This document shows, one piece after another, positions 1 to 64,000 of a stretch of DNA of 64,000 nucleotides. This DNA comes from Candidatus Hecatella orcuttiae (GTDB lineage: Archaea > Thermoproteota > Bathyarchaeia > Hecatellales > Hecatellaceae): assembly GCA_002011035.2 (NCBI GenBank), contig MTLY02000003.1, positions 320,001 through 384,000 on the forward strand, written 5' to 3'. A model generated the notes under the pieces. The model was not told the origin of the DNA, did not search any database, and saw only the letters and a list, made by a program, of their open reading frames with translations. Positions within the stretch are counted from its first letter, which is position 1. Each line of letters begins with the position of its first letter. The position numbers were made by a program, and so were the translations under genes.

Positions 1-1
1 A

Positions 2-283
2 AACTTCCAATGTCAGCTTCACCCCCTAGGGGCTAAACCCTCCCTATGCCGGATATACCCCTTCCTCCTAAGCCGGGTCATCTACGGCGACGAGCCCATC
101 CTAGAAGTAAGGCCCGCTCAAGATTGCCCGGGAATTGGTAGGGGGCCGAGGTTTGGGGAGGAAGCCGTAAAGACTGTGGCGGAAAGCGCGAAAAACTACC
201 TAGAGGGGCTGAGGGAAGTCGTCAAACTTTCCCGACGGGGACTGAAACCTGAGGAAATCCTAGAGAAACTGGAAGCCGCCTGA
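2..283 (+). CDS. YkgJ/CxxCxxCC-family cysteine-cluster protein, 5'-truncated by window edge
   Basis: Manual translation NFQCQLHPLGAKPSLCRIYPF...DCPGIGRG...LEAA*; the C..H...KP..CR.YPF and CPGIG motifs are typical; not in ORF track. Confidence 0.7.
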   Translation, partial: NFQCQLHPLGAKPSLCRIYPFLLSRVIYGDEPILEVRPAQDCPGIGRGPRFGEEAVKTVAESAKNYLEGLREVVKLSRRGLKPEEILEKLEAA

Positions 284-288
284 AAAAA

Positions 289-314
289 GTATGAAAAAGA
301 CATAAATTTCATAC
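289..314. promoter_or_regulatory. Palindrome GTATGAAA-N10-TTTCATAC, candidate RHH (NikR-like) operator
   Basis: Perfect 8-bp inverted arms with AT-rich spacer upstream of the UDG gene. Confidence 0.4.
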
Positions 315-404
315 CGGTTCTTCCGCCATGCTGGGAGACGGAGTCCGCAGCCTATCCGGGCTTCCCGCGCAGTTTGCTTCAAAAACGTTTTTGGGAAGAG
401 GAGG

Positions 405-956
405 ATGGATAAAAAAAGGGAGCTTCAAAAACTGAGCGAAGAAATAGCCTCCTGCAGAAAGTGCGACCTCTACCAAACGAGACGGAAAGCCGTGCCCGGG
501 GAGGGAAAGGAGGATGCTGAAATATTCTTTGTGGGCGAGAGCCCAGGGGAGGAGGAAGACAGGCTAGGCCGGCCTTTCGTGGGTAGAGCGGGGAGGTTCT
601 TAGATGAGCTTTTAAAGGCCTCAGGTTTGAGAAGGGAGGACGTGTTCATCACCTCGGTGTTGAAGAGTCATCCCTCAGGAAACAGGCCGCCTAAGAGAAG
701 CGAAGTGGAAGCCTGCCTGCCTTATCTGAAGAGGCAGCTGGAAATTGTAAACCCAAAACTCGTAGTCCTCCTCGGCAACGTGGCCCTTCGGTCTTTGCTG
801 GGGGCTGAGAAGGTTTCTCAAACCCACGGCTTCGTCGAGAAGAATGGCAGGATGTTTTTCGCCACCTACCACCCCTCCGCTGGGATGAGGTTCCCTAAGA
901 TCAGGCGGAGAATGCTGGAGGACTTCAAGAAGCTGAAGACCTTCATCCGAGGTTAG
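405..956 (+). CDS. udg: Family 4 uracil-DNA glycosylase
   Basis: CxxC-L N-terminus, GESPG motif A, GRPFVGRAG, YHPSA motif B; GAGGAGG SD. Confidence 0.93.
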   Translation: MDKKRELQKLSEEIASCRKCDLYQTRRKAVPGEGKEDAEIFFVGESPGEEEDRLGRPFVGRAGRFLDELLKASGLRREDVFITSVLKSHPSGNRPPKRSEVEACLPYLKRQLEIVNPKLVVLLGNVALRSLLGAEKVSQTHGFVEKNGRMFFATYHPSAGMRFPKIRRRMLEDFKKLKTFIRG

Positions 957-1135
957 GGAGAGGAAAGGAAGGGAATGAGCTTCAGCATCCAAACATAGAT
1001 CAAGATGATGAGCAGCACCGGGATCATCAGCATTAAATAGAAAACTAGGAGAGGAGACGGCCTCTCCTTAACCTCCAACGGTGGCTTCTTCTTTTTCCAA
1101 AACTTCTTTTTTCTCTTGAAGAGACGCCTTTTCAT
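953..1135 (-). CDS. Small basic single-TM membrane protein (start uncertain; ORF open to 1195)
   Basis: Lys/Arg-rich N-terminus followed by a hydrophobic stretch LLVFYLMLMIPVLLIILIYVWML. Confidence 0.5.
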   Translation of the reverse strand: MKRRLFKRKKKFWKKKKPPLEVKERPSPLLVFYLMLMIPVLLIILIYVWMLKLIPFLSSP

Positions 1136-1219
1136 GGGAGGAAGCCGTCCTGAAAAACCCTCTTGACGGAAAGATGATAAGCGTCTTTTTACCAATGTTT
1201 AAATATCCTAGGGACAAAT

Positions 1220-1295
1220 AAGGTTCTTGATGATGAGGTCGTCCCAGACTGATCGTCCCGAAGCGAAATGATGACCACGCGACGAACTGAATCTT
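1220..1295 (+). ncRNA. C/D-box guide sRNA
   Basis: C ATGATGA 1230-36, 12-nt guide, D' CTGA 1249-52, C' ATGATGA 1268-74, 12-nt guide, D CTGA 1287-90; terminal stem AAGGT/ATCTT; TTTAAATA at 1198-1205. Confidence 0.88.
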
Positions 1296-1365
1296 CACTA
1301 CCCTCCCGCTGAAACCTTTCTGAACCGCCCAAGAGCCGCCAGCCAGCTTCGGTCGTGAAATCCTT

Positions 1366-1614
1366 ATGAAAACGGAGAGCAATCCTCAGACTGTTTCGGA
1401 AGGTTTTCCGGGAAGAAAAACGTTGGAAACAGGGCTTAAGCCCCTCTGCAAATGTGCAAGCTGCGGCCAAATGCTCGGAAAGGCTACGAGGGACAACCCT
1501 TGCCCACGCTGCGGAAGCTCCTTTTTCACCGTAAAATATGAAAAGTCTCCCGGGATGGAAAAATCATGGGCAAACCCCTCCGATTTGGCGTGCACACCGC
1601 CCTCGAAGGTTTAG
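1366..1614 (+). CDS. Small zinc-ribbon protein
   Basis: CASC-x12-CPRCGS; overlaps the next gene by 49 bp. Confidence 0.45.
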   Translation: MKTESNPQTVSEGFPGRKTLETGLKPLCKCASCGQMLGKATRDNPCPRCGSSFFTVKYEKSPGMEKSWANPSDLACTPPSKV

Positions 1615-2534
1615 GTTTCGAAGACGTTCAAGCCCTCTGCTTGGAGGCGGAACGTCTGGGCTACGATTTCTTCACGGTAACGGACCATTTTTATCCCATG
1701 GGAGAAGCCTTCTACCCGAATTCCGGCTATCCCCTCGAATGCTGGAGCGCGTTGGCGGCTCTCGCGGCGGTGACGGCTAAGATAAGGATAGGCCCCCTTG
1801 TAACCTGCACCCTCTACAGAAACCCATTGGTATTGACTAAAGCAGCCACCACGGTGGACATCATCTCCCACGGGCGGCTGACCCTAGGCTTGGGGGCAGG
1901 CTGGTATGAGAAGGAGTTTAAAGCCTTCTTCGGGGTCTTTCCCCCTGCAGCCGAAAGGTTCCAACGCTTCGAGGAGGAAGTTCAGATAATAAAAAGCATG
2001 CTGGAGAACAGGGAAACCACGCATAGGGGGCGATACTACCGTCTTTTAAGGGTGGAAAATCTTCCCCCACCCGTTCAGAAGCCGCGGCCGCCCATCCTCA
2101 TCGGAGGCACAGGCGAAAAAAGACTGCTTAAAATAGCCGCTAAACATGCCGATGAAGTTCAATTATATTTTAACCTCCCAGAGGCGGAGGTTAAAAGAAA
2201 AGTAGAAGTATTAAAAGAACACTGCAAAAACGTAGGCAGAAATTTCGGGAACATAGCCCTCCACATGGGTCTCTACGTTTTCCACCCTAAGATGCAGCGG
2301 TATTTTGAAGATATGCTGAGGCATCTGGCTCAGGTTGAAAACAGGCCGCTTGAAAAAATCAGAGAAAACTACCTCCCCCCCGACGCTGACCCGGAAGAGT
2401 ATGTGGGCTTGATTCGAAAATATTCAAGCTTGGGAATCAACTGCTTCAACCTCGTGCCCATAGGGCCGCTTCCCGAACGGGGTTCTATGCTTAGGCGTTT
2501 TGCCGAAGAGGTGAAAGCCGTCTTCAAAGCCTAA
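1566..2534 (+). CDS. LLM-class (probably F420-dependent) oxidoreductase
   Basis: TDHF, LECWSAL, YRNP, SHGRLTLGLGAGW, PVQKPRPPILIGG motifs. Confidence 0.9.
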   Translation: MGKPLRFGVHTALEGLGFEDVQALCLEAERLGYDFFTVTDHFYPMGEAFYPNSGYPLECWSALAALAAVTAKIRIGPLVTCTLYRNPLVLTKAATTVDIISHGRLTLGLGAGWYEKEFKAFFGVFPPAAERFQRFEEEVQIIKSMLENRETTHRGRYYRLLRVENLPPPVQKPRPPILIGGTGEKRLLKIAAKHADEVQLYFNLPEAEVKRKVEVLKEHCKNVGRNFGNIALHMGLYVFHPKMQRYFEDMLRHLAQVENRPLEKIRENYLPPDADPEEYVGLIRKYSSLGINCFNLVPIGPLPERGSMLRRFAEEVKAVFKA

Positions 2535-2619
2535 GGAGTAGCTTGGATAACTTTATATGAGGAGGATTCCATATCCTTCCAACAATCTTTCACGAATAAC
2601 GTTGGTGATGGGAATGTCT

Positions 2620-2838
2620 ATGAAAGAAAAAGTGGAAAAAGCTGTTGAAAAGATAAGGCCTTTACTTCAAGCCGACGGTGGAGACATCGAGCTGATGGGC
2701 GTGGAGGGCAACGTGGTCAGGGTAAGGCTGACCGGAGCCTGTGCCGGATGCCCTATGTCTCAGATGACCCTCCAAATGGGCGTGGAGAAATCCCTCAAGG
2801 AGCAAGTTCCAGAAATAGAAAGAGTAGAAGCCGTGTAA
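2620..2838 (+). CDS. NifU/Nfu-type Fe-S scaffold domain protein
   Basis: IRPLLQADGGDIEL...GACAGCPMS; start estimated (ORF open from 2557). Confidence 0.92.
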   Translation: MKEKVEKAVEKIRPLLQADGGDIELMGVEGNVVRVRLTGACAGCPMSQMTLQMGVEKSLKEQVPEIERVEAV

Positions 2839-2888
2839 AGGGGTTTCTGTCTACCTTTTAGGCTTTCAACTCTCTCAATCAGCTTGGC

Positions 2889-3893
2889 TTAGACCTTTTT
2901 TCTGCCGTATTCTTCCGCAGCTTCAACCATGGCCTTCATGTTGGCGATGGGTGTGTAGGGGGAGAGGCCGCATCCCGGAGCCAAGATGTCGATGCCTTCT
3001 TCGATGATCCTCCTACTCTCCCTCTTGACGTCTTCAGGTTTCCCTTCGATCATCGTCTTGACAGGGTCCACGTTCCCTATGATGGTTGTTTTGCCCTCCA
3101 CCAGCGCCTTCGCCTCCTTGACGCTGACCTTCTGGTCGATGCTGAGGCCCTTCACGCCGCTTTCAGCCATCTGCCGGAGGATTGGCGTGGCGTTTCCGCA
3201 GACATGCAGGGCGGTGGGGCATTTGATGCTCTCCGCAGCCTTCTTCAGATAGGGCAAAGCATACTTGCCGAAGAACACCGGGCCGATGGTTGAAACTATG
3301 GGCTCTAGGAACGTCACCACATCCGCCCCCGCTTCAGCTAGGGCGTTGCCGAACTCAGCGGCCACCTGCCAAGTGATTTCAAGGATTCTCTCCACTTCTT
3401 CCGGCTTGGTTATGATAAGCCTCATTTGGAGGTCGAAACCCTGAACGGTCCCCGCCAGGTTGTAGGGGCCCACGATTCCGGCGATGACGGGAACATCGTC
3501 ACCTACTTTTTTTCTGAGAAGCTTCACCGCTTCCACGATGACGGCCATCTTGCCCTCGGTGGGCGAGGGCACCCGGAGGCTGCTGGGATCGCTCACAGGC
3601 TTGGTGACCGTGGGCGTGAAGTCCTTTTTTCCTTCATGGTAGTCGACGGTGCAGCCTAGGGTTTCTGCCTCCGCGTACATGCCGAAGGGAACCCGCACCG
3701 CTTCGAAGCCGGCTATTTCATGGGCGGCCAAAGCTAGGGTGGCCATGGTTTCAGCTTTCACATGGGCTTCAGGCCAGAAGGCACCGCAAGCTTCCATAAG
3801 CTCTAAGGTTCCCGTCTGGGTTACACTCAGCGCAGGAACTCTGTCAACCTCCCGGCCCAGCAAAGCGTTCATAAATCTTTCTTTAGGAGTCAT
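2889..3893 (-). CDS. MtaA/CmuA-family methylcobamide methyltransferase (UroD fold)
   Basis: MTPKERF start, HVCG and APGCG Zn-ligand motifs, GNVDPV. Confidence 0.88.
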   Translation of the reverse strand: MTPKERFMNALLGREVDRVPALSVTQTGTLELMEACGAFWPEAHVKAETMATLALAAHEIAGFEAVRVPFGMYAEAETLGCTVDYHEGKKDFTPTVTKPVSDPSSLRVPSPTEGKMAVIVEAVKLLRKKVGDDVPVIAGIVGPYNLAGTVQGFDLQMRLIITKPEEVERILEITWQVAAEFGNALAEAGADVVTFLEPIVSTIGPVFFGKYALPYLKKAAESIKCPTALHVCGNATPILRQMAESGVKGLSIDQKVSVKEAKALVEGKTTIIGNVDPVKTMIEGKPEDVKRESRRIIEEGIDILAPGCGLSPYTPIANMKAMVEAAEEYGRKKV

Positions 3894-3977
3894 ACCTTCA
3901 CCCGACTGGGCTTCCTCAGTCTGGTTACAATATTTTGTCAACAGTATTTAAAATTAGGCTAGATCGGCTTCGCGCCT

Positions 3978-4568
3978 TCATCGCTGATGTCCATGATGGG
4001 ATGCTTCTCCCGGTTCTAGGTGGAATTCTCTTTCCAGCCGCTCCAGAAGCTTTATGTACTGTTGATGTTTTCCTTCCCCCACCATCGTCTTCTCCACTTC
4101 CTCAAACTTCTCCAGCAACTCCACATGTTCTTTCTTCCCCAGAACCTGTTCGGCCAAAGGGTAGAGAACGTCGTCTTCCTTGGAGATATGCTGGGTGAGC
4201 AGGTCCACGTAGCCTCTGGCATTGGCCACGATGGCATGTTTAGCTTCCTCATCGCCGCCTCGATATCTTTCCACAGCCTGCGCCATCGCCTTCACGAATT
4301 CTCTCCCCCGCTCATGCTCCATCCTCATCGTCCCTGTAGGTCCGCCTTCCCTAGGAAGGCCGCGTCTCTCGAGGACGGGGAATAAGGTTTGCTCCTCTTT
4401 ACCGTGGTGGCAGCGGTCTGCAAAGGTTCTGATGAAGTCGATGACCTCCTCAAAGACAGCTGGGGAGACCTCCTCGCCTCCCTCAAGTTTCTGGGCGGCT
4501 GCGGTTAGGACTTTAAGCATCCGCTTGATCATCCTGTGCTCTTCTTTCAGAATATCAGTCGCAAACAT
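3978..4568 (-). CDS. Hemerythrin HHE-domain protein
   Basis: EEH, HHGKEE..LFP, MEH, HISKEDDVLYP; His-rich tail. Confidence 0.92.
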   Translation of the reverse strand: MFATDILKEEHRMIKRMLKVLTAAAQKLEGGEEVSPAVFEEVIDFIRTFADRCHHGKEEQTLFPVLERRGLPREGGPTGTMRMEHERGREFVKAMAQAVERYRGGDEEAKHAIVANARGYVDLLTQHISKEDDVLYPLAEQVLGKKEHVELLEKFEEVEKTMVGEGKHQQYIKLLERLEREFHLEPGEASHHGHQR

Positions 4569-4717
4569 GACTTACACTCTTGCCTTTGGTGTAGGGTTAA
4601 ACCAACAAAAGTTTTTCGGGAAATAAAAATGTAATATCCCACTAACAGGCATCTATAGCCTGTAACAGCCTAAGCTAAGCAGGTGGACAGCGGCAGCGTA
4701 CCCTCCAGGGGAACCCC

Positions 4718-5872
4718 ATGCGAATCCTCCTAGTGTCCCAGTATTATTTGCCCTACGTCAGCGGCATAACCACCTACATCGAACGCTTGGCAAGAGGCCT
4801 CTCCCAACGCGGCCACAGGTTGACTCTGGTCACGTCCCAGCACACTAAGGGGCTGCGGAGGCTTGAGACTGGAAACAGCCTCACCGTGCACAGGGTTCCA
4901 GTGCTGTTCAAGTTTCAGAGAGGAGCCTTTGCCCCTCGGCTCCTCTGGGAGGCTCTCAAACACATGCGGTCCAGCGACGCTGTCAACCTGCATGTTCCCC
5001 TCTTTGAAAGCGGCCTTCTGGGGGTGATGGCTAAACTCTGCGGTAAGAGGCTGTACCTCACCTACCACTCAGACCTAGCCCGAGGGAAAGGCCCCCTCTT
5101 CTGGGTGGTGGAGAAGCTCTACTACCTATCCCTCAAGCTGGCTTGCTTTCTCAGCGACGGCATCGTCGTGAACTCCCTAGGACATATGAAAACTTCGAAG
5201 GTCAAGAATTATGCGCGAAAGTGTGTTCAGATCACACCACCTGTGGACGTGGAGCGGTTCAGGAGAATAGCCGACACCGAGGATTTTCGGAAGAAAAACG
5301 GAATAGAACCCGGGGAAAAAATAATCGGAAACCTAGGAAGGTTCGCCCCTGAAAAAGGCCTAGAGTACCTGATAAAGGCTCTACCCCTAATCCTGCGGGA
5401 AATCCCCGAAGCGAAGGTCGTCCTAGCCGGCATCGGGGAGAAGATGGTCGGCGGGGAAAAAGAATCCGTGAAACCCCAGCTGGAGGCTCTCATCGAAAAC
5501 CTGGGAATGGCCGGCCGCGTGAAATTCTTAGGCTTTCTGGACCACGAATCCCTGCTAAAGTTTTACTCCACCTGCGATGTCTTCGTTTTCCCCAGCATCT
5601 CCGTGGACACCTTCGGCTTGGTGCAAGCGGAAGCCTTACTCTGCGGAACCCCGGTGGTGGCCACCGACCTGCCGGGGCCTAGGGACGCCGTGGCCTTGAC
5701 TGGAGGCGGCCTCCTTGCCAAGCCCGGAGACGAGGTTTCCCTAGCCCAAGCCGTCGTAGCCGTCCTCAAACACCCGGCTAAGTTTACTGTCTCCAGAAAC
5801 CGGCTTCTGGAATTCTTCGGTGTGGAAAAGACAGCGGCCGAATATGAGAAGCTCTTCCAAAAACTAGCCTAG
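4718..5872 (+). CDS. GT4 glycosyltransferase
   Basis: MRILLVSQYYLP, GRFAPEKG, FGLVQAEALLCGTPVV. Confidence 0.93.
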   Translation: MRILLVSQYYLPYVSGITTYIERLARGLSQRGHRLTLVTSQHTKGLRRLETGNSLTVHRVPVLFKFQRGAFAPRLLWEALKHMRSSDAVNLHVPLFESGLLGVMAKLCGKRLYLTYHSDLARGKGPLFWVVEKLYYLSLKLACFLSDGIVVNSLGHMKTSKVKNYARKCVQITPPVDVERFRRIADTEDFRKKNGIEPGEKIIGNLGRFAPEKGLEYLIKALPLILREIPEAKVVLAGIGEKMVGGEKESVKPQLEALIENLGMAGRVKFLGFLDHESLLKFYSTCDVFVFPSISVDTFGLVQAEALLCGTPVVATDLPGPRDAVALTGGGLLAKPGDEVSLAQAVVAVLKHPAKFTVSRNRLLEFFGVEKTAAEYEKLFQKLA

Positions 5873-6730
5873 GGGAAGGTAGAGAGACAGAATCGTGACT
5901 ATGAGCCATGCGAAAAGCCCGGCTGCCAGCAGTTTGTCTTTGAAGGCTTTCTCAGGCCTCCGCGCCATAGGATGGCCTTGGAGGGCGAAGTGGTTGAAGC
6001 GGAGGATCAGGAAGATCACGATGGGAAAGGTGGCTATCATCAAGAAGCTTCGGTCGAAGACGGTGGAGGTGTAGATTCCGTAAGCAACTATCAGCACCGA
6101 GGAAATGACCGTCAGATTACCCTTGAGTAGGTCGGGTGTGTAGTGGCTGAGAGCGGAATTCTGCGCACGAATTCCGTTCCCCAGCAGCAAGACTTCCCCC
6201 AGCCTCTTACAGATGGTTAAATACACAGCGAGAAGAAAAGCCGTCAGAATCAACCAAGGAGAAAGGACGGCTCCGATAAGGAAGGCTCCAGCCACAGCCC
6301 GCCAAACGTAGTTGGAAGATAACGTCATCAAATCCACGAAAGCCAGCCGTTTGAGAAAGAAAGAGTAAAGCTGAGAGGTCAGGAAGATCATCAAGGCGGA
6401 AACCCCGAACAGGACGTTCAGCCAAAAAGCCGGCAGCATGGCCAACGCCAAAACGGCACCCAAGACCATGGCTGCTGGTTTACCGACCTTGCCTGAGGGA
6501 AGCGGTCTCCTCCGTTTTTCCGGGTGTTGAAGGTCCCTAGAATAGTCGACGAGGTCGTTTATCACGTAGTTAGCGCTGGAGATAAGGCAGAGCAAGAGGA
6601 AGCCGGTCAGCAACGGCGGGTAAAACTGAATGTTCCCCAGCTGCCTAGCGAAGATTATGGCTACAAATATCAGGAGGTTTTTATACCACTGCCAAGGCCT
6701 CATCAGCTCCAAGAGGGATGCAAGCGACAT
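5864..6730 (-). CDS. UbiA-family polyprenyl-phosphate phosphoribosyltransferase-like (DPPR synthase type)
   Basis: MRPWQWYKN, NDLVD...DLQHPEKRRRPLPSG, KRLGE; start may be 6808. Confidence 0.85.
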   Translation of the reverse strand: MSLASLLELMRPWQWYKNLLIFVAIIFARQLGNIQFYPPLLTGFLLLCLISSANYVINDLVDYSRDLQHPEKRRRPLPSGKVGKPAAMVLGAVLALAMLPAFWLNVLFGVSALMIFLTSQLYSFFLKRLAFVDLMTLSSNYVWRAVAGAFLIGAVLSPWLILTAFLLAVYLTICKRLGEVLLLGNGIRAQNSALSHYTPDLLKGNLTVISSVLIVAYGIYTSTVFDRSFLMIATFPIVIFLILRFNHFALQGHPMARRPEKAFKDKLLAAGLFAWLIVTILSLYLPLG

Positions 6731-6809
6731 TGCGCAGGAACCCCTTCCAGTGGAAGGTCGCCGGGGAACAGCGAGCGGGAGATGTTCACAGTATTGTCCT
6801 TCACCCACA

Positions 6810-7874
6810 TTAATGCTTATTCCCAGCCGAGGCAGGGAGACGGCTGGATTTAAGCTTCAAAAACAGGGTTGAAGACAGGTGAAAGGTTTTAGTTAAAACG
6901 GTGTAGGCTCCGAAACCAGCCATCACTACCATGCTTTGAACGAGGAACGTGAAATACCTATCCATGAGAAGGCCGAAGCCCAGCAGGTCGTTTTTGGTAA
7001 GCAGGAAAGTAGCGGCAAACCAAGACAGAACCAGCAACCTAGGCCTAGCCTCCAAAGGGGAGGCCAGCGTGAAAAACAATCCCATGAAGAAGAAGGGAAC
7101 CACCACGTAGCCGGCTCTGAAAAACAGAGCCAAGTCCACCGGTGAACCTGGGGAAAGCCCCACCAGCCCCACAAACTGGAAAAGCCTCATGAGAAAGGGA
7201 ACCCCCACCAAGTGGATGAGCCACAGAGCAAACGCCCCTATAGACGTCAGCAGAGCCAAAAGCGCGGTTAAAAGCCCGCCTTTATCCCTGCGGACAGCTT
7301 GAGCTACCGAGTAGAAGAGTAGGGTCAACACAAGGACGGAGAAAGCCAGTTGATGGGTGAGGGCTGTGGCTATGGCGGCCGCCGCGGCCATAAGCCGGTA
7401 GTTCGCGTTGATGAGGTACAGCATCACCAAAACCAGCGGCAGGCTGAGAAGCTCAGGGAAAGCCCTCGCAGTATAGATGGTCAACTCAGGGGAAACCACG
7501 AAAAAGAAAGCTGCGCAGAGCCCAGCATAGGGGCTGTCGAACACTCTCCTCGCCAAAGCATAGGTAGCCGCCACCGTGAATGAGGCTGTGAGGACTGTTA
7601 CCAGAGCCGAAAGGGTCATGGGGTCTATCTGGGTGGCCACGCTGAGGGAAGCCACGTAAATCCGGTAGAGGGGAACGTAGAGCCCTCTGAAGCCGCCTCC
7701 GTAGGACAGTTCCTCAAGAGGGTAGACGCCTGAGTCCACCGTCGCCCTGATGATGCCCATGTGGTACATGGTGTTGCCGTACATGGGGATCACAGGCCCG
7801 CTGAAAACCCTCAGCCTATACCACGCAGCCGCAGCCGCCAAGGCTAAGAGGAGCAGAGGTCTGAGGGCTTTCAT
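6810..7874 (-). CDS. Multi-TM GT-C-like (ArnT/PMT-type) membrane protein
   Basis: About 10 TM helices; first loop with GNTMYH and YVPLY; LTH; DRYF near C-terminus. Confidence 0.6.
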   Translation of the reverse strand: MKALRPLLLLALAAAAAWYRLRVFSGPVIPMYGNTMYHMGIIRATVDSGVYPLEELSYGGGFRGLYVPLYRIYVASLSVATQIDPMTLSALVTVLTASFTVAATYALARRVFDSPYAGLCAAFFFVVSPELTIYTARAFPELLSLPLVLVMLYLINANYRLMAAAAAIATALTHQLAFSVLVLTLLFYSVAQAVRRDKGGLLTALLALLTSIGAFALWLIHLVGVPFLMRLFQFVGLVGLSPGSPVDLALFFRAGYVVVPFFFMGLFFTLASPLEARPRLLVLSWFAATFLLTKNDLLGFGLLMDRYFTFLVQSMVVMAGFGAYTVLTKTFHLSSTLFLKLKSSRLPASAGNKH

Positions 7875-8395
7875 GGGGCTACCGGCCTCACCCTGTATAT
7901 TCGAACCTCCGGATTCTCATACACGAGGACAAAATACTGGGAGTCGTCGAACTTCTCAACCTGAGGATAGATCCACCCCAAACCGGAGTGCACAGACCTT
8001 TTCAGAGGAACATAAACGTAGTCAGCCCCATGCTCCACCGCCAGCTCGTAGGCTTCGGCGGCGGAGTCTGTCCGGTAAATTCGATGCACAGCCAGCATCT
8101 TCTCCACGGGGTCCGGAGCGTTAGCCCAGTCTCCTCCAACCAAAGGTATCCGGGTGGTCATGCCCATGATGAGCTCCCCTCCGAAGATGCCGGCTACAAA
8201 CCTTGCATCCTCTTCAGTGTTCCCCCTGATCCACCGGGTTGCCTCCAGTTCGCCCTCGGTAACCACCGGGTCAAGCCAAGGGTCTGCTTCCTCTACCACT
8301 TGGCTTATTCCCACGTAGGAGAGAGCTGAGAAAAGGGCGACTACCGCGGCCAGTTTCAACATCAGCCCCGCAGTCATCCTCGACCCTTCACCCAT
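7871..8395 (-). CDS. Membrane-anchored protein resembling the extracytoplasmic C-terminal domain of STT3/AglB-like GT-C enzymes
   Basis: N-terminal TM; ELEATRWIRGNTEEDARFV, GADYVYV, LVYENPEVRIYRV; 4-bp overlap with the downstream gene. Confidence 0.65.
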   Translation of the reverse strand: MGEGSRMTAGLMLKLAAVVALFSALSYVGISQVVEEADPWLDPVVTEGELEATRWIRGNTEEDARFVAGIFGGELIMGMTTRIPLVGGDWANAPDPVEKMLAVHRIYRTDSAAEAYELAVEHGADYVYVPLKRSVHSGLGWIYPQVEKFDDSQYFVLVYENPEVRIYRVRPVAP

Positions 8396-8511
8396 GGCTC
8401 TTCACTGTGGGTTAAGCGAAAGTTTGTAGTCTAAAAATATTAAATATTTAATCTATAGCCTGAGAAACCTATTAGGCTTGAAGCCGACTTTGGCCGGTGG
8501 GGGGTTTTCTT

Positions 8512-8811
8512 ATGGCTTTGGAAATAGGCTTCGGGGAGGGAGCTGTCTTCCTCCTAGCATTTCTGTACATGCTCTTCCTTCCCGGCTACAACCTCCTCAG
8601 AAGCACCGGCAGACTGAAGAAGCTGGAGTTGGAGGAGAAAATCCTACTAAGCTTCAGCCTCAGCGTTGTCATGGTGGGGTTAACCGCCTTGATCCTCAGT
8701 CGGGTGGAGGCTTGGGGGCTGACTGTTCAAAATCTCCTGATAGCGGTAACAGCCGTGCTGGTAGCTACGACAAAAGAGTTCCTGAATTTTCTGAGAAAAC
8801 CTTTTTCTTAA
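8512..8811 (+). CDS. DUF1616-like small membrane protein
   Basis: LFLPGY...LELEEKILLSFSLS pattern; 3 TM. Confidence 0.65.
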   Translation: MALEIGFGEGAVFLLAFLYMLFLPGYNLLRSTGRLKKLELEEKILLSFSLSVVMVGLTALILSRVEAWGLTVQNLLIAVTAVLVATTKEFLNFLRKPFS

Positions 8812-8947
8812 ACACTCGCTTGCCGGCAGAGAAGCTGAAGACCTCAAATCTGACTTCCTTGGCCTCCTCAGGGACATGGCAGAGTGAAAACTTAAATGTG
8901 GGAGGCCTCAATAATTTATTCGATAAATATTCCAGCGTATCCTGGCT

Positions 8948-9736
8948 ATGGAACTCTCGATAACCTTGATGGCAGTTCCAAGGCTTAGAAAGTCCCATGC
9001 CAAACTGGCGCGGGAGCTGGAAAGGCTTCCCTGCGACTCCGTTTTCCTGAACTTTTCCAGAGGCCTAGAGGAATATGTGAGAGAACTGGCAGAGGGTCTG
9101 CCCTACGAGTATGTGTTGGCTGAGATCAAAAAATCCAAACTGGTGCAGGAGCCGTCCGGCGGCTGGGAGTACTACGCGGAGCCAATTTTGAGAAATCTTA
9201 AACATCTGCGGCGCATGAAGCCCGAGCTCGCCTTCCACTGTTACGAGAGCCCCTCCTACGACTACCTAGCCGCCAAAAGCGCTGAGAAAACAGCCCTCAT
9301 GACCTTGAGGACGGCGGCTACCGGCAAGGTTGACGCTGCCGCTTGGAGAAGCCATCTGGAGGATGAAATAAGACTGAGGGAGGAAGCCGTTGAGGAGGAG
9401 GCGGAATTCATCGCCAGCATGGCTTCAAAATACGAAAAGCCCGCCTGCGTCACAGGTCTGCCGGGCCGCGGCTTGAGGGATGAGCTGGCGGAAAGAAACG
9501 TGGAAGTTAAGCAGAAGTTTCTAGACCTCCCTTATTTCTACACGCCTTTGGAGATGTTGAAAAACGAGTTAACGAGGTCTCATGTTTCCGATGAGAAAAT
9601 CGTCCAACTGGTCAGGGAGCATGTCGACTACGTGAGAAAACACGTGATACCAAGCAAAAGCCTAGACGAAGCCTACCAGCAGTGGGTAGGAAGCAAAAAC
9701 AGCCAAGCCCGCTCCCTCTTCCACTTCGGCAAATAA
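8948..9736 (+). CDS. Hypothetical protein
   Basis: 262-aa ORF with normal soluble composition; no motif recognised. Confidence 0.75.
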   Translation: MELSITLMAVPRLRKSHAKLARELERLPCDSVFLNFSRGLEEYVRELAEGLPYEYVLAEIKKSKLVQEPSGGWEYYAEPILRNLKHLRRMKPELAFHCYESPSYDYLAAKSAEKTALMTLRTAATGKVDAAAWRSHLEDEIRLREEAVEEEAEFIASMASKYEKPACVTGLPGRGLRDELAERNVEVKQKFLDLPYFYTPLEMLKNELTRSHVSDEKIVQLVREHVDYVRKHVIPSKSLDEAYQQWVGSKNSQARSLFHFGK

Positions 9737-9781
9737 TCTTTAACCGAACTGCGAATCGCCCCGAAAAAGGCCTTTTTCGGT

Positions 9782-10174
9782 CTAGCCCAGCTTTTCCCTG
9801 AGCAGTTCAGCTAGGGTTTTGGCTTCACCGTGCTTTTTGAACACCAGCCGAGTCTTGGGTCTGAGGGGCATGCGGAGGAGGTTGAAAATCTGCATTATCA
9901 TCCCCGCGGTTACAGGGCCTCGGAGCCGACCGTTTTTTATCTGCAAAGCCAGGTTTTCAACCACCTCTTCTGTGATGTCTGGATATTGCTGGTAAGCCGT
10001 CTCTAAGAGTTCTCTTCCCCGCCCCGTCAGCCTCCCCATGACGATCTGAAGGGGGGTGGGCTCCACGGTCTCTTTCGGGGGAGAAGGCTTCTCCTCCGAG
10101 GCTTCGACCTTCGCTCTCAGCTCTTTCAGCTTTCTGAGCTTCAGCCGCTCCAGTTCAGCGTCTGCTTCAGCCAT
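9782..10174 (-). CDS. PDCD5/TFAR19-like dsDNA-binding protein
   Basis: DAELERLKLRKLKEL N-helix, LTGRGRELL, QYPD...VVENL...G. Confidence 0.7.
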   Translation of the reverse strand: MAEADAELERLKLRKLKELRAKVEASEEKPSPPKETVEPTPLQIVMGRLTGRGRELLETAYQQYPDITEEVVENLALQIKNGRLRGPVTAGMIMQIFNLLRMPLRPKTRLVFKKHGEAKTLAELLREKLG

Positions 10175-10299
10175 GGCTTTCTCAAACTTCTGTTGGTCTT
10201 CAACTGGATGATAAACTTATGGGTTGTAGCCGTGGAAGATGGACATGTTTTTATTGCTGAGCTTTGAGGCATAGGTTATAGGCTTTTCAGGGGTCTGGG

Positions 10300-10740
10300 T
10301 TGAAGCAGAGCAGGAAAGGCTTTGAGTTCTTGGAGCATGCCAGCGACATCTACGTAGCCGCCTACGGGGAAACCTTGGAGGAGGCTTTTGAAAACGCTGC
10401 CAAGGCCATGTTCGAAGCTATGACAGAGTTGCAGCTTGTAGAGCCTAAAATGGAGGTTGAAGTCTCCGCGGAGGGAGGAGACCCGCAGGAGCTTCTCTAC
10501 AACTGGCTGGAAGCCTTGCTGGTTAAATACGAGGTAGAAGGTTTGCTCTTCTCCCGGTTTAAAGTAGACAAGATAGTCGAGAGAGAAGACGCTCTGAGGC
10601 TGAGGGCTTCTGCCTTCGGTGAACCTCTAGACCTCGGGAGGCATCCCTCTAAAGTGGAGATTAAAGCTGTAACCTACCATATGATGGAGGTCAAAAAGGA
10701 AGACGGCTGGGTGGAGCTCAGGGTTCTTTTCGACATATAA
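10300..10740 (+). CDS. Archease
   Basis: FEFLEHASDI, EIKAVTYH, C-terminal LFDI. Confidence 0.95.
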   Translation: MKQSRKGFEFLEHASDIYVAAYGETLEEAFENAAKAMFEAMTELQLVEPKMEVEVSAEGGDPQELLYNWLEALLVKYEVEGLLFSRFKVDKIVEREDALRLRASAFGEPLDLGRHPSKVEIKAVTYHMMEVKKEDGWVELRVLFDI

Positions 10741-10855
10741 ACAATTAAGCTTAAGTTACTCCGGTGAGTCCTTATGGTAGAGCTGTTAACAGCCTGGACG
10801 CTGACGGCGTGAGAAAGCAGACGGATTGATTCAGAGGCTTTTGGGAGGAGTGAAA

Positions 10856-12307
10856 ATGGCGGAGATTCCAATCCGCAAGATCGGAGAGTACGTTTGGGAA
10901 ATACCCAAGTATAGGCCTGAAATGAGAGTTTCCGGAATCGTTTACGCAGACAGCTTCCTCTTAGAAAAAATGAAAACCGACAGAACTCTTCTCCAATGCG
11001 CCAATGTGGCTACGTTGCCTGGGATTTACAAGTACGCCATAACCATGCCCGACGGCCATGAAGGCTACGGCTTCCCCATAGGAGGGGTGGCGGCCGCTGA
11101 CTACGAGGAAGGTGTCATCAGCCCCGGAGGCGTCGGATACGACATCAACTGCGGAGTACGTCTTCTGAAGACCAACTTGACGGAGAAAGAGCTGAGGCCT
11201 AAACTTCCCCAGCTTCTTGAACTGATCTTCAGGAAAGTTCCCTCAGGCTTGGGAAGCAAGGGCAAAATCAGACTTTCAACCCATGAGCTTGATGAAGTTG
11301 CCAGAGAAGGCATCGAGTGGGCTGTGGAAAAAGGCTACGGATGGGAGGACGACCTGAAACGCTGCGAAGAAAGCGGACGCATGCCAGGGGCAGACCCCTC
11401 TAAGGTCTCCAACACCGCCAAAAGTCGCGGAGCCCCAGAACTGGGGACGCTGGGCAGCGGAAACCACTTCCTCGAAATTCAGCGCATCGACAGGGTTTTC
11501 AACCCTGAGGCTGCGAAGACTTTAGGCCTCCAAGATGAAGGCTGGGTCACCGTCATGATCCACACGGGCTCCAGGGGCTTCGGTCACCAAGTGTGCTCCG
11601 ACTACCTCCGCATCATGGACAGGGCTGTCCGAAAATACGGCATCCAGCTGCCGGATCGGGAGCTAGCTTGCACCCCTGGGCAGAGCCCTGAGGCTGAAGA
11701 CTACTTCAAGGCTATGGCCTCCGCGGTGAACTACGCCTTCACCAACCGCCAATGCATAACTCACTGGGTTCGCCAAGCTTTTGAGGAGGCTTTCGGCCGG
11801 TCTGCGGAGGAGTTAGGCTTAGAAGTCATCTACGATGTAGCCCACAACATCTGCAAGAAAGAGGAACACATGGTGGAGGAAGGAAAGGTGCGGACTGTGT
11901 GGGTTCATAGGAAAGGCGCCACCCGGGCTTTTCCACCAGACCACCCGGCTCTACCCGCCGGATATAGGGCGATGGGTCAGCCTGTCCTCATCGCGGGGAC
12001 TATGGGAACCAGTTCCTGGCTGCTTCTGGGAACCAAGAAGGCTATGGAGCTGAGCTTCGGCTCCACTGCCCACGGAGCCGGGAGGTTCATGAGCAGGTCT
12101 GCGGCTACCCGAAAGTTTGGAGGCCCGCAGGTGAAGGAAGCCTTGGAAAGGCGAAGCATCCTCATCCGAGCGGCCAGCATGAGGGTGATAGCGGAGGAGG
12201 CTCCTGAAGCCTACAAGGACGTGGACAGGGTGGCTGAAGTTTCCCATCAGCTGGGAATAGCCACTAAGGTTGTGAGGCTGACGCCCTTAGGCGTCGTGAA
12301 GGGCTGA
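10856..12307 (+). CDS. rtcB: tRNA-splicing ligase RtcB
   Basis: PDGHEGYGFPIGG, GYDINCG, GSGNHF, HRKGATRA, HGAGR, EEAPEAYKD; GGAGGAG SD before 10856. Confidence 0.98.
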   Translation: MAEIPIRKIGEYVWEIPKYRPEMRVSGIVYADSFLLEKMKTDRTLLQCANVATLPGIYKYAITMPDGHEGYGFPIGGVAAADYEEGVISPGGVGYDINCGVRLLKTNLTEKELRPKLPQLLELIFRKVPSGLGSKGKIRLSTHELDEVAREGIEWAVEKGYGWEDDLKRCEESGRMPGADPSKVSNTAKSRGAPELGTLGSGNHFLEIQRIDRVFNPEAAKTLGLQDEGWVTVMIHTGSRGFGHQVCSDYLRIMDRAVRKYGIQLPDRELACTPGQSPEAEDYFKAMASAVNYAFTNRQCITHWVRQAFEEAFGRSAEELGLEVIYDVAHNICKKEEHMVEEGKVRTVWVHRKGATRAFPPDHPALPAGYRAMGQPVLIAGTMGTSSWLLLGTKKAMELSFGSTAHGAGRFMSRSAATRKFGGPQVKEALERRSILIRAASMRVIAEEAPEAYKDVDRVAEVSHQLGIATKVVRLTPLGVVKG

Positions 12308-12382
12308 GGCTTCCAACCCGCGCTACCGTTTCTTTTCCTCAACTAAGACATTTTTCACTTAAATGACGGAGAAGGAGGAAGA

Positions 12383-13738
12383 ATGCCGAAAGGCGGGTGC
12401 AAACCGTTCTCCCTCCTCATTTTGACAGTCCTTTCCACTGCTTTTTTGGCGAATATGCCAAACTTCGGGGAGTTGAATGGGGCTCCGCCCTTAACCGACG
12501 TGGAATATCGACAGAAGGTGGAGGAGTTGTTGAAGGCGGTTCTGGGGGGAATCGAAGAAGTGAGAGGTCTATCTCCACCTGAGGAAGTTAGTTTGAGAAT
12601 CATCAGCGCAGAATGGGCTCGGGAAAACTGGGGCCGAAGATACGTGGAGGCAAACCTTGAGAAGATAAAAGTGGAGGAAAACATATACAAGGCGCTGTTT
12701 CTCCTCCCCGAAGACGCCGGCCTAGCTGAGGTTCTCGTCGAATGGTCAGGAGACTACGCTGCCGGAGTCATAGAAAACGACATTTTCGTGGTGAGGGAGA
12801 ACTTCGACCCTAAGGGAGCTTGGGCTGAGAGAACCCTCGCCCACGAAGTCACCCACATAATACAGGGTGAACACTTTGAAATTCTCGAAAAAGAGAAACA
12901 CGACGAGAAGCAGGCCTGGGCTGCTCTCATCGAAGGAGATGCTGAACTCACTGCTGGAAAGTATATGGAAAGAATCGAAAGCTTGCCAGCGTCTGAAACC
13001 GCTGTTTTGCTTCCCGCGGGCTTCCTAGCCTCCGCCTCAGCATCCAACTCCGGAGATCTTCCCTTCATGAGGATATTGCGCTTTCCCTACGACTACGGCG
13101 AAGATTTCGTGGAAACCTTGTTCGAGAGGGGAGGCTGGGAGTTGGTGAACAAAGCCTACAGCAGTCCACCTGTCACCACTGAGCAGGTGATGCATCCGGA
13201 GAAATATTTTTCAAAGGAACCTCCCGTTGAAGTTGATGGTTCCTCTCCTCCCCTGCCTCCGGAGTGGAAGCAGAAAAGAAGCGACAGGTTTGGAGAGCAC
13301 TTCATCCTGGTGGTGTTGGGTACGTGGATCCCCTTGGAGGACGCTGCGGAGGCGGCTGAGGGGTGGGGAGGAGACCGTTTCACCTACTATGAGAAAGGAG
13401 AACGCTACCTCTTCGTGTGGGAGATTTCATGGGATTCGGAGGAAGACGCTGCGGAGTTCCATGACGCTTGGAGTCGGATGATGAAAACATTGGACTCCGA
13501 GGAAATCCGAGAAGACCTCTGGGCTGTACAGCAACGCTACTTTCAACTTACGACGGAGGGCTCTACAACCCTCATCCTAAGCTCCGATGACCTGTCCGCC
13601 CTGGAGCCTTCGAAATCCTCTGGCATCCTTTCGGTTTGGCTTGTAGTGGGGGTGACGTTCATTCTAGCAACGGCCCTCGCTTGGTGGGTGAAGAGAAAAA
13701 GTAAAGCGAGAGTAAGTCAAGCTTTTCCGCTCACTTAA
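12383..13738 (+). CDS. Secreted, C-terminally anchored zinc-metallopeptidase-like surface protein (Hvo_1808-like)
   Basis: Signal peptide, AHEVTH (HExxH) with LIEGDA, AAEGWGGD, C-terminal TM and basic tail. Confidence 0.75.
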   Translation: MPKGGCKPFSLLILTVLSTAFLANMPNFGELNGAPPLTDVEYRQKVEELLKAVLGGIEEVRGLSPPEEVSLRIISAEWARENWGRRYVEANLEKIKVEENIYKALFLLPEDAGLAEVLVEWSGDYAAGVIENDIFVVRENFDPKGAWAERTLAHEVTHIIQGEHFEILEKEKHDEKQAWAALIEGDAELTAGKYMERIESLPASETAVLLPAGFLASASASNSGDLPFMRILRFPYDYGEDFVETLFERGGWELVNKAYSSPPVTTEQVMHPEKYFSKEPPVEVDGSSPPLPPEWKQKRSDRFGEHFILVVLGTWIPLEDAAEAAEGWGGDRFTYYEKGERYLFVWEISWDSEEDAAEFHDAWSRMMKTLDSEEIREDLWAVQQRYFQLTTEGSTTLILSSDDLSALEPSKSSGILSVWLVVGVTFILATALAWWVKRKSKARVSQAFPLT

Positions 13739-13887
13739 AATGGAAACAGGCTTTTCTTGCATTTTTCCTAAGCCGAGAGCCATAAGACTACCTTGCTCGT
13801 TTTCGCCGATAACGTTGGGGAACGCCCTTGAAAGAAAACAGATTTATTGGGGAAGGAGCATTTCTCTGATAGTTTAAGGTGAGATTT

Positions 13888-14454
13888 ATGGTTGAGGCGC
13901 TGGTGTTTTTAGCTCCAGGATTCGAGGAAATAGAAGCTTCAACGATCATCGATGTCCTCCGAAGAAGCAACGTGAAGGTAACTGTGGCAGGTTTGAAGCC
14001 GGAGGTAATCGAAGGCGCACATGGTATGAAAGTCGTCCCCGACAGCTCCATCGACGAGGTGTCTGTGAAAGACTTCGACGCGGTCATATGCCCCGGAGGA
14101 GCTCCAGGATACGAAAACTTGAGGAAAACCCCCAAAGTCCTTTCGATGGTTAAGGATGCCTTCCAATCCCGTAAGCTCGTCGCAGCCATCTGCGCAGGCC
14201 CCACCGTCCTCTCCGATGCAGGGGTCCTCAAAGGCAGGAAGTGCACGGTTTACCCTGGCTTGGAAGGGGAGCTTAAAAAAGGCGGAGGTAAACCTGTGCG
14301 GAGGGACCTAGTCGTCGTCGACGGGAACATCGTAACAAGCAAGGGCCCGGCTACAGCGCTTCCCTTCGCCTTAAAGCTGGCGGAGAAACTGGTGGGAAAA
14401 GAGACGGCTAAAAGGGTTAGGAAGGAAACGCTGGCGAACCTAGCTCTCAAGTAG
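13888..14454 (+). CDS. DJ-1/PfpI (ThiJ) family protein
   Basis: GFEEIE, CPGG, AAICAGP, TSKGP. Confidence 0.93.
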   Translation: MVEALVFLAPGFEEIEASTIIDVLRRSNVKVTVAGLKPEVIEGAHGMKVVPDSSIDEVSVKDFDAVICPGGAPGYENLRKTPKVLSMVKDAFQSRKLVAAICAGPTVLSDAGVLKGRKCTVYPGLEGELKKGGGKPVRRDLVVVDGNIVTSKGPATALPFALKLAEKLVGKETAKRVRKETLANLALK

Positions 14455-14487
14455 CAGGTCCCACCCTTCCCAAGGAGGCATCCTACC

Positions 14488-15042
14488 GTGGAGGTGAAGG
14501 TAGGCAAGGCTAAGCTTCGCCTTCTCCGCGGAGACATAACCGAGCAGGAAACCGACGCCATTGTGAACGCGGCGAACCCCAGCCTCATGGGAGGCGGCGG
14601 AGTAGACGGAGCCATCCACCGGAAGGGCGGACCGAAGATACTGGAAGAATGCAAGAAAATTAGAGCCTCCCAGTGGCCTGAAGGCCTCCCCACAGGAAAG
14701 GCAGTCATCACCTCCGGAGGGAACCTTAAAGCTCGGTACGTCATCCACACCGTGGGGCCAATATGGCGTGGGGGAAACAGCGGGGAACCTCGCCTTTTGG
14801 CGGAGGCTTACCGCAACTCCTTGGCACTGGCAGTTTCCCGAGGTTTGAAAACGGTGGCTTTCCCCTCCATCAGCACAGGAGCCTACGGTTACCCCATTAA
14901 GGAAGCCAGCCGGGTTGCTTTGAAGACGGTTAAAGATTTTCTGGAAAAAGAAGATAAACTGGACGAGGTGGTTTTCACCCTCTTCAGCCAGAGCGACTTG
15001 ACAATCTACGAGGAGGCCGCCAAGGAACTTTTCCGCGTCTAA
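14488..15042 (+). CDS. Macro-domain O-acetyl-ADP-ribose deacetylase
   Basis: GDIT, IVNAAN, GGGGVDGAIH, FPSISTGAYGYP. Confidence 0.95.
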   Translation: MEVKVGKAKLRLLRGDITEQETDAIVNAANPSLMGGGGVDGAIHRKGGPKILEECKKIRASQWPEGLPTGKAVITSGGNLKARYVIHTVGPIWRGGNSGEPRLLAEAYRNSLALAVSRGLKTVAFPSISTGAYGYPIKEASRVALKTVKDFLEKEDKLDEVVFTLFSQSDLTIYEEAAKELFRV

Positions 15043-15093
15043 GCCGGCTTAAGGAAAACAAATGGTTAAGGGTGTAATGGAGGAAATCCGGTT

Positions 15094-15921
15094 ATGGCGG
15101 CCTTCAAGGTTGCTGTGGTCAGAGGAGAGCGCTCTATATCCACGGTGCTGAAGGCCCTTAAACTCTTGGGAGGAGTTCAGGAGATCTCCGGCAGGCCTGT
15201 TCTGATCAAAGTAAACTTCATCGCTGTAAAGACATGGGACACAGGCACAACCACTGATCCCCTTGTGGTGGAGGCCTTGATCAAGACTTTCCAGCAGACA
15301 GATGAGCAGGTTTATGTGGTGGAATCTGACGCTACAATCACAAACGCAGCGAAGGCCGCCAAAGTAACAGGGGTACTTAACCTCTGCGAGAAATACGGTG
15401 TTCCTTTTCTCAACCTCAGAAAACTCAAAGAGAAAGTCACTCTGCCGGTAGACTCGCCTGAGGTGCTCCCTCAGATAAAAGTTCCCAAGCTGGTGGCTGA
15501 AAGCCACATCGTCAATGCTGCTAAGCTGAAAACCCACTCTGAGACGGGGGTAACCCTCGGCTTGAAGAACATGTTCGGCTTGCTTCCGGACAAGCTTAAG
15601 TTCAAATACCACCTCAAAGGCATCGAAAAGGTGGTTGTAGACGTTAACACCGTCCTAAAGCCAGCGCTCACCGTAATAGACGGCTTCGTAGGCCTGAAGG
15701 ACGGGGGCCCTGTCAAAGGGAAGCCTGTTAAGATGGATTTGATCATCGCCAGTAAAAACGTAACCGCCGCTGATGCCACAGCAGCCCGCATCATGGGCTT
15801 CGAGCCTGAGAGGATATACCACATTCGCCGCGCCGCGGAGAAAGGCCTCGGCAGCCTAACCGCCATTGAGGTGGTAGGTGAGCCCTTGGCTGAATTGGCT
15901 CAAGACTTTCAGAGGCTGTGA
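15094..15921 (+). CDS. DUF362 family protein
   Basis: VLIKVN, TTDP, KLKTH, TLGLKNMFG, VIDG. Confidence 0.88.
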   Translation: MAAFKVAVVRGERSISTVLKALKLLGGVQEISGRPVLIKVNFIAVKTWDTGTTTDPLVVEALIKTFQQTDEQVYVVESDATITNAAKAAKVTGVLNLCEKYGVPFLNLRKLKEKVTLPVDSPEVLPQIKVPKLVAESHIVNAAKLKTHSETGVTLGLKNMFGLLPDKLKFKYHLKGIEKVVVDVNTVLKPALTVIDGFVGLKDGGPVKGKPVKMDLIIASKNVTAADATAARIMGFEPERIYHIRRAAEKGLGSLTAIEVVGEPLAELAQDFQRL

Positions 15922-15981
15922 AAGATGAAACTCAGAGAAATAAAGTTTTTATCTTTTCTCAACTAAATATAGCTGGGATCA

Positions 15982-16911
15982 TTGTTGGAAAAAACCATCA
16001 TTGAAGCTGCGGAAAAATCTGGCCTCCGACGGGGAACGGTAACCTTGAAGCGGGGCTTCGCCCACATGCAAAAGGGCGGCGTTATCATGGACGTCACCAA
16101 CGTGGAGCAGGCTCAAGTGGCGGAAGAGACTGGGGCTGTGGCGGTTATGGTTTTGGATAAGCTCCCGGCTGACGTTCGGAAGGCAGGAGGAGTCGCTCGA
16201 ATGTGCGATGTGAAAACCATTGAGGAAGTTATGGACCACGTTACCATTCCCGTCATGGCCAAATGCCGGATAGGCCACTACATGGAGGCTGAAATCCTCG
16301 AAGCCATAGGCGTCGACATGATCGACGAAAGCGAGGTTTTAACCCCGGCTGATGAGCACCACCACATTGACAAGTGGCCGTTCACTGTGCCCTTCGTCAA
16401 CGGAGCCAGAGACCTAGGGGAAGCCCTCCGAAGGATAGCGGAAGGCGCTTCCATGATCAGAACCAAAGGGGAGGCTGGAACGGGAAACGTGGCTGAAGCG
16501 GTGAGACACGTAAAGGCAGTGATGGGACGGATAAGGGAGATCCAGAAGGCAGGAGACGAACAGCTTCTCGATGTAGCTCGAGCCTACCAAGTTCCCTTTG
16601 ACCTCGTCAAAGAAACCGCTTCGCTGGGCAGGTTGCCTGTGGTGAACTTTGCAGCCGGAGGCATAGCCACCCCCGCAGATGCAGCTTTGATGATGGCTCT
16701 GGGATGCGACGGGGTTTTCGTGGGTTCCGGCATCTTCAAGTCTGAGGACCCTTTGGAGAGGGCTAGGTCCATCGTTCTAGCTACAACCTTCTGGGAAGAC
16801 CCTGAAGTAGTCGCTGAAGCTTCCAGGATGGTGGTGGAGAGAAAATCCATGCCGGGCTTGGACATCAAGGCCTTGAAGCCCGAAGAGTTGATGCAGACGA
16901 GAGGGCGCTAA
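15982..16911 (+). CDS. pdxS: PLP synthase lyase subunit
   Basis: [38 protein letters not shown]. Confidence 0.97.
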
Positions 16912-16912
16912 G

Positions 16913-17539
16913 ATGGCTTCCGTCCCTGAGCTGAAGATAGGAGTCATAGGGCTTCAGGGCGCTGTCGCGGAGCATGTGGAAGCTCTCAACTCCACCTTGA
17001 AAGAAATGAAGCTCAAAGGAGCGGCCTACCCCATAAAACGCCAAGCCCAGATAGAAGACGTCCACGGCTTGGTGATCCCCGGAGGGGAAAGCACAACCAT
17101 CGGAAGACTCCTCCAGCAGAGAGGTATGGCGGAAAAAATCGTCAAAGCAGCGGAGAAAGGAACTCCCATCCTCGGCACCTGCGCCGGACTCATCCTTATG
17201 GCTAAAGAGGTCTACGACGCCAAAGTCAGCCTTCTCCCTCAACCCCTCTTGGGGTTGATGGATATGAAGGTGGTGAGGAATGCCTTCGGGCGGCAGAGGG
17301 AATCTTTCGAGGACCTTGTTGACATTCCGCTGCTGGGAAGAGACCCTTATCCCGGTGTCTTCATCAGGTCCCCGCTGGTGGAGAGAGTTTGGGGGGAAAA
17401 TGAAGCCATAGGAAGGTGGAGGGAAAAGATCGTGGCTGTTCAGCAGGGAAACCTCCTAGCCACAGCCTTCCATCCCGAGCTTTCCCGCGACCGAAGGTTT
17501 CTTCAATATTTTGTTAAGCACATTCTAGATGCACTTTAG
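16913..17539 (+). CDS. pdxT: PLP synthase glutaminase subunit
   Basis: IPGGESTT, GTCAG, RNAFGRQ, FHPEL; adjacent to pdxS. Confidence 0.97.
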   Translation: MASVPELKIGVIGLQGAVAEHVEALNSTLKEMKLKGAAYPIKRQAQIEDVHGLVIPGGESTTIGRLLQQRGMAEKIVKAAEKGTPILGTCAGLILMAKEVYDAKVSLLPQPLLGLMDMKVVRNAFGRQRESFEDLVDIPLLGRDPYPGVFIRSPLVERVWGENEAIGRWREKIVAVQQGNLLATAFHPELSRDRRFLQYFVKHILDAL

Positions 17540-17613
17540 TCGCTGTTGAAGCTTCATGGCTTGGCTTAAGTTTTTAAATATTAAAACCACCATTAGCTTA
17601 ACAGTGTCTATGG

Positions 17614-17847
17614 GTGGTTTCAGTGGGGATCATCTACATTCTAGTTGTAACTGAAATCGGGAAAGAAGGCGACGTAAGCGCCGCTTTGGAGAAGATCAAA
17701 GGAGTAACCGAGGCTAAAACCGTCTACGGAGAATTTGACGTGGTGGTGAGGTTGGAGACGTCGACGTTGAAAGAGTTAGACGAAATCGTAACGGCTCTCC
17801 GGAAGGTCCCCGGAATAATCCGCACCGTAACCCTGATTTCATCCTAA
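17614..17847 (+). CDS. Lrp/AsnC ligand-binding (RAM) domain protein
   Basis: VYGEFDVVV motif, 77 aa, no HTH. Confidence 0.88.
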   Translation: MVSVGIIYILVVTEIGKEGDVSAALEKIKGVTEAKTVYGEFDVVVRLETSTLKELDEIVTALRKVPGIIRTVTLISS

Positions 17848-18767
17848 TCTAAATCCAGAAACTTCCTCGCAGCGCCCAACAGCTTCTTCAAGCTTTCAAA
17901 GTTTTTCTCAGGGATTTTTTCGAGAAGAACACTTAGGGGAACCTGCTCGCCTCGTTTAGTCTCCACCAGCCTCCAGCCCACCGTCTCCGATAGTTTCCTC
18001 CTGGTTATCGGGTATCTGATTTTTTCCACCAGCTTTTCGAAGGCTTCCAAGCCGAAGCAGTCCATGAGGGGAGGAAACTGCCCTGTCTTCAGAAAAGCCT
18101 GAAAGCGGTGAGCGTCCACGTACATGGAGAGGTTGTTGAACAAAACGTAGACGGGGGCTGTTTTAGCTGTTTTCTCAACAGCTTCAGCTAGCTTTCTCAA
18201 CTCCTCGTTGGAGTACTGGTAGTAGTAGAGTCGCTCCCCCAAGCCGTGAAGGCGGAAGTAGGCCTTGTCCGCGATGTAAAAAGGGGGGTGGCCCAGAAGA
18301 GGGTCAACGCAGTGAACCAATTGTAGCTTCTCGAAGAGGGCTGCAAGCCCAGCTTGGAGTTCGGGGTTAAACCATTCTCCGCCTCGGGTTTCCCATACCA
18401 AGTTAAGACCGTCTCTTTTAGCCTTCCTGAAGAAGATTTCAGCTTTTTTCAAGTTTTCCGGAGTAGGACGGAAAGAGCCGGGAGTTTGGATGAGGAGAAC
18501 ACGGCTGCCTAGGATCCGGCAGGTTTCCACCATGCGCTGGAAGGCTTCAGCGCTTTCAGGTTTCCATTCTAGGCGGTGGGTGTGGCTTAGGTCTCTGTGG
18601 GCCTTCACCGTGAACTCGAAGCCTGAGGGGGCCTCCCTTCTCCACTTGGAGAGCAGGGTGGGGCTGTGGTAACGGTAGAAGGTAGAGTTGATTTCCACCA
18701 AGCTTAGGGCTTCATAATACCTGGGTTTGGAGACGGGAAACCCGCAGCATCCTACCTTGACAGGCAT
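17844..18767 (-). CDS. DUF72 family protein with C-terminal extension
   Basis: VGCCGF, VEINSTFY, FTVKA, YFRLHG, FNN. Confidence 0.9.
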   Translation of the reverse strand: MPVKVGCCGFPVSKPRYYEALSLVEINSTFYRYHSPTLLSKWRREAPSGFEFTVKAHRDLSHTHRLEWKPESAEAFQRMVETCRILGSRVLLIQTPGSFRPTPENLKKAEIFFRKAKRDGLNLVWETRGGEWFNPELQAGLAALFEKLQLVHCVDPLLGHPPFYIADKAYFRLHGLGERLYYYQYSNEELRKLAEAVEKTAKTAPVYVLFNNLSMYVDAHRFQAFLKTGQFPPLMDCFGLEAFEKLVEKIRYPITRRKLSETVGWRLVETKRGEQVPLSVLLEKIPEKNFESLKKLLGAARKFLDLD

Positions 18768-18844
18768 TCCCTTCCCCCATAGAAAAATGCTCGGATTAGT
18801 CTTAAATGCAACTTCCCTTTCAAGTTTAATAGGAGAAGATTTTC

Positions 18845-19546
18845 TTGAAGGGGCCGAAGCCGCCTGTGGCCGTGAGGGTTAAGAGTCTAGACGACTTCAC
18901 GAGGCTTGCTCTAGCCTTAACCGACTCCCCGCCTTTGCTGTGGCAGTTCAAGTACGAGAAAAAATACATCCTGAGCGCCTTCACCGTGTACATGTCTTGG
19001 AAGGGGGATATTCCCCTTCTGGCCTATATCCCTCTGAGGAAGAAACCCAGCTCCTTCCTTGCCTACCGGAGCAATGGGGAAGGGGAAGAATGCCTCTTCA
19101 CCGACAACATCGAAGACACTCGGTACGTTTACGCTCCCATAATCAAACTGCGGGAGGCCCCCCAGTTTTTTAAGGCCTCCCTCCAAGGAAAGTTCCCTCA
19201 TCCTCCCCAGCCCTTGGGTGTCGAGCTGGACAGTCTTTACTCTCTCATGCGCCTTCTCTATCTTGTCTCCTCCAAGGAGTACATGGCTTTCCCCATCTGG
19301 CATTTTCGACGGCATGGAAGACGCATTCTAGGAGTATGCATTCCTTTCGAGCATTATTATGAAAGCAACGCTCTACCCGTCTTCTTCTACATCCGGGTGG
19401 GAAGAGCATCCCATGAGCCCTTCCTCCGCTACCTGACATCCCGAAGCGGAGGGGAATCCATCAGCTACAGCCGAAGCACAGGGGACCCCAAATTTTTCTA
19501 CGCCAAAATCATAGACGTGGAGGACATGCCCCTCTTTCCCGGGTGA
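18845..19546 (+). CDS. Hypothetical protein built from two tandem homologous domains
   Basis: VRVKSLDDFTRL...LWQF...FLAY...YAPII recurs as VELDSLYSLMRL...IWHF...FLRY...YAKII. Confidence 0.7.
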   Translation: MKGPKPPVAVRVKSLDDFTRLALALTDSPPLLWQFKYEKKYILSAFTVYMSWKGDIPLLAYIPLRKKPSSFLAYRSNGEGEECLFTDNIEDTRYVYAPIIKLREAPQFFKASLQGKFPHPPQPLGVELDSLYSLMRLLYLVSSKEYMAFPIWHFRRHGRRILGVCIPFEHYYESNALPVFFYIRVGRASHEPFLRYLTSRSGGESISYSRSTGDPKFFYAKIIDVEDMPLFPG

Positions 19547-19553
19547 TCCGCTG

Positions 19554-20324
19554 TTGTTCCGAGACCAGATTCAAACCTCCGCCAAGAGGAAACAGTCCAA
19601 CATCGTTTTAGCCCTCGACCTCACCGGTCTAAGCCCTGAAAGGTTGCTGGCGGAAAGCTTGAACTTAGTGAAGAGGCTTTCCAGCCTCATCTGCGCTGTG
19701 AAAGTCAACAGGCATCTGACACTTCCCCTAGGCCTCCGGGGAGGAGTTGAGAAGATTGTGCAGCAGGCTCACAGGTTCGACCTCCCCGCTATCATGGACT
19801 GCAAGCTCAACGACATAGGCTCCACCAACCGGGTGATAGCTGAAAACTTTTTCCAAATAGGCTTCGACGCCCTCACGGTAAGCCCCCACACGGGATGGGA
19901 AAAAGGACTGGAGCCCGTTTTCACCCTAGCCCGGGAGATGGGGAAAGGGATCATAACTCTCGTCTACATGAGCCACCCCGGAGCTGAAGAGGTCTTCGGC
20001 TTAAAAACGCAAGACCCTGAAACAGGCGAAATGCAGCCTGCCTACAAGCTTTTCGCCAAGTGGTCCCGGAGGTGGAAGGCAGACGGAGCTGTCGTAGGAG
20101 CCACTAGGCCTAAGATAATCTCAGAAGTCGACGGCCTCTTAGGGAAAGAGGTTCCCATATACTCTCCGGGAGTAGGATTTCAAGGCGGCATGGTTGAGGA
20201 GGCCATGAAAAGTGGAACCCGGTACCTGATAGTGGGGAGGACTATCTTCACGGCAAAGGAGCCGGAGGCCGTTGCAGAGCAGATTCGTGGCACTGTGCTA
20301 AAAGTGGCTCCTCAACTCTTCTAG
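19554..20324 (+). CDS. pyrF: Orotidine 5'-phosphate decarboxylase
   Basis: LALD, DCKLNDIGST, VVGAT, SPGVG, IVGR. Confidence 0.95.
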   Translation: MFRDQIQTSAKRKQSNIVLALDLTGLSPERLLAESLNLVKRLSSLICAVKVNRHLTLPLGLRGGVEKIVQQAHRFDLPAIMDCKLNDIGSTNRVIAENFFQIGFDALTVSPHTGWEKGLEPVFTLAREMGKGIITLVYMSHPGAEEVFGLKTQDPETGEMQPAYKLFAKWSRRWKADGAVVGATRPKIISEVDGLLGKEVPIYSPGVGFQGGMVEEAMKSGTRYLIVGRTIFTAKEPEAVAEQIRGTVLKVAPQLF

Positions 20325-20352
20325 CCGCTGGCGGAAGCCCCTTTTCCAAGGT

Positions 20353-20505
20353 TTAGCGTGCCTGTTTTTGCCAAAGCTCGTTTTTCAGCAGGTCTCTCAC
20401 AGCAGCTCTCATTACTGCGCTACGGCTGGAGTACATGCCGGCTTTGATGAGTTCATCCATCCCCTCAACCAAGGCCTCGGGGAGTTTGACGGTGAGAAGC
20501 TTCAT
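20353..20505 (-). CDS. 50-aa ribbon-helix-helix regulator, CdrS/aCcr1-like (below ORF-track cutoff)
   Basis: Manual translation MKLLTVKLPEALVEGMDELIKAGMYSSRSAVMRAAVRDLLKNELWQKQAR*. Confidence 0.88.
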   Translation of the reverse strand: MKLLTVKLPEALVEGMDELIKAGMYSSRSAVMRAAVRDLLKNELWQKQAR

Positions 20506-20659
20506 GGTGGCGGACAAGGGACAACGCCGTTGGTAGATAACGCGTGGAAAATTATAAAGATTTTGCTAGCCCAGCCGAAAGGACGGCGGGAAGAGTTTAC
20601 GGAGATTATTTAAGGGGAGAGTGTTCCTATTCTTCTGGACTTGAGGAGCGTTAAACCGG

Positions 20660-21997
20660 TTGAAGTTTGCCGTGGTGGGTCTAGGCCAGGCTGGGGGGAG
20701 AATCGCGGACCTCTTTGTTCATTATGACCTCCTGCATGAGAAAGCTCATGGAAGGAACATCCCCGTTTGCTTGGCCATCAACACTTCGCAGTCGGACTTA
20801 AGAGGATTGAAGGCTATCCCTCCTAGGGACAGAATTCTCATAGGTCAGAGTTATTCCAAAGCCCATGGAGCAGGAGCTAACATCGACGCGGGGGCGGAAA
20901 TAGCCAAAAAAGAGCTGAGTTACATCAAGAAAGCCTTAGGAGAAAGAGGAGCCTTTAACACCGAGAACATCGACGCCTTCTTTCTGATAGCTGGACTTGG
21001 GGGCGGAACCGGGTCAGGGGGCACCCCCATCTTGGCTAAGGAATTAAAGATGTACAACATGCCTGTGATCGCTTTAGGCATCCTGCCCAGCAATGATGAA
21101 GGGGGCTTGATGGCCATAAACGCCTCCCGGAGTCTGATGTCGCTGCATGAAACAGTGGACGCTTTAATTCTATTTGACAACAACAGGTGGAAGACTCCGG
21201 GACTGCCCATTCATGAAAGCTACTCTCACATGAACCATATGATCGTCAGAATATTCCCGCTGGTTCTGGGGGCGGGAGAAGTTAAAACTCCGGCGATGGT
21301 AGGCAGCAAAGTAGTGGACGCCTCCGACATCCTGAACTCATTGAAAGGTTTCACTGTCTTCGGATATTCTGAGGCCTCGGCGCGAAGGGGTTTCTTGGCG
21401 TTCAAAAAGAAAGGCAAATTCGATCAGCTTAATCCGAAAGACAAATGCCGCTCCGTTTTGCAGGACGCCGTCACTCGACTGTCCACAGACTGTGTTCTAG
21501 GCAGCGCTGAAAAAGCCCTTCTGATGCTCGCAGGTCCTCCCAGCGAGCTGAGTAAGGACGGGTTTGATGAGGCTGTCCGCTGGTATGAAGCCAATTTGAA
21601 AGGAGCGGAGGTCAGAGGCGGCGACTTCCCTCTGCCTAAGTCAGATAAGGTCATGGGGATAGTCTTCCTCTCCGGGATTTATGACATCCCTAGAATAAGA
21701 GAACTCATGGATGCAGGGATCAGACACCGGAAGACCCTTGATGAAAAGAAAAGAGTTCACCCTCTCCTTCATTATAAGCTGAAATACGGAGAACATTTGA
21801 GGACGGTTGAGTTTCAGCCCTCCATCGCTGAGGAAACACCGATTTCAGGCTGTCCCACGTGTGGAAGCGGTGATTTGATGGTGCTCAAATCTTGGGAGGT
21901 GAAACCCAAAACCAAGAAAGGCCCAGCCATGCGGGTGACCATTTATTCATGCGAAAGCGGCCACAGGTTCAGAAAAACCACAAAAACTGAGGCGTAA
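20660..21997 (+). CDS. Tubulin/FtsZ-superfamily GTPase, CetZ-like, with C-terminal Zn-ribbon (Cren7-like) domain
   Basis: GLGQAGGRI, AINT, GLGGGTGSGG, FDN, VVDASDI T7 loop; tail CPTC...KSW...CESGHRFR. Confidence 0.9.
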   Translation: MKFAVVGLGQAGGRIADLFVHYDLLHEKAHGRNIPVCLAINTSQSDLRGLKAIPPRDRILIGQSYSKAHGAGANIDAGAEIAKKELSYIKKALGERGAFNTENIDAFFLIAGLGGGTGSGGTPILAKELKMYNMPVIALGILPSNDEGGLMAINASRSLMSLHETVDALILFDNNRWKTPGLPIHESYSHMNHMIVRIFPLVLGAGEVKTPAMVGSKVVDASDILNSLKGFTVFGYSEASARRGFLAFKKKGKFDQLNPKDKCRSVLQDAVTRLSTDCVLGSAEKALLMLAGPPSELSKDGFDEAVRWYEANLKGAEVRGGDFPLPKSDKVMGIVFLSGIYDIPRIRELMDAGIRHRKTLDEKKRVHPLLHYKLKYGEHLRTVEFQPSIAEETPISGCPTCGSGDLMVLKSWEVKPKTKKGPAMRVTIYSCESGHRFRKTTKTEA

Positions 21998-22126
21998 ACC
22001 CTTTTTTACTAGAGCCTGAAAACTGAAGGTCAAGGGGTTGGGTCCGCTGGAAAGCTGTGCGGAGATAACCTTATGCAGTAGAGGTGTTATATCAGAGTTT
22101 AACATATTATTGATGAGGGAGCCGAG

Positions 22127-22456
22127 ATGGGCGGCGGCAAGAAGAAAGGATTATCCGCTATGGAGAAAGCCCAAAGGCTCAAGGAAGAAAAGGAAAAAGC
22201 TGGGAGGAAGAAAGGCAAGCCTGCCCCCTCCAAAAAGGTTTCCATAACCTATGGATTCCCTGAGGTAGACGACGAAACCCTGACCTCCGAGCTGGGGAAA
22301 ATGAAAGCGGTGACACCTGCGGCTTTAGCCTCAGCCTTCAATATTAAGGTGAGTATGGCTGAGGACTACTTGGAAAGCCTCCAAAAAAGAGGCCTCGTCA
22401 GCCTTGTGAGAGGCTGCGAGCGTCTAAAAATCTACAAGCCCACTGCTGCCAGCTAA
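22127..22456 (+). CDS. rps25e: 30S ribosomal protein S25e
   Basis: MGGGKKK..SAMEK, VTP..LAS..NIKVS.A winged-helix pattern. Confidence 0.9.
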   Translation: MGGGKKKGLSAMEKAQRLKEEKEKAGRKKGKPAPSKKVSITYGFPEVDDETLTSELGKMKAVTPAALASAFNIKVSMAEDYLESLQKRGLVSLVRGCERLKIYKPTAAS

Positions 22457-22457
22457 G

Positions 22458-22835
22458 TTAGTCTCCCAGCCTTTCCACTCGGATTATCTGGCCTTCCTTG
22501 GCAGACCTGAAAAGCTCCAAGTTTTCGGTGACTTTTCCCACCACGTTCACGGGGCTGTAGGGTTGAGATTCACCGTAGAAGATGCAGAGGGCGCTTCCCA
22601 CAGGCCAGTAGGCTATGGCCCCTGTTTCCACCGTCTTCTTTTCCTTCTCCAGCCCCACTTTGATGGGAGTGGTGAAGTAGACCTCTTCCTTCCATACGGC
22701 CAGCTTACCCTCTAAAGGGAGCGCCTTGAGGATGGCTGCCACCGTCTGGGGGGCTAGAAACCTAGCCAGTTCTCCTCTGCTTTCCCCTAGGCCTTTGACG
22801 GTTATCTTTATCGGGATTCTACCCGTGTTCTCCAA
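22458..22835 (-). CDS. Cyclophilin-like fold protein (DUF369/TM1367 type)
   Basis: APQTV..ILKALP, WKEEVYF, IAYWP.G.ALCIFYG, SPVNVVG. Confidence 0.85.
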   Translation of the reverse strand: MENTGRIPIKITVKGLGESRGELARFLAPQTVAAILKALPLEGKLAVWKEEVYFTTPIKVGLEKEKKTVETGAIAYWPVGSALCIFYGESQPYSPVNVVGKVTENLELFRSAKEGQIIRVERLGD

Positions 22836-23176
22836 GCGGTTTCACCTTCAACCAGCCAGTCTATGGCAGTTTACAGATTTAAAATTAACCTACCGGTCAG
22901 TGGTTTATGGCCTCGAAATTAACCAGTCATAGTTCTCGTGGAGTTTTATATGCCATAACATCTATTCTCCCTTCTATTTTCTTAAATTGGCTTGCTTTAT
23001 GAATTTAAACACCTAGCCCGAGGTACCGAAGATGATCGACTCTACTGGAGAGGAGTAGCGCCACCAACACCCTCTAGGCGGTGGAATCTTGAGGAAAAAT
23101 TTAAATATTTCATCCTAATTTCAAACCTCTCGCAAATAGAATAATATCACGGGAAGCGTTAAGGAGGATTGAAAAA

Positions 23177-24841
23177 ATGGCAGCTCAAGCAATTCCAGCT
23201 GTAACTGAATCCGGTCAACCTGTACTGATCTTGAAAGAGGGAACAACCCAGACGAAGGGAAGGGAAGCCCAGAGGAACAACATCACCGCCGCCAAGGTTG
23301 TGGCTGAAATCATTAGGACATGCCTCGGCCCCCGGGGCATGGATAAAATGCTCATCTCCAGCTTCGGCGACGCCACCATAACCAACGACGGAGCCACCAT
23401 TCTGAAGGAGATGGACATTCAACATCCAGCCGCCAAGATGATGGTGGAGACGGCTAAGGCCACCGACCAAGAGGTTGGCGACGGAACCACCAGCGTCGTG
23501 GTGCTGGCTGGGGCTTTGCTGGAGAAGGCGGAAGCTCTCATCGATAAAAACGTTCACCCCACCCTCATCGTCGACGGCTACAGCAAGGCTGAAGAGAAAG
23601 CCTTGGAATTCGGCCGGAAGATAGCCATACCAGTGGACCCAAAGGATAAGGGGATGTTGAAGAAGGTGGCGATAACCTCCATGGCCAGTAAGCTGGTTTC
23701 AGAGAATCGGGATTACCTCGCAGACTTGGCTGTGGAAGCCATTCTGCAAGTCGCCCAGAAAACTGACGAAGGATACAAAGTGGACATCGGAGACGTGAAG
23801 GTGGAGAAGAAGGCGGGAGCCTCCATCACCGACACCCAGCTTATTCGAGGGGTAGCTGTGGATAAGGAAGTGGTTCACAGCGGTATGCCTAGGAGGGTGG
23901 AAAAGGCGAAAATAGCCCTCTTGGAAAGCCCCTTGGAGATCGAGAAGACAGAGTTTGACGCCAAGATCAACATAGAGACTCCGGAGCAGATGAAGAGCTT
24001 CATGGACGAGGAGACCAGAATTTTCAAGGAGATGGTGGATAAGATTGCTGCCACTGGGGCCAACGTGGTCTTCTGCCAGAAAGGCATCGACGACATGGCT
24101 CAGCATTTCTTGGCCAAACGGAGTATCCTAGCCATCAGGAGGGTTAAGCAGTCTGACATGGAGAAGCTTTCCAAAGCCACGGGTGGAAGAATCGTCACCA
24201 GCGTAGACGCCTTAACGTCGGCAGACTTAGGCTCCGCTGAGCTAGTGGAGGAGAGGAAGCTGGGAGAAGACAAGTGGACCTTCGTGGAAGGCTGCAAGAA
24301 CCCCAAGTCCCTCACCATCCTAGTGAGAGGCGGAACTGAGAGAGTTACCGACGAGGCTGAGAGGTCTATCCACGACGCTCTTTCTGTGGTGAGAGACGTA
24401 GTGGAGAACCCCAAGATCGTCGTGGGAGGAGGCGCCTTTGAAGCAGAGGTTTCCACCCAGCTGAGAAACTGGGCTCAAACTCTCACAGGCAGGGAGCAGC
24501 TGGCTGCTTTAGATTTCGCCGACGCGCTTGAAAGTATCCCGCTGACTTTGGCTGAGAACGCAGGCGCAGACCCCTTGGACATCCAAGTGGAGCTCAGGTC
24601 GAGGCATGAGAAAGGTGAAAAATGGTACGGCGTCGACGTCTTCGCAGGGAAGGTGGCAGACTTGGAGAAGCAAGAGGTGTTGGAGCCTTTGAGGGTGAAG
24701 GAGCAGATAATAACTTCAGCCCACGAAGCTGCAGCCATGATCCTCCGTATCGACGATGTTATTGCCGCTTCTAAGATGAAGGAGTCAACCCCGCCTAAAG
24801 GCGGAGGCGCCGGAGGGGAAGAAAGCTCCGAATTTGATTAA
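23177..24841 (+). CDS. thsA: Thermosome (group II chaperonin) subunit, first paralog
   Basis: [30 protein letters not shown]; acidic C-terminus; alpha/beta assignment tentative. Confidence 0.96.
23858..24093 (+). repeat. 236-bp exact repeat, copy 1 (copy 2 at 25528-25763)
   Basis: Base-by-base identical from GTGGATAAGGAAG to GGCATCGACGA in both thermosome genes. Confidence 0.92.
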
Positions 24842-24867
24842 GGTTTCCAAGATGGAGGTGTAAAAAG

Positions 24868-26529
24868 ATGGCAAGCGCAGGAAGTGTTCCGGTACTGATC
24901 CTGAAAGAAGGAACCGGGAGAACCCGGGGTAGAAACGCTCAGAGAAACAACATCATGGCAGCGAGAATCATCGGAGAAGTTCTAAAGAGCACCCTCGGGC
25001 CCAGAGGCATGGATAAGATGTTGGTGGACAGTCTCGGCGACGTGACGGTAACCAACGACGGAGCCACCGTCCTCAAGGAAATCGACGTCCAACATCCAGC
25101 CGCCAAGATGATGGTGGAGGCGGCTAAGACCCAAGATACCATCGCCGGCGACGGAACCACCACCGTAGTGGTTCTGGCAAGCGAACTGCTCAAAAAGGCT
25201 GAAGAGCTGCTGGACCAGAACATTCATCCAACCGTGGTGGTCGGAGGCTACAGGAAAGCGGCCGCTCAGGCCTTGGAGGAGTTGGGCGGCATCGCCAAAG
25301 GCGTGGACATCAAAGATAAAGAAGCCTTGAAGAAGGTGGCGTCCACTGCCATCCGAAGCAAGTCAGTGGCCTTGTCTAAGGAGCTGGTGACTAACCTAGC
25401 CATCGAGGCAGTGGATCTCATCGCCGAACGTCGAGGAGACAAGTGGGTTGCCGATGTTGAGCAAATCCAGATAACCAAAAAGCACGGTGGAAGCTTCACT
25501 GACACCCGGCTTATCAAAGGGATCATCGTGGATAAGGAAGTGGTTCACAGCGGTATGCCTAGGAGGGTGGAAAAGGCGAAAATAGCCCTCTTGGAAAGCC
25601 CCTTGGAGATCGAGAAGACAGAGTTTGACGCCAAGATCAACATAGAGACTCCGGAGCAGATGAAGAGCTTCATGGACGAGGAGACCAGAATTTTCAAGGA
25701 GATGGTGGATAAGATTGCTGCCACTGGGGCCAACGTGGTCTTCTGCCAGAAAGGCATCGACGAGATCGCCCAGCATTTCCTAGCCAAACAGGGCATCCTA
25801 GCTGTGAGGAGGGTTAAAAAGTCTGACATGGAGAAGCTTTCAAGAGCCACAGGAGCCCGCATCGTCACCAACTTTGACGACCTGAAAAAGGAAGACTTGG
25901 GTACAGCTGAACTGGTGGAAGAGAGGAAGTTCGGAGACGACAAGATGGTCTTCGTGGAAGGCTGCAAGAACCCCAAGTCGGTAGGCGTCCTGATCCGCGG
26001 AGGCCTAGAGCGATTCGTCGACGAGGCTGAAAGAGCCGTTCACGACGCTCTTTCCGTGGTGGCCGATGTTTACGAGAACCCCAGGATCGTGGCGGGCGGA
26101 GGCTCTCTGGAGATGGAGTTGGCTAAACGTCTCAGGAGCTACGCAAGCAAAGTTGGCGGCCGGGAGCAGTTGGCTGTGGAAGCCTTCGCTGACTCCTTAG
26201 AGGCTATCCCCCGAACTCTGGCTGAAAACGCGGGAATGGACCCAATAGACATCCTAGTGGACCTAAGAGCCCAACACGACAAGCCTGAGGGCCTCTCCGT
26301 GGGAGTAGATGTGTTCTCTGGGAAAGCAGCTGACATGGAGAAGCTAAACGTCCTCGAGCCGGCGAAGGTTAAGGAGCAAGCCATCAAGAGCGCCGTGGAA
26401 GCAGCCTGCATGATCCTCCGCATCGACGACGTCATCGCAGCGGCTAAGACGAAGCCTCCTGAAACGAAAGGCGGCGGTCCAGGCGGTGGACCAGGAGGAC
26501 TGGGAGGCGGCGGAATGCCTCCGATGTGA
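24868..26529 (+). CDS. thsB: Thermosome subunit, second paralog
   Basis: Same chaperonin motifs; Gly/Met-rich tail GGGGMPPM. Confidence 0.96.
25528..25763 (+). repeat. 236-bp exact repeat, copy 2
   Basis: Identical to 23858-24093. Confidence 0.92.
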
Positions 26530-26660
26530 CAAGGTAAGTCGCTGCTCTAAGTTCCCTTCACTTTCTTCATTTTTTATGAATATTCTAACCGGTTTTTTCC
26601 CTGTGAAGGTTTATAATTTCCAGCCGTCTTAGATAAGGAAGTCTTTTAGCCGGGGTCACT

Positions 26661-26829
26661 GCCGGGGTTCCGAGGCTGTGGGAAGACAGCCGTCGGGCCG
26701 AAGGCTGAGTGGACTAACCTGAAGGAGGGTAAGGGTTCAAAAGCGCGGGCCTTGAGTTGAACCGCTGGCAAAAGATAGCCCGTGAGCCTCCTGAGGCTCG
26801 CAAGGGTTCAAATCCCTTCCCCGGCGCCA
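26661..26829 (+). tRNA. tRNA-Ser(UGA) with three introns (26669-26702, 26717-26740, 26757-26776)
   Basis: Spliced product GCCGGGGTGGCTGAGTGGACTAAAGCGCGGGCCTTGAGAGCCCGTGAGCCTCCTGAGGCTCGCAAGGGTTCAAATCCCTTCCCCGGCGCCA is a canonical 91-nt class II cloverleaf with G73 and encoded CCA; each intron is bounded by a BHB-type motif. Confidence 0.88.
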
Positions 26830-26933
26830 TTTCTTATGTGCAGCGCCCATTTTTCTTCCCCGCGGCGGGAGAGGCAATGCCTAAAATAGGCAGGGAGGAG
26901 AAATTAACCAAGCTAGGCTGAGGTGAGTTTGGG

Positions 26934-27137
26934 GTGGCGAGGGTCGACTGCTCAAACGTTGAGGTGAACTTGAAGAACTGCACATGCACCTACGAGCCTT
27001 GCGGTAGGAAGGGAGTTTGCTGCCAGTGTCTCCTCTATCATCGAGAAAAGGGCGAGTTACCGGGCTGTTTCTTTCCTCCTGAGGTTGAAAAAATCTACGA
27101 CAGGTCGATTCAAAGATTCCTATCCATCCACAAGTGA
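26934..27137 (+). CDS. Small Cys-rich protein (DUF6485-like)
   Basis: CTCTYEPCGRKGVCCQCL..H....LPGCFF; GAGGTGA SD. Confidence 0.8.
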   Translation: MARVDCSNVEVNLKNCTCTYEPCGRKGVCCQCLLYHREKGELPGCFFPPEVEKIYDRSIQRFLSIHK

Positions 27138-27271
27138 GGGCTTCACACTTAGGACTTAACGAGTCAATGCTGAGGAGGTTTCGCGGCGTGGAGGAAAGGA
27201 TTTATCTACTCCCACCACCTCTTCTGTTTTGAGCTTGGCTAGCCGCGAAGAAAACAGTGAGGGTGTGAAAG

Positions 27272-27373
27272 GTGGAAAGCCGAAAGCGTCTATGCCCGGA
27301 CTACGGAAAACAGCGATGTCCCCTCTACAAGACGGATGGCATGATATACGACATGTGCATCATCTGCCGGTAG
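27272..27373 (+). CDS. Putative 33-aa four-Cys microprotein
   Basis: MESRKRLCPDYGKQRCPLYKTDGMIYDMCIICR*; SD-like GAGGGTG upstream. Confidence 0.4.
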   Translation: MESRKRLCPDYGKQRCPLYKTDGMIYDMCIICR

Positions 27374-27440
27374 GGACTGGCTGAGCTGCGGCGAGACAGA
27401 GCCTATTTTAGGCTTAATTCAGCCTTTTTTGGCCTCCCGG

Positions 27441-28865
27441 TCAACTGGATTTTAATGCCACGGTTTCAACCCTGATGGTGTTGGTGGTGCCCACTCTGCT
27501 TTTGGGATCTCCGGAAACTAGGATAATGCGGCTAAGCCTTTTCGCATCACCCTTTTTCGCCAAGATTCTTTTAGCCTCCCGGAGGATGAGGTCGCTGTTC
27601 ATGGGTTCCTCCGCTAAATAGGGTTCTACCCCCCAAGATAGGAGGAGCCTCCGCTGTAGCGAAGGGTCTGCGGTGAAGACTAACAAAGGGTTGGGCGGTC
27701 TGTAGCGGGATATTCTGTAGGCGGTTGAGCCGGACCGGGTGGGGACCACGATGGCCGCAGCCTCCAAGCCTATTGCCAGCCGGCATGCGGTGTAGCTGAT
27801 CACATCTTCCGGTGTCCGTTTGGCCGAGGATTCGCGTTGGGCTAGGATCTCCCTGTAGGGAAGTTTTTTCTCCACGGTCTCAGCCACCCGGGCCATGACC
27901 TTAACAGCCTCCACCGGATAGTTTCCCACAGCGGTTTCCTCCGAAAGCATCAAAGCGTCGGTGCCATCGAAAACAGCGTTGGCTATATCGCTTACTTCCG
28001 CCCTTGTAGGCCGAGGATTCTGCACCATGGACATGAGCATTTGGGTTGCCGTTATAACCGGTCTACCGTGGAGGTTGCAGTCTCGGATCAACTGCTTCTG
28101 CAAGATGGGTATGTTTTCCACATCCATCTCCACCCCCAAGTCGCCGCGCGCAATCATGATGCCGTCAGATTCCCTAATGATCCTGCGGATATCTCTGAAG
28201 GCGGAGGCTCGCTCGATCTTGGCGATAACCCCTGCTTTACTCTTCCTCCGTTTGATAAGCTCTTTCGCGGCGATGATGTCCTTGGAGCTTTGAATAAATG
28301 AAAAGGCAACAAAATCCACTTCTTTTTCAAGCCCAAATTCCAGATGCTCCGCATCTTTCTCCGTAATAGGCGGCATCTTCACCATGAAACCGGGAATGTT
28401 CATCCCCTTACCTGAGTGCAAAGTCCCGCCTGTTGCAACTTTGCACGCTACATTTTTTTCGTCGGTGTCCACCACCTCCAACCTGATGGTTCCGTCAGCT
28501 AGGTAGATTTTATCTCCCTTCTTCACCTCCTGAGGGAGAGAGCTGTAATTCACGGAGACCCTATGGGAGTCCCCTTCAACCATCTCGGTGGTTAAGGTGA
28601 ACGTTGCCCCCTCCGTCAACCGGACGGAGCCTTCCTTGAAACGCCCAATCCTCAGCCTCGGGCCCGGTAGGTCTTGGATTATTCCTATGGGCGTATGTAA
28701 CTCGTGGGATATCCCCCTGATCAGCTCAATAACTCTTCCATGCTCCCGGTGGGTTCCGTGGGAGAAGTTTAGGCGGGCCAGCTTCATTCCTGCCTTAACA
28801 AGCTGCTTCAAAACCTTGTAGGAGGAGCTAGCCGGACCGATGGTGCACACGATCTTCGTCCGCAC
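27441..28865 (-). CDS. pyk: Pyruvate kinase
   Basis: TKIVCTIGPAS, RLNFSHG, IAKIE, ARGDLG, ATQML, PTRAE. Confidence 0.98.
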   Translation of the reverse strand: MRTKIVCTIGPASSSYKVLKQLVKAGMKLARLNFSHGTHREHGRVIELIRGISHELHTPIGIIQDLPGPRLRIGRFKEGSVRLTEGATFTLTTEMVEGDSHRVSVNYSSLPQEVKKGDKIYLADGTIRLEVVDTDEKNVACKVATGGTLHSGKGMNIPGFMVKMPPITEKDAEHLEFGLEKEVDFVAFSFIQSSKDIIAAKELIKRRKSKAGVIAKIERASAFRDIRRIIRESDGIMIARGDLGVEMDVENIPILQKQLIRDCNLHGRPVITATQMLMSMVQNPRPTRAEVSDIANAVFDGTDALMLSEETAVGNYPVEAVKVMARVAETVEKKLPYREILAQRESSAKRTPEDVISYTACRLAIGLEAAAIVVPTRSGSTAYRISRYRPPNPLLVFTADPSLQRRLLLSWGVEPYLAEEPMNSDLILREAKRILAKKGDAKRLSRIILVSGDPKSRVGTTNTIRVETVALKSS

Positions 28866-28868
28866 CCT

Positions 28869-30257
28869 TCAGCCCCCTTCAGAGGACACCCGCACAGCTA
28901 CGATGAGGTCGTTTACATTCGTCCCCGTAGGCCCCGTCATAATGGTATCTCCGAGTTTATCCAGAAAGCTGTGAGAATCATTGTTTTGCAGGTAAAAGTC
29001 CGCATCCAATCCAGCCTCCCTCGCCTGGCTTAGGGTGTAGCCGTCAACGATTCCTCCAGCAGCCTCAGTGTAGCCGTCAACGCCGTCGGTGTCCACGGCT
29101 GCGATGGCCAGACCCTTGACTCCTTCTATAAGTCTGCAAGCCGAAAGTACCAGCTCTTGGTTTCTCCCGCCTTTGCCCTCGCCTTTAACCTTCACGGTAG
29201 TTTCTCCTCCCAAAATTATTGACCTGTCTTTTGCCTCCGGCTTAGGCTTCAAATACTTTGCCATGGCAGCTATCACCCTGCCAGCTTCCCGTGCCTCGCC
29301 TTCGAGGAAAACGGTTAGAACCGAAGCTTCCACTCCTCTGGAGTTCAGGTATTCCGAAGCAGACCGGCATGCCAACTCATTGTTTCCGAGGATGAAATTG
29401 TGAACTTTCCGGAAGACCTCTTCACTTGGTTTGGGCGATTCAGGGATCAGGCCTCCGACCCCTTCTTCAAGAGTCTTGCGGACGGCTTCTGGGGCATTGT
29501 CCCAAAGCCTATACTTTTTTAACACGGCAACGGCGTCCCTGAAGGTGGTGGGATCAGGGGCGGTGGGCCCTGAGGCTATGGTTTCAAGGGAATCGCCCAC
29601 CACGTCGGAGATGATGAGCCCCACGGTTTCAGCCGGATAGATCCTCCCAGCCAGCCGGCCTCCCTTCACCTGGGAGAGATGTTTTCTCACGGTGTTAATC
29701 TCATGGATGGTGGCTCCGGATTTGAGGAGAGCTCGGGTGATGTCCTGTTTCTCTTCAAGGCTTACTCCTCCCGTGGGCGAAGCCATGAGCGCAGATCCCC
29801 CTCCGGAAATCAAGCAGAAGGCCAAGTCCCTTTCACCGAGCCTGTCCGCGAGCTCCAACATTTTAGACACAGCGTTCGGCGCCTCAACCGTGGGAATGGG
29901 ATGCCCGGCTTTCACCAGCCAGATGGGGCCTGTGCGGAACGCTCGCTCCTGATATTTTGGTGCCACGATAATTCCCTCGGTGAGCCTATCGCCTAAAACC
30001 TCATACAACGCTTCAGCCATGGCAGCTGAAGCCTTACCGCCGCCGAACACGTAGATCCCTTCAACCTCTTTCAAGTCGACGGAAAGATGGTCTATCCTGA
30101 GGAAGTCTCCTTCCAATTTCAGACGACCTCTGAGCAGATGTTGAGGGTTTACGGAAGCTAAAGCTGCCTCCATGGCTTCCAAAGCTAAACGGCGGGCTTC
30201 CGATTCCACTTTTTCCCTTTCAATGAGCTGTTTTTTGTTTCGTATGAAATCTGTCAA
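28869..30257 (-). CDS. Glycerate 2-kinase (MOFRL family)
   Basis: GGGKAS, GHPIP, ISGGGSAL, GGETTV, GGRNQE, TGPTGTNVND. Confidence 0.93.
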   Translation of the reverse strand: MTDFIRNKKQLIEREKVESEARRLALEAMEAALASVNPQHLLRGRLKLEGDFLRIDHLSVDLKEVEGIYVFGGGKASAAMAEALYEVLGDRLTEGIIVAPKYQERAFRTGPIWLVKAGHPIPTVEAPNAVSKMLELADRLGERDLAFCLISGGGSALMASPTGGVSLEEKQDITRALLKSGATIHEINTVRKHLSQVKGGRLAGRIYPAETVGLIISDVVGDSLETIASGPTAPDPTTFRDAVAVLKKYRLWDNAPEAVRKTLEEGVGGLIPESPKPSEEVFRKVHNFILGNNELACRSASEYLNSRGVEASVLTVFLEGEAREAGRVIAAMAKYLKPKPEAKDRSIILGGETTVKVKGEGKGGRNQELVLSACRLIEGVKGLAIAAVDTDGVDGYTEAAGGIVDGYTLSQAREAGLDADFYLQNNDSHSFLDKLGDTIMTGPTGTNVNDLIVAVRVSSEGG

Positions 30258-30350
30258 TACGCCTCACCCGATAACTTTCTCCGCAGCCATGCGGCCTTTG
30301 AAAGGCTCAGACGGACTGCCTTCAAACTGGTGGTGTGCGTGGAAATCTTT

Positions 30351-32621
30351 TCACCAGCGACGTTTGAAGGCTTCCAATTTCCCTCCATGAGTCCACCATT
30401 GAAGGGGAAGATAGAGGGTTGACTCCCTAGCGTAAACGTCTATCTGGGTTGTGCCACAGGAAGGACAGCGGTGCAGGTAGCCTCTGAAAGTTTTTTGACA
30501 TAGCCCGCAGTAGGTGAGAGGGAAATCGTAGGCGAAAAAGCTGAGGCCGAAGCTCTCGCAGAGGTTAACCGTTTGTTTAAGAAGCTTCTGAGGGGATCTT
30601 TCCTCTTCTAAGGTGACGGCGGTGAAATGGCCGCCTTTTAACAGCGGATGAAATCTCCCCTCAATCCTCAGCCTTTCATCTTGGGGGAGAGCTGATTCTT
30701 CTGGAAGGAGAGGAACATAGGTGTAGTAGGGGTGTTCTTTTCCACCTTGAACATTAACCATTTCCCAGCCGTACTTTTTCCCATCCAACTCTGCTAGGCG
30801 TGAGGAAGCTTCACTGCCTACGATCTGCGAAACAGCTAACCTTATCCCTTTTTCTTCGGAGATGGCGGCTGCGAGGTTGGCTATGTTTTCCACCAGCCGA
30901 ACGGCGAAATGTTGAGGCATAAGCTCCTCGTAGATGTCGTAGCCTACATGAACCCTCACAGCTTCGTTGAGACCTACTATGCCAATGGTCTTCACTGAAT
31001 TATTCAGCCTGTAATAGGCTTCGCCGCTTTCCACATGGGTTAGACTGGGCAGCAGTCCTTGCTTCATCCGGTCCTCTATTTCCTTTCCTTTTATCTCCAA
31101 AGCCTTAACTGCTGTTTTAACTGCTTTTTCCAAGTAGCTGAAAAACTTGGAGTCGTTTCCCTTAGCCTCATAAGCTATCCGGGGTAGGTTTAAGGCTACC
31201 GTGTTCAGGCATCCCGTCCGAAGCGTATCTACCTCCCAGTCGCCTGTCCACTCTCCTCCAATCCTCTCCCCGCTGGCCAGATAGCTGGAGTTTTCTTCTG
31301 GCTCCTTGGTTAAATTGGCTATGTAAATGGCGCCGTATTTGGCGGCTAGCTCATGGGCCTTAACCAAAATTTCCTCGCATTTTTTGCTGAAACTTCCAGC
31401 CCTGAGCTTTAACACCAGCCGAGGATTGAAGAGAGGTTTTCTTGAACTCAAATCCAAGGCTGCCTCCAGCAGGAGGCTCGCAAGAGTCTGAGCTTCTTCT
31501 TCGAAGCTTTGATATTCCTCCTTTCCGCCGCTTCGTCTGACAGCTGTCAGCGCCCTAAGACGTTTAGGGATGAAAACCTCTAAACCGAGAGTCACCCCTC
31601 CGCTTCCAAAGCTTTTGAATGCTACCCGGGTGAGAAAGCCCTTCAAAGCCGCTTGAGCTTCCGCCTTAGGGATTCCTCGAAGATGAGGTGCTAAGAATAT
31701 GTTGAAATAGTCGAAGGCTTGCTGTCCTGAAATTTCTCCCCCGAAGGCGTCTATCAACCCCTCAACCATCAGCAGGGAATCCGAGAAACTATCAGGAGGC
31801 GCAAGCGAAGGGGCAGCGTGACTTGTAGCTTTGAAGCCCCCGGCAAGAAAAGGTCTGAGGTCGTGGTAGATGCTCTGAGGCCTCAGCACCCAATAACCGG
31901 AATCGCTTAAGTGGATCTGGCCTGAAAGATGGGCGTCGGCTAGGTCCCTAGGAAGGACGTTGAGAAGCATGAACTCCGTCATAACTTGGCTCCCAGCCGC
32001 GGCATGGGCGTGTTCCACGGTCAATCCTCTTTCAGCTGCCTTGGCAACGGTTTTCTCCACATCCCGCACAGGCATTCCCAACCGGGTAAGCTTGTGACGG
32101 TAGTCTTCCAGGCCCTTTTCCAAGAGGATGGCGTTGACAAACTCTCTGATGAGGGGCGCTGTAAGGTAGGTAATGGGAAGTTTCAGCATACGCTCCTCAG
32201 CTTCGGCGGAGATCTTATCAGCCACCTCAGGGAGAGCCCCTGCCTCCTCAACGAGGGAGAGGGCAATCTTGCTCCGGTCAAATTCTTCCATGGTATACCG
32301 GGAGGTCCGAACAAACAACCGCCCTGCTTTTCTCAAGGCGTATTCGGCCAGCTCTTGGGAGAAACTGTTAACCCTCAAGCCCAGCTCGGTTATCTGGTAC
32401 CGCCTCGTCCCTTTCTCCAAGCCCACGAGGCCTGTGGAGAGAAGGTTTTTAAGATGGTAAACGAATTTCCCCGCATCCTTAGTGGGCGCAAGTTTTAGGA
32501 ATTCCATGATCTCACTGTAAGTCATAGGTCCACGGGTTGCAAGGAGTTTAAGGATCTGAAGCCTGATGGGCGCTGCCACGGCGCTGAAAACGTCGACTCC
32601 TGTCCTAGGCTTTTTAACCAT
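30351..32621 (-). CDS. ArsR-type HTH + ATP-cone + NrdD-like (class III RNR) protein lacking catalytic residues
   Basis: N-terminal IRLQILKLL...FVYHLKNL wHTH; ATP-cone VRTS...FDRSKI; WTGDWEVDTLRTG, LNLPRIA; CxxC..CxxC; ARESTLY in place of RxxGY. Confidence 0.85.
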   Translation of the reverse strand: MVKKPRTGVDVFSAVAAPIRLQILKLLATRGPMTYSEIMEFLKLAPTKDAGKFVYHLKNLLSTGLVGLEKGTRRYQITELGLRVNSFSQELAEYALRKAGRLFVRTSRYTMEEFDRSKIALSLVEEAGALPEVADKISAEAEERMLKLPITYLTAPLIREFVNAILLEKGLEDYRHKLTRLGMPVRDVEKTVAKAAERGLTVEHAHAAAGSQVMTEFMLLNVLPRDLADAHLSGQIHLSDSGYWVLRPQSIYHDLRPFLAGGFKATSHAAPSLAPPDSFSDSLLMVEGLIDAFGGEISGQQAFDYFNIFLAPHLRGIPKAEAQAALKGFLTRVAFKSFGSGGVTLGLEVFIPKRLRALTAVRRSGGKEEYQSFEEEAQTLASLLLEAALDLSSRKPLFNPRLVLKLRAGSFSKKCEEILVKAHELAAKYGAIYIANLTKEPEENSSYLASGERIGGEWTGDWEVDTLRTGCLNTVALNLPRIAYEAKGNDSKFFSYLEKAVKTAVKALEIKGKEIEDRMKQGLLPSLTHVESGEAYYRLNNSVKTIGIVGLNEAVRVHVGYDIYEELMPQHFAVRLVENIANLAAAISEEKGIRLAVSQIVGSEASSRLAELDGKKYGWEMVNVQGGKEHPYYTYVPLLPEESALPQDERLRIEGRFHPLLKGGHFTAVTLEEERSPQKLLKQTVNLCESFGLSFFAYDFPLTYCGLCQKTFRGYLHRCPSCGTTQIDVYARESTLYLPLQWWTHGGKLEAFKRRW

Positions 32622-32821
32622 GGGGTCTCAGATCCTTTAACATCGAAAGATAGCTGTTCAGTCTTAAGTTATACTTTGTCTATTATTTTAGACTTCCACC
32701 TAAAAAGTCTTCTTCCACATTTAAAAAGCCTTTCACCTAGGTTAAACCGTTGAAGGCTGAGATACCCTTGAAACCGGTTTCTGGAAAACGGTTTTATACG
32801 GTTACAGGGGGAGGTAGTATC

Positions 32822-33967
32822 ATGGTTAAACCCTCTCTGGGAAAGGTATTCCTCGGAATTTTACTTCTCTTGCTAACGCTACCTATGGTGGCGTATTCAA
32901 CTCCTCAAGCTCCCACTGTTCAAACCGACAAAGAAACCTATGGAAGCGGCGACTACCTCAACGTCACAGGCACGGCTGAGCCGAATTCGCTGGTTTCTCT
33001 GCAAGTTCTTGACCCTGAAGGAAACCTGAAAGGTGTTGCTCAAGCCCGTGTTTCTTCCCAAGGAACCTACGCTGTGGCGAAGGTGTACAGGTTTCAAGAG
33101 GACGATCCGGAAGGAGAATGGAGGGTGATAGTGTACCAAGGAGGCATTTTCTCCGAGGCCAAGTTTCAGTTCACACTCCCAGCGCCGACACCTACACCTA
33201 CACCAACCCCGACCCTTACACCCACGCCTACTCCAACTCCGACGCCTACGCCAACCCCTACGCCTACTCCCACCCCCTCCCCCACCCCCACGCCAACACC
33301 CACACCCACAGCCACCCCCACACCGACTCCCTCTGCTGAAGGGAAAAAATGCATCATCGCCACCACCACTTATGGCTCAGAGCTGGCTCCGGAAGTGCAA
33401 TTTCTGAGGGGTTTCAGGGAAAACGTCGCCCTCAAAACCTTCGCCGGAGCCCAGTTCATGAGGGTTTTCAACGCTTGGTACTATTCCTTCAGTCCTTCAG
33501 TGGCCGGCTTCATAGAGGCCCACCCGTCTGTTAAAGGAGTGGTGAAAGTTTTTCTCTACCCCCTCATCGGAATCCTTCACTTGGCCGTGGCGGCCAACAC
33601 CGTCTTCAGCTTTAACGGTGAACTTGGTATCACCGTAGCCGGGCTTGTAGCCGGCGCCCTGATAGGAGTTGTATACTTTGCCCCCCCAACCGCTCTGGTT
33701 CTCTACGCTGCGAGGAGGAAGAAGGAAACCCTGGCCCTAGGAAGCCTGTTGAAGCCTGTCTCAATGCTTTGGCTTCTGGGTGCCTCCCTGATCCTTGTAG
33801 GTGAACTGGTTGCCTCCGAGTTTCTCATGATGGCTGCGACAGGATTGTTTGTCAGCTCAACGGTAGCCATCACCGCAACCGCGGTGGCATTAAAAATTTT
33901 GAATGTCCAACGAAAAGCTACCGCTAGTCTCCTTTCCAAAGGAAGGGCCTCAAACAGGCGAGGCTGA
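32822..33967 (+). CDS. Surface protein: signal peptide, Ig-like domain, (PT)n linker, CFI-box-CTERM domain
   Basis: TDKETY Ig pattern, PT repeats, [25 protein letters not shown]-terminal TMs; GGAGGT SD. Confidence 0.88.
33185..33331 (+). repeat. Pro-Thr dipeptide low-complexity linker
   Basis: Degenerate CCNACN hexamers encoding about 24 PT units. Confidence 0.85.
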
Positions 33968-34062
33968 AGGTTTTTCCAGCGCCTGCAGTCTCCTTTAAGG
34001 GACGAAAACCTTTAAATTGAATTGTGCAGATCAAAAATGGCAAATTTGGGGTTGACTTCCTT

Positions 34063-34530
34063 TTGGAGGAGAAACCTTCGTCTAAGTCTGTGGACCGAAT
34101 CTTGGTCGCTGTGGACGGTTCGGAGCATTCCAAAAAGGCTGCGGATTTGGCGGTAGACTTGGCTAAAAAATGGGAGGCTGAACTTTATCTGATCCATGTG
34201 TTAGAAGAGAAGGGTGTGCCTAAGGAGTTTAAAGAGTTCGCTCGGATTGAAAAGGTGCCTGTCTCTGAGTATTTCAACCTAGTCTGCCAGACAGGAGGTT
34301 TTCTGGGGGAGGCTGAAGTCAAGGCTAAAGCTGCGGGGATAAAAAAAGTTGAACGTATCTGCGCCCAAGGAAACCCTGCTGACGAGATCATCAACGCAGC
34401 GGAGAGATTAGGCGTGGACATGGTGGTTTTGGGAAGTAGGGGTTTGGGAGGATTTTCCCGGGCTATCATGGGAAGCGTCTCCACCAAGGTGTGCACCCAC
34501 GTCAATTGCGCCTGCGTAACTGTGAAGTGA
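34063..34530 (+). CDS. Universal stress protein
   Basis: ILVAVDGS, GNPADEI, VLGSRG...MGSVS; start uncertain (ORF open from 34024). Confidence 0.92.
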   Translation: MEEKPSSKSVDRILVAVDGSEHSKKAADLAVDLAKKWEAELYLIHVLEEKGVPKEFKEFARIEKVPVSEYFNLVCQTGGFLGEAEVKAKAAGIKKVERICAQGNPADEIINAAERLGVDMVVLGSRGLGGFSRAIMGSVSTKVCTHVNCACVTVK

Positions 34531-34692
34531 AATCGGGAAACCGACTGAACTTTTTTCTTATAAAGTTTTCAGCTTTAGGCTAAATTGAACTCCACCAAAA
34601 GCTTCGAAAATGAAGACTATCCAGAAATAAGGTTATTAGGAAGAAGTTTTGCTGGTTTATGGGATATAGCATCTTCTTAAAAGGGGTTTAAC

Positions 34693-35973
34693 TTGGTGAA
34701 AAGCTCCATCCTGCCAGGGTTTTACAAGCTCTCCGTCCAAGAAAGAATTCAAACTGTGGGCGAGTTCGCAGGTCTCAGTGAGGATGAAAGGAGGCTTCTC
34801 TCCGCGGAGGGAGCCCTAACTCTTGAGCAGGCTGGGAGGATGATCGAGAACGTAGTAGGCTTCATGCCTGTGCCTCTGGGAGTTGCCGTCAACTTCATCA
34901 TCAACGGTAAACCTTACCTAGTGCCCATGGCCATCGAAGAACCCTCCGTGGTCGCTGCGGCCAGCCACGCAGCTAAGCTGGCAGCCGTCAGAGGCGGCTT
35001 CCAAACCTCCAGCACCGACCCTGTGATGATAGGGCAGATTCAGTTGATGGGAGTGAAGGACCCGCTGAAGGCTAAAGAGGCGGTGGAGGCTGAAAAGGAA
35101 AAAATCCTCGAACTGGCCAACAGCCAAGACCCGGTTCTAGTCCGCATGGGTGGAGGAGCCAAGGACTTGGGAGTTCGAATGGTTGAAACTTTCAGAGGGC
35201 CTATGGTAGTGGTGGAACTCTACGTGGACTGTCGGGATGCCATGGGAGCTAACACCGTTAACACCATGGCTGAAGCCGTGGCTCCCTTGGTGGAGCGGCT
35301 TACCCAAGGCCGGGTGAGGCTGAGAATAGTCTCCAACCTTGCAACTAAGAGACTGGCCAGGGCGAGAGTGGTCATGGACCGAGAGGCTGTGGGGGGAGAG
35401 GAGGTGGTGGAAGCCATCTTAGACGCCTATGCCTTCGCCGCCTCAGACCCCTATCGTTGCGCCACCCACAACAAGGGAATCATGAACGGTGTGGCTGCTG
35501 TAGCCTTGGCCACAGGCAACGACACTCGGGCGTTGGAGGCAGGCGCCCACGCTTACGCTGCCAGAACCGGCCGCTACAGCCCACTAACCAGATGGGAGAA
35601 AAATTCGGCAGGCCACTTGGAAGGGTTTATCGAACTGCCCATGGCGGTAGGCTTGGTAGGCGGAGCAACGGTGTCCAACCCCATAGCCCGCATCTCCAAG
35701 AAGATCCTAAGAGTCCAAACAGCTCGGGAGCTGGGTGAAGTCGTGGCCGCCGTGGGACTCGCCCAAAACTTCGCAGCCCTCAGGGCCCTAGCCACCGAGG
35801 GCATTCAGAGAGGTCACATGTCTCTCCACGCGAGAAACTTGGCCATCGCTGCGGGGGCCCAAGGGAAGCTGGTGGACTTGGTGGCTGAAAGAATGGTGGC
35901 GGAGCGGCAGATAAGAATGGACAGGGCTCAGCAAATCCTCCAAGAGCTGAGGGAAAAGGAAAACGCAGCCTGA
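34693..35973 (+). CDS. HMG-CoA reductase, class II
   Basis: MIENVVG, EEPSVVAA, DAMGAN, THNKG, GIQRGHM. Confidence 0.95.
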   Translation: MVKSSILPGFYKLSVQERIQTVGEFAGLSEDERRLLSAEGALTLEQAGRMIENVVGFMPVPLGVAVNFIINGKPYLVPMAIEEPSVVAAASHAAKLAAVRGGFQTSSTDPVMIGQIQLMGVKDPLKAKEAVEAEKEKILELANSQDPVLVRMGGGAKDLGVRMVETFRGPMVVVELYVDCRDAMGANTVNTMAEAVAPLVERLTQGRVRLRIVSNLATKRLARARVVMDREAVGGEEVVEAILDAYAFAASDPYRCATHNKGIMNGVAAVALATGNDTRALEAGAHAYAARTGRYSPLTRWEKNSAGHLEGFIELPMAVGLVGGATVSNPIARISKKILRVQTARELGEVVAAVGLAQNFAALRALATEGIQRGHMSLHARNLAIAAGAQGKLVDLVAERMVAERQIRMDRAQQILQELREKENAA

Positions 35974-36124
35974 CCGAGGGAAAGGCTCATAGGGAGTAAT
36001 TTTCCCTTCACCCGGAGAATGTTGAAAGATTTCTTTCCGAGGACCTCAGCTTCTTTAACTTCGCTGGAAAGATGGAAGGGTAGAAGCTAAGAATATATGA
36101 GGAAAAAGTTGTAAAGACTTTTGA

Positions 36125-36203
36125 GGGGTGGTGGTCCAGCATGGTCTACGATTCCCGGCTCGGGCCCGGGAGGTCGGGAGTTCAAATCTCCCCCACCCCA
36201 CCA
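36125..36203 (+). tRNA. tRNA-Pro(CGG), intronless
   Basis: Acceptor GGGGTGG/CCACCCC-A-CCA, anticodon arm CCCGG-CTCGGGC-CCGGG, T arm GGGAG-TTCAAAT-CTCCC. Confidence 0.93.
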
Positions 36204-36282
36204 AGCTCTCGCCTTGCAATACTTCTCCAAGTGTTCGTTTTTGTTTTTAACGCCTTGACGGGCTTATGCTGGGGTTCAGCTG

Positions 36283-36297
36283 TATTACAACGTAATA
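36283..36297. promoter_or_regulatory. Palindrome TATTAC-AAC-GTAATA abutting the subtilase TATA box
   Basis: Perfect 6-bp arms directly before TTTAAAT (36298-36304). Confidence 0.45.
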
Positions 36298-36335
36298 TTT
36301 AAATCCCTTCACGAGTATAGAGTAGGAAGGCGAGT

Positions 36336-37610
36336 TTGATGAATGGAAAAATACTTTCGTCGATTTTGATGGTGACCATGCTAATGCTGGCCGGCCTTCT
36401 GGTTGTGGGAACGGGCGTTGCAGCGAAGACGAACCCCGCGGAGAAAATACAGGTTATAGTCGTCTTTAAAGACCGACCAGATCCGGCTTTTATTAGGCAG
36501 CATGGTGGAAACATAAAATACACCTACGACGTAATCCCCGGAATAGCGGCTCTGCTGCCTCAGAAAGCCGTGGACGCTTTGGAGAAGAACCCGAAAATCG
36601 CATACGTGGAGAGAGATATCGTCGTTGGCAGGCCGCCGTGGGCTGGCGGAGGCGAAAAGGAACAGCCTCCGGAAACCTTAGAATGGGGCGTTGACCGAAT
36701 AGACGCTGACCTAGTTTGGGATACGGACGGCGACCTAGTTGCAGACGAAGGGGCGAACATGGGTTCAGGGATCAAAGTTGCAGTTCTTGACACAGGCATC
36801 GACAAAGATCATCCTGATTTGCAGGAAAATATCAAGGGCGGAGTTAACTTCGTCTCCAAACCTTGGTGGAAAGACCCGGACCCAAACAAGTGGGACGATG
36901 ACAACGGTCACGGAACCTACGTCGCAGGCATAATCGCTGCGGTGGAGAATGAAATAGGCGTTATAGGCTCTGCGCCGAAAGCTTGGCTTTACGGTGTAAA
37001 GGTCTTGGATAGGACTGGAAGCGGATACGTCAGCGATGTCATCGCAGGGATAGACTGGTCTGTCGATAACGGTATGCATGTGATTTCCATGAGTCTGGGG
37101 TCAAGTTCCGATTCGCAGGCACTTCATGATGCGTGTGATAACGCCTATGCGGCGGGCTTGGTCTTAGTCGCGGCTGCAGGGAACTCGGGTGACGGTGACG
37201 GTAGCACAAACGAAGTGCTCTATCCGGCTAAATATTCCAGCGTAATCGCTGTGGCGGCCACAGATAAAGATGACAGCACACCCACATGGAGCTCAGAAGG
37301 CGAGGAGGTTGAACTTGCAGCCCCCGGCGTCGACGTGCGTTCCACTTGGAAAGACGGATCCTATGAAACACATAGCGGGACCTCTGCGGCTACACCTCAT
37401 GTATCAGGCACGATAGCCCTAGTCCTGTATCAAACCGAACTGCTGACAGCCTACGATTCAAACGGGGACGGAGCTCTTCAGCCCAGTGAGCTTCGAACTC
37501 TGCTAAGGGACACTGCAGACGACCTTGGCAGCTCCGGATTCGACAACTTCTACGGTTACGGCTTAGTGGACGCTGAAGAAAGCGTAACAGGTACGCAGAC
37601 AAACCCATAA
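36336..37610 (+). CDS. Secreted subtilisin-family S8 protease with I9 propeptide
   Basis: Signal peptide; triad motifs VLDTG, NGHGT, SGTS; AAAGN. Confidence 0.95.
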   Translation: MMNGKILSSILMVTMLMLAGLLVVGTGVAAKTNPAEKIQVIVVFKDRPDPAFIRQHGGNIKYTYDVIPGIAALLPQKAVDALEKNPKIAYVERDIVVGRPPWAGGGEKEQPPETLEWGVDRIDADLVWDTDGDLVADEGANMGSGIKVAVLDTGIDKDHPDLQENIKGGVNFVSKPWWKDPDPNKWDDDNGHGTYVAGIIAAVENEIGVIGSAPKAWLYGVKVLDRTGSGYVSDVIAGIDWSVDNGMHVISMSLGSSSDSQALHDACDNAYAAGLVLVAAAGNSGDGDGSTNEVLYPAKYSSVIAVAATDKDDSTPTWSSEGEEVELAAPGVDVRSTWKDGSYETHSGTSAATPHVSGTIALVLYQTELLTAYDSNGDGALQPSELRTLLRDTADDLGSSGFDNFYGYGLVDAEESVTGTQTNP

Positions 37611-37615
37611 ACAAC

Positions 37616-37625
37616 TTTTTTTTTT
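37616..37625 (+). terminator. Oligo-T archaeal terminator
   Basis: T10 run 5 nt after the subtilase stop. Confidence 0.6.
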
Positions 37626-37855
37626 AAAAAATCTTGTACTGGTACAGAATACAGAATAGAGTGCTCTGTTCGATGCTATTAGACGAAACGGCCACAAAAA
37701 TGGGTGGCCGTATTAAAGTTGCGCGTTAAGTTTAGTTCATGAGCCCGCCAACTCCTCATCTTCGCTATTCGTTGAGGCGCAAACGTGTCTCTTATATCTG
37801 GTTTTTAGAAAGGCAGTAATCCAGATATGTCGTTCTCTTAATATTTAAAAGCATG

Positions 37856-37874
37856 TTTGCCCAAATTGGGCAAA
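37856..37874. promoter_or_regulatory. Perfect palindrome TTTGCCCAA-A-TTGGGCAAA, candidate operator
   Basis: 9-bp arms just downstream of TTTAAAA (37844-50), upstream of the RHH-like ORF. Confidence 0.5.
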
Positions 37875-37968
37875 ACGGACGCCTGTCCTCGGCGAGTGTG
37901 GTTTGGGAAGAGATGATACTCTTGACTGGTAACGTGAGGTGAAGTGAATCGTTAAGAGAATAATATCT

Positions 37969-38460
37969 GTGAGGTTGAATGAAAATCTGGTAAGGCAAGT
38001 TGAGGATGTAGTTTCATCCGGTTATGTCGACTCCCTGACGAATCTTGTCAGCAAATGTCTCGAATTAGGGTTGAAATATTCCTTTTACATGTGGGACAGG
38101 GGTGTCTGGCACTTTCATGGCATTAGGGTAGGGGCCTTATCCAAAAAAAGCTTTGAAATTATATTTAAGCACGCAGATGACCCATATAAAGCTGGGAGGG
38201 AAGTAGGGAAAGGCTTCAAAAATTACATCAAATACTCTTTCAAAAAAGACTCTATTAAAAGAAAGGATTGGAATGCAATGCTTAGGGAGGTTGAACCCAT
38301 TACGGGGTGGGGTAACTACGTTCTAACTAATGACATCATCACCGTTGCCTCCCCGCTACCGCCTCGGGATTTCCTGAGAGGATTCCTCGAGAGTCTTCTG
38401 GGCGTTAGATTAAAAATGGCTTCGGATGAGCCTCTTCAATTTCAGATTCTCGGAGGATAG
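37969..38460 (+). CDS. Putative RHH + V4R-like ligand-binding regulator
   Basis: (KRIISV)RLNENLVRQVEDVVSSGYVDSLTNLV N-terminus; YKAGREVG, GWG, FLRGFLESLLG. Confidence 0.55.
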   Translation: MRLNENLVRQVEDVVSSGYVDSLTNLVSKCLELGLKYSFYMWDRGVWHFHGIRVGALSKKSFEIIFKHADDPYKAGREVGKGFKNYIKYSFKKDSIKRKDWNAMLREVEPITGWGNYVLTNDIITVASPLPPRDFLRGFLESLLGVRLKMASDEPLQFQILGG

Positions 38461-38545
38461 GAGACCTAGAACAATGGCTTCAGACGCTATATCCGCATGG
38501 TAGGTTTTAAATAGATATGTTATACGATGTATTACAAAAAAAGTC

Positions 38546-39889
38546 GTGAGAACATCATTGGACCGAAAACTGGTGTGGGTGGTCCCCGTCTTTCTCATGC
38601 TACTCAGTTTGTCAGCTTTTCCCTTTGCTTTGGCTCAACAAGCCTACACGCCTTCCACGCTGGTTTTGAGAGTTTACGGAGATGGTGTTGTTCAAGTCGA
38701 GTACGGCATCGAAACGGATGTAACCTATCCACGGATAAGCGTAAGCCTCTTCGGCAATGTCTTCGAAGAAGTCATAATTGTGAATCAGGACGGAGTTCCC
38801 CTGGACTATGAAGGAATCGATGGGGAAGTGATAATCGATACGCTTGGAGCTGAAGCTGCGGAGATCACCTACTTCACCTCCGACCTGACAAGCAAGTCGG
38901 GGAGAATATGGGTCCTCGAGTTCGAGCCGCCCATTCTCACCAACATAATTCTGCCAAGGGGAGCAACAATCATCAGCCTAAGTCAGACACCTGTGGCCAT
39001 CAGGAGTGTCGACGGACAGACCCTGTTAACCATGCCGGCTGGACGTTTAGAGATAACCTACGTTGTCGGAGTCACCGGAACTAGAGAGCACGCCCTCATC
39101 CTCATCAATGAAGCTGAAAACAAGATTGAAGAAATAAAGGCTCAAAACATCATCGTCGCCGACGCGGAAACCAAACTCCAAGAGGCAAAGGAAGCTTTCA
39201 GCCGTGAGCAATACGTTGAAGCTGAGCAGCTGGCCTCCCAAGCTGAAAACCTAGCTGTCCAAATTGAGGCCGCGGCGAAAAAAGCCAAAGCAGCTATAGT
39301 TGAGGGTGAATCGTCTGTTGAAAATGCACGGCAAGAGGGAAGAACCTCTGGTTTAGCCGAAGCTCAAATCCTCCTGCAGCAAGCAAAAGATGAATACTCT
39401 GCAGGTAACTACGAGAAGGCTGAGCAGTTGGCCTCCAAGGCGGGGATCACAGCTGAAAGCGCCAAGCCTCCACCTCCCTCCACACCCACTCCTACGCCTC
39501 TCCCCACACTAGCAGGGGGAAGGATCCTTTACTGGTGGATCGGGATCTCTGCGCTAGGAGTGGCTCTCGCTATGTTGGCTTTCAGACTTGTGAAGAAACC
39601 TAAGCCGGCAGAAGTCTCGCGGGAAAGGAGAACTATAGATGTTGAGAAGTTGTTCAGGCTTAATCCCCAGCTTAGAGATGAGGACCGTGAGGCTGTTCAA
39701 TTCATAGCCGAATGCGGCGGTGAAGCCTTCGAGGGGGAGATTCGTAAAAGGTTCAAGCTGCCCAAAACCACCGTATGGAGAATGATGCAACGCTTGGAAA
39801 GGGAGGGTGTGGCGGAAATTCTCAAAATCGGCGGCCGAAACCTCATTCGGATTAAATCAAAGTATGAGGTTAAAGGTGAAACGAGGTGA
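38546..39889 (+). CDS. Membrane-spanning transcriptional regulator (COG2512-like): extracellular beta domain, helical stalk, TM, cytoplasmic wHTH
   Basis: Signal peptide; TM YWWIGISALGVALAMLAF; C-terminal LPKTTVWRMMQRLEREG..GGRNLI. Confidence 0.85.
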   Translation: MRTSLDRKLVWVVPVFLMLLSLSAFPFALAQQAYTPSTLVLRVYGDGVVQVEYGIETDVTYPRISVSLFGNVFEEVIIVNQDGVPLDYEGIDGEVIIDTLGAEAAEITYFTSDLTSKSGRIWVLEFEPPILTNIILPRGATIISLSQTPVAIRSVDGQTLLTMPAGRLEITYVVGVTGTREHALILINEAENKIEEIKAQNIIVADAETKLQEAKEAFSREQYVEAEQLASQAENLAVQIEAAAKKAKAAIVEGESSVENARQEGRTSGLAEAQILLQQAKDEYSAGNYEKAEQLASKAGITAESAKPPPPSTPTPTPLPTLAGGRILYWWIGISALGVALAMLAFRLVKKPKPAEVSRERRTIDVEKLFRLNPQLRDEDREAVQFIAECGGEAFEGEIRKRFKLPKTTVWRMMQRLEREGVAEILKIGGRNLIRIKSKYEVKGETR

Positions 39890-39912
39890 AACAGTGTCTT
39901 CACTCCGTTTCA
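39877..39912. promoter_or_regulatory. Inverted repeat TGAAACGAGGTGAA-N8-TTCACTCCGTTTCA, candidate activator site
   Basis: 12/14 arm match; TGAAAC half-sites at 10-bp spacing; just upstream of a TATA-like element for 39958. Confidence 0.55.
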
Positions 39913-39957
39913 GAGCATCCCTATTTAGTGAGTAAGACCTAAACTAATTTAGGTGAT

Positions 39958-41577
39958 TTGAGAATGGTGCTCGCAAAGTATAGGGTAACCTTCCTCATCC
40001 TAGCAGTTTTAATGTCCTCTTCGCTGCCGAGCCTTCTTCCCGTTGGATTGGCGCAGACTGAAGAAGACCAGCGTATCGCTGTTGATGAGCTTTTAGAAAT
40101 CCTCGAAGCGAGCAAGAGTTATGTGGAAGCGGCTTTCAGCAGGCTTGAAGACCTAGGAATACCGATACCGGATGTTGCTAAAGATAAATATGAAGAGGGG
40201 CTTTCGCTGGCTGCTACAGCCGTTCAACTGAGGGATGAAGCCCGCTATGAGGAAGCTAAAGAAGTAGCCCTTCAAGCTATGCAAATATTCAAAGAAGTGT
40301 CGTTGGAAATAGCGCCGGATGTAGAGGAAGCTGAGACCCCAGAGGAAAGAGAAGCCTACGAAGCCATAGGGTTGACGGCGGCCAGAGAGCGGGCTGAAGC
40401 CTTCATCAACAAGCTGGACAGCTTGGCGGACAAGGCTGAAGAACTCGGATACGACGTTTCAGCCATCTGGGAAATCATAGATGAGGCGAGGGACATCTTA
40501 AGCACGGGAGCAAGTCTTGTGGAAGCAGGGGATGTTGACGAGGCAGGGAGGCATATCGGTATGGCCATCAGTACAGCTGCAAAAGCCATGGGAGAGGTTC
40601 GACCTATAATAAAAGCTAACAAGGCAGTTCAAGCTCAGAGGTTTCTTGAAAAAGCCGAAGAACGATTGGCAAGGCTGGAAGAGAGAATAGATGTGCTCAG
40701 CAGGCTGCCGGCTGTCCTTCCACCGCAGGCAGAGCAGGGCATAAGACAGGCTCAAGCGGCTTTAGAGAATGCTAGAAGCCGGGTAGCGGAAGTCAGAGCT
40801 CTTCTGCAGGCGGGGAATATCGAAGATGCTATAGAAGGACTCGAAGATGTGAGGAGGAACGCTGAGAGAAGCCTCGAGGAGTTCGGAGGAGCGAAACCGG
40901 AAGTTGCAGAGAACCTAGTCGCCATCGAAAGAATCAACGCGACGCTCGATTTCTTAAAGGAAAGGCTGGAAGACGCCAGAGCCAAAGACATAAACGTCGA
41001 CCAAATTGAAGAGACTTTAAGGAGGGCTGAGGATCTCCTATCCCAAGCCGTGGAGCACCTGCAAGAAGAAGAAATTGAGGATGCGTCCCAAGCTATAGAT
41101 CAAGCTGAGGACCTTGCAGATGATGCAGAAGACCTGTTGGAGCAAGTCGTAGAGCTGGTGGAGAGGGAAGAAGGAGAGGAGGCGAGAGAAGAAGCCCGAG
41201 AACTGGTTGAGGAGATTATGAGAAACAGGGCTGCCCTTAAGCAGCTTAATGCAACCATCTCCCTTCTCTGGGAGAAGTTAACGGATTTGGAAGGCAGAGG
41301 CGTGGATGTTGCAGGAATCGAAAACACCCTCAGAACAGCTTATGACTTTCTCCAAGAAGCTTTGAAGCATATAGATGAAGGGGACGTCGATGCGGCCTCG
41401 GACCTCATGGCGCAGGCTGAGGTGATAATGGAGGAGGCGGAAGAACTTATAGAGCAAGCTAGAAAACAGGCAGAAGAAAGGCAGCCGGAGGGCGCTGGAG
41501 AGCAGTCTCAAGGCAGAGGTCCGCCTAGCGAAGCAGGCAAGCCCCAAGTCCCTTTTTTTAATCAAATAGAAAAATAA
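39958..41577 (+). CDS. Secreted acidic alpha-helical repeat protein
   Basis: Signal peptide; recurring (G/D)xDV....L..A...L..A helical-bundle units; very E/A-rich. Confidence 0.8.
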   Translation: MRMVLAKYRVTFLILAVLMSSSLPSLLPVGLAQTEEDQRIAVDELLEILEASKSYVEAAFSRLEDLGIPIPDVAKDKYEEGLSLAATAVQLRDEARYEEAKEVALQAMQIFKEVSLEIAPDVEEAETPEEREAYEAIGLTAARERAEAFINKLDSLADKAEELGYDVSAIWEIIDEARDILSTGASLVEAGDVDEAGRHIGMAISTAAKAMGEVRPIIKANKAVQAQRFLEKAEERLARLEERIDVLSRLPAVLPPQAEQGIRQAQAALENARSRVAEVRALLQAGNIEDAIEGLEDVRRNAERSLEEFGGAKPEVAENLVAIERINATLDFLKERLEDARAKDINVDQIEETLRRAEDLLSQAVEHLQEEEIEDASQAIDQAEDLADDAEDLLEQVVELVEREEGEEAREEARELVEEIMRNRAALKQLNATISLLWEKLTDLEGRGVDVAGIENTLRTAYDFLQEALKHIDEGDVDAASDLMAQAEVIMEEAEELIEQARKQAEERQPEGAGEQSQGRGPPSEAGKPQVPFFNQIEK

Positions 41578-41609
41578 TAATAAATGAAAATCAGGAATAA
41601 TTAGCGAAG

Positions 41610-43298
41610 GTGACGTGTTTGCCTAGCTTGATGAGGAAAAGTGTTTCCTTAACTATCCTCCTGATCTTGGTGTTATCCGTCCAGACTCTTCCGTCCGCTC
41701 AGGCTCAAGAGCCTTACAGTCCCGTCGACCTAACGTTGACGGTGTACAGCGATGGATTCGTCCATGTGGAATACCTTCTCGAGGTAGACGTGGCTTATCC
41801 GAGGATCACCGTTACGCTATTCGGGCGCACTTTTGAAAACCTACTCATTACCGACGAAGATGGGCTGCCGTTAGATTACTTCCTCTCTGAAGGCGAGGTC
41901 ACAGTCGACACGTTGGGAGCGAGGAGGGTGAAGATCACCTATGACACATTGGATTTAACAAGCCGCGTAGGTAGAACATGGACTCTGACCGTAAACACCC
42001 CTGTAGAGGCCGTCATAACATTCCCAAGGGACTTCACCTTGATCAGCCTAAACCAAGTGCCCGTGGCCTTGGAAAAGACTGAGGGGCAACTTCAGCTTAC
42101 CATGCCTTCGGGGCTGCAGGAGATAGTCTACGCCCTCACCATATCTGCACCGGCGCCACCGAAAGAGTTTCAGGTTGGTAACCTCAAAATCAGCCCAGTC
42201 GACGTAGTGGTAGGCGAGGAAATAACCGTCACGGTGGATGTGGTGAATATAGGAGAAGAAACAGGCACGGCTACTGTGACACTTAAGGTCAACGGAGTGG
42301 TTGAAGCTGAAAAAGAAGTTACGCTGGCTGGGGGTGCATCGCAGACTGTATCCTTCACTCTAACTTGGGACACAGCAGGAGTATACGAAGTTCAGGTTGA
42401 CAGCCTCGTTGAGACGATCACTGTCACCAAGGCTGCAAGTGTAATCACCGTTTCAGTTTCCCCGACGCAGATCGATAAAGGCGAATCGGTTACCGTGTCA
42501 GGGTTGATTTCGCCCCCAGTCCCGGGTGTGGAGGTTTACTTGGCTTATATGAAAGCTGGAGACGTGGTCGTGGAGAGAACAGTGACCACGGCTTCCGACG
42601 GGTCTTTCACCGATGTCTATGTCCCGGATGCCGGCGGCTCTTGGAGCATCACAGCTCGGTGGGAAGGCAACGAGCAGTATCAGGGAGCGATGAGTTCCCC
42701 GGCTGGTTTTGAAGTAGTGGATAAAGGCTGCGTCATCGCCACCGCCACCTACGGGTCGGAGTTGGCAGCTGAGGTTCAGTTTCTCCGCGGCTTCAGGGAG
42801 AACACGGTCTATTCAACGTTCGCCGGAAGCCGTTTCATGGAGGTCTTCAACGCTTTCTATTATAGCTGGAGTCCTACGGTGGCCGGCGTGATCTGGAGCC
42901 ACAGCGCCCTGCAAACGGTGGGAAGGATGCTGATCACACCGCTTCTAGGGATTCTCCACGTTTCAACAGCGGTCAATTCGGTTTTCAGCTTCAACCCTGA
43001 ACTGGGAATAGTGGCAACTGGACTGGTTGCAAGCTCCCTAATAGGCCTCGTATACTTCTTCCCGGTAGGTTGGGTGCTGGTGAAGGCTGTGAGGAGGCGT
43101 TGGGGTGCCGTTCCGAAAACCGGATGCCTTAAATCTTTACTGATCCCTTGGGCTGCCAGTCTGGGTTTGATCGGCCTCGCGGAGGCTCTGGCCTCCTCGG
43201 TTTTAATGATGGTAGGCGCAGGGATGCTGGTGGTCTTCACCGTAGGACTAACAGCGGGAACCCTCGCTCTAGGAACAGTGAACCTTCTCAAAAAATAG
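41610..43298 (+). CDS. Surface protein with CARDB/Ig-like domains and CFI-box-CTERM
   Basis: Signal peptide; N-domain paralogous to that of 38546; VDVVNIGEETG CARDB pattern; [24 protein letters not shown]. Confidence 0.87.
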   Translation: MTCLPSLMRKSVSLTILLILVLSVQTLPSAQAQEPYSPVDLTLTVYSDGFVHVEYLLEVDVAYPRITVTLFGRTFENLLITDEDGLPLDYFLSEGEVTVDTLGARRVKITYDTLDLTSRVGRTWTLTVNTPVEAVITFPRDFTLISLNQVPVALEKTEGQLQLTMPSGLQEIVYALTISAPAPPKEFQVGNLKISPVDVVVGEEITVTVDVVNIGEETGTATVTLKVNGVVEAEKEVTLAGGASQTVSFTLTWDTAGVYEVQVDSLVETITVTKAASVITVSVSPTQIDKGESVTVSGLISPPVPGVEVYLAYMKAGDVVVERTVTTASDGSFTDVYVPDAGGSWSITARWEGNEQYQGAMSSPAGFEVVDKGCVIATATYGSELAAEVQFLRGFRENTVYSTFAGSRFMEVFNAFYYSWSPTVAGVIWSHSALQTVGRMLITPLLGILHVSTAVNSVFSFNPELGIVATGLVASSLIGLVYFFPVGWVLVKAVRRRWGAVPKTGCLKSLLIPWAASLGLIGLAEALASSVLMMVGAGMLVVFTVGLTAGTLALGTVNLLKK

Positions 43299-43406
43299 GC
43301 TGATCCAAGGCGTCGTAGGCTTCCTCAACCTTTCTTTTCCTTGAATTTATTCGACTTCTGAATGGAGACATATTTTTATGTTTATTTTTTCTTTCTTTTA
43401 TGAGGC

Positions 43407-43670
43407 ATGTTGAGTACTTATGAAAAAGGAGCCGAACTCGAGAAGTCGGTAGCTCGTTTATTTGCTCATAAAGGTTATGAGGTTAAGCATGATGTGAAAT
43501 TTCAAGGTAGATCAGGAGTTGAACATCAGATAGATGTTTATGCTGAATACAAAGCTCCTTTACACATTTCGAAGATAATTGTTGAATGTAAGGCTCATGA
43601 TAGGCCGATAGATAAAAGACAGAGTTATTAAACTCCTTCAGGAGGTACAGGACATAGGAGTTGACAATGG
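43407..43670 (+). pseudogene. Mrr-like (PD-(D/E)xK) restriction endonuclease fragment
   Basis: KGAELE, GRSGVEHQIDV, IVECK; frameshift near 43615 continues DRVIKLLQEVQDIGVD, then homology ends. Confidence 0.8.
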
Positions 43671-44116
43671 CTGTCGACGACCTCCCAGTCGATGACGACG
43701 GTCTTATTCACGTCAGGAAAACTCTTTCTAGGGGCAGCTTATTTACCTTTCCGCTGGAGGGATGAGGCTAGCACCTATACTGGTGTGGCGCAAGTCCCTA
43801 ACAAGTCATACAATTAGCTTTCCCGTCTATGGATCTGCAAAAATGGTTCTTGAAAAACAGCAACAAGAAGCTTCCAGTCGCAACAGGTTCTCAAGCTCAG
43901 CATAATAATTTTCGATTTTTGTAAAGTTTTTAAACACAAAAGGGAAAAGATAAATTTCACATCTAAACTGAAGGTTGCCTGAATTGATTTAACGTTAAAA
44001 ATACTCCGTGAAAGAAAACTTTTTTCACGGTAGATATCTGCCCCAAAAGGTTGATTATCGACGTTTAAAGCCAAAAACATAGTTTTCTTGGTGAGGATGG
44101 ACTGTTGAGACGGCCA

Positions 44117-44245
44117 ATGATGGATGTTTTAGTTTCAGGTTTCTTCGGAATGTTTGGACGCATTACATTTTTTGTCTTAGTCTTGTTAACTGCAAGGCTT
44201 CTCGGTCCCGAAGATTACATGCCTAGGTACGCAGAAGATGCATGA
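44117..44245 (+). pseudogene. Wzx flippase N-terminal fragment
   Basis: ...FVLVLLTARLLGPEDY, the typical Wzx TM1-loop motif, ending abruptly at about 44218. Confidence 0.65.
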
Positions 44246-44931
44246 GAAAAGGGCAGCCTCATGAAGTCCACATTTGTGGGCAGGAAGAGCCGACGACTTC
44301 AAAATCATGATACTTATCGACGGGAAAATCATCTCTGTCTGGAAAAGGTAAATAGTCAAGATTTTCCAGAAGTTTTCTTCTGTTTACTGTAACGGTATCG
44401 TTAGCCCTGAACGCTAGGCCGTCTATCTCCTTAAGCCGATTTACACCGTCCTTGCTTAAGGTCTCTACGAGTTCTTTTAAGGTAACTTCATATTCTCCTA
44501 TCAAGCAAAAATCTATGTGGTTATATCTTTCTAGGATTTCACGTGGGAAGACCGAGGAGTGTGTGCCCGTAAGTACGATATAGCATCCTACCTATTCCTT
44601 AATTTCTCGAGCAAGTTCAACATCATAGGGAAAACTTATCGTCGGTGTTTCGATTAAAACTCGGTCAGGGTTATGTTTTTTTACAACGTTAACAAGTTCT
44701 TTACGTGTTAAATCCATTGCTACACCATCGATACCCTTGACATCGGCGTCCGTATCACGTTTAAGCAAAGCTGTTGCATAACCAAGATAGAAAGAATATG
44801 GACAGTAATGGCCCGTTTCACATTTTTCATCCGAGAAGATACTGAAGCTCCAACGGCTACCGACTTTAATAAAGTGTCTAGAGGAATTCTCCTCGTCGAA
44901 AGCGGCGGGGATTTAAAAGCAGAACCTTCAA
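44219..44931 (-). pseudogene. B12-binding radical SAM protein pseudogene
   Basis: MKVLLLNP start, frameshift near 44908, TAG at 44592-94, IGEYE and LPFPDR, TGA replacing R in TSRGCPF, frameshift before CIFC; truncated. Confidence 0.82.
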
Positions 44932-45062
44932 ATTTATCACGAACCTAACAGAACTTAAAAGTAGAGAGATAATTTAAGCCTTACTTATTTCTAAGCATTG
45001 ATAGTCGTGGTGGTTACTGGTTAAAAAGCTTAAATTTTTAATTAAATAGAGGTAAAGGGAGC

Positions 45063-45605
45063 ATGGGTAAGAATTTAGTCCTTGACGTGGGTTGTGGTAG
45101 AAGTAAGCAGGGGGACGTTAACGTTGACATAGACCCAACGGTTAAACCTGACGTCGTTGCCGACATGCACCACTTGCCGTTTCAAGATAAAAGTTTTAAC
45201 AAGGTTTTTATTACTCATGCTTTTGAGCATAGCGGTAATCCTGAACTGTTACTGAGAGAACTCACGAGGGTTTCTAAAACGCAAGTGACGATAATCGTGC
45301 CAAACGCTTTAGCGCTTTTCTATTTTGCCATCTATTTAATAACTGCTCATAGATGGAATGCTGTGAGAAGTTGGCTTTATGGTGTTGGGCAATCTCCTTC
45401 AGCACGACATAGAAGGATTTACACTCCGTTTTCACTTTACAGGTTTATACAGAGGGAAGGGTTTAGATTAAGCGTAAAGACGAAGTCACGTTGGTATTAC
45501 AGAAGGTGCATGAGGATGTTGATGGGAATTTTAAGTAAAATTTCAGTGGTTTTTGGCGACGAAGTCGAAGCGACGATATACTTAGAAGAAGCGGGAACTA
45601 ACTGA
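45063..45605 (+). CDS. Class I SAM-dependent methyltransferase (type 11)
   Basis: VLDVGCG, DVVADMHHLPFQDKSF, FEH. Confidence 0.88.
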   Translation: MGKNLVLDVGCGRSKQGDVNVDIDPTVKPDVVADMHHLPFQDKSFNKVFITHAFEHSGNPELLLRELTRVSKTQVTIIVPNALALFYFAIYLITAHRWNAVRSWLYGVGQSPSARHRRIYTPFSLYRFIQREGFRLSVKTKSRWYYRRCMRMLMGILSKISVVFGDEVEATIYLEEAGTN

Positions 45606-45663
45606 TCGTGAAGCATTCATAACTTAGTCTAATGTCTTCCCGGAGAAGTGATGGCGGGGAACC

Positions 45664-46599
45664 ATGAACCTCTTCTGGTTAACACTGCACTATACACCTA
45701 AGAAGCCGCTGGGAGGCGTTAACAGATATAGCGTGGAAGTGGTGGAAAGGCTTAAACGATTTATCGACGTTAAAGTTATTCACGACGGAAAACCTTGGAT
45801 TGGGACCTCCATCTGGGTTTTAAAAACAGCCCTAAAACTAAGAAAGTTAAAGAAGGATGAGCCTTCGATAATACATGCAGCAAATTTTAGAGCAGCGTTG
45901 CCACCGGCTTTGGCGGAGAAAAAATTTGTTTTAACCTTCCATGATGTAGCGCCCATGAGAATGTATAAGTTTAGAGGTTATCTCCAAAGGTTGGCGGCTA
46001 GAAAGGCTGCGGCCATAATAACCCCAACGAACGCCGTTAGAGAAGCCTTACTCAGGGAAGCACCCAACGTCGCCGATAAGGTTAGGGTGATTCCTAATGG
46101 CGTTGATTGTAGAAAATTTAAACCCATCCTAAAGGAAAAATCTGAAAAACCAACCATAGGTTATGTGGGTAGGAGGGCAGCTTATAAGGTTAGTCTTATT
46201 CCAAGGATAGTCAGATTACTTCCATCCTATTACAGGTTTAAATTTGCTGAAGGAGATCTTGACGACACTCAGCTTTGCATTTTTTATAACTCATGTCATT
46301 TAATTCTTGTTTCAAGCCCGCCATATGCTGAAGGTTTTTCGCTCGTAACGGTTGAAGCCTTAGCGTGCGGGACACCGGTTGTAGCGACCGATAATCCGGC
46401 CATCAGAGAAATCGTGAACGGTTATGCATTTTATAGCAGATATGAAGTCGAAGAGTTTGTTAAAAAAATTAGGTGGGTAATCGAAAACTATGATGATGCA
46501 AGGAAAAAGGCGTTAGAAGGAAGGAAGTATGTGGATGAAAACCTAGACTGGGATAAAACGGCGGCCATGAACCTCAAATTATATAAAGAACTACTCTAG
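45664..46599 (+). CDS. GT4 glycosyltransferase
   Basis: TFHD, IPNGVD, EGFSLVTVEALACGTPVV. Confidence 0.92.
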   Translation: MNLFWLTLHYTPKKPLGGVNRYSVEVVERLKRFIDVKVIHDGKPWIGTSIWVLKTALKLRKLKKDEPSIIHAANFRAALPPALAEKKFVLTFHDVAPMRMYKFRGYLQRLAARKAAAIITPTNAVREALLREAPNVADKVRVIPNGVDCRKFKPILKEKSEKPTIGYVGRRAAYKVSLIPRIVRLLPSYYRFKFAEGDLDDTQLCIFYNSCHLILVSSPPYAEGFSLVTVEALACGTPVVATDNPAIREIVNGYAFYSRYEVEEFVKKIRWVIENYDDARKKALEGRKYVDENLDWDKTAAMNLKLYKELL

Positions 46600-47060
46600 A
46601 CGGTAAAACCCTCTCTACCTGAAGAAGACTACGAACTGGTAACTAGTTAAAAATAAAAGATTAGATCCGAATATTTTTTTAGTACGGCTAACAATATCCT
46701 TTAGATGTAGCGTTAAATAGCTTATAAAGCAACCTCGGTGGTAACAGGGCTACCCTTAGCCATGTTCGCCAACCAACGCTTAACCGAGTATCCTGAAAAT
46801 AGGAATAATTTTTGGAAGTTTTTCCAGCTTCGAATGTTCCTAGAAGGGGCTGCCTTATACCAGAAATTCGCTTAGGGGTATAGATACGGCAGGTTTCTTT
46901 GAGGATGGACGGATTCTGCCAGATACTAGAAAAAGTAGCTTTCATCATAAAATTAATTCTTGTCGCTTGATTTTGAGTTGCGAATCTGCCTTTTTGGAAT
47001 CCCTTGTGAAGTGAGATAATGTATTAAAGCGAGGTCTTAACCCTTAGGTGCTGGTGGGAA

Positions 47061-47918
47061 TTGAAGCCAGGTCTGCCGTTGCTTTTGCTGCTGGGGACGA
47101 TGAGGGTTCAGCGGACGCTGCCCAGCGCGGCCTCTTCAGCTGCCTCTCTTGTCTTGGTAGGGTTGACCTCGGAGCTGTGGAGGTTTCTCCTCTTCCCCCT
47201 GAGCATGGCCTTGTTCCACATGGCTTCCAGCGTGGTCAACGACCTCTCCGATTGCTCCGTGGACAGGGTGAACGTCCCTGGGAGGGCGCTGCCTTCCGGA
47301 AGGGTGTCGCGGGGATTCCTTCAGGCGCTGTTCGTTCTCCTCTTCGGAGGCGGGCTTCTTGCAGCTTTTGCGCTGGATTTCCTCTACTTCCTCGCCGCGG
47401 GGACTTTCGGCTTTATTTACGTTTTAGCCTACAGCTACGGTCCCTCTTTCAAAAATCGCCCCTTAGGCTCGTTTGCATACTATACTCTTTCAGGCTCTGC
47501 GGCTCCCTATGTCATGGCGTCGCTGATGGCGCGGAGCCTCGGCTTCGACAGCCTAGTCTTCGCTTCCCTCTTAGCCTTGCTGGCTACCTGCGCAGTGATG
47601 GGGTCGATGGGTGATTATGAGGGGGATCTCCGAGGGGGGAAGAAAACTCTCCCAGTGGCTTTGGGATTCGACAGAGCCAGACGGGTGCTCGCGGCCATGG
47701 TCTTGGGCGCTGCGGCAGCATATCCGGCTCTCTACCATGTCTTCAGTTTTTCACCCGCTTTTCCCATCTTCGCCGTGCTGCCCCTAAGCCTCAGAGCGGC
47801 TCTGTTCTATCTGGTTTTACGCTGCAATAATCCTCAAGCCTTCCGAAGGCTCAGCCCCTTGTACAGGGTTCTCATAGCCGCGGACATGACTGTCTTGGCT
47901 TTGACTTGGGAAGGTTGA
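47061..47918 (+). CDS. UbiA-family prenyltransferase
   Basis: NDLSDCSVD...RALPSG; DYEGDLRGGKKTLPV; multiple TMs. Confidence 0.88.
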   Translation: MKPGLPLLLLLGTMRVQRTLPSAASSAASLVLVGLTSELWRFLLFPLSMALFHMASSVVNDLSDCSVDRVNVPGRALPSGRVSRGFLQALFVLLFGGGLLAAFALDFLYFLAAGTFGFIYVLAYSYGPSFKNRPLGSFAYYTLSGSAAPYVMASLMARSLGFDSLVFASLLALLATCAVMGSMGDYEGDLRGGKKTLPVALGFDRARRVLAAMVLGAAAAYPALYHVFSFSPAFPIFAVLPLSLRAALFYLVLRCNNPQAFRRLSPLYRVLIAADMTVLALTWEG

Positions 47919-48025
47919 AGGGTTGCCTTTTTCTCAAGGGAGGGGAAACACTAAAAGTAGGTTTCCTTCTATCTTAGGTGGAGGCTTCTCCGACCGTTGA
48001 GGGGGAATGAAACCTGGCCCGGTGG

Positions 48026-50026
48026 ATGATCGGCTCCGCTTGGCCGTACATCAACTACATGCCTCACCTAGGGACCATCATAGGCTCCGTTCTCTCCGCG
48101 GATGTGGCGGCCAGATACCTGAGGATGAAGGGAGAGGACGTGGTCCTCGTCAGCGGCTCGGATGAGCATGGAACCCCCATCGAACTGGAGGCGGTCAGGC
48201 AGGGGATTCCCCCGAAAAAGCTCACCGACGAAAACCACCGGAAGGTTAAGAAGCTGTTTGAAAGGTGGGCGCTTTCCTTCGACAACTACACCCGAACGGA
48301 GAGCCCTGTCCACATCAGGTTCGTCCAGGATTTTTTCAGAAAAATCTACTCCAACGGCTACATCTTCACTGAGGAGGTGGTCTTCCCCCACTGCCCCCGC
48401 TGCCGCCGTTTTCTACCGGACAGGTTTATTCAGGGGAAATGCCCCCGCTGCGGCTTCGAAGCCGCCCGGGGAGACCAGTGTGACGCCTGCGGCTGGCCTT
48501 TGGATCCCTCCAAGCTTGTGGAGCCGGTTTGCGCCCTCTGCGGGGAAACCCCCAGCCCTAAGACGACCAAGCACTGGTATTTCGACCTGCCTCGCTTTAC
48601 CCATCAACTGGAAAGCTATGTCAAGGAGAATCCCCGCCTGCCTGAGAACGCCCGGAACTTCTCCCTGAACCTGATCCGGGAGGGCTTGAAGCCTAGGCCT
48701 ATAACCCGGGATACGGAGTGGGGTATCCCCGCTCCCTTCCCAGGCGCGGAGGGTAAGACTATCTACGTGTGGATGGAGGCGGTCTTGGGATATGTTTCCG
48801 CCACCTTGGAGCATTTCCAGCGGCTGGGGCAGGAGGACCGGTGGAGGGATTTCTGGCTTGACCCGGAGGCCAGAACCGTCTACTTCATCGGGAAGGACAA
48901 CATTCCCTTCCACACCATCATCCTCCCTGCGCTCCTTCTGGCTTCGGGGGAAGGCTACAACCTTCCTTGGACGGTGAACTCCACGGAGTTCCTGATGTTC
49001 GAGGGGCAGAAGTTTTCCAAAAGCCGCCGGATAGGCATCTGGATCGATGAGGCGCTGCGGATGTTCCCAGCGGACTATTGGAGGTACACCCTCATTTCCA
49101 TAAGGCCTGAGGTCAAGGACACCAGCTTCTCCTGGAGCACCTTCTTGGAGAAGGTTAACTCCGACCTCAACGACACCTTCGGAAACTTGGTCCACAGGAC
49201 GCTGACCTTCATTGGCAGGCATTTTGAAGGAAAAATTCCTACCCCTGAAGCCTTGGACATCTACGACGGGGAAATGTTGAAGGTTGCCAAAGAAGCGCAG
49301 AAAGAGTTTGAAAGAAACTTGGAGCAGTTTAAGCTTCAAGCCGCCGTTCTAACCGTCATGGACCTCGCCCGGAAAGCCAACAAGTACGTCAACGACAAAG
49401 AACCTTGGAGAACCGTGAAAACAGAGCCCTCCAAGGCAGCGGCCACCCTCTACGTGGCTGCCAAGATTGTGAAAACCCTAGGCATCCTCCTACAGCCCTT
49501 CATTCCCTCCACGGCGGATGTGCTTCTGGAAAAATTCGGAGTAAAACCGGGGGAGTCCCGGAAACTTTGGGATGAACTCCGGAAAGAACTAGCCTCCGGG
49601 CAGAAGCTGGGCAAACCTAAAGTTCTCTTTAAGAAGACAAGTTTGGAGGAGGTGGAGAAAAAGCTGAAAGAACTGGAGCAGGCTGGGAAAAAGGAGGAAA
49701 GGATTTCAGCGGAGGAGCTTTCAAGGCTAAACTTGAGGGTAGGCCGGATCGTCGATGTTCAACCGGTAGCCGGGTCGAGGAAGCTTCTCCGGTTGAAGAT
49801 AGACCTAGGAGAGGAGGGTGTGAAAGCAGCGGCAGCCGGCTTGGGCGAGTGCTACCAGCCTGAGGAGCTGAGGGATAGGCTGGTGGCGGTGGTGGCTAAC
49901 ATTCAGCCTGTCAAAATCTTAGGCGTCCACTCTGAGGTCATGGTGCTGGCCGCCGACGACGGCACGGGGAAGTTCGCCTTGCTGACTCCGGACAGGGCTG
50001 TGAAATCAGGGAGCAAGATACGCTGA
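48026..50026 (+). CDS. metG: Methionyl-tRNA synthetase with C-terminal OB tRNA-binding domain
   Basis: WPYIN..PHLG, SGSDEHG, Zn knuckles, GKDNIPFH, KFSKS. Confidence 0.97.
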   Translation: MIGSAWPYINYMPHLGTIIGSVLSADVAARYLRMKGEDVVLVSGSDEHGTPIELEAVRQGIPPKKLTDENHRKVKKLFERWALSFDNYTRTESPVHIRFVQDFFRKIYSNGYIFTEEVVFPHCPRCRRFLPDRFIQGKCPRCGFEAARGDQCDACGWPLDPSKLVEPVCALCGETPSPKTTKHWYFDLPRFTHQLESYVKENPRLPENARNFSLNLIREGLKPRPITRDTEWGIPAPFPGAEGKTIYVWMEAVLGYVSATLEHFQRLGQEDRWRDFWLDPEARTVYFIGKDNIPFHTIILPALLLASGEGYNLPWTVNSTEFLMFEGQKFSKSRRIGIWIDEALRMFPADYWRYTLISIRPEVKDTSFSWSTFLEKVNSDLNDTFGNLVHRTLTFIGRHFEGKIPTPEALDIYDGEMLKVAKEAQKEFERNLEQFKLQAAVLTVMDLARKANKYVNDKEPWRTVKTEPSKAAATLYVAAKIVKTLGILLQPFIPSTADVLLEKFGVKPGESRKLWDELRKELASGQKLGKPKVLFKKTSLEEVEKKLKELEQAGKKEERISAEELSRLNLRVGRIVDVQPVAGSRKLLRLKIDLGEEGVKAAAAGLGECYQPEELRDRLVAVVANIQPVKILGVHSEVMVLAADDGTGKFALLTPDRAVKSGSKIR

Positions 50027-50697
50027 TGCAGCTTAAACTCGACCTCCACGTTCACACAGTCTACTCGGGGGACAGTGTCATCACCCTTAAAAAAGCCGTG
50101 GAGGCCGCTGAGAAGGCGGGACTGGACGGCATAGCCATAACCGACCACGACACCGTTGATGCTTTAAAGGAGATACCCTCCCACTCCTCCATTCTCATTC
50201 TCGAAGGCATAGAAGTCTCCAGTCTCCAAGGCCACATCCTAGGCCTAGGAGTCTCAGCGCGCATCCCACAAGGCCTCCCCGCATCCGACACCGTTGACAG
50301 AATCCGCCGTCTGGGAGGTGTGGCGGTGGTGGCCCATCCCTTCAACTTCCTGAAGAGAAGCCTAAACGGCGAGGCCATTAGGCGGCTGAAGCCTGACGCC
50401 GTGGAGGCTATCAACGCCTCATCCATTCTGCCCCTTACCATCCGGAAGGCTGTGCAGGCTGCGAGGGAACTGGGCCTCCCCCAGGTGGGGGGGAGCGACT
50501 CCCATATCCCCGAGACCATCGGGAAAGCCTACACGCTGGTGGAGGTGGAGGAAGCCAGCCGGGAGGCTGTTCTCCAAGCCCTCAAGGCTGGGAAAACCAG
50601 GGCGGAGGGGAGGAAGATCTCTCCCGTGGATTTTCTGCGCAAGATAGGCTGGCAGATGAAGATAAAAGGGGGATGCACGTTCCTCCCCTTCAGATGA
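50026..50697 (+). CDS. PHP-domain phosphoesterase
   Basis: DLHVHT, AITDHD, AHP, GGSDSH. Confidence 0.92.
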   Translation: MQLKLDLHVHTVYSGDSVITLKKAVEAAEKAGLDGIAITDHDTVDALKEIPSHSSILILEGIEVSSLQGHILGLGVSARIPQGLPASDTVDRIRRLGGVAVVAHPFNFLKRSLNGEAIRRLKPDAVEAINASSILPLTIRKAVQAARELGLPQVGGSDSHIPETIGKAYTLVEVEEASREAVLQALKAGKTRAEGRKISPVDFLRKIGWQMKIKGGCTFLPFR

Positions 50698-50788
50698 AAG
50701 TTTTCCCTTCAGCCCTCGCGCAGCTCAACTTTTCCGGGATGAAACTTTTTTGAGAGGCTACTCTAAAAACAACTTGGGAAAGCGGCTG

Positions 50789-51250
50789 TTGAAAGTCTAC
50801 ACCGTGGGGCATTCCACTCGAAGCCTTCCAGAGTTTCTGAGGCTTCTCAAAGCCTACAGTGTCCGCGTCCTCGTTGACGTGCGCAGGTTTCCCGGCTCCA
50901 AGAAGTTTCCCCATTTCAACAGAGAAAACTTGGAGGCAGTGCTCCCCCGGAAAGGTATCCGCTATCTCTGGCTGGGAAAGTCTTTGGGGGGATTCAGGAA
51001 GGGAGGCTACCGTGAGCATCTGAAGACCCCGGAGTTCAAGACGGGACTTGAGAAGGTGACTGAGACAGCGGCTGAGGCCTCCGCAGCCATCATGTGCGCT
51101 GAAGCCCTATGGTTTCGATGCCATCGGAGGTTCATAGCCGACAGGCTGGCTCGCCGCGGATTCACGGTCCTCCACATCTTGGATGAGAAGAGGACGTATC
51201 TCCACCGCCTAGGCCGCCGAGTTCGGGGGGAGGCGGAGGCTAAAACCTAA
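50789..51250 (+). CDS. DUF488 family protein
   Basis: YTVGHS, VDVRRFP, LGG, MCAE...CHR. Confidence 0.9.
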   Translation: MKVYTVGHSTRSLPEFLRLLKAYSVRVLVDVRRFPGSKKFPHFNRENLEAVLPRKGIRYLWLGKSLGGFRKGGYREHLKTPEFKTGLEKVTETAAEASAAIMCAEALWFRCHRRFIADRLARRGFTVLHILDEKRTYLHRLGRRVRGEAEAKT

Positions 51251-52194
51251 GGCTTTTCGCCTAGGAATTCCTCCAAGACCGACTGGACGGTGCCTTCCCT
51301 CAGCTTCAGAACGTGGTAGGCTATGTCCTCCAGGCTTTTCAGCCTCAGCCTCCTAAGCCTTTCGAAGCCCCATCCCAAGCATTTCACGGCGGAGATGAGG
51401 CAGGCGGCCACCACCGCCTTGGTCCAGTCTCGGCTCAGCGCGTAGGCTGCCAGAAGGGTGCCGCACCAGGTGTCCCCGGCGCCGGTGGTATCCTTCAACG
51501 TCGCCTTCAACCCGCTGAGGGCGGGAATCATCTGCATCCGTCCCTCCTCCACGAGGATGGCTCCCATCTGGCCTAGGGTCACAGCGAGCCTTTTGGCTTT
51601 GAGGGCTGAGAGGGCGGAGGTGAGGCTGCCTGTTTCAGCCAAGGCTGAGGCCTCTTGGTCGTTGACCACCATGAGGTCTGCCTTTTCAGCCAGCTTCCTC
51701 AGGATTCGCCTATTTTCAGCCTTCCCCAAGTAATCGGGGGAGCTGTGGATGGAAACCCAGGTTTCAGGGCAGAGCTTCCTGATTCTCGCCGCAAATTTCT
51801 CCACCTTCTGAGGCCGCATGGGGGCTAGGTGGACGTAAACGTCCCGGCTGACCCAGTGGGCTGGGAGGTCCGCTACCTTGATGGCTGCTCCAGCCCCCAG
51901 TCTGACCGCGTCGTAGCGGGCTTGAAAGTTTTGGTCGTAGCTGATGTCGAAGGAGGTGGTGGGAGCGTTTACTCTTCTGATGAGGGAGCCGGGAAAGGTA
52001 GAGTGGAGGAAGCTGAGCTGTTTGAAGTCCTTCCCCACCGCGGAGATGAGCTTAACCCTGTCGTAGAGAACCTTAGCGCCCAGCGCCGCGTAGAGGGCAG
52101 CCCCGCCCAGCTGAAGCCTTTCCCCCCACGGATTCCTGACCCGGTCGAGGGAAACATGTCCGATGAAGAGGAGGGTAGGCCCGGCCAAAGGCAA
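51247..52194 (-). CDS. PfkB-family carbohydrate/nucleoside kinase
   Basis: GGAA, NDQEA, VTLG..GA, DTTGAGD. Confidence 0.92.
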   Translation of the reverse strand: MPLAGPTLLFIGHVSLDRVRNPWGERLQLGGAALYAALGAKVLYDRVKLISAVGKDFKQLSFLHSTFPGSLIRRVNAPTTSFDISYDQNFQARYDAVRLGAGAAIKVADLPAHWVSRDVYVHLAPMRPQKVEKFAARIRKLCPETWVSIHSSPDYLGKAENRRILRKLAEKADLMVVNDQEASALAETGSLTSALSALKAKRLAVTLGQMGAILVEEGRMQMIPALSGLKATLKDTTGAGDTWCGTLLAAYALSRDWTKAVVAACLISAVKCLGWGFERLRRLRLKSLEDIAYHVLKLREGTVQSVLEEFLGEKP

Positions 52195-52298
52195 CCATCA
52201 AAAATAAGACCGCCCCTAAACTTTTAACAGTATCTCCTTCTTGGCGACGGAGGCCGTGAGGCGTTCTATGGCACAGCCATCCATGGCCATGGATTTTT

Positions 52299-52847
52299 TC
52301 AGCCGCCGGTTTTTTCCAGGCCGCTTACCACCAGGTCCAGCTGTTTGAGCCATTCTTCCACCTTGAGGTTGGGGAAGGACCAGGTGGCGTGGGGTTGATA
52401 GAAACGGTCGAGGGAGACGGTCTTAAGGCTGGGGGCGAAATGCTTCAACGCGGAGAGTATGACCCATTCCACATAATAATGGATGCCTCCCACCAAGACC
52501 AGATCGTACCGGCCGGCTCCGTCTAAGCCTTTCCACCCCGGGTCGCAGAGCCGGTTGGCTATGTCCATGGCCGGCATCCAAACAGCGCCTTGGAAGCCTT
52601 TTTTGAGGAATTCTCCCACCGTCTGAGCGGTGGCCACCACCCCCATCTTCCCAGCTTTGGCTATGAGGACCGCGTAGTCGATGAGGCGCCTGTCGCCTAA
52701 GCCGGCTTGGGAGGCTTCGGGGCCTACGATGAGCAGCGGCCTTCTCGCCCTTCTGACCATGGCCACCACCACCTCAGGCTTGGTGATGACTGAAGCCTTC
52801 AAAGGCCCGGGGACTTCTGCCTTCTGCCAGGGTTCCGCTCTCATCAT
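52299..52847 (-). CDS. cdhB: CO dehydrogenase/acetyl-CoA synthase epsilon subunit
   Basis: RRPLLIVG, DPGWKGLDG.G.YD, YQPHA.WSFPN; adjacent to cdhA. Confidence 0.93.
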   Translation of the reverse strand: MMRAEPWQKAEVPGPLKASVITKPEVVVAMVRRARRPLLIVGPEASQAGLGDRRLIDYAVLIAKAGKMGVVATAQTVGEFLKKGFQGAVWMPAMDIANRLCDPGWKGLDGAGRYDLVLVGGIHYYVEWVILSALKHFAPSLKTVSLDRFYQPHATWSFPNLKVEEWLKQLDLVVSGLEKTGG

Positions 52848-55211
52848 TTACCGGGCCTCCTTAGGTTTCGCCAGCCTCTCCAGCAGGGTGGGGTCGGGGG
52901 TCTCTCTTTCCCGCCAGCCCTCGGCTTTCAGGATCTCCATGACCTCGTCTCTGAGGGTTATGGGGATGTCCGTCTCCTTCCGGACTAGCAGATGGAGGTC
53001 GTCGGGCATCACCCCGTAATACCGCTTGTGCAAGTCCACGTAGTGGGCCAGCTTTATCGCCCGCCCCTTGGCTGTGTCGTTCGCCCTCATGCAAAGCTTC
53101 ACCAGCATCACCAACGCTTCCTCCTTGGTTTCAGCCGTGAAGAACAAGTGCTCGGGAACAGGGCCCACGTAGACCTTCTCCCCCGTGCGGGCGTCGTAGA
53201 CATACCAGTTGCTTTCCACTTCCTTCCTACCCAAGAGCATGCGCCTGTACTTGGAGCCATGAGGGCCTACGACCACGGGAATCCCCAGCCTCCAGAAGCC
53301 GCTGGCGATGGAGGCCGCCTTCTGGGACATGGCCCCCCAGGCGATGCCCGCGGCGCCCACCCGGTTGTGGATGTAGTCGGCTATCTCCTCGTAGTTGCCC
53401 CTCAGGTTCCGTCTGGCGAAGATGCTGGCTATCTTGATGGCCGCTCCAGCTATGTGGGAATTAGCCACGCAGGAGCCCACGTTGACCAAGCCTCCAGCGT
53501 CGAACACCCCCGGGTAGGCTTCGTAGAGGCTTTGACCGTCCTCGTTCTTGTACATACCGATGGACATGGCGGCGCAGCCGGAGGCGACCACGATGAACCG
53601 GCGTTTCAGAAACTCCTCAGCCATCTCAGCCACCTCCCGCCCTCCACCCGGGTAGTTGGCGCAGCCCACCAAGGCTATGACGCCGGGTATCTCCCCTAAA
53701 ACCAGAGGCCCTCCGACCTTCCGAATTTCCACATCTTGAATGGCGCCTCTTCCAACCCGAACCTTGTAGGCTTCTTCTCTGAGTTTCTCCTCCGAAGCTT
53801 TCACGATGCCGCTGTGGATGGGTATCTCCTGGGGGCAGGCGTCTTCGCAGCGGGCGCAGCCAATGCAGGCGGCGCAAAGGTCAGCCAGCCCGGTGAGAAC
53901 CCCGGAAGCCGCTGCCTTCACAGCCTCAGGGATGGGCAGGTCGTTGGGGCACGCCCGCCGGCATTCCTCGCATTCTGTGCATTTTTTAGCCAACTCCACC
54001 AGTTCATCCTGCCCGGGAAGGGCTCCGAACTTTCTCCTTTTTGGGGCTACCTCTATGGCTGTTCTCACGGCCACCTCTCCCACCTTAGCGGGGTCGAGGA
54101 TTAAGGCGCCCGGGGTCTTCCCTTCCACGAGGTCTTTCACGATTTCGTCGACAGGGTCGCCGGTTCTGTTGGGCAGGCCCGCGCACTGCTTTTCCGTGCT
54201 GGCGATGAAGGGGACCTTAGCCTTCTCCGCCTCGGAGAGGAGGTCGGTGCGGATGCACTGCTCGTCGACCACCGCCACGTCGGGGATGCCGCTTCGGATG
54301 AAGCGAAGCTGCCATGAGATGGGGCCGATGATTTTAGCTTTGGAATTGTACCGAGTGAGGTCGTGGGCGGTGCAGCATATTCCCGCTACTTCCACAGAGC
54401 CTTGGAGGCTGTTCTCAGAGAGATAGTCCATGATGTAGGCGGCGGGGGGCACGTTGTGGCCGACGACGAGGATGACGGGCTTAGAAGTGTCGACGCTTCC
54501 AAAACCTATATTTGCCAAGGGAGCCTCAGGGTCAGCCTTAGGGTAGGGGTAGGCGGAAACCTGAGCTATGTCAGCCACCTCCATAGCCACTTGGTCGACC
54601 ATCCCTGCGTGGAAGACCTTGGACTCGAAGTCCAGCGCGTCGCCTTCTTGACCTGTGTGGGTGGCGGAGAGCAAGTGGGTTATCTGGGATTCAACATAGT
54701 CCAAAGCTTCATCCAAATCCCCTAAGGTTTTAGGCTTGATCCCGCAGACCAGCCGGAGAATGGGCGCCTCCACTTCCACCTCTCCGGTTCCCACTTGGAT
54801 GGGATGGTCTCTCCCGTAGATTTTTGAAAGATGCTCCACCAAATGTCGGGCGTGGCTTGCATGGGTGGCCGCTCCCATGCAGCAGGCCAGCAGGACGATT
54901 CTAGACTGCTGAGCCGCCAGGTTCAGCCCGCAGGCGCCTTTCTTTCCCCGGGTTAGGTCGCATTTTCCCATGGTGCAAAGGCAGCAGAGGTCGCAGTAGG
55001 GCAGGTAGAAGGGCCTGTAGCGGCTCAGAAGCTTAAGGTCCCAATCTCGAAGGTCGACGGCGGAGGGAAAAGGGGTGGGGCCTTGAGGTTCCTCCCAAGG
55101 CTCTGTTATGGTTTTGCCTAAGACCAGTTCCAGGTCTCTGAAGACTCCTAGACCTGTCTTCAGCTCTTTAACCTTTAAGTGCAAGCTTTTCTTCATATTT
55201 TCCTTCACCAT
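52848..55211 (-). CDS. cdhA: CO dehydrogenase/acetyl-CoA synthase alpha subunit
   Basis: CDLCCLCTMGKC, GHNV, GICCT, DEQC, two ferredoxin motifs, GCAN, SGC, GSCV. Confidence 0.97.
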   Translation of the reverse strand: MVKENMKKSLHLKVKELKTGLGVFRDLELVLGKTITEPWEEPQGPTPFPSAVDLRDWDLKLLSRYRPFYLPYCDLCCLCTMGKCDLTRGKKGACGLNLAAQQSRIVLLACCMGAATHASHARHLVEHLSKIYGRDHPIQVGTGEVEVEAPILRLVCGIKPKTLGDLDEALDYVESQITHLLSATHTGQEGDALDFESKVFHAGMVDQVAMEVADIAQVSAYPYPKADPEAPLANIGFGSVDTSKPVILVVGHNVPPAAYIMDYLSENSLQGSVEVAGICCTAHDLTRYNSKAKIIGPISWQLRFIRSGIPDVAVVDEQCIRTDLLSEAEKAKVPFIASTEKQCAGLPNRTGDPVDEIVKDLVEGKTPGALILDPAKVGEVAVRTAIEVAPKRRKFGALPGQDELVELAKKCTECEECRRACPNDLPIPEAVKAAASGVLTGLADLCAACIGCARCEDACPQEIPIHSGIVKASEEKLREEAYKVRVGRGAIQDVEIRKVGGPLVLGEIPGVIALVGCANYPGGGREVAEMAEEFLKRRFIVVASGCAAMSIGMYKNEDGQSLYEAYPGVFDAGGLVNVGSCVANSHIAGAAIKIASIFARRNLRGNYEEIADYIHNRVGAAGIAWGAMSQKAASIASGFWRLGIPVVVGPHGSKYRRMLLGRKEVESNWYVYDARTGEKVYVGPVPEHLFFTAETKEEALVMLVKLCMRANDTAKGRAIKLAHYVDLHKRYYGVMPDDLHLLVRKETDIPITLRDEVMEILKAEGWRERETPDPTLLERLAKPKEAR

Positions 55212-55279
55212 GTACTGATGAAAATATACAAAGGGAAAAAAGTCTTTAGGCTATATATGCCTACTGGCTCAGACCCCCC

Positions 55280-55900
55280 CTAAAGCACTAAACCGGCGAA
55301 GTAGAGGATCAGGGCTATCAGAACCCCCGCCGAAAGCATTTTGACTCCTTGAACAAAGATGTTCTCCTTGGAGATCTTCCCCAGAAACATACCTAAGGCG
55401 AAGAGGACGGCTAAGGCTGTGCCTAGCGAGAGAAAAACAGCGAATTGGAAACCGAGCAGACCTAACTTTACCAAGAAAAAGGGAGTAATGGCCGCCAAGG
55501 CTACAGCCACTGGAGAAATCCCGTTCACAAAAGCCAGCCAGACGGTCGCAACCCGGGAGGCTCTGCCCCACAAAGAGTTTTTAAGGTCTGTGAAGAGGGC
55601 GCTCTCCAGCTCTTTGAGAGCCTTGCTTCTTTCAGCCTTCTCCGCCATGTAGGCGCCCCAAACTCCGGAGAGGCTCATGGCCAAGCCGGCTCCTAGGCCG
55701 GCGCTGATGACGATGTGGGGGTCGGTGACCCCGGCCACATAGGTGCCCAGCACCACCCCCAGCACTATTAGGGCTCCGTCGAAGGCGTTCAACACGAAGT
55801 ATCTTCGAGCAATCTCCCCCACTTTAGCCATCTGGAAATATTGCTTAAAGTTCCCGGAAAAATTCCTCAAAGCCTTAAGCTTCTGACGGATGGATAACAT
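55280..55900 (-). CDS. VIT1/CCC1-family membrane protein
   Basis: RRYFVLNAFDG, SGVWGAYMAEKAER; start uncertain (ORF open to 55921). Confidence 0.85.
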   Translation of the reverse strand: MLSIRQKLKALRNFSGNFKQYFQMAKVGEIARRYFVLNAFDGALIVLGVVLGTYVAGVTDPHIVISAGLGAGLAMSLSGVWGAYMAEKAERSKALKELESALFTDLKNSLWGRASRVATVWLAFVNGISPVAVALAAITPFFLVKLGLLGFQFAVFLSLGTALAVLFALGMFLGKISKENIFVQGVKMLSAGVLIALILYFAGLVL

Positions 55901-56022
55901 CTTCCCCAGAAGACGCCCCAATACATAAAAATAGCAAAGATATTAATTAACCTTCGAACATTTGCAGCTAAAACCGGCGTCCCAACCGGGATCCCAGCGA
56001 AATAAGCAGATGGGAGAATTGT

Positions 56023-56379
56023 TCAAGTCTTTTGAGTCTGCGGCTTCGGCTGGCAGGGAATGCAAATGGGAGCCTGGCTTCTAACCCTCAGCCAGTCTGT
56101 TTTGGGGCACTGGTATAGGTCTGGTTCTATTTCTTCCGCCTCCGGGCATGGTTTACCCACCGGAAGCTTGAAGGTTGACTCTTTTTCCTTCATCTTCCCA
56201 GCCATTCTCGCTCTGCTTTCAATGTACTGCTTGAGTTTCGGTAGCTCAGTCTCAGGGATAACCCAATGCCCCGTGCTGTTCTTAGACCCTTTGATGACTC
56301 CCTTGGACACCAGCTCCGTAACTCTTTCAGTGCGCACCTTCAGGATATCGGCCAGCTGGGAAGTAGTATAATACTGCAC
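56023..56379 (-). CDS. MerR/excisionase-type HTH protein with C-terminal four-Cys domain
   Basis: YYTTSQLADILKV...G.IKG...WVIP; CP-x11-CP-x13-CIPC. Confidence 0.7.
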   Translation of the reverse strand: MQYYTTSQLADILKVRTERVTELVSKGVIKGSKNSTGHWVIPETELPKLKQYIESRARMAGKMKEKESTFKLPVGKPCPEAEEIEPDLYQCPKTDWLRVRSQAPICIPCQPKPQTQKT

Positions 56380-56577
56380 GTCCGGAAACCTCGAAATCTT
56401 TTGTAAAAGAAAAAGCAGCCGCCTTATTAAAATTAACCCGCCACGCCGGCGATAAAAAATCCTACCAGCCGGTTAAGAAGCCGTTAACACTATTCAGGGG
56501 GGAAATCCCCCATCTCATGCTAAAAAAATAAACCGGCGGGGAACACCGCTTTCTCCCGGTTTCCCCTTCGACAGCGG

Positions 56578-56961
56578 TTATTCTACCTTTATTTCTTTGG
56601 TCCCTTCCCACGTGCCGTGAAGGTTGCACCGTTCGAAGGCTCTCAGCGGGTGGGCGTGGGTTAGGCTGATGGGGATGGTTATTTTTGGAGCTGTTCTTTC
56701 GGGGATCAGGTCAACTCTGGTGAGGAAGGTGTCCCCCGCGTAGAGTTCTATAAATTCGATGTAGTGGCCGGCTTCGTTGGGATGCTTCATGAGTTTCCCT
56801 ACTTCGACGGTTACGTTGAACATTTCCCCCTTCTTGACCACATCCGGAGCCTCGATTACCGGGGTATGCTTCTTTTCCAAGTCTGTCATCTGAGCTGGGT
56901 TTTTAGGCTTGTTGACTCCGCAGAAGAGGTCTCCTTCGCAGGATTTATCTTCTTTCAACAA
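56578..56961 (-). CDS. Superoxide reductase (neelaredoxin/class II SORL type)
   Basis: EKKHTP, HPNEAGHYI, CNLHG iron ligands. Confidence 0.92.
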   Translation of the reverse strand: MLKEDKSCEGDLFCGVNKPKNPAQMTDLEKKHTPVIEAPDVVKKGEMFNVTVEVGKLMKHPNEAGHYIEFIELYAGDTFLTRVDLIPERTAPKITIPISLTHAHPLRAFERCNLHGTWEGTKEIKVE

Positions 56962-57098
56962 AATTCCTCCTTTACTTTTAGAAAATCGTCCGCCAGTAGA
57001 TAAAGCTTTATCCGGTGTGGGGTGTTGAATCCTTCAGGCCAAGGCAACCTATTTATAACAATCCGACCCTAATATTAGTTCTTAAAAAGGGGATTTGT

Positions 57099-57596
57099 AT
57101 GGGTAAAACTTCAAGGGTCATAGCGGATTTAGACGTCGACGCCCTCATCGAGGAGTTGAACAGGGCTATAGCCGACGAATGGCTGGCCATCGCTCAGTAC
57201 TGGTACGGTTCCCTAGCGCCTGAGCAGACCATGAACCCCGTGGTGAAGGAAGCCATCAAGAAAGCCTTGGACGACGAACGGGAGCACGTCAACGAGCTGG
57301 CGGAGAGGATACTGGAGCTGGGGGGAACCCCCCTGAAGAACCCGGACCAGTGGAACCAGCTGGCCCACTGCAAATATCTGGAACCTCCCAACAAGCTCAC
57401 CGACTTGAGGAAGTTTCTCCAAGATGCCTTAAAGGGGGAAGAATGCGCCATGAAGGCCTACAACGAAATCGCCAAGCTGACCTTCGGCAAAGACCACATC
57501 ACCTACCAGCTCATCGTGCACATCCTCAGCGAAGAAGCTGAGCATGAGGAAATGTTCGAAGACATGCTGGAAAACCTACCCTGCGACTTCAAATAA
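57099..57596 (+). CDS. Ferritin-like DPS-like (DPSL) protein
   Basis: ADEWLA..QYW, DEREH, GEECA, DHITY, EEAEHE. Confidence 0.9.
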   Translation: MGKTSRVIADLDVDALIEELNRAIADEWLAIAQYWYGSLAPEQTMNPVVKEAIKKALDDEREHVNELAERILELGGTPLKNPDQWNQLAHCKYLEPPNKLTDLRKFLQDALKGEECAMKAYNEIAKLTFGKDHITYQLIVHILSEEAEHEEMFEDMLENLPCDFK

Positions 57597-57649
57597 GCCA
57601 ACTTTTTTTTTTGAAGACGGCGGAAGTCCACCGCTAGGAGGTGAAGGCT

Positions 57650-57955
57650 ATGGGTGAAGAAACCACCCACGAGAAGGTCTTGGAGGCCATGGCCAAGCTG
57701 AGCCCCGAGGAATTGAAGGCGAAAATGGAGGAAAGCCGGAAGATGTGCGAAAGCTTCTGCGGCGAATGCCCCACCTACACCGGTACGGGGGAGAAGGAAC
57801 TGCTGTTCTGCATCCTAGGCCGAAGCAGTGTGATAAAAGAGCAGAAGGGTTGCCTCTGCACAGCGGGATGCCCTGTTCAGAAGAACATGGGCCTCCGATG
57901 GGACTACTACTGCATCCGCGGCTCAGGCAAAGAGCAGATGGCTAAAGAAAAATAA
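57650..57955 (+). CDS. DUF2769-like Cys-rich protein
   Basis: C..FC.ECPTY, LFC..G.S, GCLC...CPV, YYC..GS; GGAGGTGA SD. Confidence 0.8.
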   Translation: MGEETTHEKVLEAMAKLSPEELKAKMEESRKMCESFCGECPTYTGTGEKELLFCILGRSSVIKEQKGCLCTAGCPVQKNMGLRWDYYCIRGSGKEQMAKEK

Positions 57956-57995
57956 GTCAGAATTTTTTCGTATCCGCTCCTCCAGTTCGGAGGTC

Positions 57996-58826
57996 TTACC
58001 TGCTGGGGTTCAGCGCCTCGTCCATGCTTCCCGTCCTGTAGCCTGTTAGGTCTAAGGCCACATAACGGTAGCCCAGCTTCCTTAAGCCTTCCGCCACCCT
58101 GTCCATGAGGGCTTCGTCGAAGAAGAGGCGCCTCTCCTCTTTTCCAACCTCGATGCGAGCTATGCCTTGGTGGTCTCGAACCCTCAGCTGCTTGACTCCC
58201 ACGGTTTTTTTGATGAAAACTTCAGCCTCCGCCACTCTCCTGAGGCCTTCGGCTGTAATCCTCTCCCCGTAGGGAAACCTGGAAGAAAGACAGGCCATCG
58301 ACGGTTTTCCCGCGGTGGGCAGCCTGAGCATTTCAGCCAGCAGATAGACTTCCCTCTTGGTGATGCCTGCCTCGGCTAAAGGGCTGCGTACGCCTTCCTC
58401 CCGGAGGGCCAGCGCCCCAGGCCTGTGCCCTTGAAGGTCCTCAGCGTTGGTGCCGTCCACCACGGCGTCGAGGCCTTCCTCCCGGGCGATTTTTTTCAGG
58501 GCCTCTAGGAGCTGCTTTTTGCAGTAGTAGCAGCGGTTGGGAGGGTTGGCTGCGAAGCGGGGGTCGTCCAGCTCGTCGACCTTCACCACCCTGTGCCTGA
58601 TGCCCAAGGCCTCCGCCACCTTTCGGGCTTCCTCTAACTCACCCGGGGGAAGAGTTGAGGAGTCAGCGGTCACGGCCAGCACCCTGTCGCCCAAGGCTTT
58701 CTTAGCTGTAGCGGCCACGAGGGAGCTGTCCACACCGCCTGAGAAAGCGACCACCACCCCCTTTAAAGCTTGGAGGTTTTTGAGCATTCCTTCGAATTTT
58801 TCTTCCAGCTGCCGGCTTTCCTCCAT
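57996..58826 (-). CDS. larE: ATP-dependent sacrificial sulfur transferase LarE
   Basis: AFSGGVDS, RCYYCK, DGTN, ACLSSRFPYG, LRVRDH. Confidence 0.92.
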   Translation of the reverse strand: MEESRQLEEKFEGMLKNLQALKGVVVAFSGGVDSSLVAATAKKALGDRVLAVTADSSTLPPGELEEARKVAEALGIRHRVVKVDELDDPRFAANPPNRCYYCKKQLLEALKKIAREEGLDAVVDGTNAEDLQGHRPGALALREEGVRSPLAEAGITKREVYLLAEMLRLPTAGKPSMACLSSRFPYGERITAEGLRRVAEAEVFIKKTVGVKQLRVRDHQGIARIEVGKEERRLFFDEALMDRVAEGLRKLGYRYVALDLTGYRTGSMDEALNPSR

Positions 58827-58899
58827 GGCCCTTACCTTCGCAGCCGCCTGAGCATAGGTTAGAGGGGGTGTTGGCGGTTTAAAAACTAGGCCGAGCCTT

Positions 58900-59838
<939 letters not shown>

Positions 59839-59909
59839 CTATGCCGCGGGGACATACATTTATTAATTGATCGGTGGAGTCTATTTTAGCTTTGGAGTCC
59901 GTGTCCGCA

Positions 59910-60374
59910 GTGGTCAGCGAGGAGCTTCGGGTGGAAAAAATCAGGGACGGAACGGTCATCGACCACATCGACGCGGGAACCGCCTTGGCGGTGCTGAGGA
60001 TTCTGGGCATCACAGGCCGGGAGGGCTACGTGGTAAGCCTTCTGATGAATGTCTCCAGCAAGAAACTGGGAAAGAAGGACATGGTGAAGGTGGAAGGCCG
60101 GGAGCTCAGCCCCACCGAAGTCCAAGAGATAGCCTTGGTCGCGCCTAACGCCACCATCAACATCATCAGAAACTTCAAAGTCCTGAGGAAGGAGAGGGTC
60201 AAGCCGCCTGACCTTGTCAAGGATTTGCTGAAATGCCCCAACCCTGCCTGCGTCACCAACAGCCCGGAGCCCGTTAAGGCCGTGTTCCACGTGGAGGTCT
60301 CCGACGGCGTCACCCTACGGTGCTACCACTGCGGCATCCTCATGGAAAAGGAGGACATCCTCAAACAGTTCTAA
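59910..60374 (+). CDS. pyrI: Aspartate carbamoyltransferase regulatory subunit
   Basis: DGTVIDHI, KKDMVK, CPNPACVT, CYHC; start uncertain (ORF open from 59874). Confidence 0.95.
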   Translation: MVSEELRVEKIRDGTVIDHIDAGTALAVLRILGITGREGYVVSLLMNVSSKKLGKKDMVKVEGRELSPTEVQEIALVAPNATINIIRNFKVLRKERVKPPDLVKDLLKCPNPACVTNSPEPVKAVFHVEVSDGVTLRCYHCGILMEKEDILKQF

Positions 60375-60393
60375 GCGGAGGGAGCAACGGGAA

Positions 60394-60711
60394 GTGGCAA
60401 AAATAGCCGTGGTAGCCGACCCCGACGTGGCCTCCTACTTCAGGGTCACTGGAGTCAAAAAAGCCTACGGCGTCAAAACAGCCAAGGAGGCCGCGGAGGC
60501 CCTCAGGAAGCTGGCTGGGGAGAAGGAGGTAGCCGTCATCATCGTCACCGAAAAAATCGCCGAAGAAATAAAACCCGTCATCGAAGAGGTGGGCAAGAGG
60601 GTTTACCCCACGGTGATAACCATCCCCGGAAAAGAAGGCCCCATCCCCGGGAAGGTTCCCTCAGTCATGGACTTGGTCAAAAGAACCGTAGGAGTAGAAA
60701 TAAAACTCTAA
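60394..60711 (+). CDS. A/V-type ATP synthase subunit F
   Basis: KIAVVAD, F..TGV, P.VITIP, VKRTVGVEI. Confidence 0.88.
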   Translation: MAKIAVVADPDVASYFRVTGVKKAYGVKTAKEAAEALRKLAGEKEVAVIIVTEKIAEEIKPVIEEVGKRVYPTVITIPGKEGPIPGKVPSVMDLVKRTVGVEIKL

Positions 60712-61070
60712 CCGATCCGAGACAACTCTTCCTTGGTTTTTTGGATGTAGCGCTGGTAGAGGTTGGTTTTGCTGTAGCATTTTTTGCAGAGGCAGTAGGT
60801 GGGAATGTCCCGGCTGGGACAGGTGGCTGCGTACTCGCAGACACCGCAGGGGAAAACAGCGCCGCAGAGGTAGCAGGTCTGAGCGAACTCCACCTCCTCC
60901 CCCAGCAGCGGAACGAGCAAAGCCTTGATCCTATCGAAGTTTTCCAAGTCTTCAATGTAGAAAGTCCGGGTTGCCCGGTCGTAGCCTAGGCCGGCTCTCA
61001 TCAACTCAATGAACTTGTCCTTCCCCATGAAGGCCAGTTTAATGCCTGTTCGGGTTATCCTCTTCACCAT
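60708..61070 (-). CDS. Hypothetical protein with C-terminal Cys-rich zinc-binding domain
   Basis: CYLC, CGVC, C, CLCKKC. Confidence 0.7.
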   Translation of the reverse strand: MVKRITRTGIKLAFMGKDKFIELMRAGLGYDRATRTFYIEDLENFDRIKALLVPLLGEEVEFAQTCYLCGAVFPCGVCEYAATCPSRDIPTYCLCKKCYSKTNLYQRYIQKTKEELSRIG

Positions 61071-61083
61071 CGACGCTTCCCCC

Positions 61084-62373
61084 TCACCGCCGGGCTCCCC
61101 GCCTCCCAGCAGGTTTCCTCCCCCTAGCCGGCGCGGAGCTGGGCTTAGCGGCTTCCCCCTTCAAGTAGGCCACAGCAGCCTCGTCGAGGCCCAGCCAGGA
61201 AGCCAGCTGAGCGGCGGCGGCTTCTTTGCTGTGCTGGAACATCACCCTCAGGTAGGGGAGGAAGTCAGCGGCGGCCCTCCGGCGGGAAACATGGCACTTC
61301 ACTCCTATCTTGGCGCTTATTTCCTTGATAAGCTCCCTCTGAGCCTTGGTCCTGCCGAGGATGAGAATCCGGCTGGGGGGAAACCGGTAGCCGGCTGGGG
61401 TGTATTTTCCCCTCCGCGCAGCGGCGACGCCCATGCTCATCTGCTCCAGCGCGTAGCTGAGAAGCCCCCAGTTTTGAGTCCGCTTAACCCTGCCGAAGAA
61501 GACGTCGGCGCGGGACAGCGCATCGTAGCCGGCTGCCAGGTCTTCAGGGTCGGTGAACTGGTAGGGGAGGTTCTCATGCACCGAGAGGTGGAGGAGGTCG
61601 CGGTCCACCTCCGCCTCCGCCTGAGCTCTTTTAGCGTAGAGGGGGTTGTTGGTCAGGAAGATTTCCCCCAAAACCTCTTGAACGGAGAGCTGCCGGTCTC
61701 TGGCGGTCAGCTTCTCCACGTCGACAGCCCGGAGGCTTCGGGTTTTCTCCGCCAAGGCTTGAAGGTCGTTGACAGCCGACCGAACGTCCCCCCGGCTTCG
61801 GGCTGCGATGAGCTTGAGGGCTTCCTCCTCCGCCTCCAAACCCTCCCTCCGGCAGATTTCCTCCAGCCAAGCCACCATGACCGGAGGCCTGACCTTTTGA
61901 AACCTGATGGTGAGGCAGGCGTTCTTCAGCTCCCTCAGCCGCATGTCCGAAATGTCATTGGCCGTCAGGGCGACGGGAACCTTTGACTCCTCCAGCAGTT
62001 TGAGGATCGCCCCCAAGCCCCCTTGGTCTTCGCGGCCGTAGATGCCGTCCACCTCGTCCAGCAGGATGAGGACGCCCTTGGAGTCTGAGAAAAACTGGAA
62101 GATGGAGGACTCCGACGCCGCATGGCCTGCGGTGCGCATGATCTTCTCCGCTGTTCTAGCGTCGCTGGCGTTCATCTCAATTAGGTCGTAGGCAGCTGCC
62201 TTGGCCGCCGCGTGGACGAGGGCGGTCTTCCCCACTCCTGGAGGCCCGTGGAGGAGAGCCGCCTTACCTCCCGGCTTCCATTTTTTCAGCCAAGACAGAA
62301 ATTTGAGTTTAGCCTCCTCGTTGCCCACGACCTCCTCGGGGGTTTGAGGCCGGTGTTTCTCCACCCACATCAT
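61084..62373 (-). CDS. rfcL: Replication factor C large subunit
   Basis: WVEKHRP, GPPGVGKT, EMNASD, LDEVDG; start at MMWVEK rather than the ORF-track 62790. Confidence 0.95.
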   Translation of the reverse strand: MMWVEKHRPQTPEEVVGNEEAKLKFLSWLKKWKPGGKAALLHGPPGVGKTALVHAAAKAAAYDLIEMNASDARTAEKIMRTAGHAASESSIFQFFSDSKGVLILLDEVDGIYGREDQGGLGAILKLLEESKVPVALTANDISDMRLRELKNACLTIRFQKVRPPVMVAWLEEICRREGLEAEEEALKLIAARSRGDVRSAVNDLQALAEKTRSLRAVDVEKLTARDRQLSVQEVLGEIFLTNNPLYAKRAQAEAEVDRDLLHLSVHENLPYQFTDPEDLAAGYDALSRADVFFGRVKRTQNWGLLSYALEQMSMGVAAARRGKYTPAGYRFPPSRILILGRTKAQRELIKEISAKIGVKCHVSRRRAAADFLPYLRVMFQHSKEAAAAQLASWLGLDEAAVAYLKGEAAKPSSAPARGRKPAGRRGARR

Positions 62374-62390
62374 CTGAGGCTCGGCGGGCT

Positions 62391-63377
62391 TCAGGCCTTC
62401 TCCCCCAGCTGAGAGCCGTATTTGACCAGCTGGGCCAGCAGTGCGCTCAGCTGGATGTCGTCGTTGGCTCCTTCGACCAGGCGGAAGTCGTATTCGCCGA
62501 TGATGTCCGCCAGTTCGATCTGAGCCTTGGGGGGAAGCTTCAGGTTGAAGATTTCCCGGTGAACCTGCCGGATGATGTCGCTTCCCGACATCCCATAGGT
62601 GGCCATGAGCGTGTAGAGGGTGTTCCGAGCCTCCAGGAAGTCTCCTTTCAAAGCCTTTCCCAGCATGTCCCTTATCTCCTCGGAGCCGGCTTTCCCCATC
62701 ACCTGCAGGACGGTTTTCCTGTCCACAGTCCTGCCTACGGTGGCGGCGGCTTGGAGGGTGTTCACAGCTCTCCTCAAGTCCCCACCGCAATGCTCGATGA
62801 GAGCCTCAACACCGCTGTCTTGGAGGTTCAGCTTCTCCTTCTTGGCTATGAAGCGGAGGTAGTTTTCCACATCCCCCCTCGCCAGGGGAGCGAACCTGAA
62901 GATGGCGCAGCGGCTTTGGATGGGCTCGATGATCTTGCCGGAGTAGTTGCAGATGAGGATAAACCGGGAAGTCCGACTGTTGGCTTCCATGATCCTCCGC
63001 AGGGCAGTTTGAGCCTCTGCAGTCATCTGGTCGCTTTCATCCAAGATGACCAAGCCGAAGGGAACCTTCGCCATAGTCCCGAGGACATGCCTAGTGAAGT
63101 TTTTTATCCTCTCCCTGACCATCTGGATGCCTCTCTCATCTGAGGCATTGAGTTCGAGGACGTAGTTTCTCCAGCCGGGGCCAAGAAGCTGCCTAGCTAG
63201 GCAAAGGGCCACGGAGGTCTTTCCGTTTCCGGGGGGCCCGGCGAAGAGGAGGTGAGGCATGGTGTTGGGGGACTTCAGAAAGCCCTTGAGGCTTTCGATA
63301 ACCGACTTGTGGTCTACAACCTCATCCAGCATTTTAGGCCGGTATTTTTCCACCCACATAACGGCTTCTTCGCTCAT
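62391..63377 (-). CDS. rfcS: Replication factor C small subunit
   Basis: WVEKYRP, GPPGNGKT, ELNASDERG, LDESD, IQSRC. Confidence 0.97.
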   Translation of the reverse strand: MSEEAVMWVEKYRPKMLDEVVDHKSVIESLKGFLKSPNTMPHLLFAGPPGNGKTSVALCLARQLLGPGWRNYVLELNASDERGIQMVRERIKNFTRHVLGTMAKVPFGLVILDESDQMTAEAQTALRRIMEANSRTSRFILICNYSGKIIEPIQSRCAIFRFAPLARGDVENYLRFIAKKEKLNLQDSGVEALIEHCGGDLRRAVNTLQAAATVGRTVDRKTVLQVMGKAGSEEIRDMLGKALKGDFLEARNTLYTLMATYGMSGSDIIRQVHREIFNLKLPPKAQIELADIIGEYDFRLVEGANDDIQLSALLAQLVKYGSQLGEKA

Positions 63378-63493
63378 AATCCTTCAACCAAACTACGTAG
63401 AGCTCCGATAATAAGATATATCTTTCAACCTTCGCCAATGTAACTTTTATTAAACTCCAATTTTTATTGATAGGGTTAAGAAGGGGTTGCCCT

Positions 63494-64000
63494 TTGATTC
63501 TCTCTGACTTCGACCTTTTGAATTATATCCGAGAAAGGCGGCTGGTGATCAGGCCTTTCAAGAAGGATACTCTCCGCGAGAACGGTGTCGACCTCCACTT
63601 GGGGGACACCATAGCCCGGCTGAGGCCTTCAAGCCGGATTCTGGACACTCGGGGAACACCGGGGATAGAAGGTTTCTACTCTGTGGAGAAAGCGAAGGCC
63701 TTCACCATTCAGCCCAACGAAAAAGTTCTGGTAAGCACCTTGGAGCATGTGGAAATACCCTCAGACCTCATGGGCTTCGTGGAGCTGCGCTCCACTTTCG
63801 CCCGGTGCGGAATCCTCCTGCCGCCTACCATTCTCGATGGAGGCTTTAAGGGAAACATCACCATCGAAATCCTAGGCTCCGCCTTCCCGGTTAGGCTTTA
63901 CAGCGGAGACCGCTTCGCCCACGTGGTCTTCGCCAAGCTGACCTCCCCGCTGGGAAGACCTTACGACGGCAAGTATCAAGGCCAACAGGGCATCGCCCTC
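63494..64000 (+). CDS. dcd: dCTP deaminase, 3'-truncated by window edge
   Basis: Manual translation MILSDFD...RENGVDL...LRSTFARCG...DGGFKGNITIE...YDGKYQGQQG. Confidence 0.92.
   Translation, partial: MILSDFDLLNYIRERRLVIRPFKKDTLRENGVDLHLGDTIARLRPSSRILDTRGTPGIEGFYSVEKAKAFTIQPNEKVLVSTLEHVEIPSDLMGFVELRSTFARCGILLPPTILDGGFKGNITIEILGSAFPVRLYSGDRFAHVVFAKLTSPLGRPYDGKYQGQQGIAL

Follow-up and report, generated by a model that had tools for sequence, protein, structure and literature searches.

Introduction

The presence of introns in tRNA genes is usually explained by the tolerance of the splicing endonuclease. The closest described systems are the multi-intron tRNAs of the Thermoproteales, which, in two reviews (Yoshihisa 2014, PMC4090602; Fujishima and Kanai 2014, PMC4033280), contain at most three small introns per gene with a BHB or relaxed BHB motif, a heteromeric EndA of broad specificity and a ligation of the RtcB type. 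The intron positions given by Yoshihisa 2014 (PMC4090602) are 20/21, 22/23, 25/26, 29/30, 30/31, 45/46, 53/54, 56/57, 59/60 and 3/4, the last one corresponding to an acceptor-stem intron cited there from Sugahara 2008 for some Thermoproteales tRNAs. The tRNA-Ser(UGA) gene described here shares the small introns, the motifs and probably the enzymes of these systems, the EndA composition being deduced from the genome. Unlike them, it belongs to Bathyarchaeia/Hecatellales, it is interrupted at position 8/9 (7/8 and 9/10 in sister genes) and it is preceded by a copy of its own acceptor strand. The 3/4 intron is similar in lying so close to the 5' end that acceptor-stem bases and leader sequence are needed for its motif; the site differs. 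The position 8/9 is absent from the part of Yoshihisa 2014 that lists positions, and our literature search, which had the primary intron catalogues outside its scope, returned no report of an 8/9 site, of a leader helper strand or of tRNA introns in Bathyarchaeia; those catalogues may list 8/9.

Two other systems display similarities with this locus. In the split tRNA genes of Nanoarchaeum and Caldivirga and in permuted tRNAs, as covered by Chan 2011 (PMC3218864), sequence located outside the tRNA (leaders and trailers) also builds or supports the BHB. There the extra sequences pair mutually, across two transcripts or permuted ends, whereas here a leader element resembles a strand of the tRNA and its partner would be the 3' strand of its own transcript. 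The tRNAs of an Asgard preprint are similar in that most genes are interrupted, many D-arm introns are missed by standard software, and gains are repeated and patchy. In the available portion of that preprint acceptor-stem inserts and those at junctions fall under 'other', and a leader element is not mentioned.

Gene structure of the tRNA-Ser(UGA) locus

The window, a stretch of 64,000 nucleotides, contains a tRNA-Ser(UGA) gene with three small introns, as first noticed in an initial annotation of this DNA (Table 1). The removal of these introns had been said to give a canonical tRNA-Ser; the product recomputed in silico is recognised by ARAGORN as a 91-nt class II tRNA-Ser(tga). It has a long variable arm (variable region of 19 nt with a stem, as in class II), the anticodon TGA, G73 and an encoded CCA, and all the stems and invariant bases are intact after intron removal. 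The four exons are collinear on one strand within 169 nt, and the gene is therefore neither split nor permuted. A T-rich trailer follows the CCA. In its unspliced form the locus escapes ARAGORN, and also Rfam tRNA when matches up to E<=1 are allowed. Contigs from four DNA runs are identical to the window at the locus and display no variant, this comparison concerning DNA only.

The locus occupies an intergenic space, with thermosome genes on one side and a pyruvate kinase gene on the other. The two thermosome genes upstream end at position 26529, and a small DUF6485 frame and the pyruvate kinase gene come after the tRNA. The thermosome genes represent a tandem subunit pair (23177-26529), and the pyruvate kinase gene (27441-28865) is on the opposite strand. 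An intronless tRNA-Pro(CGG) is found at positions 36125-36203, 9 kb further along.

Table 1. Features of the tRNA-Ser(UGA) locus, of the processing genes in the window and of four sister tRNA loci of the same genome (G000). Positions without contig name refer to the window.
Feature	Position	Strand	Basis or remark
TATA-like box TTTATAAT, putative promoter of the pre-tRNA	26611..26618	+	best AT-rich 8-mer, crude scan
Leader copy GCCGGGG, putative stand-in that would pair with the 3' acceptor strand	26649..26655	+	identical to bases 1-7
Spacer TCACT between leader copy and G1	26656..26660	+	direct reading
Exon 1, tRNA positions 1-8	26661..26668	+	spliced fold, BHB search, alignment
Intron 1 at 8/9, 34 nt	26669..26702	+	hairpin and 3' strand GCCG pairing with bases 3-5(6)
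Exon 2, positions 9-21	26703..26716	+	spliced fold, BHB search, alignment
Intron 2 at 21/22, 24 nt	26717..26740	+	BHB search: H 4/4, h' 3, h 1
Exon 3, positions 22-37, anticodon TGA	26741..26756	+	spliced fold, BHB search
Intron 3 at canonical 37/38, 20 nt	26757..26776	+	BHB search: H 3/4, h' 2, h 7
Exon 4, positions 38-76: variable arm, T arm, G73, encoded CCA	26777..26829	+	spliced fold
3' acceptor strand (within exon 4)	26819..26825	+	
Archease (PF01951), RtcB ligase co-factor	10321..10737	+	157 bits, sole match in genome
RtcB RNA ligase (PF01139)	10994..12304	+	590 bits, sole match in genome
tRNA-Thr(GGU), L036	C3:415560-415760		
Second initiator tRNA, L037	C2:476860-477060		
tRNA-Val(GAC), L038	C2:30240-30460		
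tRNA-Lys(UUU), L039	C3:675920-676130		

BHB motifs and conservation of the intron sites

The bulges and helices proposed by the initial annotation were re-read and were also recovered by a search of our own. The register is exact at all three sites: two 3-nt bulges, a 4-bp helix between them and a cut after the second bulge base. At 8/9, the bulges GT^T and AA^G flank the helix CGGG/GCCG, in which a G.G mismatch accompanies three Watson-Crick pairs; the inner helix begins with 4 bp and runs on as a 6-bp stem, and the outer helix is composed of 2 bp (G1-C11 and C2-G10). At 21/22, the bulges are TA^A and AA^A and the helix GGAC/GTTC has its four pairs, one of them G.U, with an inner helix of 3 bp and an outer helix of 1 bp. 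At 37/38, the bulges AG^T and AT^A flank the helix CTTG/AAAG (three pairs and a G.A mismatch), the outer helix being the anticodon stem. The purine-purine mismatch thus occupies the same, fourth pair in the 8/9 and 37/38 helices, as had been pointed out. A strict hBHBh' motif is defined by two flanking helices each with at least two Watson-Crick pairs (PMC7714728). The 8/9 motif (h 2, h' 4) has both flanking helices of this rule, the mismatch in H aside, as has the 37/38 motif (h 7, h' 2), and the 21/22 motif (h 1, h' 3) falls short of it; two of the three motifs are relaxed by this definition.

The search was run on the 46 T-arm loci of the genome. A candidate motif needed 3-nt bulges, a 4-bp helix in which no more than one pair was mismatched, and an inner or outer helix; up to three inserts are taken out per locus and the resulting cloverleaf is scored. 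The three introns of the window are the top solution for their locus, with a cloverleaf score of 56, the highest among the 46 loci. As the intron calls rest on BHB rules, calls and structure are not fully independent. An alignment of 13 Ser(UGA) genes was realized with MAFFT and without any BHB rule, and in comparison with the compact orthologues the inserts fall at the same three sites; the exons are conserved across the aligned genes and the inserts are variable. The 21/22 insert is present in 9 of the 13 genes, four of them from other families, and the 37/38 insert in 12 of the 13. Four further Ser(UGA) orthologues, missed by the pattern, stand outside this alignment and were counted as compact genes in the orthologue comparison given below. 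The 8/9 insert occurs in 5 of 16 Ser orthologues, namely in the genome of the window and in four genomes of two sister genera, and is missing from the other 11. It is also found in metagenome variants of tRNA-Ser.

The position 8/9 had been singled out as unusual. The site itself is confirmed, but it is no one-off: a second 8/9 intron of this genome lies in tRNA-Thr(GGU), and three more genes are interrupted at 7/8 or 9/10. In the tRNA-Thr(GGU) of two genomes (G003 and G001), the exon base C is replaced by T at base 5 or 4 and its intron partner G by A, two compensatory changes in support of helix H. In the Ser introns, helix H always carries a purine-purine mismatch and the outer helix is limited to 2-3 bp. 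Taken at the level of the gene, we have little doubt that the locus is real and is spliced at the three junctions of Table 1.

Gene number, lineage and processing enzymes

The census of the genome contains Ser genes with the anticodons GGA, GCU and UGA. With the spliced sequence as query, blastn recovered an additional Ser gene sharing this acceptor stem (C2:365193-365316), which is a tRNA-Ser(CGA). Located on the minus strand, this gene escaped the T-arm scan and has inserts in the T loop and adjacent to the anticodon loop. The initial annotation had proposed to look for another Ser(UGA) gene; no second one was detected by the T-arm census and blastn in this 97% complete genome. The intron mode of ARAGORN gave many false calls, and its 'Ser tga' at C1:172190 is in fact a Thr(UGU). 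About half of the tRNA genes of the genome are interrupted in the same style.

The initial annotation had referred to the multi-intron tRNAs of the Thermoproteales; the present genome groups elsewhere. An exact-pattern scan of species genomes recovered the 8/9 arrangement in four archaeal records, annotated as Candidatus Hecatellales or uncultured Candidatus Bathyarchaeia, besides one chance match in a Micromonospora record. The four archaeal records correspond to the related genomes compared here, and the lineage is therefore Bathyarchaeia of Hecatellales type and not Thermoproteales.

An EndA of non-homomeric type had also been expected. The catalytic triad of EndA is Tyr-His-Lys. Two EndA paralogues are present in the genome (C2:15570-16124 and C2:374733-375302), one of catalytic type and one devoid of the catalytic His: the paralogue of 184 aa aligns end to end with the catalytic subunit of A. 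pernix (1.2e-46) and keeps the His, and in the paralogue of 189 aa a Pro stands at the position of the His of the aligned M. kandleri chain. An (alpha-beta)2 EndA is predicted from these two genes. Archease and RtcB, already placed in the same window by the initial annotation, were identified there by their Pfam matches (Table 1). The RNase P RNA is represented by two matches above the Rfam cut-off (C3:4813-5114 and C2:470380-470771). The second match is about 90 nt longer, which could reflect an insert, a paralogue or contamination (rated 4.25%).

A copy of the 5' acceptor strand in the leader

The most informative feature of the locus had escaped the initial annotation: an exact copy of bases 1-7, GCCGGGG, is located five bases upstream of G1. 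The four related Ser genes with an 8/9 intron all have such a copy, GCCGGGG or GCTGGGG, at a distance of 3-8 nt and with spacers of unrelated sequence. When all nine Ser genes with an 8/9 intron are considered (eight distinct, L177 being a near-copy of the gene of G011), the copy pairs at 6 or 7 of the 7 positions in each of them. The pattern used for the metagenome scan excluded the leader; GCCGGG is nevertheless found within 20 nt upstream in 8 of 8 metagenome loci, with a pairing of 7/7 in four loci and of 6/7 in the four others.

A whole-genome scan for T arms with two upstream strands able to pair with the 3' acceptor strand retained 6 of the 46 loci. Five of these six are genes with a 7/8, 8/9 or 9/10 intron: Ser(UGA), Thr(GGU), the second initiator, Val(GAC) and Lys(UUU). 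The sixth is a tRNA-Asn (L040, C1:224580-224800), with an exact copy 35 nt upstream and no resolved 5' intron; this copy may be due to chance or be the relic of a lost intron. With an estimate of about 0.04 chance copy matches per locus, a single case of this kind is expected by chance.

Among orthologues, the copy accompanies the intron. It is present in 5/5 intron-bearing versus 0/11 intronless Ser genes, in 4/4 versus 0/5 Thr genes and in 2/2 versus 0/5 Lys genes; for Val, the gene of G012 has both copy and intron and seven compact genes have neither. In 109 unique tRNA loci, the copy was observed in 17 of the 18 genes with an intron between 7/8 and 9/10 and in 2 of the 91 genes without (17/1 versus 2/89), a table on which the Fisher test overstates the association because the sampled genomes are related. 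Independent origins amount to some five tRNA families, with a few lineages in addition. The lone exception among the 18 is the tRNA-Val(GAC) of the present genome, where the search preferred the upstream copy and took it as exon by rule, the choice between the two copies being ambiguous.

A TATA-like box is located 29-42 nt before the copy in five Ser genes (in the window, 38 nt before the copy and 50 nt before G1), to be compared with a median of 41 nt to G1 in 34 ordinary genes, all values coming from a crude scan. From this position of the box the copy is expected to be transcribed, and to sit about where the normal 5' end would be.

Pairing of the copy and folding energies

The initial annotation had noted that the 8/9 motif makes use of acceptor-stem bases. 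Our reading supports this point for bases 1-6, and the motif consequently competes with the acceptor stem. In the tRNA-Thr(GGU) of G003 and G001, the copy still has C at the base that differs in both real strand and intron, and this C matches the G of the 3' acceptor strand rather than the intron. At positions 1-6 the copy departs from the real strand only by C/T changes, by which the pairing with G is retained. The minimum-energy folds of the five Ser precursors, 20 nt of leader included, all pair the copy with the 3' strand; in the window precursor the copy is paired over its whole length with the 3' acceptor strand of Table 1, and this fold is without helix H.

Ensemble energies were calculated for 13 genes with either the BHB pairs or the real acceptor stem enforced, and are given as BHB minus acceptor stem. 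At 37 C the difference is positive in 13/13 genes when the leader copy is blocked (+1.5 to +10.4 kcal/mol) and in 13/13 when the leader is removed (+2.7 to +11.4 kcal/mol). With the copy free, it becomes negative in 12/13 genes (-9.5 to +3.5 kcal/mol), and in 11/13 at 65 C. The tRNA-Lys of the same genome stays at +3.5 kcal/mol with the copy free. For the window, the values at 37 C are +7.9 (blocked), +10.0 (no leader) and -1.3 kcal/mol (free); a free copy thus brings the two conformers only to near parity, and at 65 C the value is +0.8 kcal/mol. All three BHBs and the paired copy can be combined in one conflict-free fold, but its energy is 24 kcal/mol higher than the minimum, and it would therefore require protein binding or stepwise splicing. 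These calculated energies suggest that the copy could hold the 3' acceptor strand, leaving bases 1-6 available to build the BHB.

Proposed mechanism

In the mechanism that we propose, the leader copy of the precursor would pair with the 3' acceptor strand, by which the real bases 1-6 would be freed. Bases 3-5(6) would form helix H with the 3' end of intron 1, and bases 1-2 would form helix h with G10-C11, the two helices presenting the 3-nt bulges GT^T and AA^G. The two-paralogue EndA would cut the three BHBs and RtcB, with Archease, would join the exons. Once intron 1 is removed, the real strand would displace the copy, the acceptor stem would form and RNase P would then take off the leader. 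Such a scheme would extend the proposal of the initial annotation that splicing precedes acceptor-stem formation.

The anatomy of the gene, the conserved intron sites and the existence of the processing enzymes are established by the sequences, and the order of events above is proposed. The parts of this reading are held with different confidence. That the locus is a functional single-copy tRNA-Ser(UGA) gene with a leader of about 20 nt, whose BHB introns at 8/9, 21/22 and 37/38 are spliced by the endonuclease with folding assisted by the copy, appears probable. We lean, with less assurance, towards a copy that has been selected as a folding helper of the proposed kind; against it, the copy pairs at only 6/7 positions in three metagenome variants. 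As for the most general form, in which a strand surrogate encoded in the leader is a required cis helper that licenses introns at 7/8, 8/9 and 9/10, keeps the 3' acceptor strand occupied until the EndA cuts are made and thereby also forces splicing before RNase P trimming, we consider the case to be evenly balanced.

Alternative explanations

The copy could be functionless, the remnant of a mutation, such as a short tandem duplication at the 5' end of the gene, that gave rise to the intron or came with it, EndA cutting at 8/9 regardless. The Val(GAC) genes of one genus speak in this direction: G012 (L101) has a copy and a 41-nt 7/8 intron and G010 (L102) is compact, so copy and intron were gained or lost together and a single event could suffice. 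The repeat unit of G012 moreover extends 4 nt past the strand into the start of the intron, a hint of tandem duplication, and the tRNA-Asn has an upstream copy without 5' intron. Against it, the 7-mer has been kept across genera whereas the intron bodies and the spacers (3-13 nt between copy and G1 in 18 genes, with no shared sequence) have diverged completely, and the C/T changes at positions 1-6 have preserved the pairing with the 3' strand. At least five different tRNA families acquired the combination of copy and intron, and no decayed copy was seen among the intron-bearing genes (17/18, the eighteenth being the ambiguous Val). We regard a functionless copy as unlikely. A target-site duplication was rejected as both copies are on the same side of the intron.

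The copy could also act after cleavage only, as a tether that holds the short 5' exon (8 nt plus leader) until it is joined by RtcB, with no part in the folding of the BHB. Once both cuts are made, an outer helix of 2-3 bp is all that links exon 1 to exon 2; another 6-7 bp would come from the pairing between the copy and the 3' strand. Yet the real strand, when out of helix H, can itself pair with the 3' strand, and the calculated energies place the larger effect at the folding step. Tether and folding roles are compatible with each other, and a tether to the exclusion of folding seems rather improbable to us.

In a third reading, the role of exon 1 in this gene belongs to the upstream copy, with the 5' cut at 26656/26657 and an intron of 46 nt, and it is the downstream copy that pairs with the 3' end. 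As the upstream copy is also followed by T, this cut would yield an identical mature tRNA. By direct reading, the flank TTTAGC can pair with GCTGAG of exon 2 as a 6-bp outer helix, and the preference of the search for the upstream copy in the tRNA-Val of this genome goes the same way. On the other side, no more than 2-3 outer pairs are available from the flanks in the four related Ser genes, and the cut at 26656/26657 is followed by no in-register inner helix, whereas the downstream copy has one in 9/9 Ser genes. The same exon would moreover give A8 in the four related genes and a G.U in the acceptor stem of three of them. Since it implies A8 in related genomes, we rate this reading as very unlikely. 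The removal of the leader by a second BHB, without RNase P, was rejected, the spacers of 3-13 nt fitting no common bulge.

Finally, a decayed or unused gene with retained inserts, suggested by the failure of the standard finders, is barely credible for the sole Ser(UGA) found in a 97% complete genome where about one tRNA gene in two is similarly interrupted, its exons being conserved beside variable inserts and its stems and invariant bases intact after splicing.

Initiator tRNA genes and trailer copies

Two initiator tRNA genes are present in the genome of the window. The first (C3:12646-12724) is intronless. The second (C2:476912-477052) has 7/8 and 37/38 introns, and its D loop and T stem differ from those of the intronless gene. 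In a genome of family f7 (G024, L163), the initiator gene has a 31-nt 7/8 intron preceded by two tandem leader copies (AGCGGGG-AAT repeated), and its intron ends resemble those of the interrupted gene of G000. A 7/8 intron call in the initiator of G010 (L090) was weak; on reading, the gene is compact and it was counted as intronless. The doubled initiator strand was also searched in 401 genomes of the class, where the reversed-pattern control also matched in many genomes and 0 of 30 loci had an initiator T arm downstream. Twelve further doubled-initiator places were inspected: one is real (the G024 gene), three correspond to the mirror case on the other strand and eight have no downstream 3' acceptor strand.

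The initiator tRNAs L161 and L162 (genus g15) and L167 (genus g10) contain a T-loop insert and, in the trailer, a second CCCCGCT located 2-4 nt behind the first. Such a trailer copy of the 3' strand may be the mirror form of the leader copy. No convincing trailer copy of the 3' strand was found among 39 genes of the present genome.

Implications

At this locus the cutting motif and the acceptor stem are mutually exclusive, and a transcribed spare strand appears to resolve the conflict. If this is true, the leader copy would be an RNA chaperone acting in cis, which sets the order of tRNA processing, splicing then 5' trimming. It would also explain why such genes are invisible to the standard finders (ARAGORN, Rfam tRNA), and the doubled acceptor strand would then be a signature by which annotators can find concealed tRNA genes of uncultured archaea. 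The patchy co-occurrence of intron and copy in closely related genomes would bear on the gain and loss of tRNA introns. If the arrangement is general, the places where tRNA introns persist would depend on transcribed helpers located outside the tRNA as well as on the specificity of EndA.

What the first reader, a model, noticed from the sequence alone, without database searches (positions are those of the whole stretch)
30351..32621. Catalytically dead class III ribonucleotide reductase fused to a DNA-binding HTH: candidate (d)NTP-sensing transcription factor
Seen: an N-terminal ArsR-like winged HTH, then an ATP-cone, then a full-length archaeal NrdD-like body with the C-terminal CxxC-x10-CxxC Zn site kept and no stops or frameshifts. 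All three radical-chemistry positions appear changed. The glycyl-radical motif RxxGY reads ARESTLY (about 30412-30432). The thiyl-radical finger loop (MGCR) reads SYLASGERI (about 31261-31290). The second active-site Cys (RP.C..HDLR) reads RPQSIYHDLR (about 31856-31884). No NrdG activase is adjacent. Established: NrdD needs the Gly radical and finger-loop Cys; ATP-cones bind ATP/dATP, and bacterial NrdR uses one to regulate transcription. Inference: a retained pseudoenzyme that uses the RNR nucleotide-binding scaffold as a sensor for an HTH, an archaeal analogue of NrdR. I recall HTH-NrdD fusions being auto-annotated as plain RNRs in TACK genomes, but I know of no characterisation.
Basis: partly seen in the sequence, partly recalled or inferred. 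Interest (0 to 1): 0.87.

Follow-up and report, generated by a model that had tools for sequence, protein, structure and literature searches.

The report
Dead anaerobic RNR fused to DNA-binding domain
This archaeal gene encodes a ribonucleotide reductase look-alike that has lost its radical chemistry, gained a DNA-binding domain, and in many relatives sits directly in front of the real ribonucleotide reductase gene, so it is probably an undescribed regulator of DNA-precursor synthesis.

Summary
Window 30351..32621 (-) is an intact 756-aa ORF: ArsR-type winged HTH, ATP-cone, class III RNR (NrdD) body, Cys4 Zn ribbon. Alignment to solved NrdDs puts Thr735 at the radical Gly, Glu452 at the thiyl Cys and Ser250 at the beta-A Cys (residue labels from papers). 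The genome holds no NrdG and no other NrdD, but has two class II-type RNRs.

It belongs to a large unnamed family. The HTH+cone module was found in 137 of 201 sampled genomes of the phylum. None of 148 full-length HTH-bearing members keeps all three catalytic residues.

The gene lies directly upstream of an RNR gene in 29 of 62 Bathyarchaeia loci (24 canonical nrdD, 5 class II). In a second family this holds for 35 of 36 same-contig cases.

Constraint has moved from the core to the ATP-cone and HTH.

Best reading (about 0.62): a dimeric, nucleotide-sensing transcription factor for RNR genes that works like NrdR without being a member. DNA binding, ligand and operator are untested, and in this window the link to an RNR gene is broken. 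Nine literature searches found no description.

The parts
30351..32621 (-). Whole gene: HTH, ATP-cone, NrdD-like pseudoenzyme, 756 aa (P0001)
   Evidence: AlphaFold2 model: mean pLDDT 88.6, pTM 0.77. Best PDB folds are class III RNRs, e.g. 8p2s_B with E 1.8e-26 and TM(target) 0.70.
32367..32594 (-). Winged helix-turn-helix, ArsR-like / DUF7347 (residues 10-85). Recognition helix around D49-A-G-K-F-V-Y-H-L57.
   Evidence: Pfam DUF7347, HTH_20 and HTH_5 all over cut-off. D49, A50, G51, F53, Y55, H56 and L57 are invariant in 40 relatives. The same 'GKF.YHL' occurs in the distant family f19.
32100..32315 (-). ATP-cone-like domain (residues 103-174). The hairpin reads V104-R-T-S-R108 instead of the usual V-x-K-R-x-G.
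   Evidence: Pfam PF03477 at 23.8 bits, under the 25.8 cut-off. It is the most conserved part of the family: 20 of 73 columns invariant, against 29 of 500 in the core. Pairwise identity is 0.63-0.65 in the cone against 0.30-0.33 in the core; canonical NrdDs show 0.32 against 0.40.
30522..32021 (-). NrdD-type alpha/beta barrel core (residues 201-700), catalytically degraded
   Evidence: PF13597 match; profile alignments to PDB NrdDs. Of 72 columns at least 85% conserved in 18 canonical archaeal NrdDs, 22 are kept, 30 are intermediate and 20 are lost in 38 HTH-bearing proteins.
31866..31880 (-). Beta-A strand position: P248-Q-S250-I-Y, where canonical NrdDs have the conserved Cys (Tm Cys125, Pc Cys171)
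   Evidence: A Cys is present here in 6 of 195 HTH-bearing proteins.
31263..31274 (-). Finger-loop remnant S450-G451-E452-R453, aligned with MGCR. Glu452 replaces the thiyl-radical Cys.
   Evidence: T4 and S. thermophilus alignments; Cys400 label; motif definition. G451 is invariant in 40 of 40; position 452 reads E 9, T 6, C 6, N 4, L 4.
31209..31211 (-). Cys471 of 'RTGCL': the beta-F 'third cysteine' position (P. copri Asn435), not the radical Cys
   Evidence: variable in the family.
30456..30509 (-). Cys4 Zn ribbon: C705, C708, C719, C722
   Evidence: invariant in 40 of 40; also kept in 19 of 20 f19 proteins.
30411..30431 (-). Former glycyl-radical loop A731-R-E-S-T735-L-Y737. Thr735 replaces the radical Gly.
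   Evidence: In 40 relatives position 735 reads A 18, T 13, S 5, D 3, N 1. The loop is absent altogether in f19 proteins, which end 1-3 residues after the Zn ribbon.
32622..32749 (.). Divergent intergenic region with the presumed promoter. It holds three direct copies of GTG(G/A)AAG at -115, -97 and -78 from the ATG, within 32690-32739. This is a candidate operator only.
   Evidence: The motif occurs at 0.83 per kb in the window as a whole. It is not conserved upstream of orthologs.

Best explanation
The gene encodes a pseudoenzyme transcription factor. An archaeal class III RNR (NrdD with an ATP-cone) gained an N-terminal ArsR-type winged HTH and lost radical chemistry. It has no radical Gly, no thiyl Cys, no beta-A Cys and no activase.

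Shown here:
- the domain architecture;
- the residue losses;
- family-wide conservation, strongest in the ATP-cone and the HTH;
- presence of separate working-type RNR genes in the genome;
- recurrent placement immediately upstream of RNR genes in relatives (canonical nrdD in some lineages, class II in others).

Inferred:
- The protein is a dimer. The NrdD barrel and the ArsR-type helices 7-21 and 80-95 would hold two HTHs together.
- It binds operators at RNR promoters, and probably its own.
- Its DNA affinity or oligomeric state is set by adenine nucleotides (ATP/dATP) bound to the ATP-cone, as in bacterial NrdR. The dead barrel would serve as a dimerisation and allosteric scaffold.

In this genome the gene has been separated from the RNR genes (nrdJ-type genes at contig positions 63 kb and 444 kb; this gene at 350 kb). 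It would therefore act in trans.
For: 1. Loss of catalysis. Thr735, Glu452 and Ser250 sit at the Gly, thiyl Cys and beta-A Cys positions (with labels). TIGR02487 is below cut-off. Of 148 full-length HTH-bearing proteins, 0 keep all three residues; of 18 HTH-less ones, 7 do.

2. No activase. G000 has no NrdG above cut-off. NrdG is found in 3 of 3 Bathyarchaeia genomes with a canonical NrdD, and is not found in G031, which has only the HTH form.

3. Other RNRs are present. There are two PF02867 proteins: 708 aa with ATP-cone+lgN+lgC, and 750 aa with lgN+lgC+TSCPD.

4. Linkage to RNR genes.
- Among 31 relatives, 23 have the HTH form, and in 11 of them an RNR gene follows on the same strand: canonical nrdD in G014, G016, G019, G021 and G026; class II in G001, G002, G005, G007, G009 and G011.
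- Of 62 named Bathyarchaeia loci with at least 1.5 kb downstream, 24 have canonical nrdD next and 5 have class II next.
- In family f19, 40 of 41 genomes have both genes and 36 have them on one contig. In 35 the HTH gene is directly upstream on the same strand, and in 1 the pair is divergent.

5. Constraint. Pairwise identity in the ATP-cone is 0.63-0.65 against 0.30-0.33 in the core in the HTH family. Canonical NrdDs show the reverse, 0.32 against 0.40. The HTH has 13 of 76 invariant columns, the cone 20 of 73, the core 29 of 500 and the ex-Gly loop 0 of 31.

6. Breadth. The HTH+cone module occurs in 137 of 201 genomes of the phylum. These include lineages that sources name Thaumarchaeota/Nitrososphaerales, known from general knowledge as aerobic ammonia oxidisers, where an oxygen-labile glycyl-radical enzyme makes little sense.

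7. Dimer. The model of residues 1-200 supports a symmetric dimer. Score 0.47, best of 3 controls 0.09. The mark was reached by 20 of 30 solved pairs and 1 of 23 single chains. Runs agree in at least 68% of contacts and the partner pLDDT is at least 74. The interface (7-21, 80-95) resembles ArsR-family dimers, so the pass may reflect likeness to solved structures.

8. No competing regulator. NrdR (TIGR00244) was not found in G000. A paper passage states that NrdR is rare in archaea (PMC9110341).
Against: - In this window the gene is not next to an RNR gene. Its same-strand downstream neighbours are a MOFRL/DUF4147 protein and pyruvate kinase.
- 33 of 62 Bathyarchaeia loci also lack an adjacent RNR gene.
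- No operator shared between the HTH-gene and RNR-gene promoters was found in Bathyarchaeia. k-mer enrichment gave only TATA/BRE-like words. The GATC enrichment seen in f19 is absent here.
- P0001's ATP-cone is under the Pfam cut-off. It has T106-S107 where E. coli and S. thermophilus cones have the phosphate-binding Lys-Arg (passage). The neighbouring canonical archaeal NrdDs share this 'VRTS' variant, so the variant is not itself a sign of decay, but nucleotide binding is unproven.
- A large subclade keeps the finger-loop Cys (54 of 182) and some members keep a Gly (12 of 149). The model does not explain this.
- No expression data, and no biochemical or genetic data of any kind.
Confidence: 0.62

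Rival explanations
1. It is a transcription factor built on a dead NrdD, but in this genome (and perhaps generally) it controls something other than RNR genes. One candidate is the downstream MOFRL glycerate-kinase-like and pyruvate kinase genes. It might also sense a ligand other than ATP/dATP.
For: In the window it heads a same-strand run with the MOFRL/DUF4147 and pyruvate kinase genes, with a 93-nt gap to the next ORF. 33 of 62 Bathyarchaeia loci have no RNR gene beside it. HMG-CoA reductase is a recurrent upstream neighbour. The substrate and probable effector residues of the barrel are remodelled.
Against: RNR adjacency is far more frequent than chance and spans two RNR classes and two archaeal classes. 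The ATP-cone, a domain known from RNRs and NrdR, is the best-conserved part.
Confidence: 0.15
2. It is a non-catalytic protein partner of RNR. It might be a regulatory subunit that pairs with NrdD, or that binds NrdJ or nucleotides. The HTH would play a minor or non-DNA role.
For: It is tightly linked with RNR catalytic genes. It has the NrdD dimer fold. Its closest paralogs are the adjacent canonical NrdDs, at 33-36% identity.
Against: The partner RNR differs in class between lineages, and class II and class III have different quaternary structures. Own-family genomes and the f19 genomes tested have no canonical NrdD to pair with. The HTH recognition helix is among the most conserved segments. 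In f19 the RNR gene downstream has its own TATA-like element, which fits a regulator-target pair.
Confidence: 0.12
3. It is still an enzyme, with new non-radical chemistry in the old barrel, and the HTH provides autoregulation (a 'trigger enzyme').
For: Some barrel residues stay invariant across the family: H231, G234, H237, D254, N478-L-P-R481, R608, D613, Y633.
Against: The core is the least constrained part. The finger loop is degenerate or deleted, and the C-terminal loop is missing in f19 proteins. No conserved new Cys/His cluster was seen apart from the Zn ribbon.
Confidence: 0.06
4. It is a working class III RNR that uses other residues or another Gly/Cys.
For: Full-length NrdD fold with the Zn ribbon kept. 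A Cys at 471.
Against: All three catalytic positions are changed. Cys471 maps to the beta-F position, not the finger-loop tip. The triphosphate-motif His and the substrate-bridging Glu are lost. No NrdG in the genome. T4 NrdD with Gly changed to Ala is the oxygen-insensitive mutant used for crystallography (passage). Relatives occur in lineages named as Thaumarchaeota.
Confidence: 0.02

Closest known systems
NrdR (bacterial RNR repressor: Zn ribbon + ATP-cone)
   Same: It combines an ATP-cone with a DNA-binding domain and is genomically tied to RNR genes. The proposed logic is the same: nucleotide state sets repression of RNR genes of several classes (abstract and passages of PMC9110341).
   Different: The DNA-binding domain is an ArsR-type winged HTH, not a Zn ribbon. 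A roughly 550-residue dead NrdD barrel follows the cone. TIGR00244 does not match anything in the genome. The cone hairpin is VRTSR rather than V-x-K-R. No NrdR boxes are known or found. The distribution is archaeal (Thermoproteota).
Canonical archaeal class III RNR (NrdD with ATP-cone and a double-Cys 'QCCR' finger loop), as encoded next to the HTH form in several Bathyarchaeia
   Same: Same fold, the same 'VRTS' ATP-cone variant, the same NLPR motif and the same Cys4 Zn ribbon. These are the closest paralogs at 33-36% identity.
   Different: Canonical proteins have RPFC, QCCR/QCCA/MCCR and SR(I/V)TGYY, have no HTH, and co-occur with NrdG. The window's protein has none of these and has the HTH.
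ArsR/SmtB family winged-HTH regulators
   Same: HTH_20 and HTH_5 match over cut-off. The predicted dimer runs through the first helix and the helix after the wing.
   Different: NCBIfam's metalloregulator model scores only 28.2 against a cut-off of 55. The sensor here would be a fused ATP-cone plus barrel, not a metal site.
Catalytically dead RNR large-subunit homologs of herpesviruses (e.g. M45/UL45; from recall, with only a search listing seen)
   Same: An RNR large-subunit fold is retained after loss of catalysis and reused for another job.
   Different: Those are class I homologs in animal viruses that act through protein-protein contacts. This one is a class III homolog in archaea, fused to an HTH.

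Membership tests
Class III ribonucleotide reductase (NrdD), as an enzyme | NrdD / glycyl-radical-enzyme barrel fold | tested here: met
   PF13597 at 243.8 bits. Foldseek top hits are NrdDs, TM(target) 0.70-0.75.
Class III ribonucleotide reductase (NrdD), as an enzyme | C-terminal radical Gly in R-x-x-G-Y | tested here: not met
   Thr735 aligns with Pc Gly711 and Tm Gly621. None of 40 close relatives has Gly there.
Class III ribonucleotide reductase (NrdD), as an enzyme | Thiyl-radical Cys, third residue of the MGCR/MCCR finger-loop motif | tested here: not met
   Glu452 aligns with T4 MGCR and St Cys400 (motif definition).
Class III ribonucleotide reductase (NrdD), as an enzyme | Conserved Cys on strand beta-A | tested here: not met
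   Ser250 aligns with Tm Cys125. Canonical archaeal NrdDs have Cys in 17 of 18, HTH proteins in 0 of 38 at that column.
Class III ribonucleotide reductase (NrdD), as an enzyme | Triphosphate-binding H-x-H-D motif and substrate-bridging Glu | tested here: not met
   P0001 reads H237-L-S239-D240. The Tm His114 equivalent is His in 18 of 18 canonical proteins but in about 3% of HTH proteins. The Pc Glu581 equivalent is Ser603. The T. maritima N-terminal alignment is weak (2.9 bits), so the register there is less certain.
Class III ribonucleotide reductase (NrdD), as an enzyme | Cys4 Zn ribbon before the Gly loop | tested here: met
   C705, C708, C719 and C722 are invariant.
Class III ribonucleotide reductase (NrdD), as an enzyme | Partner activase NrdG in the genome | tested here: not met
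   Best hits are 57.1 and 23.9 bits against cut-offs of 131.15 and 126.1. The positive control in relatives worked. The genome is 97% complete, so absence is not absolute.
Class III ribonucleotide reductase (NrdD), as an enzyme | Curated equivalog score (TIGR02487) | tested here: not met
   257.9 bits against a cut-off of 326.35.
NrdR | N-terminal Zn-ribbon DNA-binding domain and a match to TIGR00244 | tested here: not met
   The N-terminus is a wHTH. TIGR00244 finds nothing in the genome.
NrdR | ATP-cone that binds ATP/dATP | tested here: inconclusive
   The domain is present but at 23.8 bits, under the 25.8 cut-off. Its hairpin lacks the Lys-Arg pair (passage). It is highly conserved. Binding cannot be tested with these tools.
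NrdR | Binds boxes at RNR promoters | not testable with these tools
   Only genomic adjacency to RNR genes in relatives is shown. No shared box was found in Bathyarchaeia.
ArsR/SmtB winged-HTH regulators | wHTH domain matching the family profiles | tested here: met
   HTH_20 at 29.0 (cut-off 27) and HTH_5 at 26.4 (cut-off 22). NF033788 is below cut-off, 28.2 against 55.
ArsR/SmtB winged-HTH regulators | Homodimer through flanking helices | tested here: inconclusive
   The model supports a dimer: score 0.47 against a best control of 0.09. 20 of 30 solved pairs and 1 of 23 single chains reach the mark. Runs share at least 68% of contacts and pLDDT is at least 74. This is a prediction and may reflect likeness to solved ArsR dimers.
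HTH + ATP-cone + NrdD-like family (unnamed; carries DUF7347) | Same three-part architecture with full-length homology | tested here: met
   The 120 best homologs are 724-776 aa, 41-100% identical, and cover 94-100% of the query. The HTH-bearing proteins lie on one side of the tree, away from the canonical NrdDs, which form a 30-row group with SH-aLRT 92. One HTH-less row (P0174) is unresolved among the HTH-bearing proteins.

The most novel reading that the evidence does not exclude
This family is the missing archaeal counterpart of NrdR. It would be a master regulator of dNTP synthesis built from a dead glycyl-radical RNR. The ATP-cone and barrel would read the adenine-nucleotide (or dNTP) state, and the fused wHTH would switch both class II and class III RNR genes. 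It is present across Bathyarchaeia and the ammonia-oxidising Thaumarchaeota, two of the most abundant archaeal groups on Earth. That would make it the first pseudoenzyme derived from a class III RNR, and an independent invention of ATP-cone-based RNR gene control.
Probability: 0.45. Interest if true: 0.9.

Novelty: new variant of a known kind. Interest (0 to 1): 0.8.

Why it matters
How archaea control transcription of ribonucleotide reductase genes is largely unknown, and NrdR, the bacterial regulator, is rare in archaea (PMC9110341 passage).

A conserved HTH-bearing dead NrdD is encoded next to the RNR gene in most genomes of a whole archaeal family, and in about half of the Bathyarchaeia loci. 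That gives a concrete, testable candidate. Some relatives come from cultivable ammonia oxidisers, so testing is realistic.

It would also be a clear case of an ancient radical enzyme turned into a sensor.

There is a practical warning as well. Genome annotation currently calls these proteins 'anaerobic ribonucleoside-triphosphate reductase'. This can wrongly suggest anaerobic dNTP synthesis in metabolic reconstructions of Bathyarchaeia and Thaumarchaeota.

Tried and rejected
Operator search in Bathyarchaeia. I enumerated k-mers (6-8 nt) in 23 upstream regions of the HTH gene and 34 upstream regions of RNR genes. Only TATA/BRE-like A/T words rose above shuffles. I reject this as evidence for an operator.

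GATC. It is enriched around the HTH and nrdJ promoters in 20 f19 genomes: 122 observed against 28.5 +/- 5.3 in 500 shuffles. Density is 12.3 and 11.5 per kb, against 3.79 per kb in 29.8 kb of control non-coding DNA from six f19 genomes. It is not enriched in Bathyarchaeia, at 1.1 per kb against 2.2 per kb for the window. It therefore says nothing about this window. The f19 genomes are also related to each other, so the enrichment is a lead, not a proof.

Window promoter repeats. The three GTG(G/A)AAG repeats in the window's own promoter are not conserved in orthologous promoters. I found them after looking, so they count as a lead only.

Scan for sigma-70 promoters and intrinsic terminators. 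It found nothing above shuffles, and the tool does not cover archaeal promoters.

Expression. The look-up of sequencing runs listed no RNA holder.

dN/dS. Not computed. The nearest orthologs are 57% identical or less at the protein level, so synonymous sites would be saturated. I used column conservation per domain instead.

Specificity (effector) site. I could not place T. maritima Gln161/Gln210/Gln218 reliably, because that part of the T. maritima alignment scores only 2.9 bits. I report only that three Gln invariant in canonical archaeal NrdDs (columns 294, 324, 327) are lost.

Literature. Nine searches found no paper describing an HTH-NrdD fusion or a dead class III RNR. For papers I saw search listings and abstracts, and passages only of 10.1101/2025.07.27.667033, 10.1101/2022.04.23.489257, PMC11226230, PMC3019208 (no hits), PMC9110341, PMC12662201, PMC4493059 and PMC13450708. 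Supplements were not consulted and subscription journals are not covered, so 'not in print' is not shown.

Tree. The tree is a quick IQ-TREE run (LG+G4, SH-aLRT only). It uses 69 chosen rows out of about 385 proteins held, aligned to the family's own HMM and rooted at the midpoint. It does not prove a single origin of the HTH fusion.

Full report
WHAT IS THERE.

Window 30351..32621 on the minus strand is one uninterrupted ORF of 756 codons. Pfam finds the following:
- a winged HTH at residues 10-85 (DUF7347 35.3 bits, HTH_20 29.0, HTH_5/ArsR 26.4, all over their cut-offs);
- an ATP-cone at 103-174 (23.8 bits, just under the 25.8 cut-off);
- the class III RNR domain PF13597 over residues 201-754 (243.8 bits).

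NCBIfam's NrdD equivalog model scores 257.9 bits, under its cut-off of 326.35. An AlphaFold2 model built with 40 relatives is confident (mean pLDDT 88.6, pTM 0.77). Its best structural matches are the NrdDs of Prevotella copri, Streptococcus thermophilus, Thermotoga maritima and phage T4 (E 1.8e-26 to 6e-17, TM on the target 0.60-0.75).

THE CATALYTIC POSITIONS.

I used sequence and profile alignments to solved NrdDs. Residue labels came from passages of the structure papers (PMC11226230, PMC12662201, PMC4493059). The finger-loop motif definition came from 10.1101/2022.04.23.489257.
- The radical Gly (Pc Gly711, Tm Gly621) aligns with Thr735.
- The thiyl Cys (third residue of MGCR; St Cys400) aligns with Glu452, in S450-G-E-R453.
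- The beta-A Cys (Tm Cys125, Pc Cys171) aligns with Ser250.
- The Cys4 Zn ribbon (C705, C708, C719, C722) is intact.
That is the beta-F 'third cysteine' position, not the radical loop, and it varies among relatives (C 13, N 11, S 9 of 40).

Other active-site features are also gone. The His of the triphosphate motif (Tm His114) is Ser239. The substrate-bridging Glu (Pc Glu581) is Ser603. Of 72 columns at least 85% conserved in 18 canonical archaeal NrdDs, 38 HTH-bearing proteins keep 22, hold 30 at intermediate levels and have lost 20. One caveat: the T. maritima alignment over the N-terminal part is weak (2.9 bits), so that register is supported mainly by the T4, S. thermophilus and P. copri alignments.

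THE GENOME.

The window lies in a 1.75-Mb, 3-contig assembly that is 97% complete.
- This gene is the only PF13597 match.
- There are two PF02867 proteins elsewhere on the same contig: 708 aa with ATP-cone, lgN and lgC, and 750 aa with lgN, lgC and TSCPD.
- No NrdG reaches the curated cut-offs. The best hits are 57.1 bits against 131.15 and 23.9 against 126.1, and they are generic radical-SAM ORFs of 326-554 aa.
- As a control, the same model finds NrdG at 154-190 bits in 3 of 3 Bathyarchaeia genomes that carry a canonical NrdD. In G037 it scores 128.5 bits right beside that genome's canonical NrdD. In G031, which has only the HTH form, it reaches only 52 bits.
- NrdR (TIGR00244) is not found.

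THE FAMILY.

The word-indexed search scored 8000 candidates and found 1452 proteins at E <= 0.001. The best 120 are 724-776 aa, 41-100% identical and cover 94-100% of the query. Where named, they are 'Candidatus Hecatellales/Bathyarchaeota/Bathyarchaeia archaeon', called 'anaerobic ribonucleoside-triphosphate reductase', 'hypothetical protein' or 'helix-turn-helix domain-containing protein'. The exhaustive search of 50% cluster representatives found 2211 at E <= 0.001 and 388 at E <= 1e-30.

I aligned the 267 proteins then held to the family HMM. I left out P0002, which is the window's own product with a shorter start.
- 198 carry the HTH.
- Among those with the site aligned, a beta-A Cys occurs in 6 of 195, a finger-loop Cys in 54 of 182, and a Gly at column 735 in 12 of 149.
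- 166 rows have all three sites aligned; the other 101 are fragments or C-terminally short forms and were not counted here.
- Of those 166, 0 of 148 HTH-bearing rows keep all three residues, against 7 of 18 HTH-less rows.

So loss of catalysis goes with the HTH, but the pattern of losses is mosaic. A large subclade reads 'TGCR' with Gly changed to Ala, and a few deep members read R-x-x-G.

A quick maximum-likelihood tree of 69 chosen rows puts canonical and HTH-less proteins on one side of a branch (SH-aLRT 92) and HTH-bearing ones on the other. One HTH-less row is unresolved. This is compatible with one fusion event but does not prove it.

BREADTH.

The first 200 residues (HTH plus cone) find a match in 137 of 201 genomes sampled across the phylum. 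Whole families are positive (for example f19, 26 of 26) and others wholly negative (for example f28, 0 of 15).

A search with a distant member returned about 695-aa proteins that sources name 'Thaumarchaeota', 'Nitrososphaerales' or 'Nitrososphaerota archaeon'. They are called 'ArsR family transcriptional regulator', 'helix-turn-helix domain-containing protein' or 'anaerobic ribonucleoside-triphosphate reductase', and some also come from an ocean survey source.

In 20 f19 proteins read from DNA, the chain ends 1-3 residues after the Zn ribbon, so the glycyl loop is missing. The finger loop is degenerate, there is no beta-A Cys, NLPR is kept, and the recognition helix reads ESGKFAYHLRKLL against DAGKFVYHLKNLL here.

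GENOMIC LINKAGE TO RNR GENES. This is the main new evidence.

Among 31 genomes (G000 and its 30 relatives), 23 have the HTH form.
- In five (G014, G016, G019, G021, G026) the next gene on the same strand is a second NrdD paralog. It has no HTH and has all catalytic motifs: RPFC, QCCR or QCCA, SR(I/V)TGYY.
- In six genomes of the window's own family (G001, G002, G005, G007, G009, G011) the next RNR-type gene downstream on the same strand is the TSCPD-bearing class II-type RNR. The gap is about 160 nt in four and about 1 kb in two.

Among the 80 best named Bathyarchaeia loci from the species-representative collection, 79 show the HTH gene and 62 have at least 1.5 kb downstream. Of those 62, 24 have a canonical nrdD next, 5 a class II gene and 33 neither.

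In family f19, 40 of 41 genomes have both the HTH gene and a PF02867 gene, and 36 have them on the same contig. In 35 the HTH gene lies directly upstream on the same strand. In one (G048) the two are divergent neighbours. In four they are on different contigs of fragmented assemblies. The two f19 genomes tested have no canonical NrdD.

A gene that stays beside the RNR catalytic gene whatever the RNR class, in two archaeal classes, is very unlikely to be unrelated to ribonucleotide reduction. In the window itself the linkage is broken. The downstream same-strand genes are a MOFRL/DUF4147 protein and pyruvate kinase. Upstream, on the other strand, lie a Pro/Thr-rich membrane protein, a universal stress protein and HMG-CoA reductase. 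HMG-CoA reductase is also the upstream neighbour in two of the nrdD-linked loci.

WHERE SELECTION ACTS.

In the 40-sequence alignment:
- the ATP-cone has 20 of 73 invariant columns;
- the HTH has 13 of 76;
- the cone-core connector has 6 of 25;
- the barrel has 29 of 500;
- the former Gly loop and tail have 0 of 31.

Mean pairwise identity is 0.63-0.65 in the cone against 0.30-0.33 in the core for the two HTH-bearing groups. For 18 canonical archaeal NrdDs it is 0.32 in the cone against 0.40 in the core, with the Gly loop as their best-kept part. The alignment was made to the HTH family's HMM, which may understate canonical conservation somewhat.

This is the pattern expected if the HTH and the cone do the work and the barrel is a scaffold. 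The cone's hairpin reads V-R-T-S-R instead of the Lys-Arg pair that contacts the phosphates in E. coli and S. thermophilus. The catalytically intact NrdDs next door share this 'VRTS' variant, so it is a lineage trait rather than decay.

DIMER.

A model of two copies of residues 1-200 (alignment A1, two ATP riding along) supports a symmetric dimer through residues 7-21 and 80-95.
- Median score 0.47 (runs 0.50, 0.47, 0.15); best of 3 controls 0.09.
- The mark was reached by 20 of 30 proteins solved as pairs and by 1 of 23 solved as single chains.
- Runs agree in at least 68% of contacts, and partner pLDDT is at least 74.

The interface is of the ArsR type, so the pass may come from likeness to solved ArsR dimers. 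It is a prediction, not a measurement.

MECHANISM PROPOSED.

Shown: the architecture, the dead active site, the conservation pattern and the linkage to RNR genes.

Inferred: the protein is a dimeric DNA-binding regulator of RNR genes, and possibly of itself. Its activity would be set by adenine nucleotides at the ATP-cone, in the manner of NrdR, with the barrel transmitting or stabilising the oligomeric state.

I put about 0.97 on 'not a working RNR', about 0.8 on 'binds DNA', about 0.7 on 'controls RNR genes' and about 0.5 on 'the ligand is ATP/dATP at the cone'. For the combined core claim, an RNR-linked pseudoenzyme transcription factor, I put 0.62.

WHAT SPEAKS AGAINST IT OR REMAINS OPEN.
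- No shared operator was found in Bathyarchaeia.
- The GATC-rich stretches around the f19 promoters and the three GTG(G/A)AAG repeats in this window's promoter are leads only.
- Half of the Bathyarchaeia loci, including this one, lack an adjacent RNR gene.
- Nucleotide binding by this cone variant is untested.
- The retained 'TGCR' Cys in a subclade is unexplained.
- No RNA data were available.

COMPARISON WITH WHAT IS KNOWN.

It would work like NrdR, but it fails NrdR's defining features (no Zn-ribbon DNA-binding domain, no TIGR00244 match). It is a homolog of NrdD but fails every catalytic membership test. Its HTH passes the ArsR-type Pfam models.

Nine literature searches found no description of such a fusion or of a dead class III RNR. 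A 2026 review of glycyl-radical enzymes shows no passage on pseudoenzymes. The library lacks most subscription journals, and supplements were closed, so prior description cannot be excluded.

VERDICT.

The family is widespread, mis-annotated and uncharacterised. I rate it a new variant of a known kind (ATP-cone-based control of RNR genes), built on a pseudoenzyme scaffold not previously described. Interest: 0.8.

Noticed in passing
Proteins P0219, P0225, P0230, P0231, P0259, P0264, P0185, P0198, P0242; tree: A second kind of degraded NrdD. These are HTH-less proteins of 620-730 aa with an ATP-cone and NrdD core. They lack the C-terminal Zn ribbon and Gly loop and have no finger-loop Cys, yet some keep the beta-A 'RPFC'. 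They form two starred groups among canonical archaeal NrdDs. This looks like an independent loss of catalysis, or a split glycyl-radical domain.
   Followed up: partly
Proteins P0163, P0164, P0168, P0183, P0188, P0193, P0216 etc.: Canonical-type archaeal NrdDs of 1100-1700 aa that match the query in 2-4 separate stretches and keep SRITGYY. They are probably intein-bearing, but inteins were not checked. None of the HTH-bearing proteins I looked at showed this.
   Followed up: no
L160-L179 (family f19), upstream of the HTH gene and between it and the RNR gene: GATC, often as TGATC(A/T) in A/T-rich context, is about three times denser than in other non-coding DNA of the same genomes: 12.3 and 11.5 per kb against 3.79 per kb. 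A partly palindromic GTGTCAA-N5-7-TTGA(A/C/T)C lies about 60-70 nt before the RNR gene's TATA-like element in many of these loci (seen by eye). These are candidate operators, untested.
   Followed up: partly
window 32690-32739: Three direct copies of GTG(G/A)AAG lie 18-19 nt apart at -115, -97 and -78 from the start codon. Each is followed by an A/T-rich TATA-like stretch. They are not conserved in orthologous promoters.
   Followed up: partly
window 32750-33967 (+): A 405-aa ORF with no Pfam match. It has a long (T/P)-rich repeat (TPTPTPTP...) between an N-terminal hydrophobic segment and a C-terminal multi-pass hydrophobic region, so it is probably a secreted or membrane-anchored protein.
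   Followed up: no
G000:C3:63.4 kb and 443.6 kb (L003, L002): Two class II-type RNR paralogs occur in one small genome, one with an ATP-cone and one with a C-terminal TSCPD domain and Cys-rich tail. Only the TSCPD type is the one found beside the HTH gene in sister genera.
   Followed up: partly
G012:C9 (L030/L096), G003:C276, G016:C19: In three relatives the HTH-NrdD-like gene is interrupted. It is split into 591-aa and 186-aa ORFs in G012, and has one in-frame TGA in G003 and one TAA in G016. These could be sequencing errors, decay or recoding.
   Followed up: no
L039, L038, L040, L041, L042: Where the HTH gene and canonical nrdD are in tandem, the aspartate carbamoyltransferase genes (pyrB-like and pyrI-like, judged by eye from their N-terminal sequences) follow on the other side. 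HMG-CoA reductase often precedes. So this is a recurring neighbourhood with pyrimidine synthesis genes.
   Followed up: no
window 44001-46000 and 48001-54000: G+C drops to 0.41 at 44-46 kb and rises to 0.57-0.60 at 48-54 kb, against about 0.52-0.54 elsewhere. Not examined.
   Followed up: no
window 36125-36203 (+): tRNA-Pro (CGG), the only RNA gene found in the window.
   Followed up: yes
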